Positions 1 through 64,000 of a stretch of 64,000 bases of DNA are shown piece by piece; within the stretch, counting starts at the first letter, position 1, and the number at the start of each line of letters is the position of its first letter. The notes below the pieces were generated by a model. It searched no databases. It was not told where the DNA came from and saw only the letters and a list, made by a program, of their open reading frames with translations. The position numbers and the translations under genes are program-made. Source of the stretch: Epithemia pelagica (taxonomy: Eukaryota; Protista; Bacillariophyta); contig OX337234.1 of NCBI GenBank assembly GCA_946965045.2, positions 2,666,001 to 2,730,000 of the forward strand, in the 5' to 3' direction.

Positions 1-422
1 CCCGTCGATACTCGGATCCGTGCATGCGGAGGGCTCTGGTACGGAAGGTGTACGGGAGCTATCACAGAAGAATCAGTATTGGATTCCTTCAGTTTCAAAT
101 TTTGTCAACATCGATTCGGCTGTTGTTGGCAGTGATGATAAGGTGTGGTGCTATCAGTTCACCGTTTCGAGAACCCATACCTTCAAAAAACGAAGAATGA
201 GGAGTTGCTTTCTCAATCATATTTCGGTCCTGGACAAAACTCAAAAAGTTGTGATTGTGTTTGTTTACCCATTGGGGACAGAGTTTCGGGTACCTGACAC
301 AGATGGCGAGGTATAGAGACTGATGTTTTTGCCATTGACTGCAAGACACTTGAAACTGTATACGCTTCCGTCCAGACCTTGACGAATAGAGTAGCGGTGA
401 ACTAAGGGTAATTTTGAAAATC

Positions 423-454
423 CAAACAAACAAACAAACAAACAAACAAACAAA
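423..454. repeat. (CAAA)8 microsatellite
   Basis: Eight perfect CAAA units read directly from the sequence. Confidence 0.9.
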
Positions 455-961
455 TAAACGAAGAACCAGGAGACAGATCAATCGAAGCACAATATGACGA
501 GGCCACTATCGACAGTGGCATTTCTTGGAGTTTCTGAATCTGTGTAGCTAGTACCGATGTCCTGTTCAACTGGAGCGGTACCTGGATTGAGTCGACTTGG
601 TTGATACTGCAATCTAGGCGTCAACGCTCAACTCGAACTTATCCACTCTGAACCAGCACTTGCGTTGTCTATGTTATATTTAGGAACAAACAAGAAAGTG
701 AAAAGCAAACTCATCTCTGAATACTACTGTGAAAGAGGGTACAAATGGATTATCATTCCCATAATGACAGTTCAAGAAATGAAGGCCTGGGATGGTTGTA
801 TTGTAGTCCTTATCAGCCCCCGTAGGTAGCTATTCATTAGCCTGTAGACTCCGTCGGCGCCTTGTCCTTTCTGGATCGGCGAATCTTATCTACCCCGATC
901 CATGTGTCCAAGGTTGTACGAAACAAATCCCATTTGAGAACTTTTTCTAACGTCTAACCGT

Positions 962-2398
962 CTACGACGGTGAGGATGAGTTTTCCGTTCTTGCCGTCAG
1001 GCGCTTTTTCAGTGCATGAGCCCAGGCCTTCCCATCTTGCTGGTACACGCACATGTAACAATCTTCAATGCACAAATGTGCCAACCCAAGAACGTCAAAG
1101 TCGGAGGGATCCGATCCAAAATTGTCGGTAAGCTCGATACTCACATATTCGATTCCCATAAAACCAAAGGTGATCATGGCGATCACCATCATGGCAAACA
1201 AGGGGAAATGTGCTCCTTGAGCCTTGTCCGTGTCGTAATTTTCATGAGCAATGGCCAAGGGAAGAGTAAACAGCCATGCATACAAAAAGACTTCGTTCAT
1301 TTGTACCAATGGAAATGGAATGGGTGTAATGACCAGTTTGAACAAACCGGAAATGGATTCCAACATATCCGATAGCAGTTGCAAAAAGCGCAGTTCGCTA
1401 ATCAGGTCTACTGGCTTGTGAAACCAGGACCCGTCCCGGTGCTTCATGAGATCTGCTCGCACGTTGAAGGCCAACACATAGGGTGCTCGACACATTTCTT
1501 CCATTTCTTTACGTTCGTCGTCCTGGACATGAGCCAAACGAGCCTTGAACAAACCAGCGCTACTGCCATTACTTGTTATCTCAAAAAGGTCGTCATCATA
1601 CTCGTTACCATCCTGCATGCGTCGCATGGACCGATGGGAACGGACATGGTCTTGTTTGACAACATCATGGAACGAGCAAATGGTACTTTCTTCTTCAAAT
1701 TCCAAGGCAACTTCAGGCAATCGCCATGGATGTTGGGAGGGATTGGATCGAAATTGAAGGACCGCCACGGCCACACGCAAGACAATCAAGGCTCCAAAGG
1801 CCACATCTTGTCGCCATTGTTTGGCTCGTCGGCTGGTTTCTTGCGCTGTCACGAGACAGGCCGTGGCGACCAAATCACGACAGGATCTCAAGAGTTTGTG
1901 CAAGTGCATGGAATTTTCCATGTACCGACGCAAGGTAATGGATAACCGAGAGACGAGGAGAAATGCCATCAAGGTGGAGGCATATTTATGACCCGAAGGA
2001 TCCATGGTCCAATCCTGACCTCGAAAATGTTTTAAATAAGAAAGAGCCCAGGTGGAGCCCATATTGATGAGACAGTAGGGAAGCACCCGGGGCCACACGG
2101 AGCCGTACATTTGTGTCAAAATCTTCCAATGACTCGAATCGTCCCAAATCAAACTTCGACGGACATGGTATTGATATTGACTTTCATCAAAGTCAATTGC
2201 ACAATTCTCCGCCATCAAATCATCTTCATCACTATCATTTTGAATGTGTCCAGGAAGCGGCTGGGCTCGAGCGTCAAAAAAGACGTCATTCGCATTCAAC
2301 TGGCGCGATGTGGTCTTCGGTGTCGTCGTCGTGTTGGGAGGCAGTGGCGGCTTGGAGTGGCTACTGCCATTGGTATACATGGGCTGTGAAGATACCAT
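962..2398 (-). CDS. Bestrophin-like (UPF0187/VCCN-type) anion channel
   Basis: Intronless ORF, first ATG at 2398. Motifs YGSVWPRVLPY, AFLLVSRLSITLRRY, PIPFPLVQM and FGFMGIEYVSIELTDNFGSDPSDFD match the bestrophin-like family by eye; several TM segments. Confidence 0.85.
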   Translation of the reverse strand: MVSSQPMYTNGSSHSKPPLPPNTTTTPKTTSRQLNANDVFFDARAQPLPGHIQNDSDEDDLMAENCAIDFDESQYQYHVRRSLIWDDSSHWKILTQMYGSVWPRVLPYCLINMGSTWALSYLKHFRGQDWTMDPSGHKYASTLMAFLLVSRLSITLRRYMENSMHLHKLLRSCRDLVATACLVTAQETSRRAKQWRQDVAFGALIVLRVAVAVLQFRSNPSQHPWRLPEVALEFEEESTICSFHDVVKQDHVRSHRSMRRMQDGNEYDDDLFEITSNGSSAGLFKARLAHVQDDERKEMEEMCRAPYVLAFNVRADLMKHRDGSWFHKPVDLISELRFLQLLSDMLESISGLFKLVITPIPFPLVQMNEVFLYAWLFTLPLAIAHENYDTDKAQGAHFPLFAMMVIAMITFGFMGIEYVSIELTDNFGSDPSDFDVLGLAHLCIEDCYMCVYQQDGKAWAHALKKRLTARTENSSSPS

Positions 2399-2708
2399 GA
2401 ATGGCAAGGTGCTTCACAATCTGGACATACACTGAAAAGGATAACTCAGTGCTTTTCTAGCGGCGGAAGTCCAAGTCTCAAGCTCAAGAATCTTGTTGTC
2501 GCCTGTTGTGTTTTTGTCGTCGTCATCGTCGAACGAGAAAAGGTGCGTTCGCCGGTGCCGCGCCGGCGCGCAAGATCAAATCCTGGCTGCAAACAAGATA
2601 GACCAAGATCAAAAGACGCAAGGCGAGCCGAGCGTTGCATCCGACCCCGCCATCGATCTGCAAAGTATCGAGAGTCGAGAGTTTTATGAGTACGACGCAT
2701 TATAAATA

Positions 2709-4509
2709 CCGTATTTTTCGGTTTCCTGTACCCCCGGAATGTTAACTTTTTTGTTAGGGGGGTACACGACTCCGACAATTTTAACCCTCGGTATCAGTGT
2801 CCACTGCTTAGCTGCTTTTTGTCTGTGCCACCTTCATAGGTTCCCAAGTGGACACAGACAGCATTTTTCGCTTTTGATGCAAATAGAAATTATCAAATTG
2901 CAAACTGGCACGCATGCCCAGCTGAACTTTTCGACGTTTGAAACGGACGCAAGCCCAGCAAGCGTCAGAGAATGTATACACCGGAGTGGGGCCCCAATGG
3001 TTCAGTGGGAGGTGACTCGGAGGAGGAATACGACAGCGCCATGTTTCAACCAGACAGGTTTCTTCGTCGGGATGAGGAGACAGAGAAATCAGGAACAAAC
3101 AGAGAGTGGTTCTATCCATTTTCAGTTGGTCCAAGAAATTGGTAAGTAGAAAGTTTGGGTGTGTCATGCCTGAACTTGTACATGGCATTCCGTGGCTCAC
3201 TTGACTCTACGATCGACCTCTTTGAGTCTTCAGTGTGGGACAACCAATGGCGATGGCCGAGGCAAAATCAATTTTGTTTCACTTAGTGGGACGGTACCAG
3301 TTGAAACCACCATCTAGCACCGGGCCTGATGATCCAGTCGATGGATTTTCGCGTCCGTTTTATCTCATGACCATGACAATCAAGCCTCACGAAGCTTGGG
3401 TTGACATTCTTCCTCGCAGTCCGTTGCGAGACTAGTACAGATTCCGAGAGGACGTTCATTTATCAATTCCTGTTGAAACACTCATCGCCATCGTCATATT
3501 CGTTATATAGCGTTCTGGTATTAGCACATGTACTAGAGTTTGTCATTATATATTGACCCGTTCGGCCTCTCGACGTGAGCAGTGTCATTGATCTCGCACT
3601 ATCACCCACTCTAATATTGTTAAAGCTCTGCTCTGCTCCGATCTTGCTTTGCTTTGTGCTCGATCAATTGTTCTTCTCCAGTTCCTTCTTACGAAATAAC
3701 ACTCTCATATAACCAAATTGCTAAATACGGTGGGGTGGTGAACGAACAAAACTTCTTTTAGCTTGCTGAGCTCGGTATCCATTTTGACCTTCTTCGATGT
3801 ATATTTGGAAATCTATGATTGTAGTCTTGAGTGGTTGTGACCCATCAACAAGTGCCAGAGATGGTGGGGATGGTAAGCCGCGAGAAAAGGATCGTATCAA
3901 AATGGGTCTTCGCATTTAAATTCGAAAACAATAACCCTCGGTATCAGTGTCCACTGCTTAGCTGCTTTTTGTCTGTGCCACCTTCACAGGTTGGTGACCC
4001 GGCGAGGACAACCACCAACCGTCAACTGTCACTTGCACGCTGGCCTTGCTTCAACCCTGAGGAATTTTAATGGTTAGACAGACAGACGAAAAACGAAAAA
4101 TGCTGTCTGTGTCCACTTGGGAACCTGTGAAGGTGGCACAGACAAAAAACAGCTAAGCAGTGGACACTGATACCGAGGGTTTTTTAAGATTCCATACGGA
4201 TAGTACAATTAAATTTATAGTAAATTTCATTATCAACATCGGAGTTGTAGAGAAGGGTTGGTCGCACTATTCCAGTTAGGGGAAAGACCGTGGTGCCGTA
4301 ATACCCATCAGGTTGTATCTCTTGTTTCTCCTCTTTGATTTACTCCCATTTAATGTCAGTCAGTGCGATAGAAAGCTTGGAGCGTGAGGATTGTGGGGGT
4401 AACCCTAAAACCAGGAAAGAGCCTACAGAAGAAAAGTTACGATACCATGTACTGATTGTGGGGGAGGGGGGTACACGACTGGGGGGGTACACGAAACCGA
4501 AAAATACGG
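2709..4509. mobile_element. Non-autonomous Tc1/mariner/pogo-type TIR element (1.8 kb)
   Basis: TA at 2707-2708 and 4510-4511. 27-bp TIR CCGTATTTTTCGGTTTC(C/G)TGTACCCCC at 2709-2735 and 4483-4509, one mismatch. No transposase ORF. Confidence 0.85.
2785..4179. mobile_element. Nested non-autonomous TIR element with piggyBac-like ends (CCCT...AGGG)
   Basis: 86-bp inverted repeats at 2785-2870 and 4094-4179 (2 mismatches). Left end preceded by TTAA, right end followed by TTTTTTAA. Extra 58-bp copy of the left end at 3935-3992. Confidence 0.7.
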
Positions 4510-4622
4510 TAGAGCCACGATCAACTCTCGTTTCTGTTGAAGAATGTTCTATTTTTTAAATTCGTCGTTCGTAGGTTCTTTTTGGAAAAAATGAATACTG
4601 TGTGGTTACTCTTCCAACTTTT

Positions 4623-6471
4623 TTATTCCTCGTGGTGGTGGCTGATAAAGTCTAGCAAATCGATACGGGTGACAATGCCACTGACCAAATTCACCACTTT
4701 GGATCGACCCATCAGGGTACTCTTGGAAAGGTCCTTTTCTCCGGCACTCATGGTACTGCCAACACTATCACCAGCATCACTATATTTTCGCTTTTTTGTG
4801 TTGGTATCATCCATGATGAGGCCAGGAGAGAAACAACGCTGTTCGGTCACAATGAGACAATAAGGTTCATGGTCCAATGCTTGCGCCAAATCTGCAAGAG
4901 TGTCATTCATGGTGAACTGATGAAAGTTTTTTGTAAATCACTCCTATGCACAAGATGGGCTGCTGTGAGAATGTGGCTGCCCCAGCGACAACTCCAAAGA
5001 GGCCCCACAGTCGGGAACGTACCTGCTTCGGCTACTGTGGTATCGGGTCGGCAACGGCCGGACAAGAGTCGGTTCGTCATGTTCCCTGCCGTGACGACGC
5101 CAATCACATCGCCGTTCTCCAAAACTGGTACCATATCAAAGCCCTCCTGTTTCAACAGACCAATGGCATCCTTGCAGGTGACATTGGAGGTAATGGTAAG
5201 TGGTGTATTAATCGGCAAGTCGGACACTCGTTTCTTGGCCCACCACGATTGGTATTGCTTGGCTTGTACCACTTGACCATCGACAAAGCCATGATCGCCC
5301 ATCCAATCATCACTGAGTGCCTTGGTCATGTAATTGCGTACCGAATCGGGCAAAATAATCACCACGCGTTTGCCAGCTTCCAAGCCTGCGGCAGCCTTGA
5401 GGGCACATGCAACGGCGGAACCACTACTTCCCCCGCACAAGAGGCCCTCATCGCGAATCAAGCGACGCATCATCAAGAGAGACTCTTCGTCGTTGGACTT
5501 GTACCATTTGTCGACCAATGCCCCTGGAAAAAGCAAAAATGAGACGAACCATGTGAGCGAACGATTGCGATCACATTGTTTGGTTAGACTGCAAGCGTCT
5601 CATCTCTCTTCTTGTACGTACGATCCAGCACTTTGGGGATGAAATCATAACCAATGCCTTCGACATGATAGGATTCAAGGCGATGCTTGTCATTTAAGGA
5701 ATCGGGCACGGCCAAAATACTTCCTTCCGGATCCACACCAACAATTTCAATGTCCGGATTGTGTTCGCGAAGTCGTTTGGCCAGACCAGAAATGGTCCCT
5801 CCAGTGCCCGCACCCGCGACGAGCATATCAATTTTGCCTTGGCATTGTCGAATCAATTCTTCGGCCGTTCCGTAGTAGTGCGCTTCGGGATTGGAGGGAT
5901 TGCTATACTGATCCAAAATGTGGCTCTGTTCCAGGTCGTGTTGCAATCGTCGTGCCACAGAAATATGCGATTCCGGAGCATCGTAGGCCGCTTCGGTGGG
6001 TGTCCGGACAATTTCCGCTCCCAAGGCCTTGAGGACATCGACTTTTTCCTTGGACATTTTTTCCGGCATGGTAATGATACAACGATAACCCTTGACCGCC
6101 GCGGCCAGCGCTAATCCAATTCCCGTATTGCCCGAAGTAGGTTCAATCAAGGTATCGCCTGGTTGGATACGACCCTGTCGCTCGGCATCTTCCACCATTT
6201 GACGACCAATCCGGTCCTTGACACTCCCTCCAGCATTGAAAAATTCACACTTGACCAACAATTCACAGGGCAAGTCGGAACCAATCCGATTCAAACGAAT
6301 CAACGGTGTCCCTCCAATCGCACCCAAGACACTGTCATAAATTGTGTCGACACGAGGACACTTTGCATCATCCATGATCTGCATCTTCCTGGAGGTAGAA
6401 GACGAGACGGGAGGAGCCACTGGAATGGTTGTAGTTTCTGTCGCTGGTGCTGGTGCTGGACAGACTTGCAT
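4623..6471 (-). CDS. CBS: Cystathionine beta-synthase, 3 exons (6471-5622, 5523-5023, 4943-4623), with an apparent +1 frameshift in T6 at 4927-4932
   Basis: PLP lysine motif [30 protein letters not shown] and C-terminal CBS domains. GT-AG introns 5621-5524 and 5022-4944 restore the frame (LDR|ALVDKW; AEAG|VIYK). Confidence 0.93.
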
Positions 6472-7075
6472 GCTTTAATTAGTTGGCAGTGTTCAGACTA
6501 CCTGATCGTTCGGATCACAATGGTAGGAATCCTCAAGCACGAAAAAAGTGAGCAGAGCGTTAAACACTCTCTCTCCCAGATGATGGCAACGGCTTCATCC
6601 TGTCCAACAAAGCCTTCCGATCCGAAAGGAAAATCAGAAGACCCCTGTCAGCCTGCTACAGAGAAAGAACGTGTATCGAGTGGAACAGTCTTCATCCTAC
6701 ACAAGATTCTCTTCTCTTTTTTCATTAGCATAGTTGATGGTATCCCAATCTCCTCTCCTGTGTCTCTGATGTGGATGACGACGACGGTGATGGGTCGGTT
6801 CGCAAAGAACGTTCTTACCAAAGCTACCGAAACGCGACTTAATGAGCGGCCCAAGGGTACGCCTCAGCATCATTGGATCGATATACAGAGGCAAAATTTG
6901 TAAAATATATTGAAAACGCCAGAGCGTATCCACTGGCCGAGATGAATGACGTCCAAAAGGGGGTCCATCCATCGAGATGCCAACACAAACGTGCACTATC
7001 ACAATTGCGTTGCACGTTCCTACGAATAGGCCTTTCCAACCTCCAACATTCCGCCTTGTAGAATCCTTGGCGATC

Positions 7076-8548
7076 ATGACGTCGTCGTCCTCTTCGTTTG
7101 ACTGTGGATCTCTAAAGTTGTCGCTCCAGGCCAGTGTGACCAATCTAGTGAAACCAACGGAACCCATTTCGACTGGTGTGGGATTTTTGGATCATATGCT
7201 GGATCAGTTCAATTCTCATGCTCAGATTGGAATCTCGGTAAAAGTAAAAGAAGAAGAAGAAACAGAGCTATCCACCAAGGTGGCTGAACTGGAACATGGG
7301 GATGCCGCGAAAACGACGGCCGCAAAGGCGGCAGCTCATCACAATCGCTTGGCCGACAAGCTGCAGGATCAAACACCCTTGTTTGTTCAAATTGCAAGTG
7401 TCGTGGGTACCCAATTTCATGGCATACTTGAGCAGAACAATATACCAATCGGCCAAACCAGTTTCTTTGCCTGTCCCTTGGACGAAGCCTTGGTCTTTGT
7501 CCACCTAAAACGTTGCAGCAGCACGACAAAGGAGTCGTCGTCCTCGTCGTTGGACTTGTACAATTTGTCACCCTACGGATCGTATCCTCCCCGTACTGGA
7601 CGTCAATGGTTGGGACGTATGCAATTGGCACCCTTGCAACAATTTTGGCAGACGGTAGCGGAAACGGCTCACGTACAAGTTTCCATGTACAAAATTTGGG
7701 GGGACAATGCTCATCACATTGTCGAAGCTTCGTTCAAGGCCTTTTCCAGGGCATTGAGGAATCTGATTGATGGCGTCAACACGGTACGAGACGACACCAT
7801 TGATGACACACAGTTGGAGCAATTGTATGGCAGTTCCTCGGATAATGCGTTGGCCAGTACGGACTTGCAACGCACCGGAACGGTCGATCGACAAACCAAG
7901 GAAACCGGTATTAATGCACGACTATGGCTGGATGGTGGTGCCGAGGGCATTCAAGTATCAATGGGCCTTCCTTTGTTGAATGCCTTTTGGTCAACTGTCA
8001 GTGCAAATGCACTGGTGAGTTTGCAGGTATTGTGTGCCGGTGATTTATGGATTGACGAACATCATACAGCCGAAGATGTGGCTATTGCGGTGGGCCAAGC
8101 CTGGAATCAGGCCTTGGGCAACAAGGCGGGTTTGAATCGCATGTGGTGCGCCACAGTGGTAGAGGGGACCGCTCGTGTGGCAGTTGTACTGGATTTGTCC
8201 AATCGTCCAATGTTGACACACAACTTGCCCTTGGCGCAACATGACCAAGAGCATTTACAGGATGTACCCGTCGAAATGCTGGAACATGTGCTCGATTCCT
8301 TTGTAGTCAATGCACGCATGACGTTGCAAGTCTATGTACAACCCGCGAATACCGAAAGTACACTAAACATGGAAGGCACGAATTCACTCGGCAATGGCAT
8401 GGTCGTGTTGAGTCCTTCTTCTGTACTATTGGCCGATGCCTGGCAAGGTATGGCAGTGGCTTTGGGGCGAGCCTTACGGTATTGCATCCTGGTAGATTCC
8501 CGTCGTGCGGGAGCCACGGCCAGTTCCAAGGGAACCCTGTCAGTATAA
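7076..8548 (+). CDS. HIS3: Imidazoleglycerol-phosphate dehydratase with two tandem IGPD domains
   Basis: GVGFLDHML, PLDEAL and NAHHIVEASFKAF in the N-half. RQTKET, IDEHHTAED, LDLSNRP, EMLEH and SSKGTL in the C-half. Probable ATG at 7076. Confidence 0.92.
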   Translation: MTSSSSSFDCGSLKLSLQASVTNLVKPTEPISTGVGFLDHMLDQFNSHAQIGISVKVKEEEETELSTKVAELEHGDAAKTTAAKAAAHHNRLADKLQDQTPLFVQIASVVGTQFHGILEQNNIPIGQTSFFACPLDEALVFVHLKRCSSTTKESSSSSLDLYNLSPYGSYPPRTGRQWLGRMQLAPLQQFWQTVAETAHVQVSMYKIWGDNAHHIVEASFKAFSRALRNLIDGVNTVRDDTIDDTQLEQLYGSSSDNALASTDLQRTGTVDRQTKETGINARLWLDGGAEGIQVSMGLPLLNAFWSTVSANALVSLQVLCAGDLWIDEHHTAEDVAIAVGQAWNQALGNKAGLNRMWCATVVEGTARVAVVLDLSNRPMLTHNLPLAQHDQEHLQDVPVEMLEHVLDSFVVNARMTLQVYVQPANTESTLNMEGTNSLGNGMVVLSPSSVLLADAWQGMAVALGRALRYCILVDSRRAGATASSKGTLSV

Positions 8549-9373
8549 ACATTCAGGTTGTCGACCTGCTTTAGCGTGGAATGTTCCACAAATCGATGAC
8601 CCATGTGTCTCATCCCTATGTATCTCTCAAGGAACGTTTTGTTGCAGTGCCCTGGGTGGAGAAAAACCAGAAAGGGACTAGGGGGAACGAAAACACAGTG
8701 GACCACGAAATTGTGAGATAGCTACAAGCCTTCAAGACACACAACAAGTTTGCAAGTAGAAAGAAGTTCCATGGTTTTTGAATAGGACTTGGGCGTCGAT
8801 GCTGCGCTTCTCCAGAACTAATTCATCTACTCCAGCTAGGTTGGTCATTTTTGCCCAGGCAATTGATTGGTTTTAAAAATGAGGGGGTGATACGTGAGCT
8901 CTTTAAGTCACTTTATAGAAACCATGCGTAACTCACAAATTCTTTCCATGAGGTATCCATCAACTCAAGTAGGAGTAGATCTGTTCCGAGGTTTGGGCTG
9001 TCCGAACTCCGAAAGTCTGGAGAATATAGGTAGTTGTGTCCCGGAAATAAAGCGGGACTCCAATGGGTCATAAAAAAGTCGATGAACCCACTTGAACACC
9101 AGCCGCAATGCCTCAGATTCACGATGGACATTTTGTTCAGTGTAGACATCAATTTTGACAAGAAGGAGAGGTTCTAGTTCCAGGTTCTGGAAGTTCATTG
9201 AGTGTCTTCCGGAGTAGAGAACAGTTGTATTTTCATCCAACAAAGGGATGCTGAATCAGCAGTTGCAGACGTAGGGAGGATCCTCTATCAACGTCGGCAG
9301 CGGAAGCAGCGGTCGAACAGCAAGTGGTTTGTCGACACGCTCTTCTTCTTCTTCTTCCACAAAGTCCCCACCC

Positions 9374-11194
9374 ATGATGCACTATCATCGAAGACCTCAA
9401 GCGTCTTCCTATCATCATCATCATGCTTTGAATCGCCGATCTATGCCAATGGTTCCTTCGTCTTCCTTCTCGTCATCCTCGAAACAAGGAGCCGTTGCCT
9501 TGACGCTTCGGTTATTGCTGGTCAGTTTGGCTGTGGTAGCCATGTGTATCATGCTTTTCAACCTTTCGTTTGCTTACACGCGTCTGGCAAATCATCATCA
9601 TCACTATCATCACAACAGCAATCACAATCACCTTCACCACAACAGTGGCCCCAATGGCGGCGACGGAACATTATCATGGCAGGAGGGCATCAGGAATAGG
9701 CTTCCCAATCGCCATCGTCGTCATCGAGAAGGTCTTCAACGCGATCAATTTCAACAGGAAGAGCATCCACCACAATACCAACCAATGCACAATGGTGCTG
9801 TCTCGGAAGAGCTTGCTGGTCGAGGCGAAGCAAAGAAGAACAAAATCAACAATGACTGCAGCGTGATTTCCTCCATTAATGATATGTTACGATGCTATCG
9901 CCCTGATCTTGTGGATCGGCTGTATCGAGGCTTGAAACGTGTCCCCGAAGCATGTCGTCGTCGTCTGTCTCACTCCACGTTGCGACAAAAAGAAACCATC
10001 CATGGAGTAGCTGTCAATGCCACAACGGAAATGGAGTATCGAATACACAATTGGACCCAATTACAAACCTGTTTGGGATTTGTGCGGAATCACCCTACGT
10101 CCGCCACAAAAACGAAAACCAATGTGATTGATACAATTCATATATTGGGAGAGCGTCACTCCGGCACCAAATTTGTTCAACAAGAGCTTCAACGATGTTT
10201 TCCTCGATCCTCCACCTTTCGTGTCCATCGCGATTTGGAACGATCCAAACACTTTTTCCAACCTCTCAATTTCAACTGTCCACGCGACAAATTTCACAAC
10301 CTTGGCAAGCCAGAATCGGGAAGTGTATTGCAGGAGGATTACAGCAACCATTTGATTATTGCGGTCTTTCGGGATCCCATGGATTGGGTTGAAGCCATGA
10401 GACTCAAGCCCTACCATGCTCCTATGCACATGGCTGGTTTTTCGGGTCCACAAAATGACATTGTGCCGTTGGATTGGAAAACCTTTCTCTCTCAACCTTG
10501 GACGACCAAAACGACTGGCACCAACCAGAAAATCAGTGGAACGACAGCCGCAACGACGGCGTCGTCTCCCAACGACGAGAATGCAACAATCAAAACTTGT
10601 CGCTACGGCTTTGCCCCACACGAAATAGTTCCCTGCTTTTACAATCGCGATTCGAAGTTCATACCTCCAAATCGGATCCGTGGCTTTGAACCGATTTACG
10701 AACTTCAGCGAAATGATTTACTGAGAGAATCGCCTGCCACAACCACAAAACTTCAAGCGTCGTCATTGACCCGCCGTCATCTTCCCTTTGACAATATCTT
10801 GGATCTTCGTGCCGAAAAAATCCGACATTTGGCCTTGGAAATTCCCTTGCTTTTGCCTAATTTGGGTGGGTATTGGCCGGTACGATACGAAGATTTATTG
10901 CAATCCGGAATGCAAGACTTGGTGGATTGGATTTCCCATAATTTGAACATTTCTTCACCGTGTCACGCAAGCTCTGTGAGTTTGCACGAACCGTCACGAA
11001 AACAACGTGTAGCGACCGGGCCGCAGTTGGACTTGCTCAATAAACGTCAAAGCAACATGCCAAAGGAGCAAAAGCAATGGATTCAATCACATTCGTATGT
11101 TCCGATGGAGGAATTGTTGGGATACTTCCAAACGGTCGATGGCAAAGATCGAATACCACCGAGCATAGACAAAGGATTGCCCTCGAAGAAGTGA
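9374..11194 (+). CDS. Type II membrane P-loop sulfotransferase-like protein (diatom-expanded family)
   Basis: N-terminal signal anchor and His-rich stem. GERHSGT (5'PSB-like loop), FRDPMDW (3'PB-like) and VRYEDL motifs. Confidence 0.7.
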   Translation: MMHYHRRPQASSYHHHHALNRRSMPMVPSSSFSSSSKQGAVALTLRLLLVSLAVVAMCIMLFNLSFAYTRLANHHHHYHHNSNHNHLHHNSGPNGGDGTLSWQEGIRNRLPNRHRRHREGLQRDQFQQEEHPPQYQPMHNGAVSEELAGRGEAKKNKINNDCSVISSINDMLRCYRPDLVDRLYRGLKRVPEACRRRLSHSTLRQKETIHGVAVNATTEMEYRIHNWTQLQTCLGFVRNHPTSATKTKTNVIDTIHILGERHSGTKFVQQELQRCFPRSSTFRVHRDLERSKHFFQPLNFNCPRDKFHNLGKPESGSVLQEDYSNHLIIAVFRDPMDWVEAMRLKPYHAPMHMAGFSGPQNDIVPLDWKTFLSQPWTTKTTGTNQKISGTTAATTASSPNDENATIKTCRYGFAPHEIVPCFYNRDSKFIPPNRIRGFEPIYELQRNDLLRESPATTTKLQASSLTRRHLPFDNILDLRAEKIRHLALEIPLLLPNLGGYWPVRYEDLLQSGMQDLVDWISHNLNISSPCHASSVSLHEPSRKQRVATGPQLDLLNKRQSNMPKEQKQWIQSHSYVPMEELLGYFQTVDGKDRIPPSIDKGLPSKK

Positions 11195-12564
11195 TGTCTT
11201 GCGACTCTGTTTGTGTTACAATGAGCATAAAAGGTTCTTTCCGATGTGCAAGCAACAGTTCACTAACAGCTTTTGTCTAGTACAATGGAACGTCGCGCTA
11301 TGTTTACGCATGCAACTTCACATGATGGAAACGGAACATCTGGACAAGGTTTATACTTTAAACGCATCTGGCCGTCAGTGCCTCTCGCTTTCCAACCCTG
11401 ATAGTCGGGTTGCACGGATCCTAAATGTAACTCCTGTCGTGCCCTGAAAGCAGTTCGGCTCTGGTTGCCGGCAGACGGAGCTAAGCGTGATTCCGATACT
11501 CCACTCAGAAAGCAGACTACATGACTGTTCAATTCAATGCGGATGGCAAAGGCACAGCGTGCCTCTCGTAGCTCCCATTTTCAATATCCTTGGGCAAAAC
11601 AAATATGAGGTCCTTCCACGAGCTATACACTTCCGGAGTTGAATCGCCACTGTATTCATAGACTCATTGATTGTTAGCTGAGAGGGGGAACAAGCAACAA
11701 AACGTCAAACATCAGAGTTTTCTCAGCTTCGAAGTAGAATGAGTGCCACCACAGGCAATGTTTGCTTGACTGATCCCATGTTGATTCTTGGATTTCTGAT
11801 TTCACACCGGAAAAATGCAGAGTTCGTTGCGCTGAATGACATTTTATAATACCTCGTTCTCAGGGAGTATAATTGGTGTCCATATACTTTCCTTTGAAGA
11901 TGACCCCGAAAAGTTGAGATTCGAAAAGATAAAAATCAAGAATGCCATGTATATCGAAAGAACAATGACAAAGACAATTCTCCAGTCCAAGCAACAAGTA
12001 ACAAGCGGCTCTCGTCGCATGCGACGTTCTCGAGCATGAAATGACGACGACGATATGGATGGTTGTACCATGATGCTAAGTGCTAGGTAGGTAAAAAGTA
12101 TTGAAATCTTGGACTGTGCAGAAGAACGCTGGTCCGAAATTTGGATTCTTTTGGAGATGCTCTCTTCCTCCGCTGATCGGTTAGCTGGTAGTGTCCTTGT
12201 TACTCTTAAACCCCTGAAAAGTCGCGATTGTCCGAATGTATCATTTTATGGATCTGTTCTCATCATGGTTACACTTACACGACGAGATTTTACCCCAATG
12301 ACGCGTCCGCTCGTCGCCCGCTCGGATTCCGGGCGCGGGTCTTTTGCTCTCACAGAAAAATCCCGTTTCGGCATCGAGGACCATGGCAATAACAAGGTAC
12401 GGAAAATAACTTGAAGCATGAAAATGAGGCCATAACTAAGGTTCATAGGTACAACATTGTAATTAGCGACGGTGAACATGCTAACTATTCAGGTTTCATT
12501 TCGATTGACAAGAAAATCATGACAAAGTTGTCGAAATCAGTTGGCATGTCTCGTCTAGCCTTCT

Positions 12565-14727
12565 CTACAATGAGCTCGTTGCATTCATCTCCAAAGGTGG
12601 GCTTGTCTCATTGATGTTGGGAGCATAGAAAAACTCCAACGGATTGTAGAAATCTTCAATCATGAGCTTTCCAAAATAGTTCTCGACACTTTCCGCTCCA
12701 TCATGAAATGTATCCACGTTTTCCGATATGATACGGATACGCAATGGCAACTTGTCAACCACAAACTCGACCGAGTCAGAATGATTCATCGGAGTGGAAA
12801 TGGTAATGTTTTGAGGCCACGTCAAAAATGTGACGCGAGATCTAGCATCTTGCACACGAACATGCCCTGGATTTACGTGTTGGTAGACTGATGAATGCGC
12901 ATCCAGTTTGGTGTCCAGACGAAGCAACATCTTGTTCGACCACGCCCGTGGCGACAAGGACGTCAAGGCAATATCCATGTCAATGACCCCGTCTACCTGG
13001 TGTACCGTTCGAACGACTTGGTCATTACCAAGGGTAACAGCTTCTCTGACATTGTCACCTGCTAGGCAGTTGTTATAGGACGTGGAGACACTGTTGATGG
13101 GTTGTACGTTTACTGGGTCAAGCGAAGCGGCGTCACTCCAGGTTTCGACCACAGGATGGTGCAGCAAGCCCGTTCGGCCATCAATACAGGTCTTTCGAGG
13201 AATATGCAAGTCTTGAACACTTTGTTCTGTATGGTTCCATCCTAATCCGTACATCCGAGCATAAGCCCAGCGACAGGTTCGACATGTACCATGAGTTTTG
13301 GTCATTTTCATTTTGGCGTCAAAGTCTGGTTGCGGTAGTCGACGCCATTCGTGGTACGAACTGTACAAGGTTTTGTTGTTTGCCACTTTTACCAGGTATT
13401 GAAACAGGGCCTCCGTGTTGGGAAAGTCATTGACGAGAATGAGGGAGTTTTTGGGCGCATGTTCTCGTACATTTGGCGCTCCAAAGTAAACGGGAACCGT
13501 ACCCGCTTCTAAAGGTCCCCACAATTTTTCCGTAATGTAATCTGGAACGCATTGATTTTCAAATGCGAAGTAAAACAAGTACTTGTTCATGATACTTACC
13601 TTGTTTCGAGGTGTTGCCCCAGGTGGCAGGTTCGCGTTGTGCTCACATTTGGAGACAGACTCCACTTTGAAGGGAATGTCATTAGAAGTTGCATTTCCCA
13701 CCTGTATGGCTGCACTGTTTTGTGTACTGTTTTGTGACGGTGAAGCAAGTCGGGACAAGTCTTTAATGAGCTTTTCCCGGTGATTTCGACTATGACAATT
13801 CCGGGCTAGGAAGACTCCACCACGAATGGCTTGGTCAAAGTCCACTGGTTCTGCGTCCCAGATCTTGTATTCCACGTCGTTGTAGTACGGAAGAGGGATA
13901 TCTGATTGGTAGGAGCTTGTTGAATAGAAATGATCGTTTTTCCATTCCATTGCGCGGATTTCTAGCTCCCTATAGTTATGCGGTCCTTCCATCGATGCTG
14001 TGATTCGCCAATTAGTTCCCTCGATATTCCTCTGATTTTTTAGAGACATTACTCCCGATTCTTGACACGGTATATCACAATCTGGAAATGGCTGGGGGCT
14101 TCCTCTGGCATTGATGAAGCGAGCATGCACTGGAGGCATATCAGTTCCGTGAATGTCAGGGATAGTGGGAAACAAATGTCCTCGATCGAAGCACCCATCC
14201 GCGATAGCAATGATATTGTTGGGTGATATGGTACTTCCACAAAGATGGCGTTCCTTCTCGTATGGATTGTATACAAAGACAGTAGGTGATAAGCTAGAAT
14301 CACCGCATGCTGCATGATAATCAATTGAAAAACCATTTGTTGTTTCTGATGTCGTTCGCCGACACGAAGTCATGGTGGTTCCATTCAAATGTTCTTTCCC
14401 AAGAGTTTGTTCCATTGTCAGAAGTTTTCGAATATAGGCCCGATCCAACACCGCAAGTCCGATTGGATCTTCTCTCACATGTGGTATGATGATTGAATAG
14501 ATTTTGTCGTTTCCGGTGGGAAAAAGTGTGGTCCGTTGCTTGTCTGGGGTTGCGATGTTTGCTGCAATATGGTCAGAATGTTGGACAGTATCAAATGTGG
14601 ACATTAAGGTCGTCATGTAAACCAAAACAAGCACTGGAAAGACGGCTCTCCCATGGAAGAAGCCTGATATCAGCGACTTCCGTCGACTTTGGCGTTTTCG
14701 TGGGAATGGAATTCTCGACGATCCCAT
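12565..14727 (-). CDS. Alpha-1,3-fucosyltransferase (GT10) with a C-terminal extension
   Basis: Signal anchor, ARNC motif and the GT10 signature KYLFYFAFENQCVPDYITEKLWGPLEAGTVPVYFGAPN. Confidence 0.88.
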   Translation of the reverse strand: MGSSRIPFPRKRQSRRKSLISGFFHGRAVFPVLVLVYMTTLMSTFDTVQHSDHIAANIATPDKQRTTLFPTGNDKIYSIIIPHVREDPIGLAVLDRAYIRKLLTMEQTLGKEHLNGTTMTSCRRTTSETTNGFSIDYHAACGDSSLSPTVFVYNPYEKERHLCGSTISPNNIIAIADGCFDRGHLFPTIPDIHGTDMPPVHARFINARGSPQPFPDCDIPCQESGVMSLKNQRNIEGTNWRITASMEGPHNYRELEIRAMEWKNDHFYSTSSYQSDIPLPYYNDVEYKIWDAEPVDFDQAIRGGVFLARNCHSRNHREKLIKDLSRLASPSQNSTQNSAAIQVGNATSNDIPFKVESVSKCEHNANLPPGATPRNKVSIMNKYLFYFAFENQCVPDYITEKLWGPLEAGTVPVYFGAPNVREHAPKNSLILVNDFPNTEALFQYLVKVANNKTLYSSYHEWRRLPQPDFDAKMKMTKTHGTCRTCRWAYARMYGLGWNHTEQSVQDLHIPRKTCIDGRTGLLHHPVVETWSDAASLDPVNVQPINSVSTSYNNCLAGDNVREAVTLGNDQVVRTVHQVDGVIDMDIALTSLSPRAWSNKMLLRLDTKLDAHSSVYQHVNPGHVRVQDARSRVTFLTWPQNITISTPMNHSDSVEFVVDKLPLRIRIISENVDTFHDGAESVENYFGKLMIEDFYNPLEFFYAPNINETSPPLEMNATSSL

Positions 14728-14884
14728 CCTTATCCTTGCCAGACAAACTTATGGTGGAGACTCAGTATCAGCTCGTTGGATCGACCTTGCGGCACATTCA
14801 GTGCTGTTTGACTTGACGACGAAGAAACCCGAACCTGTTGTCTTCCCAGCAACTTCCGGTAATGGACTCAAAACGTAGTATTAA

Positions 14885-15660
14885 TACTTCCCGGTGTCGA
14901 GTCCTTTCAAGGAGGGACCGCCCGGCGCGGAGGGTAGAATGACGAGGAGGGCAATGGTCGAGGAGGGCGCACGCCCGACAAGACAATTGCCCGTCGAGTC
15001 ATTCTCCCGACAAGCCGGGCGCGCCCGACGCGAGAGGACGGCCAGACACAGGGAAGTAGTAAACTTACTCCCTATCAAGCTGTGTAGGTAGTGAGAAATT
15101 CCTAGAAGCCATGTCACAAAGTGTCACACAAGTGTCTCACAAGTGTCACACACGAAAGGGAAACCGTGCGACTCGCACGAAACTACTTCCCGGTCGTACA
15201 AAAAATTCTTACTGTAGTATAAAAATGTGAGACGAACTACCTACACAGTCTGGTATGGAGTTAGTAAGACTACTTCACGGTGATTCAATCCTTTAGAGGA
15301 GGGTCGCCCGGCGCGGAGGGTAGAATGACGAGGAGGGCTTATGTTCGAGGAGGGCGCATGCCCGACAAGACATATGCCCGTCGAGTCATTCTCCCGACAA
15401 GCCGGGCGCCCGACGAGGAAGGAATGAGAAATCACAGGGGAGTAATCTGCTTACTTTATATCTAGATATGTAGGTAGTGACTACGGCCCGGTTTTATTAT
15501 GAGATGGGATGTCGCAGGGACATAATGTTCCTTGCGCGGCTCACCCATGATGTCGCGCGATTCGCACGATTACTACTTCCCGGTCGTACAAAAAAATTCT
15601 ACTGTAAAATAAAAATGTGAGACGAACTACCTGCATAGCTGGGTATATAGTTAGGTAATC
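14885..15660 (+). repeat. Head-to-tail dimer of a 386/390-bp unit with a conserved rod-like secondary structure
   Basis: Units 14885-15270 and 15271-15660. Conserved GC-rich hairpin core and conserved block ACTACTTCCCGGTCGTAC...GAGACGAACTACC; compensatory changes between the copies. Confidence 0.9.
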
Positions 15661-15795
15661 CTTCTACTACTCAGAGTATCGTCACGATATAACATTCTTC
15701 ATTATCACACAGTACTACCTCTGATATGATCATACTAGGTACAGATTATTTCAATATGAGGAAAACATCGAGACTCTCGATGAATCGAGAGTCAC

Positions 15796-16091
15796 GGATG
15801 TCGGAGGATTTGGTAGATGTCGGATGATGTCGGATGACGTCGGATGATGTCGGAGGAGGATGTCGGATGTTTTTATCGCCAAAAGAATATGTACTCTCCA
15901 GCAGTTGGAATTCTTCAAGATAAATCACAAGGTTACGAGTCACTGATTGACGGTAGGCCCATCAACTGAAGGAGTAACGCTGGATAATGAGGCAAACCAT
16001 GTTTGCGCGCGAGCCCGAAACGACATCAAACGACATCAAACAACATCAAACGACATACCTTTCGACATCGAACGACATACCTTTCGACATT
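15796..16091. repeat. Two oppositely oriented arrays of a CGACATC/GATGTCG motif
   Basis: GATGTCG-type units at 15796-15870 and CGACAT(C/A) units at 16021-16091, with a ~150-bp spacer. Confidence 0.75.
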
Positions 16092-16624
16092 CCCGTTTGT
16101 TCCATACAAGAAGAGAATGGTAAGGCTCTGTATTCGACTGAGTTCAGAATGAACGTGTCGGGTAAGCCGGCAGGCTAAGGGGGTCGCATCGTACCGCCCC
16201 CGGTCAAGAAGGGACCGACGGACGAACGAGGAACGGACATTGCACCCAAAGAAGATCCCATAAGATTTGCAAGGCTACGTCGTCGTTTGTTGGGGCAGTC
16301 AAAATGACTATACCCAACAAACATACTTTGACGATTCATAAATCGTCGGAAAGAAGGGTTGAACGGATCACCAAGGATCTGATCACCCATTGGACCCGTG
16401 ATTCTCTTCTTTCGCTTCGCTTTTTCGCCTTGTCGACCGTGCCATCCACCTCATTTGTTTTCACCATGACGTTTGCGTGGGGAGGAACTCCGGATTCTTC
16501 GCCTTTCTGTGGGGTCGTCAGGTGAGTCTGTTTCTGGTGGGAGTGTGACCGGGGGGGGGGGGGGAGCCTGCGTTCGGGTTCTCTCTACGGTGTCGTTCGT
16601 ATTGAACAGTCACAGTTCGATACT

Positions 16625-18841
16625 GTGTGTCGTGGATTCGTTGGCGCAGGGCAGCGCATGTGTGTTCGTTCGGATTGTCAAGTGGCTTTGCATTCCCAAA
16701 AGAAGAAGACGTGGAGTTCGCTTGTGGGGGATGATACCACCGCCATCTTCATTCGTGGTTCAAGTGGGACAACTTCTGCTGAAGCGCTGGGTACAGTCTT
16801 TTGTACACCTGTGCTACCGGGACAGTGTATGCGAGGCGTGGACTGGAATGAAATGGAACTGAGTCCTCGTACATTGGAGAGTTGGCAAGCCTCGTTTACA
16901 GCCCTTCGGAAGGCTTCCTCCGAGTCGGGTGAAGGCGTGGATCCCACAACTGCGGCTCAGTTCATGGAGACCACCAAGTCCGTAGTAGATTTCACCATGA
17001 CTCCGCGCCCGAAGAAACGATCAGTGGAAGTGGAAACGGTTATGGACGATGACGATGAAGACGGTTTGGTTACACCCAAGCTCAAACGCCGCGAAATTCC
17101 CTGGAAGGACGTTCCTACTGATATCAGTACCTCAACGCCCACCTTAGCGGTAAGGATCCTTCAAGGAGGAGCGTGGAGCAACCTGGTTGAGAATGTCACC
17201 ACACTTCGTGACGATCTTGCTCGCGAAGTGGCGGATTGGCGCGTGTCTGAAGAGCAACAAGAAGAGCAGGTTGACAAACTGGATCTCAAGCTATCGGTCC
17301 TTCATGAATTGCTGGGAAAGCGACCGTCTCACTTTGGGACGCGATTGGCTTTTCAAGTTCTGGATAGTTGCGTATCGAACATGGCGACGGTCGAACAGTT
17401 GGTCATTGAACGTTTGAATCAACAAAAGACTCCAAGCTCAACTCGAGACGATTCGTTTCTTGAAAGCAAGCTTTCAGCATTGGACACTCGAGTTGGATTG
17501 TTGACTGGCCAATTCAAGGTGCTCGTCAAGAAGGAACTTGAAGCTTTCTTGGCAGACACTTCAACTGATTTTCGTTTGCAGTTTGTTGATCCGACCTTGT
17601 CGTTACTCTCGCGGTCGTCGCGCTCTCCCACGGATCCCGGGGGAAAATGGGCTGATGCCCTACAACATTTGCAACAGCGGTTGGCGAGTCTCGAACAAGC
17701 GCATGCAACGAACGTATCAGGTTCGGGAGGGTCAGGAGGCATGAGTTCGGGCGGTGGTTCTTTCAATTGGTCAACTGGAGGGCTTGCTTCAGGAATAGGA
17801 TCACAGACAGGATTGGGAGTCCGTTTTGGTTCGTCACCCTCTCAGACAAATGGTGGAAAGGATGTTGGAGGAGAAGTAGGTGTTGATGTGGCGAAGCTGC
17901 AGGAAGATGTGAAAAACTTGCAGACGATGTTGAAGGAGTTGAAAGAGCAAGTGGATACCGATTCAATCCCGATCGGATCGATTATCTTTACTTCTCGTGC
18001 CTTTTGCGTCACTTGGATGGAGTTGCACCATGCCGCATCGGACCCTCACGTTTTTGTGGATGCCATCTCGTTGCTCTCTTTGGCGACATCGGATGCTAGC
18101 CCAGACGAAGAAAGGGCAGCCAACCAACGAGCAACCACGGCCAAGGTTAGGGATAAAACACCCTATCACACGGCCTATATAGCGTCGTTCAATCTCGAAG
18201 TACCACCGTTGTTGGGGAAAGGGTCTGATCAAGCAACAACGACGAAGACCCGTGCTCTCGGAGCTGTTCCACGTTTTGCGGACTTTCACCCTCCGTCGGG
18301 GCGTGAAGGCATCCACCAGCGCATTTTGGATTATGTAAAGGACGGTGTGCATACAATAGAGCAAGCAGTGGGTGAGCTTTTTGCATTTGGGACGGAACCG
18401 TCGAGTGTTGCCAAGGAACTGCTCTTGTGGAGTAAAACCTTTTGGGATGAACTCACTCATTGGATGGTCAGGTACCACGCTCAGGTACAGGCGGAAAGTG
18501 AAGCAAGCGAACAGGAAGTGTGGATTTTGATATCCCACTGCGTTCGAGCTGTGTTCAAGAGCCTCAGGGAAGCTCGTGCATCTGGACAAGCTTCCAACAC
18601 TCCAGGTGGGATGCTCTGGGGTACTCTCAAAGCACACCGAGTAATGCAAGAGTACCGTGCTGCAGATTTTAGCGGCCATCCGAGGATTGCGCTCATTCTC
18701 CATGAGCATTTGATTAGATTCACAACACCGCGTTCCAAATTCGACACACTTCAGATGAGTTTGAATGATAGGCTGGACAAAATGCAACGGGCGGTAAATC
18801 AAGCAGTTTCGTCCGCGAACAAATCGACAAAGAAGACGTGA
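16625..18841 (+). CDS. Gag-like ORF1 of the YR retrotransposon; probably extends upstream across the G14 run at 16551-16564
   Basis: 738-aa ORF with an N-terminal Cys/His motif (CRGFVG..MCVRSDC...H) and coiled-coil segments, located 5' of the RT. Confidence 0.7.
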   Translation: MCRGFVGAGQRMCVRSDCQVALHSQKKKTWSSLVGDDTTAIFIRGSSGTTSAEALGTVFCTPVLPGQCMRGVDWNEMELSPRTLESWQASFTALRKASSESGEGVDPTTAAQFMETTKSVVDFTMTPRPKKRSVEVETVMDDDDEDGLVTPKLKRREIPWKDVPTDISTSTPTLAVRILQGGAWSNLVENVTTLRDDLAREVADWRVSEEQQEEQVDKLDLKLSVLHELLGKRPSHFGTRLAFQVLDSCVSNMATVEQLVIERLNQQKTPSSTRDDSFLESKLSALDTRVGLLTGQFKVLVKKELEAFLADTSTDFRLQFVDPTLSLLSRSSRSPTDPGGKWADALQHLQQRLASLEQAHATNVSGSGGSGGMSSGGGSFNWSTGGLASGIGSQTGLGVRFGSSPSQTNGGKDVGGEVGVDVAKLQEDVKNLQTMLKELKEQVDTDSIPIGSIIFTSRAFCVTWMELHHAASDPHVFVDAISLLSLATSDASPDEERAANQRATTAKVRDKTPYHTAYIASFNLEVPPLLGKGSDQATTTKTRALGAVPRFADFHPPSGREGIHQRILDYVKDGVHTIEQAVGELFAFGTEPSSVAKELLLWSKTFWDELTHWMVRYHAQVQAESEASEQEVWILISHCVRAVFKSLREARASGQASNTPGGMLWGTLKAHRVMQEYRAADFSGHPRIALILHEHLIRFTTPRSKFDTLQMSLNDRLDKMQRAVNQAVSSANKSTKKT

Positions 18842-18907
18842 GAGCTTCAAGAAAATGACCGCAACAGTCGTAAAACTACGAAACGAAAAACAACATCAAG
18901 CGAAGAA

Positions 18908-21900
18908 TTGGAGACTCAAGATACCAAGATGAAAAAATTAGCGAGCCAAGACATTAAGGATTACTTTAGGATACATGCAGCCACAGAGACAAATGACGGA
19001 GTTGCCAAACGCATGGAGTCCAAGATATCCGTAGGAAAAGGAAAATGGCGAGTTGGGTTGGTAAGCACAATCACCCCCTTTTGGTTTTGGGTGGTAGCTT
19101 CGCTAGGAGAAGTTGTCTGGATAGATGTTTTGGATAAGGAATTGTTGAGTGAGGAAACGGGAGCGATGGATTGGAGAAGTAAAGCATTGGACCTGCAGCC
19201 AAGGCAAACAAAGAATCGCGGAATTAAGCGACGCAGAGTTTCTTACTGGACGGCAGCAGATTGGTCCACAAGGGAGACTGTGGATATCATATTCTTTGAG
19301 AGGAGCATAGTCCCAGGCCCGGATCATGATGTATGGAGACAGTCGGAATTGAAGCTGGTATTTTGGATAGGAGGAAAGAAGAAGGGTGGCCCTCCATTGA
19401 CTGAAGCGAGTCAATGGAAACAAGGCATCATGAAATTGGATCACACGGACCTCGGTGGGGTTACAAACCTCGAATCCTGGATTCATGTTTCAGAGCGAGT
19501 GGATTCAGATGAGAGGCGGTTCGTGGATTGTTGGGCAGACCATTTGGAACAGGGTCTGCAGCACACGACGTTCCGAGGAATCGTGGATCCGACAATACAG
19601 GGGAAGGAGTGTCCTCTGAGTCTGTTTCATGACGATAGCTCTGAGAGGAATGTGTGGAAGAGAGGAGTGTCAATTTTGGAAAGGAAGATGGTTTGGAAGA
19701 AGGACGTTGCAAGGACACACATTCTTCCAAGTGTGTTCGCAACAAGATCAGGCTTCGTGGAGCGCAAGATTTCTTCAAGGGAGCTCGCAGTGGCCTTGGA
19801 TTTTCCAGCTGCGTTGCATAAAAAGGGGTCAGAGCAAGAACTCGATCGTTGGACTGTGGACATCGGCGTTCCTTTCAAGAGCCGGGTCCAAGTTGCGCGA
19901 TCAATTCTGGGATGGATGAATGATAGAAGGGAAGCGAATGATCAGAAAGAAAGATCAGACGAAATGAGTGAGGAATCGTTGTCGGATATGGGACAGGGGC
20001 CGAGATCACAAACGCGAATGACGGAGAACTGCGAATTGTTCACATCTCTTGATAGCGAAGGTGGAGGCTCTTTAAACATGGAAGAACGAAGGGAGGACGG
20101 GAATTTGAAGGCGACAAAAGCGGATGATGCCGAAATCCCGACTTACTTGTGGGACGACAGAATCTGCTCGCACTTTGATATGACAAGCGTGAGCGATCGA
20201 GGACGAGGCATCCAGGCTCTGTCGGTAATACGGCGTGTGGCGTTGAAGTATTGGAAACGGTTGGTGTGTAGTGACTTTTGGGGATGGTGGAAAAGTCAAC
20301 GTTTTAGAGACGACAATGATGAGAAAGAAAGGACGATACGAGCAGGATTAAGTGCACTCACGCATGCTTCCCAAGCCTCATGGTGGGACTGGGATCATGG
20401 ATCTTCTCCATTCTTTTGGAGAATGCCCAAGCTTGACTGGCTCGTGGAGATGCGCGATGGAGTGGAACCGATGTGGATCGGGGATCCGCCCGCATACCGA
20501 CGAAGACAGCAAGCGAATCCGGATCCAGAGTCTCGCGCTCTAGAAAAGAAGAAACTGAAGAAAGTTAGACATCGAGGGTACATTGTGAAAACGGCGGACA
20601 TCAAGTCGCTTACCAGTTTCTTTTCGGTGCCGAAAGGCAACACAGATATACGGATGGTCTATGATGGGACCAAGAGCGGTTTAAACGACGCGCTTTACGC
20701 TCCGTGGTTTGGTCTCGGCAACGTCACGTCCATGCTGAGAACTGTTGAAGCAAAGACATGGTTGGCTGACAACGACTTTGGGGAGATGTTTTTAAACTTC
20801 TGGATCCACCCGGATCTCAGAAAGTATACTGGCATCGACATCACCGAACTCTTTCCCGAGGAATTGAAAGAGAAGTATGGAGCGACTCGGCTTTGGGAGG
20901 CGTGGTGTCGATGTGCCATGGGTTTGACCACGTCGCCCTATCAAACCACGCAGTGTGCCCAAAGAGTCAAACGGGTCATTTTTGGAGACAAATCGGATCC
21001 GAACAATATCTTTGGTTGGACTGACGTGCGTATCAATCTGCCAGGGGATGATCATTATGATCCATCGCTTCTGTGGATAAGTAAAGTGAGAGCCAATGGA
21101 GATATCGCGGCCGACGTCCATCCATATGTTGACGACTTACGCGAAACGGCTCCAACGGAAGAAGAAGCGTGGTTAGCTGCAAGCAAGATGGCTAAGGGAG
21201 CATCTTACTTCGGACTTCAGGATGTAGCCAGGAAGCGACGCTCCCCAAGTAAATCACCAGGGGCATGGGCCGGTGCAGTCATCGAGGCAGCCAACGATGG
21301 AAAGGTGTACAAAACAGTGGCGCAGGAAAGATGGGACAAGACTCGGAAATTTGTCCACACTCTCAAAGATTGGGCAGACGGCGGTGGATTGGTGGATCGT
21401 AAGGAGTTGGAGCGTATCAGAGGTTTTCTCGTATACGTTTCACTCACTTTTGATATTATGGTTCCCTATTTGAAAGGGATCCATTTGACCCTTGAATCAT
21501 GGAGAGACGACAGGGACGAAGAAGGTTGGAAGTTAAATGAAAAGGATCGTAGAGCTGTAATCCGGAAACGGGAAAGGGAGCTCCATGCTCCACCCAAGGT
21601 GAAGCAGGCTCCACGATTCAAGGACGACGTGAAGGCATTGGTTAGACTGACGGATCAAGAACATCCTCCAAAGATCTTGGCACGACCGACGTCTGGAGCA
21701 AAAGTAGCAATGATCTTTGCCGACGCGTCTGGTGAAGGGTTTGGGTCTTCACTGTGGATTTATGGAGGATCTACAGTAGACACTGAGCACGGTCTATGGA
21801 CACGAGAGTATGGGTCCCGCTCGTCAAATTTCAGGGAGTTGTACAATCTTGTTCTGAGACTAGAGAGACTGGTTCAAGACGGAAAATTGCCCGAAGGAAC

Positions 21901-22651
21901 CGAGGTGTTTATGTTCACGGACAACTCGACAGCAGAGTCTGCGTTCTACAAGGGAACGTCATCCTCGAGATTGCTGTTTGAATTAGTGCTGCGAACAAAA
22001 CAGTTGGAAATGAATGGTCACATTTTTGTTAGAGTGATCTGGGTGGCCGGTACAAGAATGATAGAGCAAGGGACCGACGGTCTTTCTCGTGGCGATCTTA
22101 TGACTGGAGTCATGACCGGTTTAAACATGCTCCTTTACGTACCATTGAACAAGACGGTGATCCAACGTCAGGAGAATGTTGTACCCTGGCTGGAGTCAGT
22201 TGGGCACACGGCATACAAGTGGAGAGTTTTACAAACTCACGAGTGGTTTGATGAGGCGTTCGAGGACGGGGAATTTATTTGGACACCACAGCCTGCTATT
22301 GCAGATGTGGCAGTTGACTTGTTATGCGACGCTCGCCACATCCATACTAGAACCGCACACATGTTTGTTTGCCCTGCGTTAATGACTAACAGGTGGCGAA
22401 AGAAGTTGGGGAAGGTGGCGGATTTTGTTTTTACCATCCCTGTAGGCACCGAATTGTGGCCAAAGTCTCATCACGAACCGTTGATTGTTGGTTTTGTCTT
22501 TCCTTTTCTTTGCAGCCCTCCATGGCAAGTTAAACGAGCGACAAGCTTATTGGACGAGGTGGAAGGGAAACTGCCGAGCGTGTGGGCATCCGGTACAACC
22601 TCTGTCCGGGATCTGCTGCGCAAACTTTGGCGTTTCAAGGGGAACGAGTAA
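18908..22651 (+). CDS. Pol of the YR retrotransposon: degenerate DNMT-like domain, RT, RNase H and MT-like tail
   Basis: RT motifs FFSVPK, IRMVYDG, DNDFGEMFLNF, MGLTTSP, YVDD, GAWAG. RNase H motifs FADASG, SSNFRE, FTDNS, GTDGLSR. Confidence 0.92.
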   Translation: METQDTKMKKLASQDIKDYFRIHAATETNDGVAKRMESKISVGKGKWRVGLVSTITPFWFWVVASLGEVVWIDVLDKELLSEETGAMDWRSKALDLQPRQTKNRGIKRRRVSYWTAADWSTRETVDIIFFERSIVPGPDHDVWRQSELKLVFWIGGKKKGGPPLTEASQWKQGIMKLDHTDLGGVTNLESWIHVSERVDSDERRFVDCWADHLEQGLQHTTFRGIVDPTIQGKECPLSLFHDDSSERNVWKRGVSILERKMVWKKDVARTHILPSVFATRSGFVERKISSRELAVALDFPAALHKKGSEQELDRWTVDIGVPFKSRVQVARSILGWMNDRREANDQKERSDEMSEESLSDMGQGPRSQTRMTENCELFTSLDSEGGGSLNMEERREDGNLKATKADDAEIPTYLWDDRICSHFDMTSVSDRGRGIQALSVIRRVALKYWKRLVCSDFWGWWKSQRFRDDNDEKERTIRAGLSALTHASQASWWDWDHGSSPFFWRMPKLDWLVEMRDGVEPMWIGDPPAYRRRQQANPDPESRALEKKKLKKVRHRGYIVKTADIKSLTSFFSVPKGNTDIRMVYDGTKSGLNDALYAPWFGLGNVTSMLRTVEAKTWLADNDFGEMFLNFWIHPDLRKYTGIDITELFPEELKEKYGATRLWEAWCRCAMGLTTSPYQTTQCAQRVKRVIFGDKSDPNNIFGWTDVRINLPGDDHYDPSLLWISKVRANGDIAADVHPYVDDLRETAPTEEEAWLAASKMAKGASYFGLQDVARKRRSPSKSPGAWAGAVIEAANDGKVYKTVAQERWDKTRKFVHTLKDWADGGGLVDRKELERIRGFLVYVSLTFDIMVPYLKGIHLTLESWRDDRDEEGWKLNEKDRRAVIRKRERELHAPPKVKQAPRFKDDVKALVRLTDQEHPPKILARPTSGAKVAMIFADASGEGFGSSLWIYGGSTVDTEHGLWTREYGSRSSNFRELYNLVLRLERLVQDGKLPEGTEVFMFTDNSTAESAFYKGTSSSRLLFELVLRTKQLEMNGHIFVRVIWVAGTRMIEQGTDGLSRGDLMTGVMTGLNMLLYVPLNKTVIQRQENVVPWLESVGHTAYKWRVLQTHEWFDEAFEDGEFIWTPQPAIADVAVDLLCDARHIHTRTAHMFVCPALMTNRWRKKLGKVADFVFTIPVGTELWPKSHHEPLIVGFVFPFLCSPPWQVKRATSLLDEVEGKLPSVWASGTTSVRDLLRKLWRFKGNE

Positions 22652-24062
22652 GACATGTACCGGGATATGGCACGCGAGATGCTATCGGCAATTTGAAGCG
22701 GATAAATTTCCAGTCTTGCAGGCCTCGGATTTGGATGATGCCTTGCTGGATTTAGAGGGACATGGCAAATTGGATGACGATGAGCATCGTTTCAAGGAGG
22801 CACGTCCTGGGGATGACCTCATGGTGGCCTTCCAATGTGATGATTGTTGTTTTTACAACTTGCAAGGACGATACCCCTCATCACGGGAAGAAGACAAGCT
22901 CCTACAGCTCTGCATTCACAGAGCTATTTTGGATTCGTTCTGGGCACGAGAAAGATCAACAGTCGAAAAGAACTGGAGGGAAGTCAAAGGCTTATTGGAA
23001 ACAAGTGCCACGATGGGCTTGGACTCACCTTTGCCGAACCGAGGTCCTTTCGCGGTTGGAGATGACAATGGTCTAAATGTTGCCTGCATGATGCTGATGA
23101 AGACGCTGAGAGCAGGCAAGAACTCGACCCACATTCAATTTGAGACAGCGCGAAAAGTGAGATCCGCCGTATCTAACTTCTTCCATACAATACCGGGAGG
23201 GACTGGTTTGGCGACTGTGGGACAAGGCGAAAGGGGAGGTCTGTTTTTTAGCGCCAGCTCCACAAATTCTCATTGGTTCCGGCGATTCATGACCGGGTGC
23301 CATCGCAGAATGGGGGACGTCTGGATCCCAGACCAAGCGGTCACCGTTGATGAAGTCAAGGCTGCGCTTTCCATATTAGAAGAGGAGTGGATCGGCGGAG
23401 CGACAGGACAACGAAAGGTGGAAATCGCTTTAACAGGCGCAATGGTTGTTGTTGGATACGTCGCCGCATTGAGAGGAGAAGAGCTGCCGCAGATTGATGT
23501 TGGATTAATGCGCAAGTATTGGGAAGAAGGGCTGAATTATTCAAGGAAGAAGCACGTTCCCCTTGCCTTAGCGGGCAGATTCAAACAGACCACAGGGACC
23601 TTCTGAGTTTATATGCACCCGTTGGCAGAAAAAACGTCGTCTGGAATAGACGTCCGGCAGTGGTTAGAGAGAGCAATTCGGTGCTTGCACCAACAAGGAG
23701 TGACCAGCGGGCCCATGTTTCGGATCACTAGAAAGCGAGGGCAAATCGCTCGTGCATCGGTCGGAGACCTGGATTCGCTTTTCCACCCATTATGGAAACG
23801 AGTATAACATCGCTTCCCAGGTCTGATTGGCGAGTCAGTGAAAGTGGATGAAGATTACAGCGTGAGGAGATCTTTTCGTCGGAGAGCAACCACAGAAGCT
23901 CAAAATCGACAAATTCCCAGAGAGGTAATAGAAATGAACAACCGCTGGCAAAAGCACATCAAGGGCAAGGGAGTACTGCCCAACATGTCCATGTTGGAAC
24001 GTTATTCGGACGCTAAAGCTTCAGTGGAAGCTCTTCTTGTCAGGTTCTCAGAACTGCTGTAA
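22485..24062 (+). pseudogene. Tyrosine recombinase ORF with two in-frame stops (TGA 23604-23606, TAA 23805-23807)
   Basis: ORF pieces at 22485, 23613 and 23838 share one frame. Motifs ALRGEE, GRFK, RRSFRR, NRW and terminal ERY; N-terminal Cys/His motif. Confidence 0.85.
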
Positions 24063-24911
24063 AAGGGAACAGGCGATGCAAGGAAGGGATGTCAGAACGG
24101 AGAAATTGAATTCAAGTTGGAAACGAAGATGGAACGACCACACGGGGAGATGACTCGACTATACCTCTTATGGGGTATGTCCAGGTCGCTTTGATGACTG
24201 TCAGCTTGACTGTTGATGGGAGGAAGATCTCTCTCCTGGTTGGCATGTTGGGGTGTGGCAACCTTGACATGCTGACCGTCCTTTTCTTGCGAAGATACTT
24301 TCGAAGATTGGGGCTCACCCTATGGTGAGTAAATGGAGAATGGGTTTTCTAGCCTAGAGGCACACTCGCACGCAGCATACACGGGGTAGCAGAATCTGTA
24401 GTTCTGCGACCGTGGCGCGATTCAGGATCCCTCCCGATACTGGGATATGGGTGGGGGGCCTAGTCCCCCCCAGTGTTGGTTAAGTAACATCTTAATACTA
24501 TATTATTGCAAACGAGAGGTCATGGGATTTGATTGGTGCACAGGTCGTGACGACTGAGGATGAAGTACCTGGGGGTGGAAAAACATCAAAGACTCAAAAA
24601 CATTTTTTTAGCTCAAGACTCGAAATTCAGTACTTTACACCAAAACCTTCCCACGTTAGACAAAAAACGCCGGGCCAACCCCTATTCAAAACCATACAGC
24701 CCCGAAGAAAAACAATGATTGAAGAACGGTCATCCATTGTTCTATCAATCCATTAAATAAAAACCATTTTACCACGCTGTTCCACGTCAGAATCACGCCC
24801 AACGAACCAACCCACGAAACATCTCCCCACGCCCTTAGGGAGGGTAGCAACTATGTCACTAGCACCTAGCCAAACATAGAAGCTGAAGACCCAGACTTGT
24901 GCTATCTCTCA

Positions 24912-25604
24912 GTAGCTAGGATTGAGTACAATAGGTCCCACGCATCTATTACTCCTAGGTTCCTACTTGATTGATTGCATCAAGTATAATCCATGTCGAC
25001 TACAGTTTGGTTGCCATCATAGCTACCCCTAGTATCTCTGGAGTCCAAGTCGACTCCATTATTGGAATATCCATTATCCATCACAAATTGGATCTGAGTC
25101 ATGGCTTCAGTCATGAATGACATAGTCGTCTGCCCATCATCCGAATCACATCCGGGTGGTTGTATGAGTAGTGAGTAGCTATGCTATCTAGCTAGCTAGT
25201 AGACCGCTAGCTACACTCAGAAGAGGTAGGAGCAGATCCGGACCTAGATACTGGTGATTGTCACCAATTGGTTTTGGTAGGAAAGCAGCAATCTCTTGGT
25301 AGCTAGGATTGAGTATAATAGGTCCCACGCATCTATCAGGTTCCTACTTGGTTGCATCAAGTATAATCCATGTCGACTCCAGTTTGGTTGCCATCATAAT
25401 CATAGCTACCCCTAGTATCTCTGGAGTCCAAGTCGACTCCATTGGAGTATCCATCGCAAATTGGATCTGAGTCTTGGCTTCAGTCATGAATGACATAGTC
25501 GTCTGCCCATCATCCGAATCACACACGGGTGGTTGTATGAGTAGTGAGTAGCTATGCTATCTAGCTAGTAGACCGCTTGCTACACTCAGAAGAGGTAGGA
25601 GCAG
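24912..25604. repeat. Tandem duplication: 324-bp and 306-bp copies, 387-bp period
   Basis: Copies 24912-25235 and 25299-25604 both run GTAGCTAGGATTGAGTA...AGAAGAGGTAGGAGCAG, differing by small indels. Confidence 0.85.
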
Positions 25605-25980
25605 GGTTACCCGGTATTTTGTCCATAATAGTGTGGAATAGATCCCTGGGCAATAGTAGGTGTCCAACTAAGTTTTGGTCTTGGACATCCGTTGTCCTCC
25701 TATGTAGATTTCATCTCTTATTAAGTGATACACTCGGACATGATCCACAATAGCCCTGTATGTAGTCATCATGTGTCACATAATGTACTGCCCTTTTATG
25801 ATTTTTAAACTGACTTATGTGTCACAACACTCACAATAGCATGATAAGTACTTCCTCCACAGACACTGTGTGCCAGATCTCAATAGACTCTCCAGCGCTC
25901 TCACTCTCTTAAAGTTTGCAGTATTGTAAATGAGGAGAGCATAGAGAACGCTAGCAACTGGAATACAACTGACCATTGAA

Positions 25981-27114
25981 TCGGACAACGGACAATAGGA
26001 CACGGACAGCGAACAATAGGACACGGACAACGAGCAATAGGACACGGACATGGGACAATAGGACACGGACATGGGACAATAGGACACGGACAAGGGACAA
26101 TTAGGACACGGACAAGGGACAATAGGACATGGACCATGGACTTGGGCCGGCACTACTAACCATCAAAGTCAACCACCACGATGATGTTGACACTAATGAG
26201 GTGCAAAACAACAATCAAACTTTCCCACCCATGCGTGTGGAATTGTTTAAGACAGGGATGAAGTCATTTGGACAATGAATCGGACAATCGGACAACCAAT
26301 CGGACACTCAGACAGCCTCCATATGAAACAACATCACTCACCAGGAAAGCCAGACAACAATCAAACATCAAGTGGGTGAATGCAACAATGAATCTGTTTT
26401 GTTCAATGGGTGGATGGGGCTTCACCAGACAATATCTTTGCTCATGGCTGGTCATGCAATGAACTCAAATTTTTGTCAACTTCGCTCGTTTTCCCCCTTC
26501 CGAAGTCGAACTCAAATCATATCATCATATGGCAACAGAACAAACACACCTATATAATCTCTTCTAATAATATGATAGTTGTCTGATTTTTGCTCGTCAA
26601 TAATCTCGTTGTACAGTGCTTGGTTTGCATTATCCGACTGTGATTGTCTGTATTCCACTTGTCCGATTCAATGTCCACTTCTTTTTCTGACTGTCCTATT
26701 CACCAACCTACTCGTGCCCAAACCCTCCCCATCCCCCATAATATAATAAAGTTGGATTGTTACATTCACCCACTCGATGTTTGATTGTCGTCTGGCTTTC
26801 TTCGTGAGTCATGTGGAGGTTGTCCGATTGTCCGATTCGTTGTCCGATTGTCCGATTCATTTTCCTATTGTCTTCTTCCCTGCCATAAACCTTTGATATG
26901 CATGATTGGGAAAGTTTGATTGTTGTTTTGCGCCCCATTAGTGTCAACACCATCGTGGTGGTTGACTTTGGTGGTTAGTAGTGCCGGCCCAAGTCCATGG
27001 TCCATGTCCTGTTGTCCCTTGTCCATGTCCTATTGTCCCTTGTCCGTGTCCTAATTGTCCCTTGTCCGTGTCCTATTGTCCCATGTCCGTGTCCTATTGT
27101 CCCATGTCCGTGTC
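25981..27114. mobile_element. Foldback-type element with ~350-bp imperfect inverted arms containing a 21-bp tandem repeat
   Basis: Arms at about 26041-26390 and 26750-27114. Unit GGACACGGACA(T/A)GGGACAATA on the left and its reverse complement on the right. No ORF; TSD not identified. Confidence 0.75.
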
Positions 27115-27678
27115 ATGTTCGAGTCAACTCCTCTGGATGATTGCATAAATCCATAATGGTATCATTCTTCATTTCGGCACACTGCGACTTACGGATGGTG
27201 GGGTTCGCGCCGTTCTCGGCTTGGTTTGCGAATTTATTTTCCTTCCATGCTTTCAACACTTTAACATTGTTTCTGCTATAAGAGTTTTCAAAAGGATCAC
27301 TTCGAAACACGAATAAATTCCAGGGTTTTCATGTTCGAGTCAACCTCTCTGGATGATTACATCAATCCACAATTAACGTTTATGTCGTGCTATTTTATAA
27401 AATTATTTTTACTTCTTTTTTAGGAATTTGATTAGCCACTTCTACAGGACTCAATTATGGGAATCAGGGGCCAAAGCGTCCTGTTTTCCGAAGACAGGTT
27501 TTTTTTTCAATTTTATTGCGACGTTTTCACTTCATTCAGGGGACGGTCATGGAGAAAGCCTTTGGTTTCATTGATGCTGCAAGTATGAATAATGCAGATG
27601 CAATCAGCGTCTTATTTTTTGGATATGTGGTCGGCACGTTTTTATATCCGACTCTTGCAAAACGGGAAATCAGAATAC

Positions 27679-28399
27679 ACTTAGGATATCTGCTAGCTAG
27701 GTGTGATAACGACTTGATAATCAGGGTTAGTTCAGTTGGGTAGCAATGTTAGTCAACCTATCACGTTGGATCGACGATGGGGCCCTCACCTTCGGTCTAC
27801 GATATAGGTTGACTCCTTTTGTAGACAACAGTTGCTTGTAACTTTTGTTTTTTAGAAAAGAGTGAGATTAATCTACATGAAAGTGATTTTCAGGTCTGAT
27901 CGATCTCCGATCTCAAGGAGAACTTAGCCGCTCCATTTCTCTCTTGAAGAATAGTTCTTCCTTGTTCTTTTTGTTCTTCATGATTAGATGAGAGTATTCA
28001 CCTCTCCTGATTGTTTGGGCCTTATGAATGTTCTTTCTAGAAGGTACTTACCTTTGGAACAGGCCTGCTAGATCATCTGGAGGTCGATCGTTATCTTTGT
28101 GTAATTCTCAATTTGAGAGAGAAGATATTACGACTAGAGGTATCGTCCAACTTGCGTTCGTATGAACGGATGTGTAGGCTCGCGACTTGCATTGTGCATG
28201 TATATGAATAATTAGTACATGAATCTTCCTGGACTGCTGGGTGAAGTTACTATTCAGCTAAATCCATCTGTTGTTCGTCCGTTCAACTGCAACACGAGCG
28301 TCTGTCTTACTTCAGGACAGCTGCTTTCCTCTATGTCGTAGCTATGTCATGCTATGTCACACCTAGATCTAATGGTGCTAGATGTGCTATGTTGTAACT
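27679..28399 (-). repeat. 3' LTR of Copia-1
   Basis: 721 bp; 2 substitutions relative to 36751-37471 by manual comparison. Confidence 0.95.
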
Positions 28400-28452
28400 C
28401 TCCCTCTCATTGAGTGATTGGGCTAGAATTGCGACATGGAAGGTATGATGGT

Positions 28453-31400
28453 TTACCATCCTTGATTGAGCTTACGGCAGCGCTCAAAAAGTTCTCGATT
28501 CTGGCATTTAGTAAAGTAATCAGCCTTTTGGTCAGCTGTGCTGACCATGCTAACTTTCACGCCGCCGGGGTGGTCGCCTACATGCTCCCAAAAGAAGTGG
28601 AGGTAGGTGTTAAAATGCTTGGTCCTTGGAGTTAGGCGCTGCTTCGTTGCAAGGTAAAAGGCTCCACTATTGTCCTCAAAGACTTCAGAGAAAATAGTGG
28701 GCTTCGGGAACGGCAGCTTGAGATTGCCTAGAAGTTCTTCAATCACTCGGCGGGTAGCTATCACACTACGCATGGCTTGTGAGAGGGCATGGTACTCAGC
28801 CTGGAGTGTACTAAGAGCTACCGATGATTGGAGTTGCGAACGCCATATTAGTGGGCATCCACAAAATGTTAGTATATAGCCAGTACGAGACTTAGCACTA
28901 ACGGGATTGTCTTGGGGTTCGCGTCCATGCAAACCGGCAAAATCAGCATCTACATAGCAATCTAGTTTGAAATCTGTAGTAGGGGTGAAGATAGTCCCTT
29001 TGTCTCTTGTTCGAACTAAGTAGCGCACAATTGTCTTGATGGCGGTAGCGTGTGATTTCTTTGGTGCTGAACTGAATCTAGCTACCTGACTAACAGCGAA
29101 AGCTATGTCAGGTCTAGTGTTGGTAGCCAGGTATAGGAGCATTCCTACTACGGAGCGATATTCCCAGCTTTCCTTCATAGGTTCACCGTCTGGGTCGCTG
29201 CCTAATCCCAGCTGGGTTGCAGGAGTCCAATTAGGGTTGCAATCTTCTAGTCCTGTAGTTTTAATAATCTTCGCAATAAGTCCTTTCTGGGTCATGGTAA
29301 TAGATTTATTCTCATGACGGATAAAGTTTATTCCGAGGTAGTCAGTCAGATTTCCTTCTTTCTTGAGAGACAACTCTTTTTCTTGTAGTCTTTTGATTAG
29401 ATCGTCTATTAGTTCCATTTTAGGAGCACAGACACCACAGTCGTCTACCCACAGAAAAATGATGATGTTGTCTTTGTAAAGCAAACACTCGTCATGAGCA
29501 CTGAGGGTGAATCCGTCTTCCTTTAAAGCCTCTAGTAGGTGGGTATACCATAACCTTGGAGCTGAAGACAGGCCATATAGACTCTTGATGAGTCGCAGGC
29601 AGGTCTCTCCAGGTTTGCCAGACCTAAATCCTCTAGGTAAATGAATCCATACAGGTTCATCCAACGTAGCTTGTACAAATGCATTGTTAAAATCAATGCA
29701 GGCAAGCTCCCATCCTAGGATTAAGCTGATAGTGAGGACAATACGGATTGAGCTCCAGTGAACAACTGGGCTGTAGTTTTCTTGTTCCGTTTCCTGTAAG
29801 TCTCCTCTCACACAATATCTGGCTTTGTGTTTGAGGATCTCACCATCGGGAGTTCTCTTTCGTTTAAATACCCAAGTTCCTGGTAGAATCCGCGTTTTTG
29901 CCTGAGATTTTGGGACCTCTTCCCATGTTCCTTTACCTTCGAGTTCCATAATTTCTTTGTGTGCTGCAACTTTCCATTTTTCAATGTCAGCATCTCGCAT
30001 GGCTTCGTCATAAGAAAGCGTATCTGGATCAGAGAGAGATGCTTTCATGACGGTCAGGAGGTCGCTATGATCTACAGATGGAGGAGCAGTAGGATGAACG
30101 GTAGCCACATTTATTTCTTCTACAAGACGAGTGGGCCGTTTAACAGTCCGACCGGAGCGACGAGTGGTGATGGTTGGTGCGAGAGAGGGAGTGGAACCGG
30201 AAGTGGGTTGAGTGGATTTGCGAGGACGGGACTCCCTCTGAGGCCGAATCTCCCTCTGAGGAGATGGACCAGGGGAAGGAGTAGTGTTGGGAGAAGGAGA
30301 AGGCAAAAGAGGGGTTGTCGAAGGCGAGGTTTCAGCGACCTGGTCAGTTTTCTCCCTCTGAGGAAGGGGTGTATTGGAAAAGGACATCCGCTTAGGGGAT
30401 GGTTGATACACCGGTTCCTCATTGGGAGCTGAAATCGATACGGGTCTGTTGCTTGGTGTCGAACTGGGTGCTGGTGCGCCAATGGGAGTAGCACGGGGAT
30501 TAGTTAAAGGAAACGTGCCAGGAGTGGAACTGGGTTGGGAAGGCGATGGAAGCACGGCAAAAGGACGATGAGTCCCAATTGCATGTGCGACATTGGATTC
30601 TCTTTGTGTATAGGACTGTTGTGCGGCCTCATCTGTAGTAGTAGGCGCTTCAATATTTGGAGCATCGTCGTTGTCGAGATCTATATATTGATAGGAGGAG
30701 TCTCCGAACAGTTTATACCACGTGTCAGTGAAGAAGTCGGGCAATTGTTCATAAGTCATAGCAATTGTACTGAACCAATCGTCGAAAACTACATGGAATT
30801 GTGGTGTTATGTAGCCGGTGTCAGGGTTAGAAACCAGAGGGACCGAACTAGCATGGCGGTTACTTAACCCCATGAGTTGGCAACGTGTAGACCTAGGCTT
30901 CCAACGAGGTAGTTTCTTCCCGTCGGCAATGGATTTCTGTAGGACATAGACTGGGCAGCCCCACACGTGTAGGTCGTGGAACTTTCGTTGTTCCCAACGG
31001 ACACGTGTAAATAAGTCGTGGGGGCTAATCCCTGTGTCAGTACGGGGCACATGATTATGTAGGTACACTGCATGTGATACTGCCATGGGCCATAGCATAG
31101 GGTCAGCTAATTCTGGCCAGTGTATTGCAGCATGGAGCATCATTGTACGAGCAATAGACATAATAGTTTGTATTGCCCGTTCGGCAATGCCAGCATGGTG
31201 ATGTGCCCCAACTCCGGCAAATCTGGAAATTTGAGCGAATGTTCGGAGTGATTGGGTGTAATCCTTAGAGGTAAAGGCTGCTCCATTGTCCGTTACTACC
31301 CCTATTTCTCTACAGAAAAGCTCGAAGGATTCCTTAACACTCAGCGTTTCATGTGTATTTAGGTGGGATTGAAATCCTATCCACGTGTATCCCGAAGCGT

Positions 31401-34400
31401 GATCTACAAAGATTGCTCCACCTGTATAAAGATCGTTGATTTTTGATTTCCCCTTTGAGTCAAAGCGTCTCCCCTTTGTAGAACACACAAAATGATCTAC
31501 TGAGATGCATTGACCTGGATGCAGGTTACCGTCTTTGGTAACCCCTTGTTTGTCTTTGACGATGATCGTTTTCGTCCCTGGTTCGGTTCGTCTGCGTTGT
31601 TTCCCGAATTGACATGCTGCGCACAAGGGTAAGTCGGTGAGTGTGGATGCGAGAGTGTGTAAACGACGCGTTTTCTCTGTTGTTGCCAAAACGCCTGTTC
31701 GCATGAGAAACTGTACCTTGAGAAGATTCATGTGTCCGAGTCGGTAATGCCATTTGAGAAGTTCCTTCTGTGCTGGTGAGAGGTTTGCGTTTTGGTGTGC
31801 GACTTCATTCACAGTACTGTTGAAAGCGAGTGATGTTGTTTGTAAGTGGTCTGAATTGTATCCGTAGGACATTGGAAGATTGTTCTTCAGATTTACCATC
31901 ACATTTACCTCTCGGCGATCAGGGTCGCCTGGAATTCCAGTCAAGGTAAGTGTATAACCGTCCTGAATGATTTTCTCTCCATGGTACTGCTGAAGAAGAT
32001 TTTGCGTTGACAACAATCTCACAGAAATTTTTGGTACATGGAATGCAGGAAGTTTCAACATTTGTGGAGCGCCATTCGTGTCCAAAACCGTCCAAAGGAC
32101 AGTTCCTCGTCCAACAGCCTTCATTTTATTGGCAATACCTTTTACTTTCAGATCAGGGAAGGGCTTGATCTTTCCAATGAAGTCCTTGGCGTCGTTGGTA
32201 ATGGAGATACTCGCTCCGGAGTCCCAGATGATTGGGTACGAGGCTCCTTTTGGCATGGATTCACGAAGAGCCTTTGGATCTTGGAGTGTTGCTCGAAGAG
32301 CCTGTAGGGTGATGTTCTCCCACGGGTGGTGTGTGATGGAGTCAAGGTCAAGATCGTTGATGGAGGCCATCATTGCCATCATGTTGTTTGGATTGAGGGA
32401 GGCTCGGTGATGATGAAATCGTGGTACAGGCCGTGTGGAGCATGGTACGTTTTGGCAATAATAGGGAGTGTTGCTCCTGTTTTCGGTGTTCGATCTCTGA
32501 CGGTTGTATCCCGCCAGATGTTGATGGGGATTTCCAGCAGAGATGGGGTGCTGGAAGCGACGAGCGCGAGAACGCAACAAACTTGTCTTTGTCGGCATTC
32601 GTCGGCTGGTCGGTAGTGTGGAGTCATTATGCTCGGAAGGTGTGTTAGCGAATGGCCCGCGGCTTCGCTTGTGCCTTCGAGGTGAACTCGAGTTGACCTT
32701 GAATGAAGTGTTCCGCCGTTTTCTCCCTCGCTTCGCGGGTATAATGGTTCGTAAGCTCGTAAGGCCAGCCTGACATAACGATGCCGACCATTCCAACAAT
32801 CTACAACCAAACACAACAATCAACCGAATCGGTGTGGAGAACAAGGAGAAGAAGAAGGACCTTGTAGGGGAGTTGTGGTTGGTGGCAAAGTGGGTTCGGC
32901 GGTTGTTTAGCTGGGCACGAAAGGCATTGACCGAGACGGCGGTCCTTTGGGTGTTATTGGGGCGATTTGGTCCCTTGGCTTTGTTAGAGTTCTTGGATTT
33001 GGGACTGGATGAGAGGCTGAAACTGAGAAAGATGGCCACCCAACAAGAAATCCATGTAACGATACCAGGCATGCAGCCAGGATGCAGCAAGAAGGAAACA
33101 GAAATTTCCTTGAATCCGCAGTAAGCTTCATAGACACCATAGTAGAGATGTACCGCGGCACTGTACAGGTGTCCTAGCCCATTTGTAAAGGCGTCCTTAG
33201 ATTCCTCGGTAGTGGTTGGAGCTGGGATCAGCCAGAGGATGATCGGTAACAGGACAACAAAATGTAGAAGGGCGACCAAGAAAAGATGCTGAAGAGAGAA
33301 AGTTTCGTCTGAAAGCTCCTCGACTGGCGTGCGCGCCGGTCGTCGTGGGGTACGCACGTGTCCAAAGGTGAAAGGTGCATAGTAGACTTCTACGCATTTT
33401 CCTACCATTGAGCCTCCTACTGTCTCGTCCACAGTACAGTTGGATCCGTCCGAAGTGTCTTGGGGGTCAGTGTCTCCTTCATTTTGTAGAGAAGTGGCAG
33501 GTTGTGAAGCCTCATCTTCATCATCGTCGAAATCGACACAAGCGAGATGGGCAAAATACTTGGTGACTGCCACTGTCTTGTTCGAGTCGTCATCATCATC
33601 CGTCTTGTTTTCGGGTTCCGAGGGAACATATCGTTCGCCTAGCGTGCTGGTTGGAACGAAAGAGGAGGATGAGTTGCTTGTTGAGTCATCTGTCATCGTG
33701 CTCTTGTTCTCACGGAATGTTGTGAGTTTTGTTGCAGGAGTGAACTGCATCGCTGATCCAGAGCTGGAGGTGTCCATCGGTTGAAAACAAGGAACCATCG
33801 GGCCTGGTGGAATGGGCGACATTCCAGGAAAGCAAGATGCTGGTCGAGGGTGATTCGGAATGGGCATTCCATCAACGAAGTAGCCCATTGCCCATTCCTC
33901 TTCTTTGACACGTTGGTATGCCTCAGCCACGGTAAGTCTCGGCTCTCGCCAAGCGTTTGCGAACACGGTTTTGGCTGCTCTCTCGTACCTCATCCCATCT
34001 CTTTTTGCTTGCTCTGCTTCGAGAATGATATGCTGCATTGCATATTTTGTCGATGCAGGGATGCTCAGCCGTCGTCTTGGAGGAGGAGGCGGCGGAGTCG
34101 GATCGTTCGGAGAAAAGGGCAACGGAGTATTTGGCCGTGGTGGCAGAGGTCGTGCCTGATGGATTGGAGAGATGGCTGGTAGTTTCTTTTCCAGACTCGC
34201 CAATTGTCCAGCTTGGAGATGCTTGATTGCATCGGTCGATGTGTCCGTGCTTGTTTCAGGAGTTTTGTAAGTGAGATCTGTCTCTTCACTTTCCATTTCG
34301 TCGTAGTTCTCATTGATTGCTGCTGCTGCTGCTATGATTTCTTTGTCGTACATGTCCTCGAGAAATCGTTGGGTTGCAGCGTCATTCAATGGATCGAGCG

Positions 34401-36531
34401 GATCGTCATCATGGTTGTTTCTCATCGTGAGATCCATGTCATTCCATTGATCAAAGTATGTTGGTCCGTTGTTCTTGGATGGCTCGACGACTGGAAAGGT
34501 AGGCTCAAACGTTCCAATGGTACTGGTTCCTGATGAGTCTTCCATATCACTCTCACTGAACTGTTTTTCTTTAATGTTGGCTGAAGTGACACGATCCGGT
34601 GTAACAGCTTGGTGAGTGGTGTTGGAGAAGAGCGAGTTTGAATCTTCATTGGACTTGGTTTCTTCATACCTTTCTTCTTTGCTTTCTTCGTCTTCTTCAA
34701 AGGAGGCCATGAAGGCACAAAGTTCGTATTCCTCATCAGGTGAGTCGTCACAGTGGTCGTAATCGTCGTCCTCTGAGTTGTCTTCACAGAACTCATATTC
34801 TTCCTTGTCCATTTCTCTGACAATGTCCCTGTCCCAGTAGCGAGAATGGAGGTTGAGTTCTGCTTTCCAGGCCGTTGCGTCAAACTCAAGAACATGAGCG
34901 GATGCTTTATGTTTCTGTTGGTTCTTGTTGTTCTTGGCCATGGATTTGAATCCGACAATATGCTCGCTAGTACGATGCGTGGTGTTCCAGATCTTGCAAG
35001 TGCCGCACCAGAAATATGTTTGGCCGTCTTTGGTACGTTCATCCGGCTGGCCATCTGCAGGCGGAACACGTTTCCATTGGTGAGTAGAATCGTTTTTGGG
35101 TGTGGAAGAAGGCTTGTCCGTTTTGCCTTTGAACTTGTTGTTGCTCTTGTTGTTGCTCTTGTTCTTCCCCTTCTCACGAAAACTGTTCTTGCTCTTACTT
35201 TGCATCTGAGGGATGAGGGCATTGGCTTGGTAGCCGATACGGGTCTTGCCACGGCGATTGTTTGTCACTGTCAGGTTCCCGCCATAAGAAACAGATAAGG
35301 CCTTGCTGTCCTTGTGGGAGCTTTTGGCACTCCATTCGCCTTGCTTGACACTAACAAGGTACCGGTTGTTGGCGATCTCGGAGACGTGCGTGTACAGGAG
35401 CTTGTTGGTGCTCATGTAGGAGTCAGCGACGGAACGATCGAGAAAACGGATGTGTTCTACGGCGTCTTTGACTTTCTTGTTGAGAATCAAGAGGTCAAAT
35501 TTTGGAGTTTCCGGCCATTCAGCGGTGAGGATGTTCTTGAGGAGATTCGCGGTGAGGGTGTGGTCATAAAGACCAGCAGCCGAAAGAGGACGTGCCTTGT
35601 TCGCAAAATCAGTGGTAAGTGCGGTAATGTCGTGTCCTGAGTACTGTTGTGGTACCAGACTGCGCATCTCACCCTTTACCAACTCCCAATGTTCGATGGA
35701 GTCGTCCGTAATGATGCGGACGATTACCATAAAGAGCACGGGAAACGAGTTCGCAGAGCGGGATTGGTCCTCTACTTCGCGACGAAAGGTTTTCTCGAGA
35801 GAATCGAGTAAGTAGTCCTGAGCCGCTGCGTCATTGTTCTGATCGTACTTATCGTATTTTTGGATCTGCACTGCCATCAGGTCCTGGACGCGCTCGTTGG
35901 TGAAACAAGGATGCTCCGTGATGATGTTGATCATCGATGTGGAGTTCTTGGGGTCAGGTAAGTACACAATCGTGTCCATCCCATGTTTGACAAAGTGCCG
36001 ATTGAGCTCATCCTGCAATCGCGAGAAATTGCCTTTCTTCTTGTCAAACTTGTCAATAGGTCCAGTTACGCGGTCGATGTACCGCTTGTCTGTTAAGGTA
36101 CGTAACTGGAGACTCCTGAGAGGTTCCGTCTTGGCTGAGTCATCTAACTTGGACCAGTCATGTTTCGGTTTTCCTCCAGTCCAAACGACGTACTCGTCAC
36201 GTCGGGACTGCACCAGTCCGCCCATGATGGGCTTGTCTGGCATGAAAACGTCCGTGTTTTCTTGTGGATCGTCGTTTGCTGCCATGATTCGTTGCTGTCT
36301 CCTCCTGGATCTCGATACACCAATCAACGGTCTTGTCCGATCTGTTTCTGATGTGGCAGTTCGCGTTGGGTCGGTCTCAGGTGGAACAATTTGCAATGGT
36401 CGAGTGGTCTCTTGCTGGGATTCGCGTTGGGCGTTTGGATCGGCAGTTGGATCACTGTTCGGTGCTTCTAGAGGGTCGACGGTCTCTTGCTGGGGATCTG
36501 GATTGGAGTTGGTATCACTGTCCGAATTCAA
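28453..36531 (-). CDS. Copia-1 gag-pol polyprotein
   Basis: Zn knuckle CGTCKIWNTTHRTSEH, protease WDSGAS, integrase WHYRLGH..CAAC with VDH/TDNG/AER, RT KSLYG/WVDD, RNase H YVDADFAG/EDN/ADYFTK. First in-frame ATG near 36285. Confidence 0.95.
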   Translation of the reverse strand: MNSDSDTNSNPDPQQETVDPLEAPNSDPTADPNAQRESQQETTRPLQIVPPETDPTRTATSETDRTRPLIGVSRSRRRQQRIMAANDDPQENTDVFMPDKPIMGGLVQSRRDEYVVWTGGKPKHDWSKLDDSAKTEPLRSLQLRTLTDKRYIDRVTGPIDKFDKKKGNFSRLQDELNRHFVKHGMDTIVYLPDPKNSTSMINIITEHPCFTNERVQDLMAVQIQKYDKYDQNNDAAAQDYLLDSLEKTFRREVEDQSRSANSFPVLFMVIVRIITDDSIEHWELVKGEMRSLVPQQYSGHDITALTTDFANKARPLSAAGLYDHTLTANLLKNILTAEWPETPKFDLLILNKKVKDAVEHIRFLDRSVADSYMSTNKLLYTHVSEIANNRYLVSVKQGEWSAKSSHKDSKALSVSYGGNLTVTNNRRGKTRIGYQANALIPQMQSKSKNSFREKGKNKSNNKSNNKFKGKTDKPSSTPKNDSTHQWKRVPPADGQPDERTKDGQTYFWCGTCKIWNTTHRTSEHIVGFKSMAKNNKNQQKHKASAHVLEFDATAWKAELNLHSRYWDRDIVREMDKEEYEFCEDNSEDDDYDHCDDSPDEEYELCAFMASFEEDEESKEERYEETKSNEDSNSLFSNTTHQAVTPDRVTSANIKEKQFSESDMEDSSGTSTIGTFEPTFPVVEPSKNNGPTYFDQWNDMDLTMRNNHDDDPLDPLNDAATQRFLEDMYDKEIIAAAAAINENYDEMESEETDLTYKTPETSTDTSTDAIKHLQAGQLASLEKKLPAISPIHQARPLPPRPNTPLPFSPNDPTPPPPPPRRRLSIPASTKYAMQHIILEAEQAKRDGMRYERAAKTVFANAWREPRLTVAEAYQRVKEEEWAMGYFVDGMPIPNHPRPASCFPGMSPIPPGPMVPCFQPMDTSSSGSAMQFTPATKLTTFRENKSTMTDDSTSNSSSSFVPTSTLGERYVPSEPENKTDDDDDSNKTVAVTKYFAHLACVDFDDDEDEASQPATSLQNEGDTDPQDTSDGSNCTVDETVGGSMVGKCVEVYYAPFTFGHVRTPRRPARTPVEELSDETFSLQHLFLVALLHFVVLLPIILWLIPAPTTTEESKDAFTNGLGHLYSAAVHLYYGVYEAYCGFKEISVSFLLHPGCMPGIVTWISCWVAIFLSFSLSSSPKSKNSNKAKGPNRPNNTQRTAVSVNAFRAQLNNRRTHFATNHNSPTRSFFFSLFSTPIRLIVVFGCRLLEWSASLCQAGLTSLRTIIPAKRGRKRRNTSFKVNSSSPRRHKRSRGPFANTPSEHNDSTLPTSRRMPTKTSLLRSRARRFQHPISAGNPHQHLAGYNRQRSNTENRSNTPYYCQNVPCSTRPVPRFHHHRASLNPNNMMAMMASINDLDLDSITHHPWENITLQALRATLQDPKALRESMPKGASYPIIWDSGASISITNDAKDFIGKIKPFPDLKVKGIANKMKAVGRGTVLWTVLDTNGAPQMLKLPAFHVPKISVRLLSTQNLLQQYHGEKIIQDGYTLTLTGIPGDPDRREVNVMVNLKNNLPMSYGYNSDHLQTTSLAFNSTVNEVAHQNANLSPAQKELLKWHYRLGHMNLLKVQFLMRTGVLATTEKTRRLHTLASTLTDLPLCAACQFGKQRRRTEPGTKTIIVKDKQGVTKDGNLHPGQCISVDHFVCSTKGRRFDSKGKSKINDLYTGGAIFVDHASGYTWIGFQSHLNTHETLSVKESFELFCREIGVVTDNGAAFTSKDYTQSLRTFAQISRFAGVGAHHHAGIAERAIQTIMSIARTMMLHAAIHWPELADPMLWPMAVSHAVYLHNHVPRTDTGISPHDLFTRVRWEQRKFHDLHVWGCPVYVLQKSIADGKKLPRWKPRSTRCQLMGLSNRHASSVPLVSNPDTGYITPQFHVVFDDWFSTIAMTYEQLPDFFTDTWYKLFGDSSYQYIDLDNDDAPNIEAPTTTDEAAQQSYTQRESNVAHAIGTHRPFAVLPSPSQPSSTPGTFPLTNPRATPIGAPAPSSTPSNRPVSISAPNEEPVYQPSPKRMSFSNTPLPQREKTDQVAETSPSTTPLLPSPSPNTTPSPGPSPQREIRPQRESRPRKSTQPTSGSTPSLAPTITTRRSGRTVKRPTRLVEEINVATVHPTAPPSVDHSDLLTVMKASLSDPDTLSYDEAMRDADIEKWKVAAHKEIMELEGKGTWEEVPKSQAKTRILPGTWVFKRKRTPDGEILKHKARYCVRGDLQETEQENYSPVVHWSSIRIVLTISLILGWELACIDFNNAFVQATLDEPVWIHLPRGFRSGKPGETCLRLIKSLYGLSSAPRLWYTHLLEALKEDGFTLSAHDECLLYKDNIIIFLWVDDCGVCAPKMELIDDLIKRLQEKELSLKKEGNLTDYLGINFIRHENKSITMTQKGLIAKIIKTTGLEDCNPNWTPATQLGLGSDPDGEPMKESWEYRSVVGMLLYLATNTRPDIAFAVSQVARFSSAPKKSHATAIKTIVRYLVRTRDKGTIFTPTTDFKLDCYVDADFAGLHGREPQDNPVSAKSRTGYILTFCGCPLIWRSQLQSSVALSTLQAEYHALSQAMRSVIATRRVIEELLGNLKLPFPKPTIFSEVFEDNSGAFYLATKQRLTPRTKHFNTYLHFFWEHVGDHPGGVKVSMVSTADQKADYFTKCQNRELFERCRKLNQGW

Positions 36532-36750
36532 CCAGTCGAAGCTTCCAAGTCCACTTGAGGTCGGGGAGATGTCGTCCGCCGTTGTGGATTCTTGGTTGGG
36601 GCCTTGATTGGCTCCAGTAGTATTTGCGCGCTTTGGATGCTTGGTAGGGACGACTCAGTGGTAGTCCTCCAAGGTAGTTAACTTCTTGATAAATCGATCG
36701 ATAGAGAGAATAGCGTATGGTTTATCAGCCTTGATTTGGGCTCAGCAACC

Positions 36751-37471
36751 ACTTAGGATATCTGCTAGCTAGGTGTGATAACGACTTGATAATCAGGGTT
36801 AGTTCAGTTGGGTAGCAATGTTAGTCAACCTATCACGTTGGATCGATGATGGGGCCCTCACCTTCGGTCTACGATATAGGTTGACTCCTTTTGTAGACAA
36901 CAGTTGCTTGTAACTTTTGTGTTTTAGAAAAGAGTGAGATTAATCTACATGAAAGTGATTTTCAGGTCTGATCGATCTCCGATCTCAAGGAGAACTTAGC
37001 CGCTCCATTTCTCTCTTGAAGAATAGTTCTTCCTTGTTCTTTTTGTTCTTCATGATTAGATGAGAGTATTCACCTCTCCTGATTGTTTGGGCCTTATGAA
37101 TGTTCTTTCTAGAAGGTACTTACCTTTGGAACAGGCCTGCTAGATCATCTGGAGGTCGATCGTTATCTTTGTGTAATTCTCAATTTGAGAGAGAAGATAT
37201 TACGACTAGAGGTATCGTCCAACTTGCGTTCGTATGAACGGATGTGTAGGCTCGCGACTTGCATTGTGCATGTATATGAATAATTAGTACATGAATCTTC
37301 CTGGACTGCTGGGTGAAGTTACTATTCAGCTAAATCCATCTGTTGTTCGTCCGTTCAACTGCAACACGAGCGTCTGTCTTACTTCAGGACAGCTGCTTTC
37401 CTCTATGTCGTAGCTATGTCATGCTATGTCACACCTAGATCTAATGGTGCTAGATGTGCTATGTTGTAACT
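36751..37471 (-). repeat. 5' LTR of Copia-1
   Basis: Matches 27679-28399; followed in element orientation by a PBS-like GGTTGCTGAGCCCA. Confidence 0.95.
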
Positions 37472-38304
37472 AATACCAACTACTTACAAATTCGCTCTTG
37501 GTTCAGGACTTGGAGCAATCGCTATTGGGTGGGCTTTATTTATGGAATATAAGATACGGGCTACTTTCGAGGCCACTGGAGAAAAAGTTAATATACTATG
37601 GCAGTCCGTTTCATATATTCTCATTGGTTGTGGCGAAATTTTTGCTGTATCTGCCGCATATGAAGTAGCCTTTACTGCATCACCGCCAGAAGCAAAGGTG
37701 CTTGCCAGCGCTGTAAATCTCTTTTGTATTGGAGGAATTCCCAACGTTTTGTGTATCTTTCTATATCAAGCTTCAAAAGGCTGGTTTCGTAGCATTTCGG
37801 GAAGTACAAGTATTTATCGCCTTGAGGAATATGTGACAGCTCGAATAGAGAACTATTTTTTTGTTCTTTTGTTGATTGCGTTACTTGGGGTTGCCGTCAA
37901 TCTTCTTCCGTGTGTTCGGGACTTTGTGGCATCTATTGAAGAAAGGGCTAGTGATATGGTGAAGACGCCGGTAATGCGAAAGTCACCAAGATATCGAAGA
38001 AATCTGTCTCGTGACAACACTTCTGAGGATGAGGAATCACCATTGCTGAGAGTTAAGCGGCACCAGGCATATCTCAAGTATGGTAGTGAGCCTGTGTTGT
38101 ACAAACACGGCTCAATGCGAGCAGGACCTTCTTTAGGACAGACATCGATGAATCAAAAACACTTGAAAAAGAATATAATAGGGAAACTCTACAAAACTGG
38201 GGAAATTCCAAGAGTCGTTGTGAGCTCTGATGGCCAACCTCTCACCGCGGGTTATGTCTACAAAAGAAAAGATAGTATCTAGTAATGATAATGTCTATAA
38301 GCCA

Positions 38305-38625
38305 TTAGAATTGAAAGAGAGATGTCAAGATGGTGGAAGGCGACTTGAGTAGAAGGCCGTGTTGGTTCTCGTACACGAAAAGTTCATGATGCATCAAAAT
38401 GACGCTTCCAATTCCAGTAAATAAATCAATAGTATAATCCACCTTAGAGCCAGGCTTGACTCCCGTTTCCAAATAGACAAAGGATTGAAGATTCTTTATT
38501 TCCTCAAACCCAGGAGTCGCTTTCACAACACCTCGTGAGTATGAGACTAAAATTATTTCTTGCCCGTGAGCTTTGAATGGACTCGCAGGAACTTCAGGCA
38601 GTCTTTCAAATTCTCGCTTGTCCAA
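38305..38625 (-). pseudogene. C-terminal fragment of an ATP-grasp-domain-like protein
   Basis: Protein-like segment FLDKREFERLPEVPASPFKAHGQEIILVSY...DLFTGIGSVILMH with an in-frame stop just upstream and no usable start. Family assigned from memory. Confidence 0.5.
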
Positions 38626-38941
38626 AAATGCATCAACAGTTGCCTACTCCATCGCTACCACTCCAAACAGTTCAACATGCTCCAACCGGGGTTGCGGAGG
38701 CGGCTGAAGCTGCGGTGGCATCGACGAGCGTCGGAGTAGAGGAAATGATTGTAGAAGAAGAGGATGCAACACCTTTCACGCACCCGCCGATTCGATTTGA
38801 TTCGATTTTTTACATTTTTAGAGCAGTGTGCAGATCTAGAGCTGTAAAAATAAGTACACCCTTCTTTTTTATGAATACAGATCCTCCCAAGCATAGGGGA
38901 TCACCCTAAGCCAACACAGCCACACATAGTTCTGCCAGTCC

Positions 38942-40726
38942 TCAGCCCCGGTTCGACGGGTGGCTCCACGGCAGGTCTTGTAGGCAAGAAATGTCATTTA
39001 GGGTTCGGGCTTTGACATCAATACTCCATTCTTTGGATAAACTCCTTGTCCTTCTGCAATCATGCTTCCCACAGAAACCCCTCACCTTGTCTGCAGTCAC
39101 TGTTGTCGGACTGAGGTACCACATTTCAATCGAATCAAAGTAGTCATCCAATTTTGCTCCTCTGCACAAGCCTTCAAATGAATTAACAGAATTTTCATGA
39201 TCGCTCACATGAACCTGTACACCAATTAGACGGGTTGTTCCCATGTACCACAAAATGTCAACAGCCGGGAAGTTGGGATCAGTTGGGACCATTACCCCAC
39301 CCAATCCAACGAACTTAGAAGAGCCAGGAAGTGTCTTCCCTGAAAACCGTTTCGCATTGGAAGGGATTGTCGCTTGTTGAACCGATTCATCATCATTCAC
39401 AGGGACATCAAACTGCCCCTTCATGCAACGTCGGATGACAATCAACTCGAAGTGACGGCCCCGAGACCCTTGGTCAACCTCGGGGTTCTTGCAAACTTGC
39501 AGAAGTTCTTCCTCGTGTTTTTCGATGTGGGCCATGACATCATCCCAGAATTTTTCCATGTACACTTCCTCTACTAATGGGAACAACGGCTCGTAGCAGT
39601 GTTTACGACCAACTGGATTGTCCACAAAGTACTTCCTGTCGAAGATGGGTGTGGTAGTTGGGCTCTTCAAGAGAGTTTGAATGATTCCTGCAAGGAAATC
39701 AGAATAATGCCCGTCTTGTAGTTGTTCCATAAGTTTTTCTGCAGAGTTTACAATTGAATCGAACTCGGCCCGCATGTAGATGTCTTCATTACTTTCGGCT
39801 TCCACAATTAGTCGATACATCTGCAAAGGAATTGCACCAGTCTCCTCCAGGGCCTTTGCCATTCCTCTCTGCGGAAACTGGGGGAACAATATCGTGGCTT
39901 CATCCACCTCAAATCTGATTTTGTGGTGAAAGTCTCTAAAGCCTTCATGGCCCTCCCGGTGGGAGATTTCGTTATTTGCTGAGGCACATATGATGGACAT
40001 GATGCGTTTGGGCGTCATTAAACGGCCCATGAGGTTGTATGGGAAAGGTAGCTTGTGAACATCCTTGATTTGGTTGTAGTCTGGTCGCCCAAATATAGCA
40101 TTTACTTGATCGAAAATGAAAATCCATTTGATGTTCCGTTTTTGGAGCATCTGATAAACAATACCAAGAAGACGAAGAGTCCGGGCTGCAGTGGTCATTG
40201 CATTGGCAATCTGAATTTGATCCGCCAGGTCCAGGGTGATACCGAACGAGGCAAAAACCACTTCCACGAAATCATCAATGCTTTCCCAGTCGTTGCAGTC
40301 TGGGAAGAACGTCACATGGTATTTGGGGCAGCTTTGAAGAAGCATGCAGAGGTTGACCAACGTGTGAGACTTCCCAATCCCTTGCGGTCCCTTCACCATG
40401 ATCCCTGGTTTAAATGGTCTGTCAAAACAACTCTCAATGTCGTTTAGAAGTGTGCGGGTGATAACGGGGCGATACAACAAGCCCCTATCACTATCACTGA
40501 ACCTCTCTGTGCGGAGCGAACGAGCCCAGTATGGCCGAGAGTGATCATTGGGAATGTGATAGATTCTGGCTTGTTCCGGATTATCAGTAGCCGCGCCAGT
40601 ATCGGCTTCATTCATAGTTGCATCGACCCCATCGTCCACAGGTGATGGCGTCGGGTAGAGAGCTTCTACAGCCGCTGGCAGTCTGGCTTGGATGATTGTG
40701 GCTGCAGCGATTACAGGGTCCTCCAT
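38942..40726 (-). CDS. Crinkler/RHS-type P-loop NTPase plus PD-(D/E)XK-like nuclease protein
   Basis: Walker A GPQGIGKS, Walker B FIFDQ, sensor ASANN, helix GAIPL, then GRHFE, PTDPNFPAVD and GVQVHVS (REase-like core). Confidence 0.7.
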   Translation of the reverse strand: MEDPVIAAATIIQARLPAAVEALYPTPSPVDDGVDATMNEADTGAATDNPEQARIYHIPNDHSRPYWARSLRTERFSDSDRGLLYRPVITRTLLNDIESCFDRPFKPGIMVKGPQGIGKSHTLVNLCMLLQSCPKYHVTFFPDCNDWESIDDFVEVVFASFGITLDLADQIQIANAMTTAARTLRLLGIVYQMLQKRNIKWIFIFDQVNAIFGRPDYNQIKDVHKLPFPYNLMGRLMTPKRIMSIICASANNEISHREGHEGFRDFHHKIRFEVDEATILFPQFPQRGMAKALEETGAIPLQMYRLIVEAESNEDIYMRAEFDSIVNSAEKLMEQLQDGHYSDFLAGIIQTLLKSPTTTPIFDRKYFVDNPVGRKHCYEPLFPLVEEVYMEKFWDDVMAHIEKHEEELLQVCKNPEVDQGSRGRHFELIVIRRCMKGQFDVPVNDDESVQQATIPSNAKRFSGKTLPGSSKFVGLGGVMVPTDPNFPAVDILWYMGTTRLIGVQVHVSDHENSVNSFEGLCRGAKLDDYFDSIEMWYLSPTTVTADKVRGFCGKHDCRRTRSLSKEWSIDVKARTLNDISCLQDLPWSHPSNRG

Positions 40727-42376
40727 TTCCGAGAACTAGAGGGGTTTGCTACAAATAGTACTGTTGCGGCTCCGTCGCGGCACATGCGTCCTCGACTCGA
40801 GACAGTAATACCTGTGTCGTTGGCTGGTTTCTTGATGGAATCGGACTATTGATTCTCTTTGTTGCTTGTAGCGGTTGTGTGTGATGGAGTGAGGAATTCG
40901 TACAATTTTGTACCATACTGGCTGGCTGGGAGGAACTGGACGGCAAGCGGACGTGCCGACGATGGACGGACGTTTCTAGTGACGTCGACCAGCACTGAGC
41001 CAAGAAGTGGCTGAAAAGAAAGCAAATCCAAGGAATGATAGTTTATCGTGGGCGATGCAGTGATGCAAATAATCTGGTTTGAAGTTGTTACTCTCGCAGG
41101 CCTCGATAAGTCTTCACTGCCCTGATGTCACTCAGAACAGGCTAATGCAGACGGGCATACAAGGCACCGACTAGGTGTCCGCTTTTTAGTGGTCTGCCTG
41201 TCAACTCTTGAATGGTCTGTCCCGCTCACCAAAAACTCCAACTCCGCCAGAAAAAAATCTGACTTCCGTCTGGAGTGGCTGGCGTGTTTTGGCAGTTGGA
41301 AATTGGCAGGCGCTCTGCTCAACAAGACTCAAAATATTCCTGTTCGGTCAGGGTCAGGGGTCATAAAATCGACGCACACAACAAAATGAGGTAACGACTA
41401 CCAACAACACACCAAAACGGCCTCATGCTTCGTCGCTGAGCACTGAGCATCTGATCTTTGTCAGCATGGTAAGTTCCACAAAGCTTAATCACTGCATTGG
41501 AATTGGACAATGGTTTGGGATAGGTTCTCACTTCTTTGCCACATTGCCATGTGTTTGTGCCGTATAACACCATTTTTGGTCCATTCAATGGGCGGCAGCT
41601 AAAATTAATTGTAGGATTCTTTTAGTATTCCATAGAGTTTTAAAGCTCAGTGAGATAGGATTAGTGGAGCAAACCATCCATTTCTCATCTGTTGCTCAGT
41701 TTGAGTCTTCAGTTGCTTGTGTTGTCGACTTGCTCCTCTTGGTCTGCTTTTATTGCCATGAGCATGACTTGTCTTCCCCAGCAGCATGTGGGACTCTGCA
41801 TGTTCCGTAACAAAAGCAGGAAGAGAGTCATCCTAAAATAGGGGTGTAATGTGTAGTTGTAGGTCAATTGCTCGCAAAGAGACAAGCCTACGGCATAGAC
41901 AAGGTGTTGTGGATGAGGGTGTTCTTTTAAACCGAGAACTAGACGAGAAAAAACAACACTAGAAAAAGGAGGGATGGGGGCACAGCCAAACTCTATCTAT
42001 GGTCTATTCATGTCAAAAAATGTCAGAGGTATGCATGATGGAGAATGCATGGTCATGTCCATTGTCCATGACAAACAGAGAAGAGGAGAAAAGACGAAGA
42101 GAAAAAATTGTGTGAAGAGTGAAGAATTGGAACATGGAAGAGGGGAAAGTGAAGACGAACCAAGACCAACGGTCAAAGCGCGCACGTCTGCTCACAAGAT
42201 TTCGAAAGGGTGGAACATCGCGAAATTGCCTTTTGCGCCTGATGTTAGCAACGTCGGCCACGGACACTCCTAGCAATGGCTCGTAGCAGGTAGAGCTGTA
42301 GCTTGCAACCTGTTAACCTACGGATACAAACAATTGGCATACAAATAGACAACTAACATTCCTTAGGCGCTATAAA

Positions 42377-43341
42377 TTAATCTTTGTAGTCAACCTGAAA
42401 GAGTTGTTCACCGTTGTTTATTGTGAGCTGGCAAATTACGGCAACAGCTCTGAAAACATCTCCGTGCTGATCGAGGTCGTGTCGAAAGGTTTGGGCGAGG
42501 CAGCCCCAAAGCTTAAACCTCTTGTTAATTGTCTCCTGGCGACTACGAACACGTTGTTGCATTCTTTTTGTTTGGGGTGGATTGGCGAAGCCCTTTGGGC
42601 ATTTGACTTTTTTCGGATGCTCTCCGAGATACCCATCATCTGCTTCCACGCGTTCGTTTGGTTCTAGGTGCAAGAGTAGGGAGTTGCGGAAGATCATAAG
42701 ATCATTCCACAACCCACACTCATACGGACCATTGATCCACACAATGTCTCCAGTGAGGATGCAAAGGCCTACCTCGTACCGGAGACCACTCTTTTTGAAC
42801 TTGAACGAAAAGAACTTCCGGCCGTGCTCCGGTATGCGAAAGTCCGTACCATCCACTGACATAAGGCAGTCATTGCCAACATCTCTCTTAAACCTATTTT
42901 CAAATATTATCTGTAGCAATGGTTAGATAAGAAAAGACCGACATCCCTTTCACAACAAGTAGCACCACTTACCACTAGGGGTTCTAGGTTAGCAATTGCC
43001 GGAATGAACAACCACGTCCACTTGCGGAAGGTTTCCGGGTCAACCCCACCTACAAGGGCACACAATGACTTTGCATTTGAGTAGACCTTCAGAAATAGAA
43101 GGGTCCACAACAAATGAGTGATTGTGCCCCCTTCAGGTATGGTGTCGGTCGTTCCCAGCAAGGACCACAAAGACAAAAACACTGCCACCGAACACCCAAA
43201 AAAGCTCCGAAACTCCAGATCCTCGGTCTGGGTGGAACGCTCTCGAAGGCCATCGCGTCCCCAGATCCCACGCGCAATCCTCAGCACATCATCGGCGTGA
43301 GGTGCTTCGGACCGTTGTCGCTTTCGATCTGGCAAATCCAT
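42377..43341 (-). CDS. DDE_Tnp_4/IS5-type transposase, 2 exons (43341-42973, 42910-42377), ~300 aa
   Basis: HLLWTLLFLKVY HTH-like region, VDGTDF, EADDGY and RSRQETINKRFK (R-x3-E-x6-K). A 62-bp GT-AG intron keeps the frame. Confidence 0.9.
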
Positions 43342-43832
43342 TCTTCTGTGACACGAGAGAGGAGAGGACTCTCACATAAAGATTTGAGTGTGTGGCTCTC
43401 GCAGTGCGGGAGATGGATCGTGTGAGGTGCACCAACGGAGACTCAACAAGTTATGCCCTTTAGATACTTATCCCGATTTTTGATGTAATAGTAGTGTAGT
43501 TATAAAGTTACAAGAACAGCCCACAAGAACATGAGATGCATTGGAAATTTCTGAATGGCTTCCATTGGCCGATATCTAATAGGGAACATGAGAAACTCGT
43601 AAATGATTCGATTGAAAATCACAGAGTACAGCGAGTACACGCAGTCTCTGGGTAGCTACAGAGTCTAAAAATTTGTCCAAGACCCAAGACATCGAGTTGG
43701 TGTGATGCGACTCGGGGATCAGCACATAAAGAAGACAGAATCATTGCTTGCTTTCCATAAGAAGGCTTAAGCTAAAAAAATTCAAACTTCCGAATATCAG
43801 ATGGTGATGGATCAGTCCTACTTACGACGTGC

Positions 43833-44140
43833 TCTACCGTTTAGCTCTGATCTGTCGTTTAGCTCTGATCTGCCTTTTTTCTCCGATCTGCCGTTTAGCT
43901 CCGATCTGCCGTTTAGCTCCTTTCTGCCGTTTAGCGCCTTTCTGCCGTTTAGCGCCTTTCTGCCGTTTAGCGCCTTTCTTCCGTTTATCGCCTCCTAGTA
44001 CAAAATCCTACGTGTTTTCTCGTAGCTCCTTCCGTTTTTCGCCTTTCTTCCGTTTTTCGCCTTTCTTCCGTTTAGCTCCTATCTGCCGTTTAGCTCCTAT
44101 CTGCCGTTTAGCTCCAATCTGCCGTTTAGCTCCGATCTGC
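43833..44140. repeat. 18-bp minisatellite (TCTGCCGTTTAGCTCCGA and variants) between the two transposon genes
   Basis: About 15 degenerate units in two blocks. Confidence 0.85.
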
Positions 44141-44554
44141 TGTTTTGAGTTTTCAGCTTATCTTCATTATTTGGTTAGCTTCATCGTAACTAATCCTATG
44201 TTGTGTGTGTGTCGTTTGTCTCCATCATTTTTTCATTTATCAGTTCTTGGATCCATTGTTCCATTGTGGTTTGTTGTGTCACGTAGCACACACAAAGGGC
44301 TGAGGATGCACACCGATCACCGATCCATACAATTGCCTACATAGATAAAGAATAACATTGCCCTACATCAATGAACATGGATCACATATGCCATGGGACA
44401 CGAGTCTTCAAGTAGATGTCCGATCAAAGTCATGTGTTTCGTCTCCCCATGTGTGATCTGTCACACATCAAGTTGTTCTTGTAGAAAACAACGAGTCTCA
44501 AATCTCTCTGATAAACCGGAAAACCGGAAAACATGCCATAAAACCACAAAACTG

Positions 44555-45627
44555 ATGTCGGACACCGGTAAATGGGGCAAGGACAACGACGCCAAGCTTC
44601 ACGTGTTGTTCAGCAAGCCTGTGTCTAAAGGTGGGGTCTCGACCACAAATTTAGACCAAAAGGCTATTGAACAAGTCCGCCAGCAGCACTTTCCGGAGCG
44701 AAAGTACCGTAACTTTGCTCCCCTCTTCCGAAAGAAGGCACGACAGTGGAACGTGGATCAGACGTTGAGTGGTACTCGGAAGCCTCAAGGTAAGTACCAC
44801 GGATGTGAGTGTTTCAACTACTGCATGTCTAACTCATTTGTGTTGTACTAGAAGAGGACACCGGCGCTGCTGAACAAGAGGAGGACGACGAAGCAGAGGT
44901 GGACGGCAGTGACAACGGTGAAGAAGTCAGTGAGGACGAGAACGAAGACGAACAAGTGGACGGTATTACAGAGCTACTGGGAAAGATGAGTGTCGGTAAG
45001 GCCCCCACCAAGAAGCCTTTTTCCATGGATGTGGCGTTTCCCTACTTCCTCTACGAGTATGAAGAAGCCGACGAAAAACACTGCAGTGTTGACTTTTTGG
45101 TCTATGGCCTGCCAAACAGTGCCTACCGCCCCAAGGTCAGTCCCGGTGGTCAAGAGCTTCAACTCGGAGTTATAGTTTCTCCATTCTTTGTGAGCGATGA
45201 CCGTCTATTTGTTGCGAATGACGAGATCAACGAAAACACCCACAAGGCCACTGCCTACAAGATGGCAGTCGACAGCATCAAGAAAAAACACGGAGATGGC
45301 TCCGTGGAACAACGTCTGATGGGCGACCCGCAGAGTGTGAAGCTTCCATTTCCAGTTGAGGAACAAATTTCTTGCTGGGAAGTCCAAGCCTTTGGAAACA
45401 ACGACACCGACTTTCATCTTGGTGGAGTGCAGCAGATGGTCTTCATCCTTGCCGTCGATCTTGTTGCTAAGGAGAAGCGTTACAAAAAGAAAGAGGGTGG
45501 GATCCGCGTGTTTACCACCCCAACTACCCGACGCCGCAACAACAACAACAACAATAACCGCAGGGGCAATGATGATGACGACTATGACTATGATGACGAC
45601 GATGCCACCCATATGGTTCAGGACTGA
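44555..45627 (+). CDS. Transposon ORF2 (putative DNA-binding partner), 2 exons (44555-44789, 44852-45627), ~336 aa
   Basis: 62-bp intron GTAAGT...CTAAC...TAG joins in frame. Basic Trp-containing N-terminal domain, acidic linker, globular C-terminal part. Position matches the Myb/SANT-like partner of Harbinger elements. Confidence 0.75.
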
Positions 45628-45970
45628 ATCTCATTCGAAGAACAACAACGACCACTATGGCCTGACGGTGCTTTCAGTTATGATCTTGACAGTAAATATT
45701 ACTCCTAGTTAGTTCTCCAGTATTTCACTACCTTCTATTTCACTTGCTAGGAGTGTCCGTGGCCGACGTTGCTAACATCAGGCGCAAAAGGCAATTTCGC
45801 GATGTTCCGGTGATCCAGAAGGCCGGCGTGATCATTTTCATTTTGACCAGAAATTTTCTTCATAAAAGAAAAAAAACGAAAATGAAAATGATTGGTCGCG
45901 GAGAGCGGCCGGACGGCTAAGAAGCGGACATCTAGTCGGAGGGAATTCTCCATCCCACACCGAACACTAA

Positions 45971-46757
45971 GGCCCTGTGTCCAGGGAATGTGTTTTCGAG
46001 GTCTGAAATCGAGTTTCGAGTTTTGAGGTGGGGCTCTGTCCCTACCTTGAAACAACGATCTGGATGTACGTGTCCAGGTAAAAACTGTATTTTCGAGTTT
46101 CGAGTTTCGAGTTTTATTTTTCAATACTCGTGCACTCCCATGCTTCCCCCCTACCGGCGCATGAACGAGCACAACGGCAATTGACAATGACGACAAACAA
46201 ATGTCGCTTGAGTACTCCTAATTCCTAATATTACATTGCATAACGGGAGAAGGTAGAATATTTGTAGAGCCCGTCCATGGAGCAGGATGCGGGCTTTGTT
46301 CCGTAACCATGTCTCTATGGAGAGATGAGAACTATTTGCTTTTGACCATTGACAGTGGTTGTGACCATTACTTCCATGGCAGCGACAGGTTAATAATACT
46401 TGCTTATTTTCTAGAGAAGCTCTTACTTATATCACATCAATCATTGTGCTAGGAGTACTATTGTCTATGATGGACAAGAGAGATTGCCTCGTTGTTGTTG
46501 TCGGAGAGATCGAAATGAGAGACAGAGAGCCCGGCGGCTGAAAGGTGGGTTTTGTAGGAGCGCGTGGGGCTCTTTGCAAAACTCGAAACTCGAAACTCGA
46601 TTTCAGAATCTTGGCAAGGTCGTTGGGGGATTGCCAAGATTTGGGGGATTCGAGGTTGTGTTTTCGAGTTTTCAAGGGGACCATAACCTATTGGCTCAAC
46701 CTCGAAACTCGAAACTCGATTTCAGAACTCAAAAACACATTCCCTGGACACAGGCCC
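45971..46757. mobile_element. Tourist-like (PIF/Harbinger) MITE, 787 bp
   Basis: TAA TSD at 45968-45970 and 46758-46760; 58-bp TIRs (54/58 identical) starting GG(C/G)CCTGTGTCCAGGG; subterminal CTCGAAA repeats. Confidence 0.88.
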
Positions 46758-46844
46758 TAATAATGGTAAAGTAAATGGATGCCGACTAGGCTCTTGTAGG
46801 ATTTTAAGGCCAATCACTGAACTCAGCCGTTCCATCCCGAGGGG

Positions 46845-48010
46845 TACTGTCGGTGACCACCTATTAATCGTATGTACGTCGTCCGCACAGAACTCTGTCC
46901 TCCTCCCCCATAAAATCTCCCAAAAGCAAATCGTCATGTAGAATGGCCGGCGTGCAAGTGACCGTTGAAGGTTGGCGGGCGTCCTCTGATCAACACGATT
47001 CAAATTCCAGACGCTCGCGAGCGACAGCCCATAAAAACCGTGAGTGGAGGGCCCTATGCCCTATCACGGTACCGGTAAGACCATCGGCCATGGCACATGA
47101 ACCGCGGACCGAATCATTGTAGACTGTAGACAGAGCGCGTCGTTCCTTCAGTTGTTGTTTGTGCCAACTGTTTCTTCTTAGAATTGATAAATTGGTAGTG
47201 TTCTCGCCCATTTTCTCATTGTAGGGCTTGTCACATCCATGGTTCGAGTTGTCTACTAGGTAGGGGACGCTTTGGTTTCTTCTTACTCCTTGGAGTAGTA
47301 ATCCAAGTTGTAGATGGCAAACTGCATGAGGCTGATTGTCACCACTTTCTTTCTAGGCTATTGCTCATTGAGACCAATTCATAAGAGTAGTGTTTGCTAT
47401 ATCTTCTTCATGGTGAAGACGAGGAAGGAGAAGAATGCAGACAATAAAGGCAAGAGAATCCCTGCTAGAGCCGGACACCATTGACATTGATATTTACCCC
47501 TACTCCTATGATAAAATAAAGAACAGGAATTCTACCTAGACTAGTATCAAAGTAAAAGGGCTACAAATGAATCAATCATCAAGACTACTCCTAACAAGCA
47601 AAATTGGACCGGTGAAAAGTGGGACGTCGCAACGAGTCCAGAAAATGGGGCTCATGGGGTGTATGCAAACAAAAGCAACAGGGAGGGACTATTGAGATGC
47701 TCATCCTTAGCCTAGTTGCAGCTCTGTCTTTCTTGACGTACCTGGGTTGCATGGTAGCTGACAAACCATGCCATTGCCAATTGCCATTGGCAATGGAGGT
47801 TTGTTTGTTTTTTTGGGGAGCGTGTGCGAGATTCGTGCACAACCACCAACAGCAACCGTCATGCACGCTGGGCCGCTCAAACGTGACACGGAAATGCCGG
47901 CGTGTCCTTTCTGATTTTTTATGGAAAATAGGATTTGAATCAAGAAAAAATCTCCATTGGGGAGAAAGTTTGCGGACGACGTACATACGATTAATAGGTG
48001 GTCACCGATA
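46845..48010. mobile_element. Non-autonomous TIR element, possibly hAT-type (1.17 kb)
   Basis: Perfect 38-bp inverted repeat at 46850-46887 and 47971-48008, weaker similarity further inside. Flanked by CCGAGGGG/CCGAGGGT (7 of 8 identical; candidate TSD). Confidence 0.6.
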
Positions 48011-48264
48011 CCGAGGGTTCTATGGCATCATGATACGTACTTTGTATTAATATCGATCCTTTGTTTTGGTTTCGTCCGTTGGGTATTCGGAGAGAATATG
48101 CGACTAACGTGTAGTTACCGGAAGTTGCAGTATTTTTGATCTCATTCGTTTTCCTCGTCTTCAGGATATCGGCGATGCATTCGAGTGACAGGAAACTCCC
48201 CATGCGTTAGGCACGCCCGATCGGTGCTATGCATGCGCTATTTCCCTACAGATTCTTGTACATA

Positions 48265-48422
48265 TGTCTTATTCCTACTGATAGAATCCTCGTAAAAGAA
48301 AGACTAAGAGAAGACATTACGCTAGATCCAACGCATGCAAATCAGTAAACCAGTAAGGGGTAATGACCGTACGTTTGGGTCCCGAATGTAGTCCCGAATG
48401 ACGTATCGACCCGAATAAGACA
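48265..48422 (-). repeat. 3' LTR of Copia-2
   Basis: TGTCTTATTC...GAATAAGACA; identical to 54630-54787. Confidence 0.95.
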
Positions 48423-51400
48423 GTCCCCGAAGTGCGACGATACCAGGTGATGGAGGACTTGACCGGTTAAAGATGAGCGGGATTGATACCATTCGTGGAT
48501 AAGGTGGGGGGGACCACCGGGTCCAAAGGCAGAGGAGTAAGTAAATTGTGAGATGAGGGCGTTCCGCCGATCCTGTGGAAGTATCTTTGTGAACAAGTCC
48601 GCAATATTGGACTCCGTGTCCTCCTTGCCCACGCGAATGATGGATGCCGCAACTGCTTCTCTGACCGAGTGATAATTGATTGCATTGTGGCGTTTGTTCA
48701 GGACCGACGCTGGTAAACTGGTGTTCTTAACGACGCCACGGTTGTCGCACAAGATACTCGCTGGTCCAACGATGGGCACTCCGAACATACGGAGCTTATA
48801 ACGCAGCCCCACAATCATCTCTTTCGCAATACAGAGCGCAACGAATTCACTTCCGAAACTGGATGTTTCGACAGTATTTTGCCGCTTGGAGTACCAGAGT
48901 ATCGGTGCATTTTGCAAGAAGATGATGATGCCCGTGTGGGAACGCCGTGTGACCATGTTTCCAGCGTGGTCGGCGTCGACAAAGCAAGTCATGGCGATCG
49001 GTTTGCCCAAAGGGTCCGGCATGTTGGTTGGTATTTCTTCTGCGACGCTCCCGTAAAACTCGCGCCATGCGCCCACGGGTACTTGTGCGAAGCAGTTTTC
49101 GTCGAGAATTACATCTTTCGGGTCGAATACAGTCTTTAATTTGGGATGCTTCTTCAGGAACGCAAAGACATGATAGACGGCGTCCAAATGTCCAACACGT
49201 GGGTTTGCCAAGTACTGGGAAAGCAAGGACACTTCCAGGTATATGTCTACCCGCCCCAGTTTGACTGCCCACCGTAACACACCAATCAACTGTTGGTACC
49301 TGGACGTTAGCTTCGGCTCAAGCTCGGGACTGGTGTCCAATTCAGGCTTGTAAGATGACGGTACTGGAACTTTTGCGGTGGTCTTCAGATGCTTGCCGTG
49401 ACCATCCTCATTCAACAACTCCTCTACTATACGCACTGCATTCGTGACGTATTTTTCACTCGTCATCCCCCAAGCCCACGAACCATTTGGCAGGTTGTGT
49501 TTGTAAATCTGGGCTCCGAGGTAAATCGTTGGTTCACCGGTGCTGCCGGCCTTTATTTTGTAATGCTTGTCGATTTTGTCTAACACTGGTTGTGGATCAT
49601 GGCTTACCAGGAGGATATCATCCACATACACGAGAATGAGCTCGTAGTACTCCTCTCCCGTCTCTTTCCTTCTCTTGCGCCGCAGGACGCACGCGTCCGC
49701 TTGTGTGTCTACGAAGCCCATGTCATAGAGGGTGATCATGAGAGTCGCCCGCCAGCTAGCTCCAGAGGATTTTAAGCCGTATAAGGCTCGTTCCATTACA
49801 CAGACTTTCCCTTTGTCTTCGTTTCCTACCTCTGGGCCACCGAGGAACCAAATCTTCTCCCGGCAGGGTGCATTGAGGTAGGCATTCCCGATGTCACATG
49901 CCAATACCTTGAGACCATTTAGTGCAGCCACCAAAAATGCGATCCGAATTGAATCTCGGCTTACGACGCTAGAGTAAGTAAGACTGGCAGGCGCGTCAGT
50001 CATGTGCCCGCCCGCCACCAGACGTGCTTTCCTTGTTAGATCCATCTTTATGTCGAAAACCATGTGGCACGTTATTTCCGTGTAACCGATAAGCTGCCGT
50101 CCGGCTCTCACCTCGTTGGTGTCTAGGTCATCTCTAGCCTCCCAAGCTACCTTGACTACCTTTAGCTCCTTGTCGATCGCTTTCCTCCAGAAGTCCGTTC
50201 CGGTTAGCTCGTCTATCTTGAGGGCTTCTTCGACCGAATGTGGTAGCTTGATCCCGTACTTGTGAGTCGTTTTCCAATACTTTTTCTTCACTTTCTTTAC
50301 CAGTCGCCTTAGATGATTCATGGTCTGTGGTACCCACCACTTAAAGGCGGGTTCGTCTGCTATACCTTGTGCGACCTCATATTCTGCCACTTCTACGGCA
50401 TATCCTTCCTTCGCTTCCTTCAGCGGCACCCAGATTTGGTTCCCATCTCGACACTCGACAGCAATCTCCCAACCTTTTGTTGTTCGACGTGGGTGTTTGT
50501 TTCCATTGGACGAGTACCTGTGTCCGTCTTCCTTGGCGACGGCGTCCCCGTTTTTCCGATGCCCGACGACTTCGGTGATGACGACGTGTCTCTTTCCTTC
50601 ACTATCGAGCCTCGAGAAAAGATTCTCGGCTACCATGTTGGCTGTATTCGTGTATGACGCCTCCTGGGAAACTCACGTCGTAGGTACGTGTGTCGAATTT
50701 CGGATTGCGGTTTGCCTTGCCCACTGGTTTCCCGTCTAACCCTTTCTGTCTCTTGGTGACGGTTCCAAGCAAACCTTCTCCGCCGTCTTCAACGCGGATC
50801 TGTGCACCGACGTATTTGTCATAGCCGTCGCCGTATTCGTCTGCCTCTGGTCGCTCATCCACGAGCATGTCCCCGTACTCTTCATCCGTTGGTACGATCC
50901 CTGCCCGTCCCCGTTTTTCTTCTTCCAATTCAACATCCTCCAAGAATCCTGGTCCACTTCCGTCTTCATCGGTGAAACCATTGTCGTTCAACCGTTCCTC
51001 AACAATCAACGTGAATTGCTTCACTTTCTCGGCCACCTCTGTTTTTGCCATGTCATCGTCTGTAACGTGCTGCACCGTGGTTCGCGCAATGACCTTGCCG
51101 GATTTTGTCAAAATCCAGTAACAAAGATCAGAGCCGATGCGGTGCGCGATTCCGAACCACCTGCCGAGTTGTACTGGGTCCTCCGTGGCGTCGGCCTTTA
51201 TGTTGTTGTGGAACCAAACTAGGTCATAGAACGAGAAGTCAACCCACTCGGAAATGTCGGGCGTCTCTCCGGAGAGTCGTTCTATGCCCGATCGGCCGTC
51301 TTGTCCCCGGGCGACTCGACTGAGAATGCCTGCCTCGTAGACTAAGCCAAAATCCCACAGGCGTTTCGGTACATTCCCATCGGTCATGCGGCGATGCCAA

Positions 51401-54400
51401 CGCTGCTTGAGGAGTCCGATTTCACGCTCCGCCTTGTGGTTTTGTTTTCCGGTTTGCTTCTCGGACCATTGCATGTCGATTCGATGAAGGCGCACAAGCT
51501 TCTGGAACAAGGTCGATTGGCCAGTTTGCTCGCCCGCAAGGTCGGCAGTGAGGCGATCAGGGATCCCAACTTTGTCGATAAAATTCGAAAGAGCTTGGCC
51601 GACGTACGTCTTGCTAGATAGTGGGTAGATAGCAGTAAATTGCCCGTCAGTAAACACCTGTGCGCATTTGTTTCCCGACAGCGACAGTGTCTTCGAGAAC
51701 AAGGTGTCCGTGTAGATCCTGGTTTGGAGCCGATTCCGGTCCAATGCTAGGTTATCTACGCGATATCGCCGCGTAATAGGCGAAATTGCCGTTCGGATAC
51801 CCTGTTGGGTGATGACTCGGAGGGTCGCCCGCGCAGATTCTAGCCCGATCTTCCACTTGCGACTGATGGACTCAGCAGTGACTGCTGAATGTCGCGAGCT
51901 CTCGACTTGACGGACTCGTGGGATACTTGCTAGCTCGCTCTTAATCCCGTCGGGTGTGAGAAGACTCGACACGTGTCCAATTTCTGCCATGCTTGCGCCA
52001 TATGATTCACCATGTGGTGTCTGATCCTGTCGTGTCAAGTCAACCTGTTGTGGGTCCCAAAGTTCCTGCCGAGTAATCGTGATCGAAGGGAGTCGTTCCA
52101 TATCTTGTGCACTCGGTGCTCTCGACTCAAAGAATACAGTGGTTCCGTGCAGTTGGAACGGAATGTGCATCCCCTCAGCCCAAATGCCAAACCCGTCTTT
52201 CATCCTTGTCGGGTCATCACGTAAGTCATGCCCAGCGTATCGGATCTGGTTTTGGTTTGGCAAAGACTTATCTAACCTATTTCCGAACCACAGCATTTGG
52301 TGTCCAATCAGAACCACTTCCATCCCTGACTTCTCCTCACGAACCACCGTCGCACAAGTGGCCACCGGCACGGAAGACTTCCCTACCTGGTTCCCGGCGA
52401 AGTCATTCACCGTGCATTCCATGCCAGTCGTCTCGATGAGACGCCAATTCTTCCCTGCGCAGCACGTGTCTGCCATGGTATCCATCTCATTCCTGCCCAT
52501 CTTCCCTTCCGTGTCTTGACTCAACAACCAACCCTTTTCGACTTTACCGACGAGGCGCTGAGGCCCACAATTCACAACTGATACGCGTCCACTGCCCCCT
52601 GCAGTTGATCCATCCCCGTTATTGTATGCGCCGTTCCCGAACCGACGTCCATTGGTGCTTCCCCGATCCCCATTATTGGTGTTTCCCGTGTTTCCCCCGT
52701 CTGCTGACCGTTCCCCTTGATCATTGTTGGTGATATCGGTGATGACCGACTGGTCGGCCATTTGAATTTCGTGGACGCTGCGTCCCGCACCGCCGCCACG
52801 GCCACCGCCGCCACCACGTCCCCGGCCGCCGAAACCACGGCCACCGCCACCACGGCCGCCACGAATGCGGGCACGTTCTTGGTGAATATAGGCTTGGCCT
52901 TGTGGACCGAGCGTGACCATTTCTTGCGAGGAGAAACGGCGGGTAACGTCTGTTACATCTACTCCATAAAAGGTGTACACCCCATTGTTATGGGACAACC
53001 CGGTGAAGTTGCGTGGCCGATTGCTTGGTGCCTGTTGTGAGGCGGCTTCCGATACGAAGCGGTGTCGTCCTTGATTGCGTCTATTGCCGATGCTGACATC
53101 AGGGAAAGTCTCAGAGATCTCACGGGAAATGTAAGTTATCGCGCCGTTAAGGTCCACCCGGTAGTTGCTACGAACGTGACCTTTTATCACGGCAAACTCA
53201 GCGGAGGAGATCTTGATGTTCTCTAGAAGAATCCGGACTTGGTTAGAAGGCATTCGACGATTCGGGGTATTCTCGAGGGTACGGAATGCCCGAAGTAGTT
53301 TAGCCGAGTAAGCATCGAAACTAAAAACGCGTTCGTTCTGATAGAAGATGCTTTCTAGGATGGCCTCAGCATGGGAGATCCTCAAAGTGATCAACAAGAG
53401 CAAGCCATGCGCGTCGACCATCTTGTGATGCTTGGAACGGTTGGATCCAAGTGGCAGGCTGGTCTTTGACCAAGTCACTTAGCAGACGGAAGACTTCCTT
53501 GTTATCTTCCCTATAGTATGGACCGCCCAAGGGGTAGCTATATAGCTCTTGTTCTCGAGTGCTAGCGAAGACATGGGAAGGTTCTAGGTCGGGACGGATC
53601 ACATAGTCAAGTGGGGCCTTCTGTTTCCCGAAGATATGGGACAGATAGGTCGGGAATTCCTGCGACCAGTCTTCCCAGTCTTCTTCCTTGAGGGACGAAG
53701 GCTTAATATCGGGTGACGTCGACTTCTCGGCTTGAATTTCCATTGCGTCTAGTGATTCTGCGAGTACACCGTGATCAAAGTCGCCATAGTTAAGGCGACG
53801 TCCCTGGCGACGCGCTCTTGCCGACCAAAAGCAAAGCCCTTGGATATTCTTGACGACACTCGTCGGGATGGCGACGTTGTGGGGATAAGGGCGCTTCTCG
53901 AGGCGTGACACAAGGCTTGTCACATCATCGGATGTCATCCGGCCGAAGGCTTCCAGAGTGTTAAGCCTTTCCGTATGTTCCAGTGCGTAAATCTCGTAGG
54001 GATTGGCCCCACAGGTTGTGAGAGCTAAACCCACTGCGGACAAGGGTGGGGGAGGTGGAGGAGGAACGCCTGGAGGTACGGCGCCACCGCCGCCTCCTCC
54101 TCCTCCTCCAGCGCCTCCTCCTCCACCTGCACCACCGCCGCCTCCAGCGCCTCCGCCACCAGCGCCTCCACCACCAGCGCCTCCACCACCGGCGCCTTTT
54201 CCCATTGCACCGCCTCCTGCTCCTCCAGCAGCTGCTGCTTTTTCGCCTCCTGCACCGGCTCGACCGCCGGCACCTCCAGTTCCAGCGGTGCCTGCTCCAG
54301 CAGCGCTACCGCCCGTCCCAGGTGCACCACCCGGTGCACCCATCCCAGGAGCCACTCCCCCCGTAGCTGTACCGGCTGCGGTCCCCGCGCCAGGAGTACG

Positions 54401-54586
54401 AGTTGCACCTCCTGGCGGCGGGTCTCCTCCGACACGAGTGCCGGGTGCAGGTTTCGTCCCCACGTTTTGACGTGAGGTACGATCGCCGCTTTCCGAGACT
54501 CCGGGATCTCCACTTCCCCTACCAGTTCCACTCCCCGCGGATGTCGCAGCAGCCGCTTTCGTGTTTGCACGTGTCGATGTAGTCAT
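48342..54586 (-). pseudogene. Copia-2 gag-pol broken by two frameshifts (near 53385 and near 50643)
   Basis: Three ORFs carry consecutive domains: gag, then PR (MDTMADTCC) and IN (YTDT, TADL, AERE), then RT (RALYG, YVDD) and RNase H (FVDADHAG, CDN, ADLFTK). Confidence 0.9.
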
Positions 54587-54629
54587 TCTTCTCTCTCTCG
54601 ATGTTCAACAGACGATGGGTCTGATAAAC

Positions 54630-54787
54630 TGTCTTATTCCTACTGATAGAATCCTCGTAAAAGAAAGACTAAGAGAAGACATTACGCTAGATCCAACGCA
54701 TGCAAATCAGTAAACCAGTAAGGGGTAATGACCGTACGTTTGGGTCCCGAATGTAGTCCCGAATGACGTATCGACCCGAATAAGACA
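54630..54787 (-). repeat. 5' LTR of Copia-2
   Basis: Identical to 48265-48422. Confidence 0.95.
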
Positions 54788-55123
54788 CATATTGTATCAC
54801 CGCTCGATTCGTACTTGCACACGCCGGCCAGTCGCATGTGCACCGTCCGTCCGGCGGCTGCTCGCGAAATCTGACAAGTCCCTCACAAATTCAATGGTGC
54901 AACTGACACAAGAAGATGCAAGAAACGTCAAGTTGCCATGAAGCGAATGCGATCAAATATCATCCAATCGGCCTATCCCATTGTCCTCTTCACTTGCGAG
55001 AGTTCGTCGCATGCTGAGACGCATCATGGAGTACCTACTAGGTAGTTGAGGTGTGTAATGTTCCATAGCAACGACCACAGTCTTTCGATTAATCTCTCCC
55101 TCCTGCTTCCCGCACAGTCAGTA

Positions 55124-56992
55124 TTATCGAAACACAGGCATACCCCAAGGATCCATCTGGCATGTAAGGGGAATGGTCTGCCTCTGGTCGTCGTCGTCTT
55201 TTTCTAGTCGTTCTGGACCACCACCACCATGTAGCGGACTGCCCTGCAGAGTGACCGTGGCTGTTAGATTACTCCCTGTCCTTGAGCTGTCGGTATTGAG
55301 TTGGCCATTTCCGTCGTCCCGTGTCACGGCCCTGTCCATTGATACATGAAGTTGCATGGAATTCGGGTGACTGTGAGCACTACTGTTCGTGTGTCTCGTT
55401 GGGTGGCTGCTGTATCGATTGGAGGAGGGTCCCAAAATGACCCAGACAACCGGACTTGTCGACGTCGTTGTCAAAACCAACCAGGATCTGGGTCTTGTGG
55501 TTGTGGTTGTCGGTGCTGGAGGATGGATCCAGACATAGTGTTCGTGAAGGGCATCCATGACTGCCGTGACAATGGGAAGCACCTCGGTCGTGATCATGTT
55601 TTGCGCATCCCACACAATGAGAATTCTCTTCTTCTTGTTCTTCTCGTCACTGTTGTTGTTGTTGTTATCGTCAGGGTTGTGGTCGTCCTTTGGTTGTAGT
55701 GGTTGTAGTGGTGCCTCTCGTTGGAGCAATTGCGATACAGAGGACCAAATGATGGAAAAGGCACTGGATCCTCCATCCGGATCCGGATCCGGTTCCCGAG
55801 CATGGTCCACCACCACAGTACTAGTCGTCCTCGTCGTCGTAGCACGGTCATTCGGGTTGGTTCGGGTCGTATCGGTCGACGACGAGACGGGGAGGCGGAG
55901 GATTCCATCGGACCGATACAAGGGTTGGTAATAGACGGAATCGTGCCAACTGGTGGTGGTTGTGGACGTGGGATCGGTACTAGGAGTATGGGTACTGTCA
56001 TGGTGGTCCGTTCCCGGGTGGTTGGTGGTGTGCTGCTGCTCCAGAAGTTGACTCCAGACCGACTCAAAGGCCGTACCAAAGTGAGACCATTGCCATGGCA
56101 AGGTGGAATCCAACCACAAGACGACAGTGTTGTTGTTGTTGTTGTTGTTGTTGCATGGATTTGGTGGCAGGATTGGCATGTTCGTGGTGCATGTTGTGGT
56201 TGCTGGTGTGGTGGTGGTGGAACTCGAGCAGTATCGGATCCAATGCGCTGCCAGGGACACTCCCCACAAGGAAGCCGTCATTTGGACCGTCCTGGTGGGA
56301 ATATGGACCGTCGGCAATGTCCGGTGGTGATTCGTGTTGTGGTTGTGGTTGGTCGAACGTTCCTGTTCGGGTGTCTGCTGATCCAATGTAGTTTGTGGTG
56401 ATTTGTGGCACTGAGAGGAGACGAGTGTCGTGTGGGTGACCCATACCAGAGGAGAAGTATGGACCAATGACTGACGACGAATGGGTTGCAAGGGTCGGGG
56501 ACACTCCATTTCGTACTGCAAGCGTTGGACAATTCGATTCATTCCATTGTCATTGGGTGGACGTGTTCGCGTTGTGACTGTGGATGCTTGGTCGTTTGGT
56601 GGGGATGCACGAGGGAAGGACGGTCCGTGCCATTCGTGCTGGATCCGTTGGTGCATGGATCGTTGATACCAGTCAAAGGCCGATTCGGTAATGGTCGTCT
56701 CGTGTTGTGCTTGTGCCGGTGCGTGTGGTGGTGGTGCCATTGTTGTTGTAGAAATGGGGAGAGGATTGTGGTTCGAGTCCATCCACGAGGACGACGACAA
56801 TGGTTCTGCAGCAGCGTCGTCATGTTCCATTCTGGCATGGTCCTCGGTAGGATCCTCTCGGTGTTGGAAAGGCTGTGCGTCTTGTGGTCGATCATGGTCC
56901 TCGTTGGACTGTGCCTGGTCACTTCCATGGTGCTGTAGTAATGGGGACGACGACGACGACATGGTGGTCGTAGGGTGGTCCCCTCTTGACAT
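55124..56992 (-). CDS. Low-complexity-rich protein of unknown function, possibly a degenerate RecA/RAD51-paralog fold
   Basis: 622-aa ORF with ATG. Globular islands (TVQMTASLWGVSLAAHW, VVLWLDS, ILIVWDA) lie between Thr/Asn/Ser microsatellite runs. Confidence 0.6.
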   Translation of the reverse strand: MSRGDHPTTTMSSSSSPLLQHHGSDQAQSNEDHDRPQDAQPFQHREDPTEDHARMEHDDAAAEPLSSSSWMDSNHNPLPISTTTMAPPPHAPAQAQHETTITESAFDWYQRSMHQRIQHEWHGPSFPRASPPNDQASTVTTRTRPPNDNGMNRIVQRLQYEMECPRPLQPIRRQSLVHTSPLVWVTHTTLVSSQCHKSPQTTLDQQTPEQERSTNHNHNTNHHRTLPTVHIPTRTVQMTASLWGVSLAAHWIRYCSSSTTTTPATTTCTTNMPILPPNPCNNNNNNNNTVVLWLDSTLPWQWSHFGTAFESVWSQLLEQQHTTNHPGTDHHDSTHTPSTDPTSTTTTSWHDSVYYQPLYRSDGILRLPVSSSTDTTRTNPNDRATTTRTTSTVVVDHAREPDPDPDGGSSAFSIIWSSVSQLLQREAPLQPLQPKDDHNPDDNNNNNSDEKNKKKRILIVWDAQNMITTEVLPIVTAVMDALHEHYVWIHPPAPTTTTTRPRSWLVLTTTSTSPVVWVILGPSSNRYSSHPTRHTNSSAHSHPNSMQLHVSMDRAVTRDDGNGQLNTDSSRTGSNLTATVTLQGSPLHGGGGPERLEKDDDDQRQTIPLTCQMDPWGMPVFR

Positions 56993-57448
56993 TGGGATGA
57001 ACTTTGGGGTACTTCATGGTCGACCATCGAGATCTGGGACCAATGACATTGATTGAGTCGCGTTTTAGTGGCACTAATAAATAATACGAGTACACCCAGT
57101 ACACGATTCAGCGTTCCTCAATTCGTCAATACGGGGGATAGGAATTGGTTGGTCGGACTACAACAGAGCTGGTTGGGAGTGTCATAAGTGAGTTATGAAA
57201 CTATCTTTTCCCAAGGAGATCCCCAATTCGTCCAAGCACATGCAAAAAAAGCAACGAACGATGACGACGGACGATGCACTCTCACCAAACCCATTGAATG
57301 GAGGAAGAATCATTGACCCACCGTCACTTTTCTGGTGGACATTCATTTGGTGGGCAACGAATCTCGATTGATTGATTGAATTGGTGGATTGGGATCATTG
57401 AAAGCAAGGGCACAATCTCAACATACTCGCAGTTTGGTTCGCCACAAG

Positions 57449-59454
57449 ATGACCTTGACCATTGTGATTGGGAGCTCGGGGTCGGGCAAGACCACCTTTT
57501 TGAACGACGTCTATAAACGACACGCCTGTATTTACCTTCGACAATATCACAGTTTACGACCCTACATTCCCGTCTCGCACATTCCCAATTTTGATCCGAC
57601 GCAATTGCCCTATTGGCACATTTATGAAACCGAAGGCACGGCCGACACCATTTGCGTGGGAGGGACCTTGGCGGGAGAATTCACGGCCGGCTTGTCGGGA
57701 GGACAACGCAAATTGCTCTTGTTTGAACTCCTGTGTCAACGACTCTTGCCGCCAAAATCAACGACAACCATAACGACAAGTACCACCACAACCAACGACG
57801 AATCACAAGGACAACAGCAACAACAGCAACCACAACCAGAATCACCACCACCACACCAAACCGGCATGCGCATTCCCGAATTGATTTGTTTGGACGAACC
57901 CTTTTGTGGTGTCACGGACGATTATGTCTCGTTTGTGACCAAACGGTTGCACCAATTGCAACGCTACCATTTTATCGTCTTGGTCACCAACGATCATGTC
58001 GAGGCCTTGACCCAAATGGCCACTCATATCCTTACCGTATCGGCCGTCGATCGAACCGTGGTGGAATTGCAACTCCCACCACCACCACCACAACCCGTTG
58101 TGTCGGACGACGAAACGGACCAGGACGATGAGGAAAACCCATTTCAGACGCCAGGCGCACCACCCGAATCATCATCATCATCGACGTCCCATACCAAGAA
58201 TCCAACCACCTTGTCGTCGTCGTCGTCGTCGTCGTCCAAGAAACGCCGTCAGGTGGTGTCACGCGAACTCATGATTCAGGCCTTATCGGTGGTTGGCAAA
58301 AAGGATTGGAGAAACGGCGGCCGACGTGGTTCCACCCGATCTACCCGGAGCAGCTTCCACATAACCGACACGAATGCAACCTCGGACGACGACGCAACGA
58401 CCATGACAACCACGCCTACTACTTCACTCTGGTCGGACGCGTACTTTTTTTATCAAGTCGAAGTCGTGTCCAATCGTGCCTTGTGGGGTGTGGTGTTGTT
58501 TACCCTAGTGTGTTTGGGCTTGTTTGTGGTAGCCTTTTGGAATTCCAACGACGATCAAGCCGCCTTGGTCTTGGTGGGGGGAGATGTGATTGCCTTTTTT
58601 GTGTCAATCCCTGTCTACTGAGTTTGGTCGAATGGCGGATTGCCATGCACGAAGAAAGTCATGCCTTGGTCCATTCCTTCCCCGCCCTCTATCGTGCCTT
58701 GAAAACCGCCTTGACCATGACGCTTATTTTGGTCGTGTCGTGGGCCGAATTTGGCGTTGTCAATGCCGTCATGACCAACTCCTCCCTCTTGTCACGAATT
58801 TCCATTTGGATTGGCATGTTTACCGACAGTCTTTCCATGACCTTTGCCTTGATTGGTTTGGGCATTTATACCCATTTGGAGTTTCAACGCGTCGAAATCT
58901 TGGGCACTCTGCCCTTTTTGCTCATGGTCTTTTTCAGTACCACTTTTAGTCCGGGATCCGGCTTGCCCGGTATCAAGGAATTGCGCTACCTGTTTGCCCG
59001 CTTTTACTTTTGGTGTTTGGTCCCCATTGACGACATGGAAGGGTGTCCCGATACCAGTAATGAATGGACCTTGGTCGTGTACATGTGCTTGGCCTCTTTG
59101 GTGGGCGTCGTCCTCTTTGTATCGATCCAAGTGGTGCGAACCTGTCGGACCCGAAGTAAGACGGCGCAAACGGTCGAATTTCGACAAAGTTTGTTGCTCC
59201 AACCCGACTTTGTGCAATTGCAACACAGCTTGTTTGGGGACCACCACATGCTTCATCATTACCGCCGCCGCGTGTCACTACTGGACCCCAACGACGACGA
59301 CGACGACTACGACCAAGAGAATTCCGACGGAGCAAACGACAAGAGAGAATCGATGGAACAACCAACGTCACAAGAAACGACCTCGTCGAACAAGAAGGAT
59401 GATTACGACGCCCCCTTGGACGAAGAGGAATGTTTGCCAGAAGATGAAGTTTAA
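57449..59454 (+). CDS. Atypical ABC half-transporter-like protein (NBD then TMD), with an apparent frameshift at T6 58595-58600
   Basis: Walker A GSSGSGKT, signature LSGGQ, Walker B ICLDE, VTNDH. About six TM segments follow, continuing in the 58306-59454 frame. Confidence 0.8.
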
Positions 59455-60014
59455 CACAAGGGTATGACCCAACGACGACACGAGCAATCCAAGGAGAACA
59501 GGAACGACGTGGAACCAGTCTTTGTGAAGAGTTTGGGAGGATCGCGTGGCCTACATAGGCTGTACGATCAGACAATACTAAACAGTAAGAAGAACACGTT
59601 ATACTCGAATAGGATCACTGATAGTTGGAATGTTTCTTGTCGCAGTTTCAAGAATCGTCCAACAGGCGAGCAACCATGGATTGTCAAGCTTGTTTAGCTT
59701 GGAGGGATTGATTTTATGTTTTTACGTGATTCGACTAGGAGTACCTAGACTCAATCGACATCCCGCAAATATTTGGAAAGGCTAAGTGCTCGATGGTCAG
59801 AGATGGACTATATGGGTCTTGTTCGTGATTGAAAAGACATCATCCTGTTGTGGTGCTCATAACCTTTTGGATCCACCAGAAATGCTTCAGATGGCACTTT
59901 GATCGAAAACAAGTCATGATCTTGTGGGGTAGAGATTTCCATAATTCTATCAAATGTGTGTCCTCCGCGAATTCGATCACCAAGAACTTTGTTTGTAAAC
60001 AATGAAATGATGGC

Positions 60015-60905
60015 ATGATGGACTATGTCGAACATTTGGAACAGCGCCTTGCAGAACGATCGAACGAGCTCGAGGAGATTCATCTCGAGGCAGCGATTGA
60101 TGCAGAACTCACAACGGTCGCCGCTCCAACCCCCACCAACGACAACGACGATAAGAAACAAAACGTGCAAGCCTCCAGCAACCAAAACAGCAATGCAACG
60201 ACGAATCATGAACCCATTTTTGCCGACTACTCCAATCCTCACAGTGTGGCACACTGTTTGAGTCCCTACGTGCCCTCTTCGGCCGATCGAGTGGCGGCCT
60301 TTCTCCAATTTTCCGGCTTGTATGCCTCTCCTCCTTCTTCCACTACGGAGAATCGCGCAGGAGTGGAGGTATTGCTGGATCTGGGATGTGGAGATGGTCG
60401 TGTCTGTATAGCCGCCACAAAACTAACGGGTTGCTGTTCCATTGGCGTGGATGTGTCTCCTCCGTGCATTGAAATGGCCCAAATCATTGCCCAGCAAGAG
60501 TTGGAATCATCGGAGCAACACGACCAGTGTCGATTTTATGCCTGCGATGCGACTCTGGATCCCGACCAACTACTACTGCACGGACAATCGACCTGCACAT
60601 CCCAACAAGACACGAACAACAGCAGCAACAGCAGCAGCACCGCCGAGAACAATCACGACAACAACAACAACAACAACAACCAAACGGCGGCCGCGCTGTC
60701 ACGAGACTTGTCGGCGGCCACCATTGTCTATTTGTTCACTTATCCCACCTTGCTCCGCCAACTGGTGCCACTGCTTCAGCGTCTCATGAGAGATCATGCC
60801 GTGAAACGCATTGTAACGCAAACCTATCATTTGGAACCGTCCGAGGCACATCGGATTCAAACATCGGACGAGTTCAATCTGGTACTGTACGATCAAATGT
60901 GGTAA
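60015..60905 (+). CDS. Class I SAM-dependent methyltransferase (FAM173/ATPSCKMT-like)
   Basis: LSPYVPS, LLDLGCGDGR, GVDVS, DAT and VYLFTYP motifs. Confidence 0.8.
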   Translation: MMDYVEHLEQRLAERSNELEEIHLEAAIDAELTTVAAPTPTNDNDDKKQNVQASSNQNSNATTNHEPIFADYSNPHSVAHCLSPYVPSSADRVAAFLQFSGLYASPPSSTTENRAGVEVLLDLGCGDGRVCIAATKLTGCCSIGVDVSPPCIEMAQIIAQQELESSEQHDQCRFYACDATLDPDQLLLHGQSTCTSQQDTNNSSNSSSTAENNHDNNNNNNNQTAAALSRDLSAATIVYLFTYPTLLRQLVPLLQRLMRDHAVKRIVTQTYHLEPSEAHRIQTSDEFNLVLYDQMW

Positions 60906-60989
60906 CCGAGTGCGACCGAAAACCAAAACAAGCAAGGAACAAGGCCGATGCGGTTCACAACGATCCAAGGAGACTGCTGGAACACTACT

Positions 60990-63730
60990 TGTCCTCGATT
61001 CGAAGGAACTCGACCGCTTCTCCAACACAGTCGAAACTCGTTGGACATGCACTTCAGTCTTTAGTGCCGCAATTCTCCGCTCCTAGAAAACTACGGCTGG
61101 CCGTGCTCGGAAGCCATTCACAAACGAAACGACTTCTCATCGATGATTGCGTTCTCGTTGGAGGGACACGACATCTTCTATCCATGGCAGACACCGAGCC
61201 GTGGTCCCATCCGCTCGAGCCTCCATAAATTGTCGTATGGAGTACTCCTAGAACTATAACGAGTAATGTTCGGACTAGGTTGCATTTCATTCTTTTCGTG
61301 GTCGTCTCATTGTGTCTTCTCTCATGCCTTCCACACTCGAAATAGACTCAAACAACATTAGCTCAAAACAATAACAGCTTTGGCCTTACGAGGTGATCAA
61401 TAAGCTCATTTTACTACAATTAGTACTCCTACTCCTTTGAATTTCGTCCCTTGTTCCGACCACGATACGATAAGCTAGTGATTTCCAAGACATAGCAAAC
61501 CATAGCTGCGCACGCGCACCCAGCGTCAACAGTCACACACAAAAGTCACACATCAACGATCTGTGGTGTCTACTCGTATCTCAAATAACTGCTCAACGCT
61601 CACCAAAGAGGAAGAAGACTCACAATTCTTGAATCCAGATTTGGCCAGTAACTTATCCGTGCGCCCTTGATGAGGACGGGAAATCGAAAGCATCAGTGAT
61701 CGCAAAAGTGAACCTCTACCAAGATCATGTTAGGCCGACCTCTCCGTTTCCAAACGACGGTTCTATTTTGTCTGGGCCTGATGCTAGTCCAGCAAGTGGT
61801 TTTGTTCTTTGATTTGCCTTTTTGGTCACTGTCGAATCCTCTGTTGGACAACCGCAACGACTGGAACAGCACTACTTCGAAACCCCACAACGCAAACGCG
61901 GGAATCTGGATTGATGTGCAATCGTTGGAACGCAGTTCCAATAATACCCAGACAACCGCCCAATTGTCATCTTCCAAGGAAGCAGCAATAGTTTCATCGG
62001 ACAAGGCCAAGTTATGGATTCATGTGGGACCACCGAAAACTGGGACGACAACGATTCAATCAGAGCTCGCCGCGTTGCAACCGGAATTGAATAGGGATGG
62101 GTATCAATACAGCAGTGGAGTCTTTGTGCAAAATAATCAACAGAGGTACTTTTTTGACCAAACTTGCCAGAAACAGCTCGCACAGGTACGATTCGAGGTT
62201 CTTGCCTCACCACCCGATACGAATGTGACATCCTCGAAAGAGCGACAACTGCGCTTGTATCAGTCTCTTGTCCAAGTGCCCTGTTGGAAGCAGCGTTTGG
62301 ACCTACTGAAATCATGGTCTGAGCAAGGGAAGCGTCATGTGATTTTGTCCAATGAGGCTATTGGCTTTCGCTGGATTCATTATCAGGGATTATCGCAACC
62401 CACGCATGCGGACTGGATCTCTATCAAGGCAACCTTGGAACCCCTGTACGACATTCATGTCATTGTCACGTATCGTCGCTACTATGATTGGCTCGTGAGT
62501 AGTGTCAACCATCAAAATCGATGGGTGCCCTCACATCCTCGACGCAACAAGTGGCCCGGTCGGCCACAAAATGGAAAACCACTCATCTCCTTGTACCCGG
62601 CCATGCTGAATCCGGACCGCCAGAAACAAGTTTTGGACTTTTATCCGACGAGCGCCGTACTGCGCAACTTGGCACACTACTTTTCGGCGGAGGAACACAA
62701 GTTGCACGTTTTGAATATGCACAATGACCATGGCGACGACAGTGGCCAAGGCAGGATGATTGAAAAAAGCATGGTGTCCACCTTGCTTTGTCGCCTCCTA
62801 CCGGACACGCATTACGCCTGTCAAAAAAGCCGTGCCAAGGACAACCTCCCCGAAACGCGAGTGAATGCTCGTACGGACCACGAAATGGAGGAAATTGTCT
62901 ATGATTTCATCGTCACGGGAGCTGCCCAACGAGGCTTGTTGGATATTCAGGGACGGAAGCGACACGAGGTGGCCTTGAAAGCACGACACTTTTACCAGGT
63001 TGAACGAAATCAAACTCTCTGGGATTCTTCCCTTTTCCTGTCCCACATGGGCCGAGGCCCAAGGACTACTCCAACAATCCTTGCACATGGAACAGCAAAT
63101 GGCCCACTTGTTTCACAATACCGACCCACTGGAAGCATTGTCCATGTTTAACTCAAGTCGAACGACGCAAGCCTTTCAAACCTTTGTCGGACAAACCAAA
63201 AAGTTGTGCACGGTCCATGTCCATCCATGTCTCGACGCCACGAGTGTCCACTCCATCCCGTGGCGGGAATTTTTTGCTTCCTTGTAGTATAGTCGTGGTT
63301 GCACCGTCCGGTATCTTGGTGGCGTCGGCCCACGCCGGATGAAATGTGCTCCGCGTCATGCGACGTGGGGCTGGATGGGTATGCCTTGGACAGTGGAACG
63401 GATGGTGACTGCTCCGACAATCGACAGGCACATCCCAACAAGAGACGCAAAACAGCAGCAGCAGAACCGCCATGACAAATCCCAACAGCCACCACCAAAG
63501 GTGGCAGGAAGGCCCCTGCAGCTCACAACCATGATGTGTTGGAACAGGACACCACTCCTCTATAGTCGGAGAAACTCGACTGCTTCTTGTATACCGTCGA
63601 AACTCGTGGGACCTATACTTCATCCTTTGGTCTCGCAATTTTTCGCTCCTGGAAGACTTGCGCTAGCCTTTGTCGGATGACCAAACAACGTTTCGTAGAG
63701 GATTGCTTCCCCGAGCCGTGGTCCCATCCG
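60990..63730 (-). repeat. Two diverged copies (about 60990-61215 and 63563-63730) of a decayed coding-like segment
   Basis: Shared AACTCGAC(C/T)GCTTCT, GTCGAAACTCGT, CGCAATT, CGCTCCT and CCGAGCCGTGGTCCCATCCG; stops or indels in both copies. Confidence 0.7.
61727..63287 (+). CDS. Type II membrane sulfotransferase-like protein, with an apparent frameshift near 63025
   Basis: Signal anchor, WIHVGPPKTGTTTIQ, ILSNE and VTYRRYYDWLVS. The C-terminus continues plausibly in the 63000-63287 frame (LPFSCP...KLC...WREFF). Confidence 0.7.
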
Positions 63731-63960
63731 TTCGTTCGGACCCAACTACTCCTCCAACTATATCCTTGGAGGCTATCTTTCGAGCTAAGTTAGCTACGAT
63801 GTATTGTCTCTGGGGGCTTTCTTCGCCCCCAATGATACTACCTAGTCTTTCCAGAGAACTTTGAAACGTAGAATGAATGATGATATTTGAGTCAACACGC
63901 GAGGTATTATTTGGCAAAGCATCCTATCTCATTTTTTTCTGGTCGTGGGTGTTGACCAAG

Positions 63961-63986
63961 AAAAAAAAAAAAAAAAAAAAAAAAAA
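63961..63986 (+). repeat. A26 homopolymer
   Basis: 26 consecutive A read directly. Confidence 0.9.
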
Positions 63987-64000
63987 GAGAGCCAAACTGT

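What the first reader, a model, noticed from the sequence alone, without database searches (positions are those of the whole stretch)
7076..8548. Tandem-duplicated IGPD whose halves appear to retain complementary sets of Mn ligands
Established: IGPD is normally a ~200-aa monomer assembling into a 24-mer, with the two Mn ions liganded by residues from neighbouring subunits. As I recall the Arabidopsis numbering, one subunit gives H47/H169/H170/E173 and the other H73/H74/E77/H145. Seen here: the N-half keeps FLDHML (H47) and NAHHIVE..FK (H169/H170/E173) but has a degenerate first HHxxE motif and no H145. The C-half keeps DEHHTAE (H73/H74/E77), EMLEH (H145), LSNRP and the SSKG tail, but lacks the H47 equivalent and has an insertion replacing the second HHxxE. 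Inference: the two domains partition the donor roles, giving one composite active site per chain and probably a lower-order oligomer. This would be a clean case of subfunctionalisation after internal duplication.
Basis: partly seen in the sequence, partly recalled or inferred. Interest (0 to 1): 0.75.

Follow-up and report, generated by a model that had tools for sequence, protein, structure and literature searches.

The report
Two-domain histidine enzyme sharing one site
This diatom's only gene for the histidine-pathway enzyme IGPD encodes two copies of the enzyme fused in one chain; each copy keeps only the active-site residues the other has lost, a split shared by diatoms, haptophytes, pelagophytes and dinoflagellates and found in no paper I searched.

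Summary
Window 7076-8548 (+) is one intron-free ORF of 490 aa with two complete IGPD folds, and it is the only IGPD locus in the 60.5-Mb genome.

Solved IGPDs build each di-manganese site from three subunits, A, A' and C.
- The N-half keeps every subunit-A residue: H47, Q51, H55, D108, H169, H170, E173, K177.
- The C-half keeps every A' residue (H73, H74, E77, H145, plus E21) and every third-subunit residue (R99, R121, S199, K201).
- Each half has lost the other's set.

Of 184 tandem homologues from diatoms, pelagophytes, haptophytes and dinoflagellates, 171 keep all 17 tracked residues. No half keeps a full set. N-halves and C-halves each form one clade, so the architecture is old.

A complete site needs one N-half and two C-halves, so one chain is not self-sufficient. 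The pattern is what a 12-chain tetrahedral particle mimicking the usual 24-mer would give, with 12 live and 12 silent sites. The "lower-order oligomer" idea is untested.

I found no paper describing this. It is a new variant of a known enzyme, working on the same principle as the paired C1 and C2 catalytic domains of mammalian adenylyl cyclase.

The parts
7076..8548 (+). Coding sequence of the tandem IGPD (490 aa plus TAA stop). The in-frame ORF opens at 6977, but ATG 7076 fits the orthologues' N-termini.
   Evidence: Allelic contigs carry only 2 SNPs inside 7076-8548 (I117L and one synonymous), against many SNPs and indels up to 7063.
7076..7771 (+). N-half IGPD domain (aa 1-232), which plays the subunit-A role.
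   Evidence: AF2 shows the full beta/alpha IGPD fold. hmmalign to bacterial HisB.
7184..7219 (+). N-half helix 1, FLDHMLDQFNSH. H40 = H47 (Mn1 ligand), Q44 = Q51 and H48 = H55 (phosphate pocket).
   Evidence: H 114/114, Q 115/115 and H 115/115 in alignment A1.
7361..7384 (+). N-half degenerate motif 1 (LQDQTPLF). D98, Q99 and L102 stand where H73, H74 and E77 would be.
   Evidence: D55/N16/L15 (others fewer), Q109 and L98 at these columns. Non-diatom homologues have H-D-x-x-I here.
7475..7492 (+). N-half PLDEAL. D136 = D108, which holds the Mn2-bound water HOH1.
   Evidence: D and E are 115/115. 'D101A' in PMC6029752 places this residue on subunit A.
7634..7651 (+). N-half LQQFWQ. Q189 stands where H145 would be (ligand lost).
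   Evidence: The column is variable: S33, T12, Q9, E8 and others.
7700..7750 (+). N-half intact motif 2, GDNAHHIVEASFKAFSR. H213/H214/E217 = H169/H170/E173, K221 = K177, R225 = R181.
   Evidence: All are 115/115. In the complex model H213 touches C-half H329 with an expected error of 0.8 A.
7772..7867 (+). Structured linker (aa 233-264) with two short helices. It takes the place of the N-half's lost C-loop.
   Evidence: AF2 helices 245-251 and 256-263, pLDDT 87-97.
7868..8545 (+). C-half IGPD domain (aa 265-490), which plays the A' role and the third-subunit (C) role.
   Evidence: phmmer to 2f1d at 6.5e-27. Foldseek TM 0.9 to IGPD chains.
7895..7906 (+). C-half TKET. E276 = E21, the proposed acid/base catalyst. 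The N-half has no counterpart.
   Evidence: E 114/115. E21Q is inactive (PMC4509728).
7967..8008 (+). C-half degenerate helix 1 (LPLLNAFWSTVSAN). A303, T307 and N311 stand where H47, Q51 and H55 would be.
   Evidence: All three columns are variable.
8054..8077 (+). C-half intact motif 1, DEHHTAED. H329/H330/E333 = H73/H74/E77.
   Evidence: 115/115.
8132..8143 (+). C-half LNRM. R355 = R99, a third-subunit phosphate ligand.
   Evidence: R 115/115. 'R92C' in PMC6029752.
8195..8209 (+). C-half LSNRP. S375 = S119 and R377 = R121, a third-subunit phosphate ligand.
   Evidence: 115/115. Residues 375 and 377 of C-half copy 2 touch the N-half in the complex model.
8273..8287 (+). C-half EMLEH. H404 = H145 (Mn2 ligand).
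   Evidence: 115/115. Residue 404 of copy 1 touches N-half residue 211.
8342..8470 (+). C-half insert (aa 423-451, low confidence) followed by degenerate motif 2 (ADAWQ...GR). A453, D454, Q457 and V461 stand where H169, H170, E173 and K177 would be.
   Evidence: pLDDT 47-69. The columns are variable, with mostly D or E at the H170 position.
8495..8545 (+). C-half C-loop, DSRRAGATASSKGTLSV. S483 = S199 and K485 = K201.
   Evidence: 115/115. [quoted passage not shown] 'S191C, K193C' in PMC6029752.

Best explanation
This is the organism's working imidazoleglycerol-phosphate dehydratase, built as an obligate pseudo-heteromer within one chain.

In ordinary IGPD every subunit plays three roles at three different active sites. 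As A it donates H47, H169, H170, E173, K177, Q51, H55 and D108. As A' it donates H73, H74, E77 and H145. As third subunit C it donates R99, R121 and the C-loop residues S199 and K201. After the enzyme was doubled into a two-domain chain, the N-half kept only role A. The C-half kept roles A' and C, plus the catalytic E21.

Each live di-manganese site is therefore assembled from one N-half and two C-halves. The sites that would need the opposite arrangement are dead. This gives one live site per chain and makes oligomerisation compulsory.

Shown here: the residue partition, its conservation, that this is the only IGPD gene in the genome, and the fold of both halves.

Inferred: that the enzyme is active, that E21 acts from the A' side, and the quaternary structure. 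My preferred quaternary model is 12 chains with tetrahedral symmetry filling the 24 positions of the usual octahedral shell. N-halves and C-halves would form alternate homotrimers, with 12 live and 12 silent sites.
For: Two IGPD domains lie in one ORF, and this is the only PF00475 locus in G000.

Subunit assignments are printed in PMC6029752, and the metal-ligand table is in PMC4509728.

Conservation: all A-role residues are 114-115/115 in the N-half and variable in the C-half. All A' and C-role residues are 114-115/115 in the C-half and variable or absent in the N-half. The pattern holds in 69 further sequences, including Prymnesium, Diacronema, Aureococcus and dinoflagellates. Of 184 sequences, 171 keep all 17 residues, and 0 of 184 halves keep a complete set.

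AF2 gives pLDDT 89.5 and pTM 0.90 for the whole chain, with a full IGPD fold in both halves. Foldseek gives TM about 0.9 to solved IGPDs.

The complex model of N-half plus two C-halves plus two Mn scores 0.84 against a best control of 0.01. That mark was reached by 51 of 78 solved complexes and 2 of 108 mismatched pairs. The runs share at least 68% of their contacts, and partner pLDDT is at least 81. One C-half docks with H329 and H404 against N-half H213 and H40. The other docks with S375, R377, R476 and R477 against N-half strand 131-139. This reproduces the A/A'/C arrangement.

N-halves and C-halves are each one clade (100*, 100*) with parallel branching. Complete transcript ORFs of 420-540 aa exist in many species.
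Against: No activity, expression or oligomer data exist. No RNA run was found for this organism.

The legend of Fig. 2B in PMC4509728 labels the catalytic residue 'Glu21A', on the same chain as E173. The N-half has no E21. I place E21 on A' from the pseudo-symmetry of the site (D108 on A corresponds to E21 on A') and from its 114/115 conservation in the C-half. I could not inspect coordinates.

The complex model comes from a predictor that has seen IGPD 24-mers, so it shows likeness and is not independent proof.

The tetrahedral 12-mer works only if, in solved 24-mers, the third subunit C is a threefold mate of A' and not of A. I could not establish this from the papers at hand.
Confidence: 0.8

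Rival explanations
1. The composite-site chemistry is the same, but the assembly is a lower-order or otherwise different oligomer. The alternation of N-halves and C-halves would be unable to close the normal 24-position shell.
For: If the third subunit in canonical IGPD is a threefold mate of subunit A, a ring of three cannot alternate two domain types and the shell must break. This is my own group-theory reasoning, and the geometry is not settled. The N-half also has large lineage-specific inserts (aa 60-99 and 147-160) that might clash in a shell.
Against: All three roles segregate cleanly into live and dead sets. That is exactly what an index-2 (tetrahedral) colouring of the octahedral shell predicts. 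Both halves keep the complete fold. A site needs two C-halves, so a monomer is excluded.
Confidence: 0.3
2. The architecture arose by fusion of two already distinct IGPD genes (for example of different endosymbiotic origin), not by an internal tandem duplication.
For: In the free trees the C-half clade nests among canonical IGPDs that carry His at position 145, while the N-half clade attaches elsewhere on a long stem.
Against: Holding N and C together costs only 1.7 lnL units (p-AU 0.456). The N-half stem is very long (about 1.0 to 1.1), so its placement is unreliable. The canonical sequences sampled were few (20-24) and biased toward those sharing words with the query.
Confidence: 0.25
3. The protein is no longer an IGPD. 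It would be a pseudoenzyme or have a new function, and histidine would be made or obtained another way.
For: Each domain on its own lacks half of the metal ligands. No expression or activity data exist for this organism.
Against: It is the only IGPD locus in the genome. All eight ligands, both proposed catalytic glutamates, the whole phosphate pocket and the C loop stay invariant across 171 of 184 sequences from four algal groups. Only 2 SNPs lie in the CDS between alleles, against many in the flanks. That diatoms grow without added histidine is established knowledge.
Confidence: 0.04

Closest known systems
Canonical monofunctional IGPD (HisB / HIS3 / HISN5; PDB 2F1D, 4MU4, 6FWH, 7OJ5)
   Same: Same Pfam family and fold in both halves. 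The same eight Mn ligands, E21 and E173, the same phosphate pocket and C loop. The three-subunit site is reproduced in the model.
   Different: Canonical enzymes are about 200-aa chains in which every subunit carries all residues and forms a 24-mer with 24 sites. A survey of 535 sequences reported HHXXE in both half-domains of all of them (PMC7284861). Here the chain has two domains. Each domain has only one intact HHxxE, and no domain can play all the roles.
Mammalian class III adenylyl cyclase C1/C2 pair (recalled from established knowledge, not tested here)
   Same: Homodimeric ancestors have two symmetric interface sites. After tandem duplication the two domains retain complementary residue sets, which leaves one catalytic site and one degenerate pseudo-symmetric site.
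   Different: The fold and chemistry are unrelated. That system is a two-domain dimer, whereas IGPD sites need three domains and sit in a large cage.
Bifunctional HisB (histidinol-phosphatase + IGPD) of bacteria, also seen here in raphidophyte transcripts
   Same: It is another way of lengthening the IGPD gene in the same pathway. Stramenopile examples exist (Chattonella P0366, Fibrocapsa P0369).
   Different: The extra domain is a HAD phosphatase, not a second IGPD. The single IGPD domain keeps the full ligand set.
The ancient internal duplication inside every IGPD subunit (two half-domains, each with D/NxHHxxE)
   Same: The family has duplicated and fused before (Sinha 2004 and Glynn 2005, as cited in PMC7284861). 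The present case is a second round of the same process.
   Different: The old duplication produced pseudo-symmetry within one subunit, with both motifs kept. The new one doubled whole subunits and then silenced half of the interfaces.

Membership tests
IGPD (Pfam PF00475, EC 4.2.1.19) | Sequence match above the family's curated threshold | tested here: met
   181.3 bits against a cut-off of 27, in three stretches covering both halves. The NCBIfam HisB equivalog models score 107-184 bits, all below their full-length cut-offs (189-443 bits), as expected for a non-canonical architecture.
IGPD (Pfam PF00475, EC 4.2.1.19) | IGPD fold (four-helix bundle between two four-stranded sheets) in each domain | tested here: met
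   The AF2 secondary-structure order in both halves matches the fold. Foldseek gives TM 0.85-0.92 (normalised to target) to 29 IGPD chains.
IGPD (Pfam PF00475, EC 4.2.1.19) | Two D/NxHHxxE motifs plus H47 and H145 within one subunit (eight Mn ligands per domain) | tested here: not met
   Each domain has one intact motif and one of the two lone His residues. The full set of eight exists only across the two domains.
IGPD (Pfam PF00475, EC 4.2.1.19) | Catalytic E21 and E173, phosphate pocket (Q51, H55, R99, R121, K177) and C-loop S199 and K201 all present | tested here: met
   All are present once per chain, split N/C as roles A versus A'+C, and 114-115/115 conserved.
IGPD (Pfam PF00475, EC 4.2.1.19) | Mn-dependent dehydration of imidazoleglycerol phosphate | not testable with these tools
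   This needs an enzyme assay or a complementation test.
IGPD (Pfam PF00475, EC 4.2.1.19) | Homo-24-mer with 432 symmetry | not testable with these tools
   Only a three-domain sub-complex could be modelled. A 12-chain tetrahedral equivalent is inferred.
Bifunctional HisB (HAD phosphatase + IGPD) | N-terminal HAD-type histidinol-phosphatase domain | tested here: not met
   Pfam finds only PF00475. The NF003937 match covers only its IGPD part, profile positions 164-323.

The most novel reading that the evidence does not exclude
The 12 'silent' interface sites are not simply decayed. They keep a small conserved polar pair: at the H73/H74 position of the N-half, D/N-Q in diatoms and H-D in haptophytes, pelagophytes and dinoflagellates; at the H170 position of the C-half, mostly D or E. 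This pair may have been re-used as a structural metal site or an allosteric site, as the forskolin site was in adenylyl cyclase. The particle would then be a tetrahedral, half-of-sites version of an octahedral enzyme cage.
Probability: 0.15. Interest if true: 0.8.

Novelty: new variant of a known kind. Interest (0 to 1): 0.66.

Why it matters
IGPD is a long-studied herbicide and antimicrobial target and a textbook 24-subunit cage in which every subunit is identical.

Major marine primary producers (diatoms, haptophytes, pelagophytes, dinoflagellates) carry a two-domain form. Here that form is the only IGPD locus in this diatom's genome; whether it is also the only one in the other species was not tested. 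In this form half of the interfaces are silenced. That gives a natural experiment on several questions:
- how a symmetric homo-oligomer becomes an obligate pseudo-heteromer;
- whether an octahedral cage can drop to tetrahedral symmetry;
- which residues truly act across which interface. The pattern independently recovers the A/A'/C assignment from crystallography and argues that E21 acts from the A' side.

It also matters practically. Gene models and family surveys miss or truncate it. This genome's stored model starts at M41 and cuts off the H47 ligand. One published network analysis kept only proteins of 180-390 aa. Inhibitors designed to bridge two neighbouring sites across the twofold axis would meet one live and one dead site in these algae.

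The shared architecture is also a candidate marker for gene flow among algae with red-type plastids.

Tried and rejected
(1) RNA evidence. The look-up of sequencing runs returned four runs from one study, none on record as RNA. Read laying showed only DNA-like contigs, so there is no transcript start or expression data.

(2) Stand-alone 'C-half only' proteins of 235-275 aa looked at first like separate subunit genes. Their 90% clusters contain 431-467-aa transcripts, so they are partial gene calls on intron-bearing or short contigs.

(3) Chain assignments from the MtHISN5 paper were unusable because the asterisks marking neighbouring subunits were partly lost in the stored text. I used PMC6029752 instead.

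(4) I could not find in the held papers whether the third subunit lies in the trimer of A or of A'. One search returned only unrelated papers.

(5) Model coordinates are not exposed by the tools. I could not measure ligand distances in the AF2 model or say which interface is the intrachain one.

(6) The careful tree of 106 rows did not finish, so quick trees were used.

(7) The hmmalign placement of the N-half motif-1 region was unreliable because of inserts. I re-read it in the family alignment A1, using the invariant G111 = G86 register.

(8) The large representative-protein search was not run. The word searches answered the question and the operators had flagged its cost.

(9) Literature searches for a tandem or duplicated IGPD in algae found nothing. 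This covers only the held open-access library.
Full report
WHAT IS THERE

Window 6977-8548 (+) is one open frame of 523 aa. Pfam finds only PF00475 (IGPD), in three stretches (1.4e-53). Against solved structures, aa 260-490 align to a whole IGPD chain (2f1d, 4mu0 and others, about 1e-26). Residues 31-57 and 158-232 align to the beginning and end of a second one. A six-frame search of the window's own 60.5-Mb, 23-contig assembly finds no other IGPD locus.

The nearest named relative is Amphiprora at 59% identity, so the organism is a raphid pennate diatom. The upstream neighbour on the minus strand is a PLP-dependent enzyme. The downstream ORF has no Pfam match.

AlphaFold2 with a 115-sequence family alignment gives pLDDT 89.5 and pTM 0.90. 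Both halves show the complete strand and helix order of IGPD, joined by a structured 32-residue linker. Foldseek matches 29 IGPD chains at target-normalised TM 0.80-0.92.

The 4mu0 chain index plus 2 equals the published Arabidopsis numbering.

In the N-half:
- H40 = H47.
- H213/H214/E217 = H169/H170/E173.
- The motif-1 positions read D98-Q99-x-x-L102.
- The H145 position is Q189.

In the C-half:
- H329/H330/E333 = H73/H74/E77, and H404 = H145.
- LSNRP and SSKG are present.
- The H47 position is A303.
- The motif-2 positions read A453-D454-x-x-Q457, just after a 29-residue low-confidence insert.

The 'HH' at aa 88-89 sits in an inserted segment and is not the homologue of motif 1.

WHICH SUBUNIT GIVES WHAT IN ORDINARY IGPD

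The Acanthamoeba IGPD paper prints the assignments with chain labels (PMC6029752). Ac numbers are At numbers minus 7.
- Mn1 is bound by H67A', H40A, H162A and E166A.
- Mn2 is bound by H66A', E70A', H138A' and H163A.
- The phosphonate pocket is K170A, R92C and R114C, with a water to H48A, closed by S191C and K193C of the C-terminal loop.
- The Mn2 water is held by D101A.

The Arabidopsis metal-ligand table agrees (PMC4509728). That paper also shows that E21Q and a C-loop deletion are inactive.

So there are three roles. Role A is H47, Q51, H55, D108, H169, H170, E173 and K177. Role A' is H73, H74, E77 and H145. Role C, the third subunit, is R99, R121, S199 and K201.

THE SPLIT COVERS THE WHOLE ACTIVE SITE AND IS CONSERVED

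I aligned both halves of every tandem homologue in two ways: to an HMM of 17 canonical bacterial HisB proteins, and within a family alignment (A1).

Every role-A residue is invariant in the N-half (114-115 of 115). In the C-half the same positions vary. For example, the H47 position carries E, D, A, R, K, S or T, and the D108 position is mostly G.

Every role-A' and role-C residue, plus E21, D78 and S119, is invariant in the C-half (114-115 of 115). In the N-half these are variable or have no counterpart. The N-half has no E21 and no C loop.

The first word search gave 480 hits of 400-540 aa, with named diatoms from pennate and centric lineages. Cluster look-ups and a third search seeded with a dinoflagellate member extended the family. 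It now includes Prorocentrum and Polarella (dinoflagellates), Prymnesium and Diacronema (haptophytes) and Aureococcus (pelagophyte). The same pattern holds in those 69 further sequences.

Over 184 sequences, 171 keep all 17 tracked residues. The 13 exceptions are nearly all gaps or truncated ends, with one real substitution (P0070, E276G). No N-half has a complete A' set and no C-half has a complete A set.

Complete transcript ORFs (MMETSP 'type:complete') show that the fused form is real and is not a merger of two genes. Short 'C-half only' proteins proved to be partial gene calls.

Raphidophyte transcripts (Chattonella, Fibrocapsa) instead carry a HAD phosphatase fused to one canonical IGPD with all ligands. 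Not all ochrophytes therefore have the tandem form.

HOW IT MOST LIKELY WORKS

Neither half can build a site with copies of itself. Put together, nothing is missing.

The live site is N-half (A) plus C-half (A') plus a second C-half (C). Because roles A' and C are both carried only by C-halves, one chain cannot complete a site. At least two chains must meet. This is the main correction to 'one composite active site per chain', which holds only as stoichiometry.

I modelled N-half 1-250 with two copies of C-half 251-490 and two Mn. The score was 0.84 against a best control of 0.01. That mark was reached by 51 of 78 solved complexes and 2 of 108 mismatched pairs. The runs share at least 68% of contacts, and partner pLDDT is at least 81.
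- One C-half places 321-329 (with H329), 386-392 and 398-404 (with H404) against N-half 36-40, 168-181 and 207-213. The closest pair is H213 with H329.
- The other places 356-358, 369-381 (with S375 and R377), 416-420 and R476/R477 against N-half strand 131-139.

That is the A/A'/C arrangement. The predictor has seen IGPD structures, so this shows likeness and does not prove binding.

THE E21 DISCREPANCY

The legend of Fig. 2B in PMC4509728 labels 'Glu21A', on the same chain as E173. The N-half has no such residue, and most orthologues start only a few residues before that position.

The site is pseudo-symmetric. Swapping the two half-domains and swapping A with A' maps the Mn1 ligand set onto the Mn2 set. 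D108, which PMC6029752 labels A, then maps to position 20/21 on A'. Together with 114/115 conservation of E276 in the C-half, this argues that E21 acts from the A' side. I could not inspect coordinates, so this remains an inference.

QUATERNARY STRUCTURE (INFERRED)

The 432 point group has a single index-2 subgroup, the tetrahedral group 23. If the 24 positions are coloured by it, threefold mates get the same colour. Mates by a 90-degree turn about a fourfold axis, or by an edge twofold axis, get opposite colours.

Subunits A and A' meet at the twofold axes, so they get opposite colours, N and C. The 24 sites then split into two sets:
- 12 sites where A is an N-half and A' is a C-half;
- 12 sites where the roles are reversed and every contributed residue set is a degenerate one.

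The live set also needs its third subunit to be a C-half. That is true if subunit C is a threefold mate of A', and equivalently a fourfold mate of A.

The fact that R99, R121 and the C loop travel with the A' set and not with the A set is what this model requires. Twelve chains would then form alternate N3 and C3 trimers on the eight threefold positions.

If the third subunit is instead a threefold mate of A, a ring of three cannot alternate two types. The papers available did not state which is true. A look at 6FWH or 4MU4 would settle it.

ORIGIN

N-halves form one clade and C-halves another (SH-aLRT 100 and 99-100). The dinoflagellate sequences plus P0260 (an MMETSP transcript of unknown taxon) branch at the base of both. 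One origin, older than the split of these lineages or spread among them, is therefore supported.

N+C as a single clade is not recovered in the free tree, but it costs only 1.7 lnL units (p-AU 0.456). Internal duplication is compatible with the data but unproven. The canonical sequences sampled were few.

SELECTION AND GENE MODEL

Contigs from four public runs of one study differ from the window at many places up to 7063 and beyond 9132. Inside the CDS there are only two differences, I117L and a synonymous change at P378.

The stored gene model for this locus (P0001, 450 aa) starts at M41 and so removes H40, which is invariant in the family. ATG 7076 fits the nearest relative's start. No signal or transit peptide is evident at that start.

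KNOWN OR NEW

A review of gene elongation in histidine genes reports HHXXE in both half-domains of all 535 IGPDs examined (PMC7284861). A 2024 network analysis kept only proteins of 180-390 aa, which would exclude these (PMC10978614). A review of diatom amino-acid pathways lists the enzyme without comment (PMC3901274). Searches for tandem or duplicated IGPD in algae found nothing.

The principle is known from mammalian adenylyl cyclase C1/C2 (my recollection, not tested here): complementary decay of interface sites after tandem duplication. I therefore class this as a new variant of a known enzyme kind, not a new kind. Earlier notes of this scan near this place concern transposons and did not bear on the finding.

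VERDICT

- Observation: confirmed.
- Interpretation: right on the ligand partition and its conservation, incomplete on the third-subunit role, and unsupported on the oligomer size.
- Confidence that this is the active, obligately composite IGPD: about 0.8.
- Confidence in the tetrahedral 12-mer specifically: about 0.55.

Noticed in passing
window 7196-8548 (protein P0001): The gene model stored for this locus in the public collection is 450 aa and starts at M41 of the ORF. This cuts off FLDH40, the family-invariant Mn1 ligand. The start is almost certainly mis-called, and ATG 7076 fits the orthologues.
   Followed up: yes
proteins P0366, P0369, P0376, P0381: Raphidophyte transcripts (Chattonella, Fibrocapsa) and two unnamed relatives encode a HAD-type phosphatase fused to a single canonical IGPD with all ligands. 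The tandem form is therefore not universal among ochrophytes.
   Followed up: partly
alignment columns at query aa 98-102: The degenerate motif-1 position of the N-half is not random. It reads D/N-Q-x-x-L in diatoms and H-D-x-x-I in nearly all haptophyte, pelagophyte and dinoflagellate sequences. The C-half keeps mostly D or E at the H170 position. The silent site may retain some function.
   Followed up: partly
window aa 164-180 of the ORF (nt 7565-7615): There is an N-half-specific invariant motif, L-x-P-Y-G-x-Y-P...T-G-R176-x-x-I-G180, in the loop before helix 3. In the complex model it lies at the interface with the C-half (residues 168-181 against 386-401). It has no such conservation in canonical IGPD.
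   Followed up: partly
window 5584-6471 (-): An ORF with a PLP-dependent enzyme domain (PF00291, 1.7e-63), of the cysteine synthase / cystathionine beta-synthase type, lies head-to-head with the IGPD gene about 600 bp away. It is probably one exon of a larger gene.
   Followed up: partly
window 9329-11194 (+): A 621-aa ORF with His-rich and Ser-rich low-complexity N-terminal sequence has no Pfam match.
   Followed up: no
window 6476-7063 and 9132-9430: Public contigs of the same organism differ from the window at many SNPs and small indels in the intergenic flanks (for example a 16-nt deletion at 6525), but hardly at all in the CDS. These look like heterozygous alleles or strain differences.
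   Followed up: partly
Atlas cluster: A 488-aa IGPD cluster is labelled mostly 'Chlorophyta' (phylum known for 8 members). If it is also tandem, the architecture reaches beyond red-plastid algae, or the labels are wrong.
   Followed up: no
proteins P0256 (638 aa), P0343 (672 aa), P0353 (810 aa): Some tandem IGPD homologues are much longer than the rest, which suggests large inserts or extra domains.
   Followed up: no

What the first reader, a model, noticed from the sequence alone, without database searches (positions are those of the whole stretch)
14885..15660. Head-to-tail dimer of a ~390-nt unit with a covarying rod-like fold and periodic GAGGA/GACAA loops
Seen in sequence: each unit forms a ~174-nt hairpin (14885-15058; 15271-15444). 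Its core reads CCCGGC-GCGGA-GGGTAGAATGAC-GAGGA-GGGCAATGGTC-GAGGA-GGGC[GCAC]GCCC-GACAA-GACAATTGCCC-GTCGA-GTCATTCTCCC-GACAA-GCCGGG. These are mostly 11-13-bp stems opening with GGG/CCC, separated by symmetric 5x5 purine-rich loops that can form tandem G.A pairs around a central G-C. A second hairpin fills the rest of the unit (CTGTGTAGGTAGT pairs with ACTACCTACACAG). The copies differ by compensatory changes (GTGTC/GACAC to GTGATT/AATCAC; GGGCAAT/ATTGCCC to GGGCTTATGT/ACATATGCCC; CTGTG/CACAG to ATATG/CATAG), and many mismatches are G.T wobbles on the + strand. Inference: the fold of a single-stranded + strand molecule is under selection. Joining the unit ends stacks both hairpins into one continuous rod, as in viroid-like or satellite circular RNAs. 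It could be an endogenised circular RNA/ssDNA replicon, a non-autonomous passenger of the neighbouring YR retroelement, or a ncRNA with iterated protein-binding sites. I do not recognise it as a known family.
Basis: partly seen in the sequence, partly recalled or inferred. Interest (0 to 1): 0.9.

Follow-up and report, generated by a model that had tools for sequence, protein, structure and literature searches.

The report
Self-splinting rod-shaped diatom mini-transposon
Two diverged copies of a 390-base, many-copy, non-coding mobile element sit head to tail at one insertion site in a probably diatom genome; each is predicted to fold into a rod that brings its own two ends together, and it likely spreads by borrowing the enzymes of tyrosine-recombinase retrotransposons, which would make it an undescribed kind of miniature retroelement.

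Summary
Two units (14879-15264, 15265-15654; 75% identical) each fold into two long hairpins (z -8 to -11). Hairpin 1 carries four purine-rich 5x5 loops spaced about 17 nt apart. Contigs of public runs show a dispersed repeat of roughly hundreds of copies. Copies end at the same TAG, and in another sample the same locus appears empty, with one TAG. So this is a recent insertion of two different family members, not a local duplication or a rolling-circle multimer.

A central strand pairs with both termini and sets them end to end, and it co-varies with each unit's own ends. That is the layout of the internal complementary region of DIRS retrotransposons, and a trinucleotide at both ends fits their integration model. 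A gag/RT-RNaseH/YR element lies 870 bp away, but it shares no sequence with the unit.

No Rfam family, ribozyme, tRNA head, long ORF or outside homologue was found. Two copies cannot give significant covariation, and expression was not tested. Best reading (0.5): a non-autonomous DIRS-order mini-element that moves as a self-splinted single-stranded circle.

The parts
14879..15264 (+). Unit 1 (386 nt), member of the most abundant subfamily; ends in TAG
   Evidence: loose ends at 15264-15266 and summed depth
15265..15654 (+). Unit 2 (390 nt), a diverged subfamily; ends in TAG
   Evidence: empty-site joints
14876..14878 (+). TAG left of the dimer, read as the target's trinucleotide; the empty site has one TAG
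   Evidence: tables 5, 7, 8
14879..15063 (+). Hairpin 1 of unit 1 with four G(A/C)GGA-facing-GAC(A/G)A type loops at 16-18 nt spacing and a tetraloop tip
15265..15449 (+). Hairpin 1 of unit 2, four loops at exactly 17 nt spacing; core 93 of 98 positions identical to unit 1
15030..15095 (+). Central splint of unit 1 (ICR-like): its 5' half pairs with the unit's start, its 3' half with the unit's end; the predicted meeting point is 15063/15064
   Evidence: pair probabilities 0.96 and 0.99
15418..15482 (+). Central splint of unit 2; meeting point 15449/15450; changed together with unit 2's own start
15094..15166 (+). Variable segment of hairpin 2 (38 of 73 identical to unit 2), with an 11-nt minisatellite at 15112-15152
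15167..15230 (+). Conserved, weakly structured block (56 of 64 identical) with a direct copy of the start motif at 15182-15193 that pairs with the splint better than the true 5' end, two A-runs and a TATA-like word; same block about 15557-15620 in unit 2
14859..16100 (.). Host repeat that received the dimer about 20 bp from its left edge; both edges approximate (left inferred from where single-copy contigs end, right not mapped; depth stays high to 15950)
   Evidence: internal inverted subrepeats
16526..24062 (+). Neighbouring DIRS-order retroelement: gag-like ORF (by position), RT-RNase H ORF, tyrosine recombinase ORF interrupted by two stops; candidate type of helper, not shown to be the helper

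Best explanation
This is a many-copy, non-coding, 390-nt mobile element, here inserted as two different family members at one TAG, and it likely is a non-autonomous passenger of tyrosine-recombinase (DIRS-order) retrotransposons that would move as a self-splinted single-stranded circle. Shown by calls or sequence: dispersed high-copy repeat, shared TAG ends, empty sites with one TAG, a central strand complementary to both termini, four periodic purine-rich loops. Inferred steps: (1) a copy is transcribed; (2) the loop ladder is the signal bound by helper Gag or RT, or keeps helices too short for Dicer; (3) helper RT copies it in trans; (4) the + strand folds so that its 3' and 5' ends meet on the splint and are joined; (5) a YR recombines the TAG of the circle junction with a genomic TAG in a junction-like site, leaving one TAG from each partner; (6) the edge of a resident copy is half a junction, so later insertions there build head-to-tail arrays of unlike units. 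Whether the folded + strand is the RNA or the cDNA is open.
For: Mobility: summed contig depth over unit 1 is 35,800-218,800 against 202 on the flank in run X1 and 15,300-77,600 against 118 in X3 (the tool warns this is no true copy number); loose ends at 15264-15266 run into unrelated sequence; six joints link 14873-14877 to 15652-15663; X3's single-copy flank contig (7,897 nt) stops matching at 14878 with 10 loose letters, and the loose-end table gives the letters of 15655-15664 there (all). Architecture: last and first bases pair with adjacent splint bases in both units, as for the DIRS ICR, described as complementary to both extremities and required for retrotransposition (PMC7192593, passages). 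[quoted passage not shown] DIRS RT acts in trans (section heading and passages). A large family of RT-RNase H and Cre-fold proteins exists in this lineage (1,099 and 146 relatives). The empty site resembles the unit's own junction on its right side (8 of 9 letters, read).
Against: No sequence is shared with the neighbouring YR element: 15 of 16 local alignments were within shuffle range and the one outlier held for unit 2 only (which also covers two unrelated control stretches). No terminal repeats or ICR were found in that element, so its own ends could not be compared. The unit lacks real inverted terminal repeats. DIRS ICRs are near-exact complements because they are copied, while these arms keep mismatches in both units, including T.T at the T of TAG. 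A shared TAG cannot be told from a 3-bp duplication at a fixed target. About half of all positions in a rod have stacked neighbours (196 of 386), so abutment alone is weak. Covariation is not significant with two copies.
Confidence: 0.5

Rival explanations
1. Non-autonomous rolling-circle (HUH) element: a Helitron2-, Replitron- or IS200/IS605-like enzyme peels off a folded ssDNA circle and pastes it beside a fixed short target.
For: No duplication beyond TAG; tandem copies; folded single strand. If the element is read as starting with TAG, it has a 5' T and inserts before a T, as Helitron2 does (PMC8969392, passage). The circle junction of unit 1 matches the CRESS origin nonamer at 8 of 9 letters (nonamer recalled), unit 2 at 7 of 9 (by eye).
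Against: Canonical Helitron ends (5' TC, 3' CTRR, A|T target) are not met. No short terminal hairpin or asymmetric inverted repeat was seen; the internal copy of the start motif is direct, not inverted. The recalled CRESS nick position is not the observed boundary. Replitrons were not detected in diatoms (PMC10288648, passage). None of the 15 window ORFs scanned had an HUH domain.
Confidence: 0.18
2. A viroid-like or satellite circular RNA replicon whose cDNA was captured in the genome (retroviroid- or retrozyme-like).
For: Size 386-390 nt, 63-68% of bases paired, seamless circular rod, no ORF over 50 codons.
Against: No Rfam match and no ribozyme core conserved in both units; retrozymes are defined by hammerheads (PMC5680766, passages). 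The two units are 25% diverged, unlike a rolling-circle multimer. Copies share precise ends at many loci and one locus appears polymorphic.
Confidence: 0.1
3. Foldback or MITE-type DNA transposon with a 3-bp TAG target duplication; the hairpins are decayed internal inverted repeats.
For: High copy number, short, non-coding; TAG flanks both sides; it sits in a repeat-rich region.
Against: The termini are complementary to the middle, not to each other. TAG pairs with the splint in both units. Mismatches are not random: 35 of 59 are A.G in four periodic modules.
Confidence: 0.1
4. Non-autonomous Crypton-like element: a YR excises and integrates a DNA circle with no reverse transcription.
For: Short direct repeat at both ends, no inverted termini; CryptonS occurs in a diatom (PMC3212892, passages).
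Against: CryptonS has 5-6 bp repeats, mostly TATGG. A duplex DNA circle has no use for a single-strand fold.
Confidence: 0.07
5. SINE-like element copied by a LINE or Penelope enzyme by target-primed reverse transcription.
For: Short, abundant; the + strand of unit 1 has no run of four T.
Against: No tRNA head, no A or B box, no 3' tail, no variable duplication at the one site mapped.
Confidence: 0.05

Closest known systems
DIRS1-like YR retrotransposons (ICR and circular junction; PMC7192593, PMC3266345)
   Same: One internal strand complementary to both extremities side by side; same trinucleotide on both sides of the insertion; insertion into or beside earlier copies.
   Different: No ORFs, 390 nt, no real ITRs, splint in the middle rather than near the 3' end, arms imperfect with retained mismatches, TAG rather than the usual NTT, periodic purine-rich loops.
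TOC1 of Chlamydomonas (non-autonomous DIRS-order element; named so in PMC9940879, passage)
   Same: Precedent for non-autonomous passengers of YR retroelements.
   Different: TOC1 is several kb with split direct repeats (recalled); this unit is a 390-nt rod with none.
Retrozymes and viroid-like satellite circRNAs (PMC5680766)
   Same: Small, non-coding, highly paired, circle-competent, tandem copies.
   Different: No ribozyme, LTR, PBS, PPT or 4-bp duplication; tandem units are unlike each other.
Helitron2/HINE and Replitron non-autonomous elements (PMC8969392, PMC10288648)
   Same: No clear duplication, short target rule, tandem copies.
   Different: No ATIR or short end hairpins; the whole element is paired; Replitrons not reported from diatoms.
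Integron cassettes and CTX phage, folded-ssDNA substrates of tyrosine recombinases (recalled, not read)
   Same: A folded single strand would rebuild an imperfect duplex site with a short crossover match; unlike units in head-to-tail arrays.
   Different: Eukaryotic, non-coding, dispersed; the site would be made by a distant splint, not a local hairpin.

Membership tests
DIRS1-like element | ICR complementary to both termini, adjacent | tested here: met
   both ends pair with adjacent bases of one central strand in both units (predicted fold)
DIRS1-like element | Same trinucleotide at both ends, single in the empty site | tested here: met
   at the one site mapped; cannot be told from a fixed 3-bp duplication
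DIRS1-like element | Terminal trinucleotide complementary to the ICR junction | tested here: inconclusive
   2 of 3 bases pair; T.T in both units
DIRS1-like element | Inverted terminal repeats (66-316 bp in PMC3266345) | tested here: not met
   none; only a partial match of about 8 letters across the junction
DIRS1-like element | gag, RT-RH, YR ORFs | tested here: not met
   longest ATG ORF 50 codons
Non-autonomous DIRS-order element | Termini shared with an autonomous YR element | tested here: inconclusive
   none with the one neighbour; its ends are unmapped and no genome is held
Ngaro/PAT | Split direct repeats | tested here: not met
Retrozyme | Hammerhead or other self-cleaving ribozyme | tested here: not met
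Viroid-like RNA | Circular RNA that replicates RNA to RNA | not testable with these tools
   needs strand-specific and RNase R data
Canonical Helitron | 5' TC, 3' CTRR, A|T target | tested here: not met
   sequence and empty site
Helitron2 | 5' T, insertion before T, ATIRs and end hairpins | tested here: inconclusive
   first two met in one register of TAG; ATIRs and short hairpins not seen
MITE | Terminal inverted repeats | tested here: not met
SINE | tRNA/5S/7SL head and 3' tail | tested here: not met

The most novel reading that the evidence does not exclude
Diatoms carry a family of ribozyme-free circular cassettes. Each folds into a rod whose middle strand splints its own ends, so the folded single strand is itself the recombination site for a retrotransposon tyrosine recombinase. 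They integrate at junction-like TAG sites and pile up as arrays of unlike units, a eukaryotic parallel to integron cassettes. The 17-nt ladder of tandem G.A loops is a shared code for helper binding or for escaping Dicer.
Probability: 0.25. Interest if true: 0.85.

Novelty: new variant of a known kind. Interest (0 to 1): 0.65.

Why it matters
How DIRS-order elements close and integrate their circle is still a model; the cited work says the YR's specificity had not been tested. A 390-nt natural mini-element that is abundant, apparently still polymorphic and built almost wholly of cis signals would be a ready substrate for that test. It would also add a class of short retroelements that is neither SINE, TRIM, MITE nor retrozyme, and so is likely missed by repeat annotation of diatom genomes. 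If the circle is RNA, it links genome-borne elements to ribozyme-free viroid-like circles.

Tried and rejected
Rfam: one chance match at E 5.4 in 14000-16600, none at gathering score in the window. ARAGORN: none. Homologue hunts: 15 viral and 103 metagenome loci for a hairpin-tip pattern; 0 of 118 extend beyond the pattern. A second viral pattern gave 2 loci, neither with a BLAST match at 1e-3; GTDB gave 66 loci with matches of only 20-31 nt, 62 of them in one bacterial chromosome inside a repeated reading frame that looks like an IS transposase (my reading, untested), rejected as chance. Phage and plasmid BLAST: no match. Loci of RT relatives: none confirmed in viral or GTDB collections. A covariance model of the core found no further copy in the window, only generic hairpins in the two copia LTRs. 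Sequence profiles missed the RT and YR; folds found them. Sequencing runs: 23 listed, no RNA holder listed, which says nothing on expression; small-share runs that I did not lay are not used. Intron (Introner) reading: GT..AG can be drawn, but removal would not restore the empty site and the site is intergenic. Unphased variants (31 rows in the units, of 40 shown and 81 found) could not test covariation. The protein atlas gave no answer. Ten literature searches listed no paper on such an element in diatoms; the library lacks most subscription journals, and Repbase could not be searched.

Full report
Setting. The window is eukaryotic and repeat-rich: copia RT domains, a fucosyltransferase, IGPD and a bestrophin were found among 15 ORFs scanned. 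The named relatives of the neighbouring recombinase come from the diatom Epithemia, so a diatom host is likely. No whole genome is held.

The observation. The two units are 14879-15264 and 15265-15654, 74.6% identical. Unit 1 folds at z -11.3 with 0 of 100 shuffles as good; unit 2 at z -8.1. Windows over the dimer rank 2nd, 4th and 6th of the 390-nt windows scanned across the 64 kb. Identity is uneven: hairpin core 93 of 98, loop block 56 of 64, arms 67-79%, variable segment 38 of 73. Hairpin 1 has four symmetric purine-rich loops, spaced 18, 17, 16 nt in unit 1 and 17, 17, 17 nt in unit 2. A.G makes 35 of 59 non-Watson-Crick juxtapositions; G.T leads A.C by only 10 to 5. On the - strand the loops would be pyrimidine mismatches, so the + strand is the likelier folded species (inference). 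Tandem G.A pairs are stable in both RNA and DNA (recalled), so the molecule type stays open. Covariation between two copies is suggestive and not significant: 8 double changes against 2.3 expected under a uniform rate, which overstates the case because rates differ by region; 6 of 8 doubles and 6 of 13 singles keep pairing (p about 0.07 and 0.14). Some of the 9 broken pairs are register shifts in a re-paired stem.

It is a mobile repeat. Contigs of four public runs were laid on 14600-15950. In X1 and X3 the flank has flat depth 202 and 118, while bins over unit 1 sum to 35,800-218,800 and 15,300-77,600, from 1,093 and 337 laid contigs in all. The tool warns that this is no copy number, and extrachromosomal molecules could add to it; hundreds of copies is a rough reading. 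The run types are not on record; X3 has contigs up to 509 kb and so looks like DNA. Loose ends at 15264-15266 lead into unrelated sequence, so units end at the TAG at other loci. Six joints link 14873-14877 to 15652-15663, so the target is itself a repeat that is often empty. X3's 7,897-nt single-copy contig matches up to 14878 and has 10 loose letters, and the loose-end table shows the letters of 15655-15664 at that place in two contigs; I read this as the same locus without the dimer in that sample. The empty site has one TAG; the filled site has TAG left, middle and right. Two marine or biofilm metagenomes also hold pieces, one a 221-nt contig identical to 14875-15095.

The ends meet on a splint. 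Folded as a circle, G15264 pairs with C15064 and T14879 with A15063 (probabilities 0.99, 0.96); in unit 2, G15654 pairs with C15450 and T15265 with G15449. The start of unit 2 differs from that of unit 1 and its splint differs to match, so each unit is a self-contained entity. About half of all positions in a rod have stacked neighbours, so the abutment alone proves little; what counts is that read-defined ends fall where one contiguous strand pairs with both termini. The model gives the circle no energy gain over the linear form. [quoted passage not shown] The differences are real: no inverted terminal repeats, a central splint, retained mismatches including T.T at the T of TAG, and TAG in place of NTT. 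So the unit works like a DIRS end-joining module but is not a DIRS1-like member.

The neighbour. ORF 18842-22651 folds confidently (pLDDT 92) like retroviral-type RT with RNase H (best Foldseek hit CaMV RT, E 1.4e-15). An intact relative of ORF 22485-23606, 74% identical, folds like Cre (E 9e-5). The local recombinase frame has two stops. The RT region has 1,099 relatives among 7,996 candidates. No terminal repeats or ICR were found in this copy. Of 16 local alignments of the units against its two UTRs, the host repeat and the second dimer, one (unit 2, - strand, 3' UTR) beat all 100 shuffles, and unit 1 did not repeat it. The link to YR elements therefore rests on architecture and insertion signature, not on shared sequence, and proximity may be chance.

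Mechanism. Best reading (0.5): transcription, copying by a helper RT, self-splinted closure of the + strand, YR integration at TAG in a junction-like site, with later insertions at the edge of resident copies. All these steps are inferred. Two hints fit: the right side of the empty site matches the unit's start at 8 of 9 letters (read), and three X1 contigs continue after the unit's end with a start-like motif followed by a different body. An internal direct copy of the start motif pairs with the splint more strongly than the real 5' end (-17.6 against -13.4 and -12.8 against -8.9 kcal/mol), which could be a switch that frees the 5' end. Rivals are an HUH-mobilised ssDNA element (0.18), a captured circular RNA replicon (0.1), a foldback DNA transposon (0.1), a Crypton passenger (0.07) and a SINE (0.05).

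Comparison and novelty. No Rfam family, tRNA, conserved ribozyme core or long ORF was found, and no homologue outside the laid runs. Papers seen: passages of PMC7192593, PMC3266345, PMC8547959, PMC12477816, PMC10288648, PMC5680766, PMC3212892, PMC9940879, PMC8969392; others as search listings only; no supplements were read, and TE libraries in supplements or Repbase may already hold this family under 'unknown'. Ten searches listed no description of such an element in diatoms. Earlier AI notes of this scan report high-copy hairpins with G.A rungs every 16 nt in other diatom genomes, and a folded DIRS junction likened to integron sites; I could not check them and use them as leads only.

Verdict. 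A real, carefully built and apparently still mobile non-coding element with a DIRS-like end-joining design and an unexplained loop ladder. New variant of a known kind; interest 0.65.

Noticed in passing
window 24901-25604: A second, unrelated direct dimer of about 380 nt (87% identical) right of the YR element; weak fold (z -2.6); could be tandem LTR-like repeats.
   Followed up: partly
window 24060-24500 and 16100-16560: The YR element's untranslated ends fold better on the sense strand (z -4.2 and -2.7 against -1.6 and -1.5), yet no terminal repeats or ICR were found: possibly an undescribed end structure for diatom YR retroelements.
   Followed up: partly
window 15445-15452 (run X6): Two low-depth metagenome contigs match up to the splint midpoint and then continue with two related, different sequences: possibly hairpin 1 joined to another second half.
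   Followed up: no
window 15300-15571 (runs X1, X3): Contigs of 907 and 1,385 nt match with 29 differences up to the base before the internal copy of the start motif, then go on unlike: perhaps a longer relative or a second crossover point.
   Followed up: no
window 25961-27135: MITE-like element with long inverted arms made of 21-nt subrepeats.
   Followed up: no
window 27670-37041: Copia element with a 2,733-codon ORF and LTRs 98% identical; each LTR holds a hairpin picked up by the model search.
   Followed up: no
window 2773-4184: Inverted-repeat element with the lowest folding energy of the window scan.
   Followed up: no
L121-L186 (GTDB record OZ220486.1): 62 copies of one IS-like element, several with apparent stops or frameshifts, in a 4.76-Mb Paracoccaceae chromosome.
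   Followed up: no
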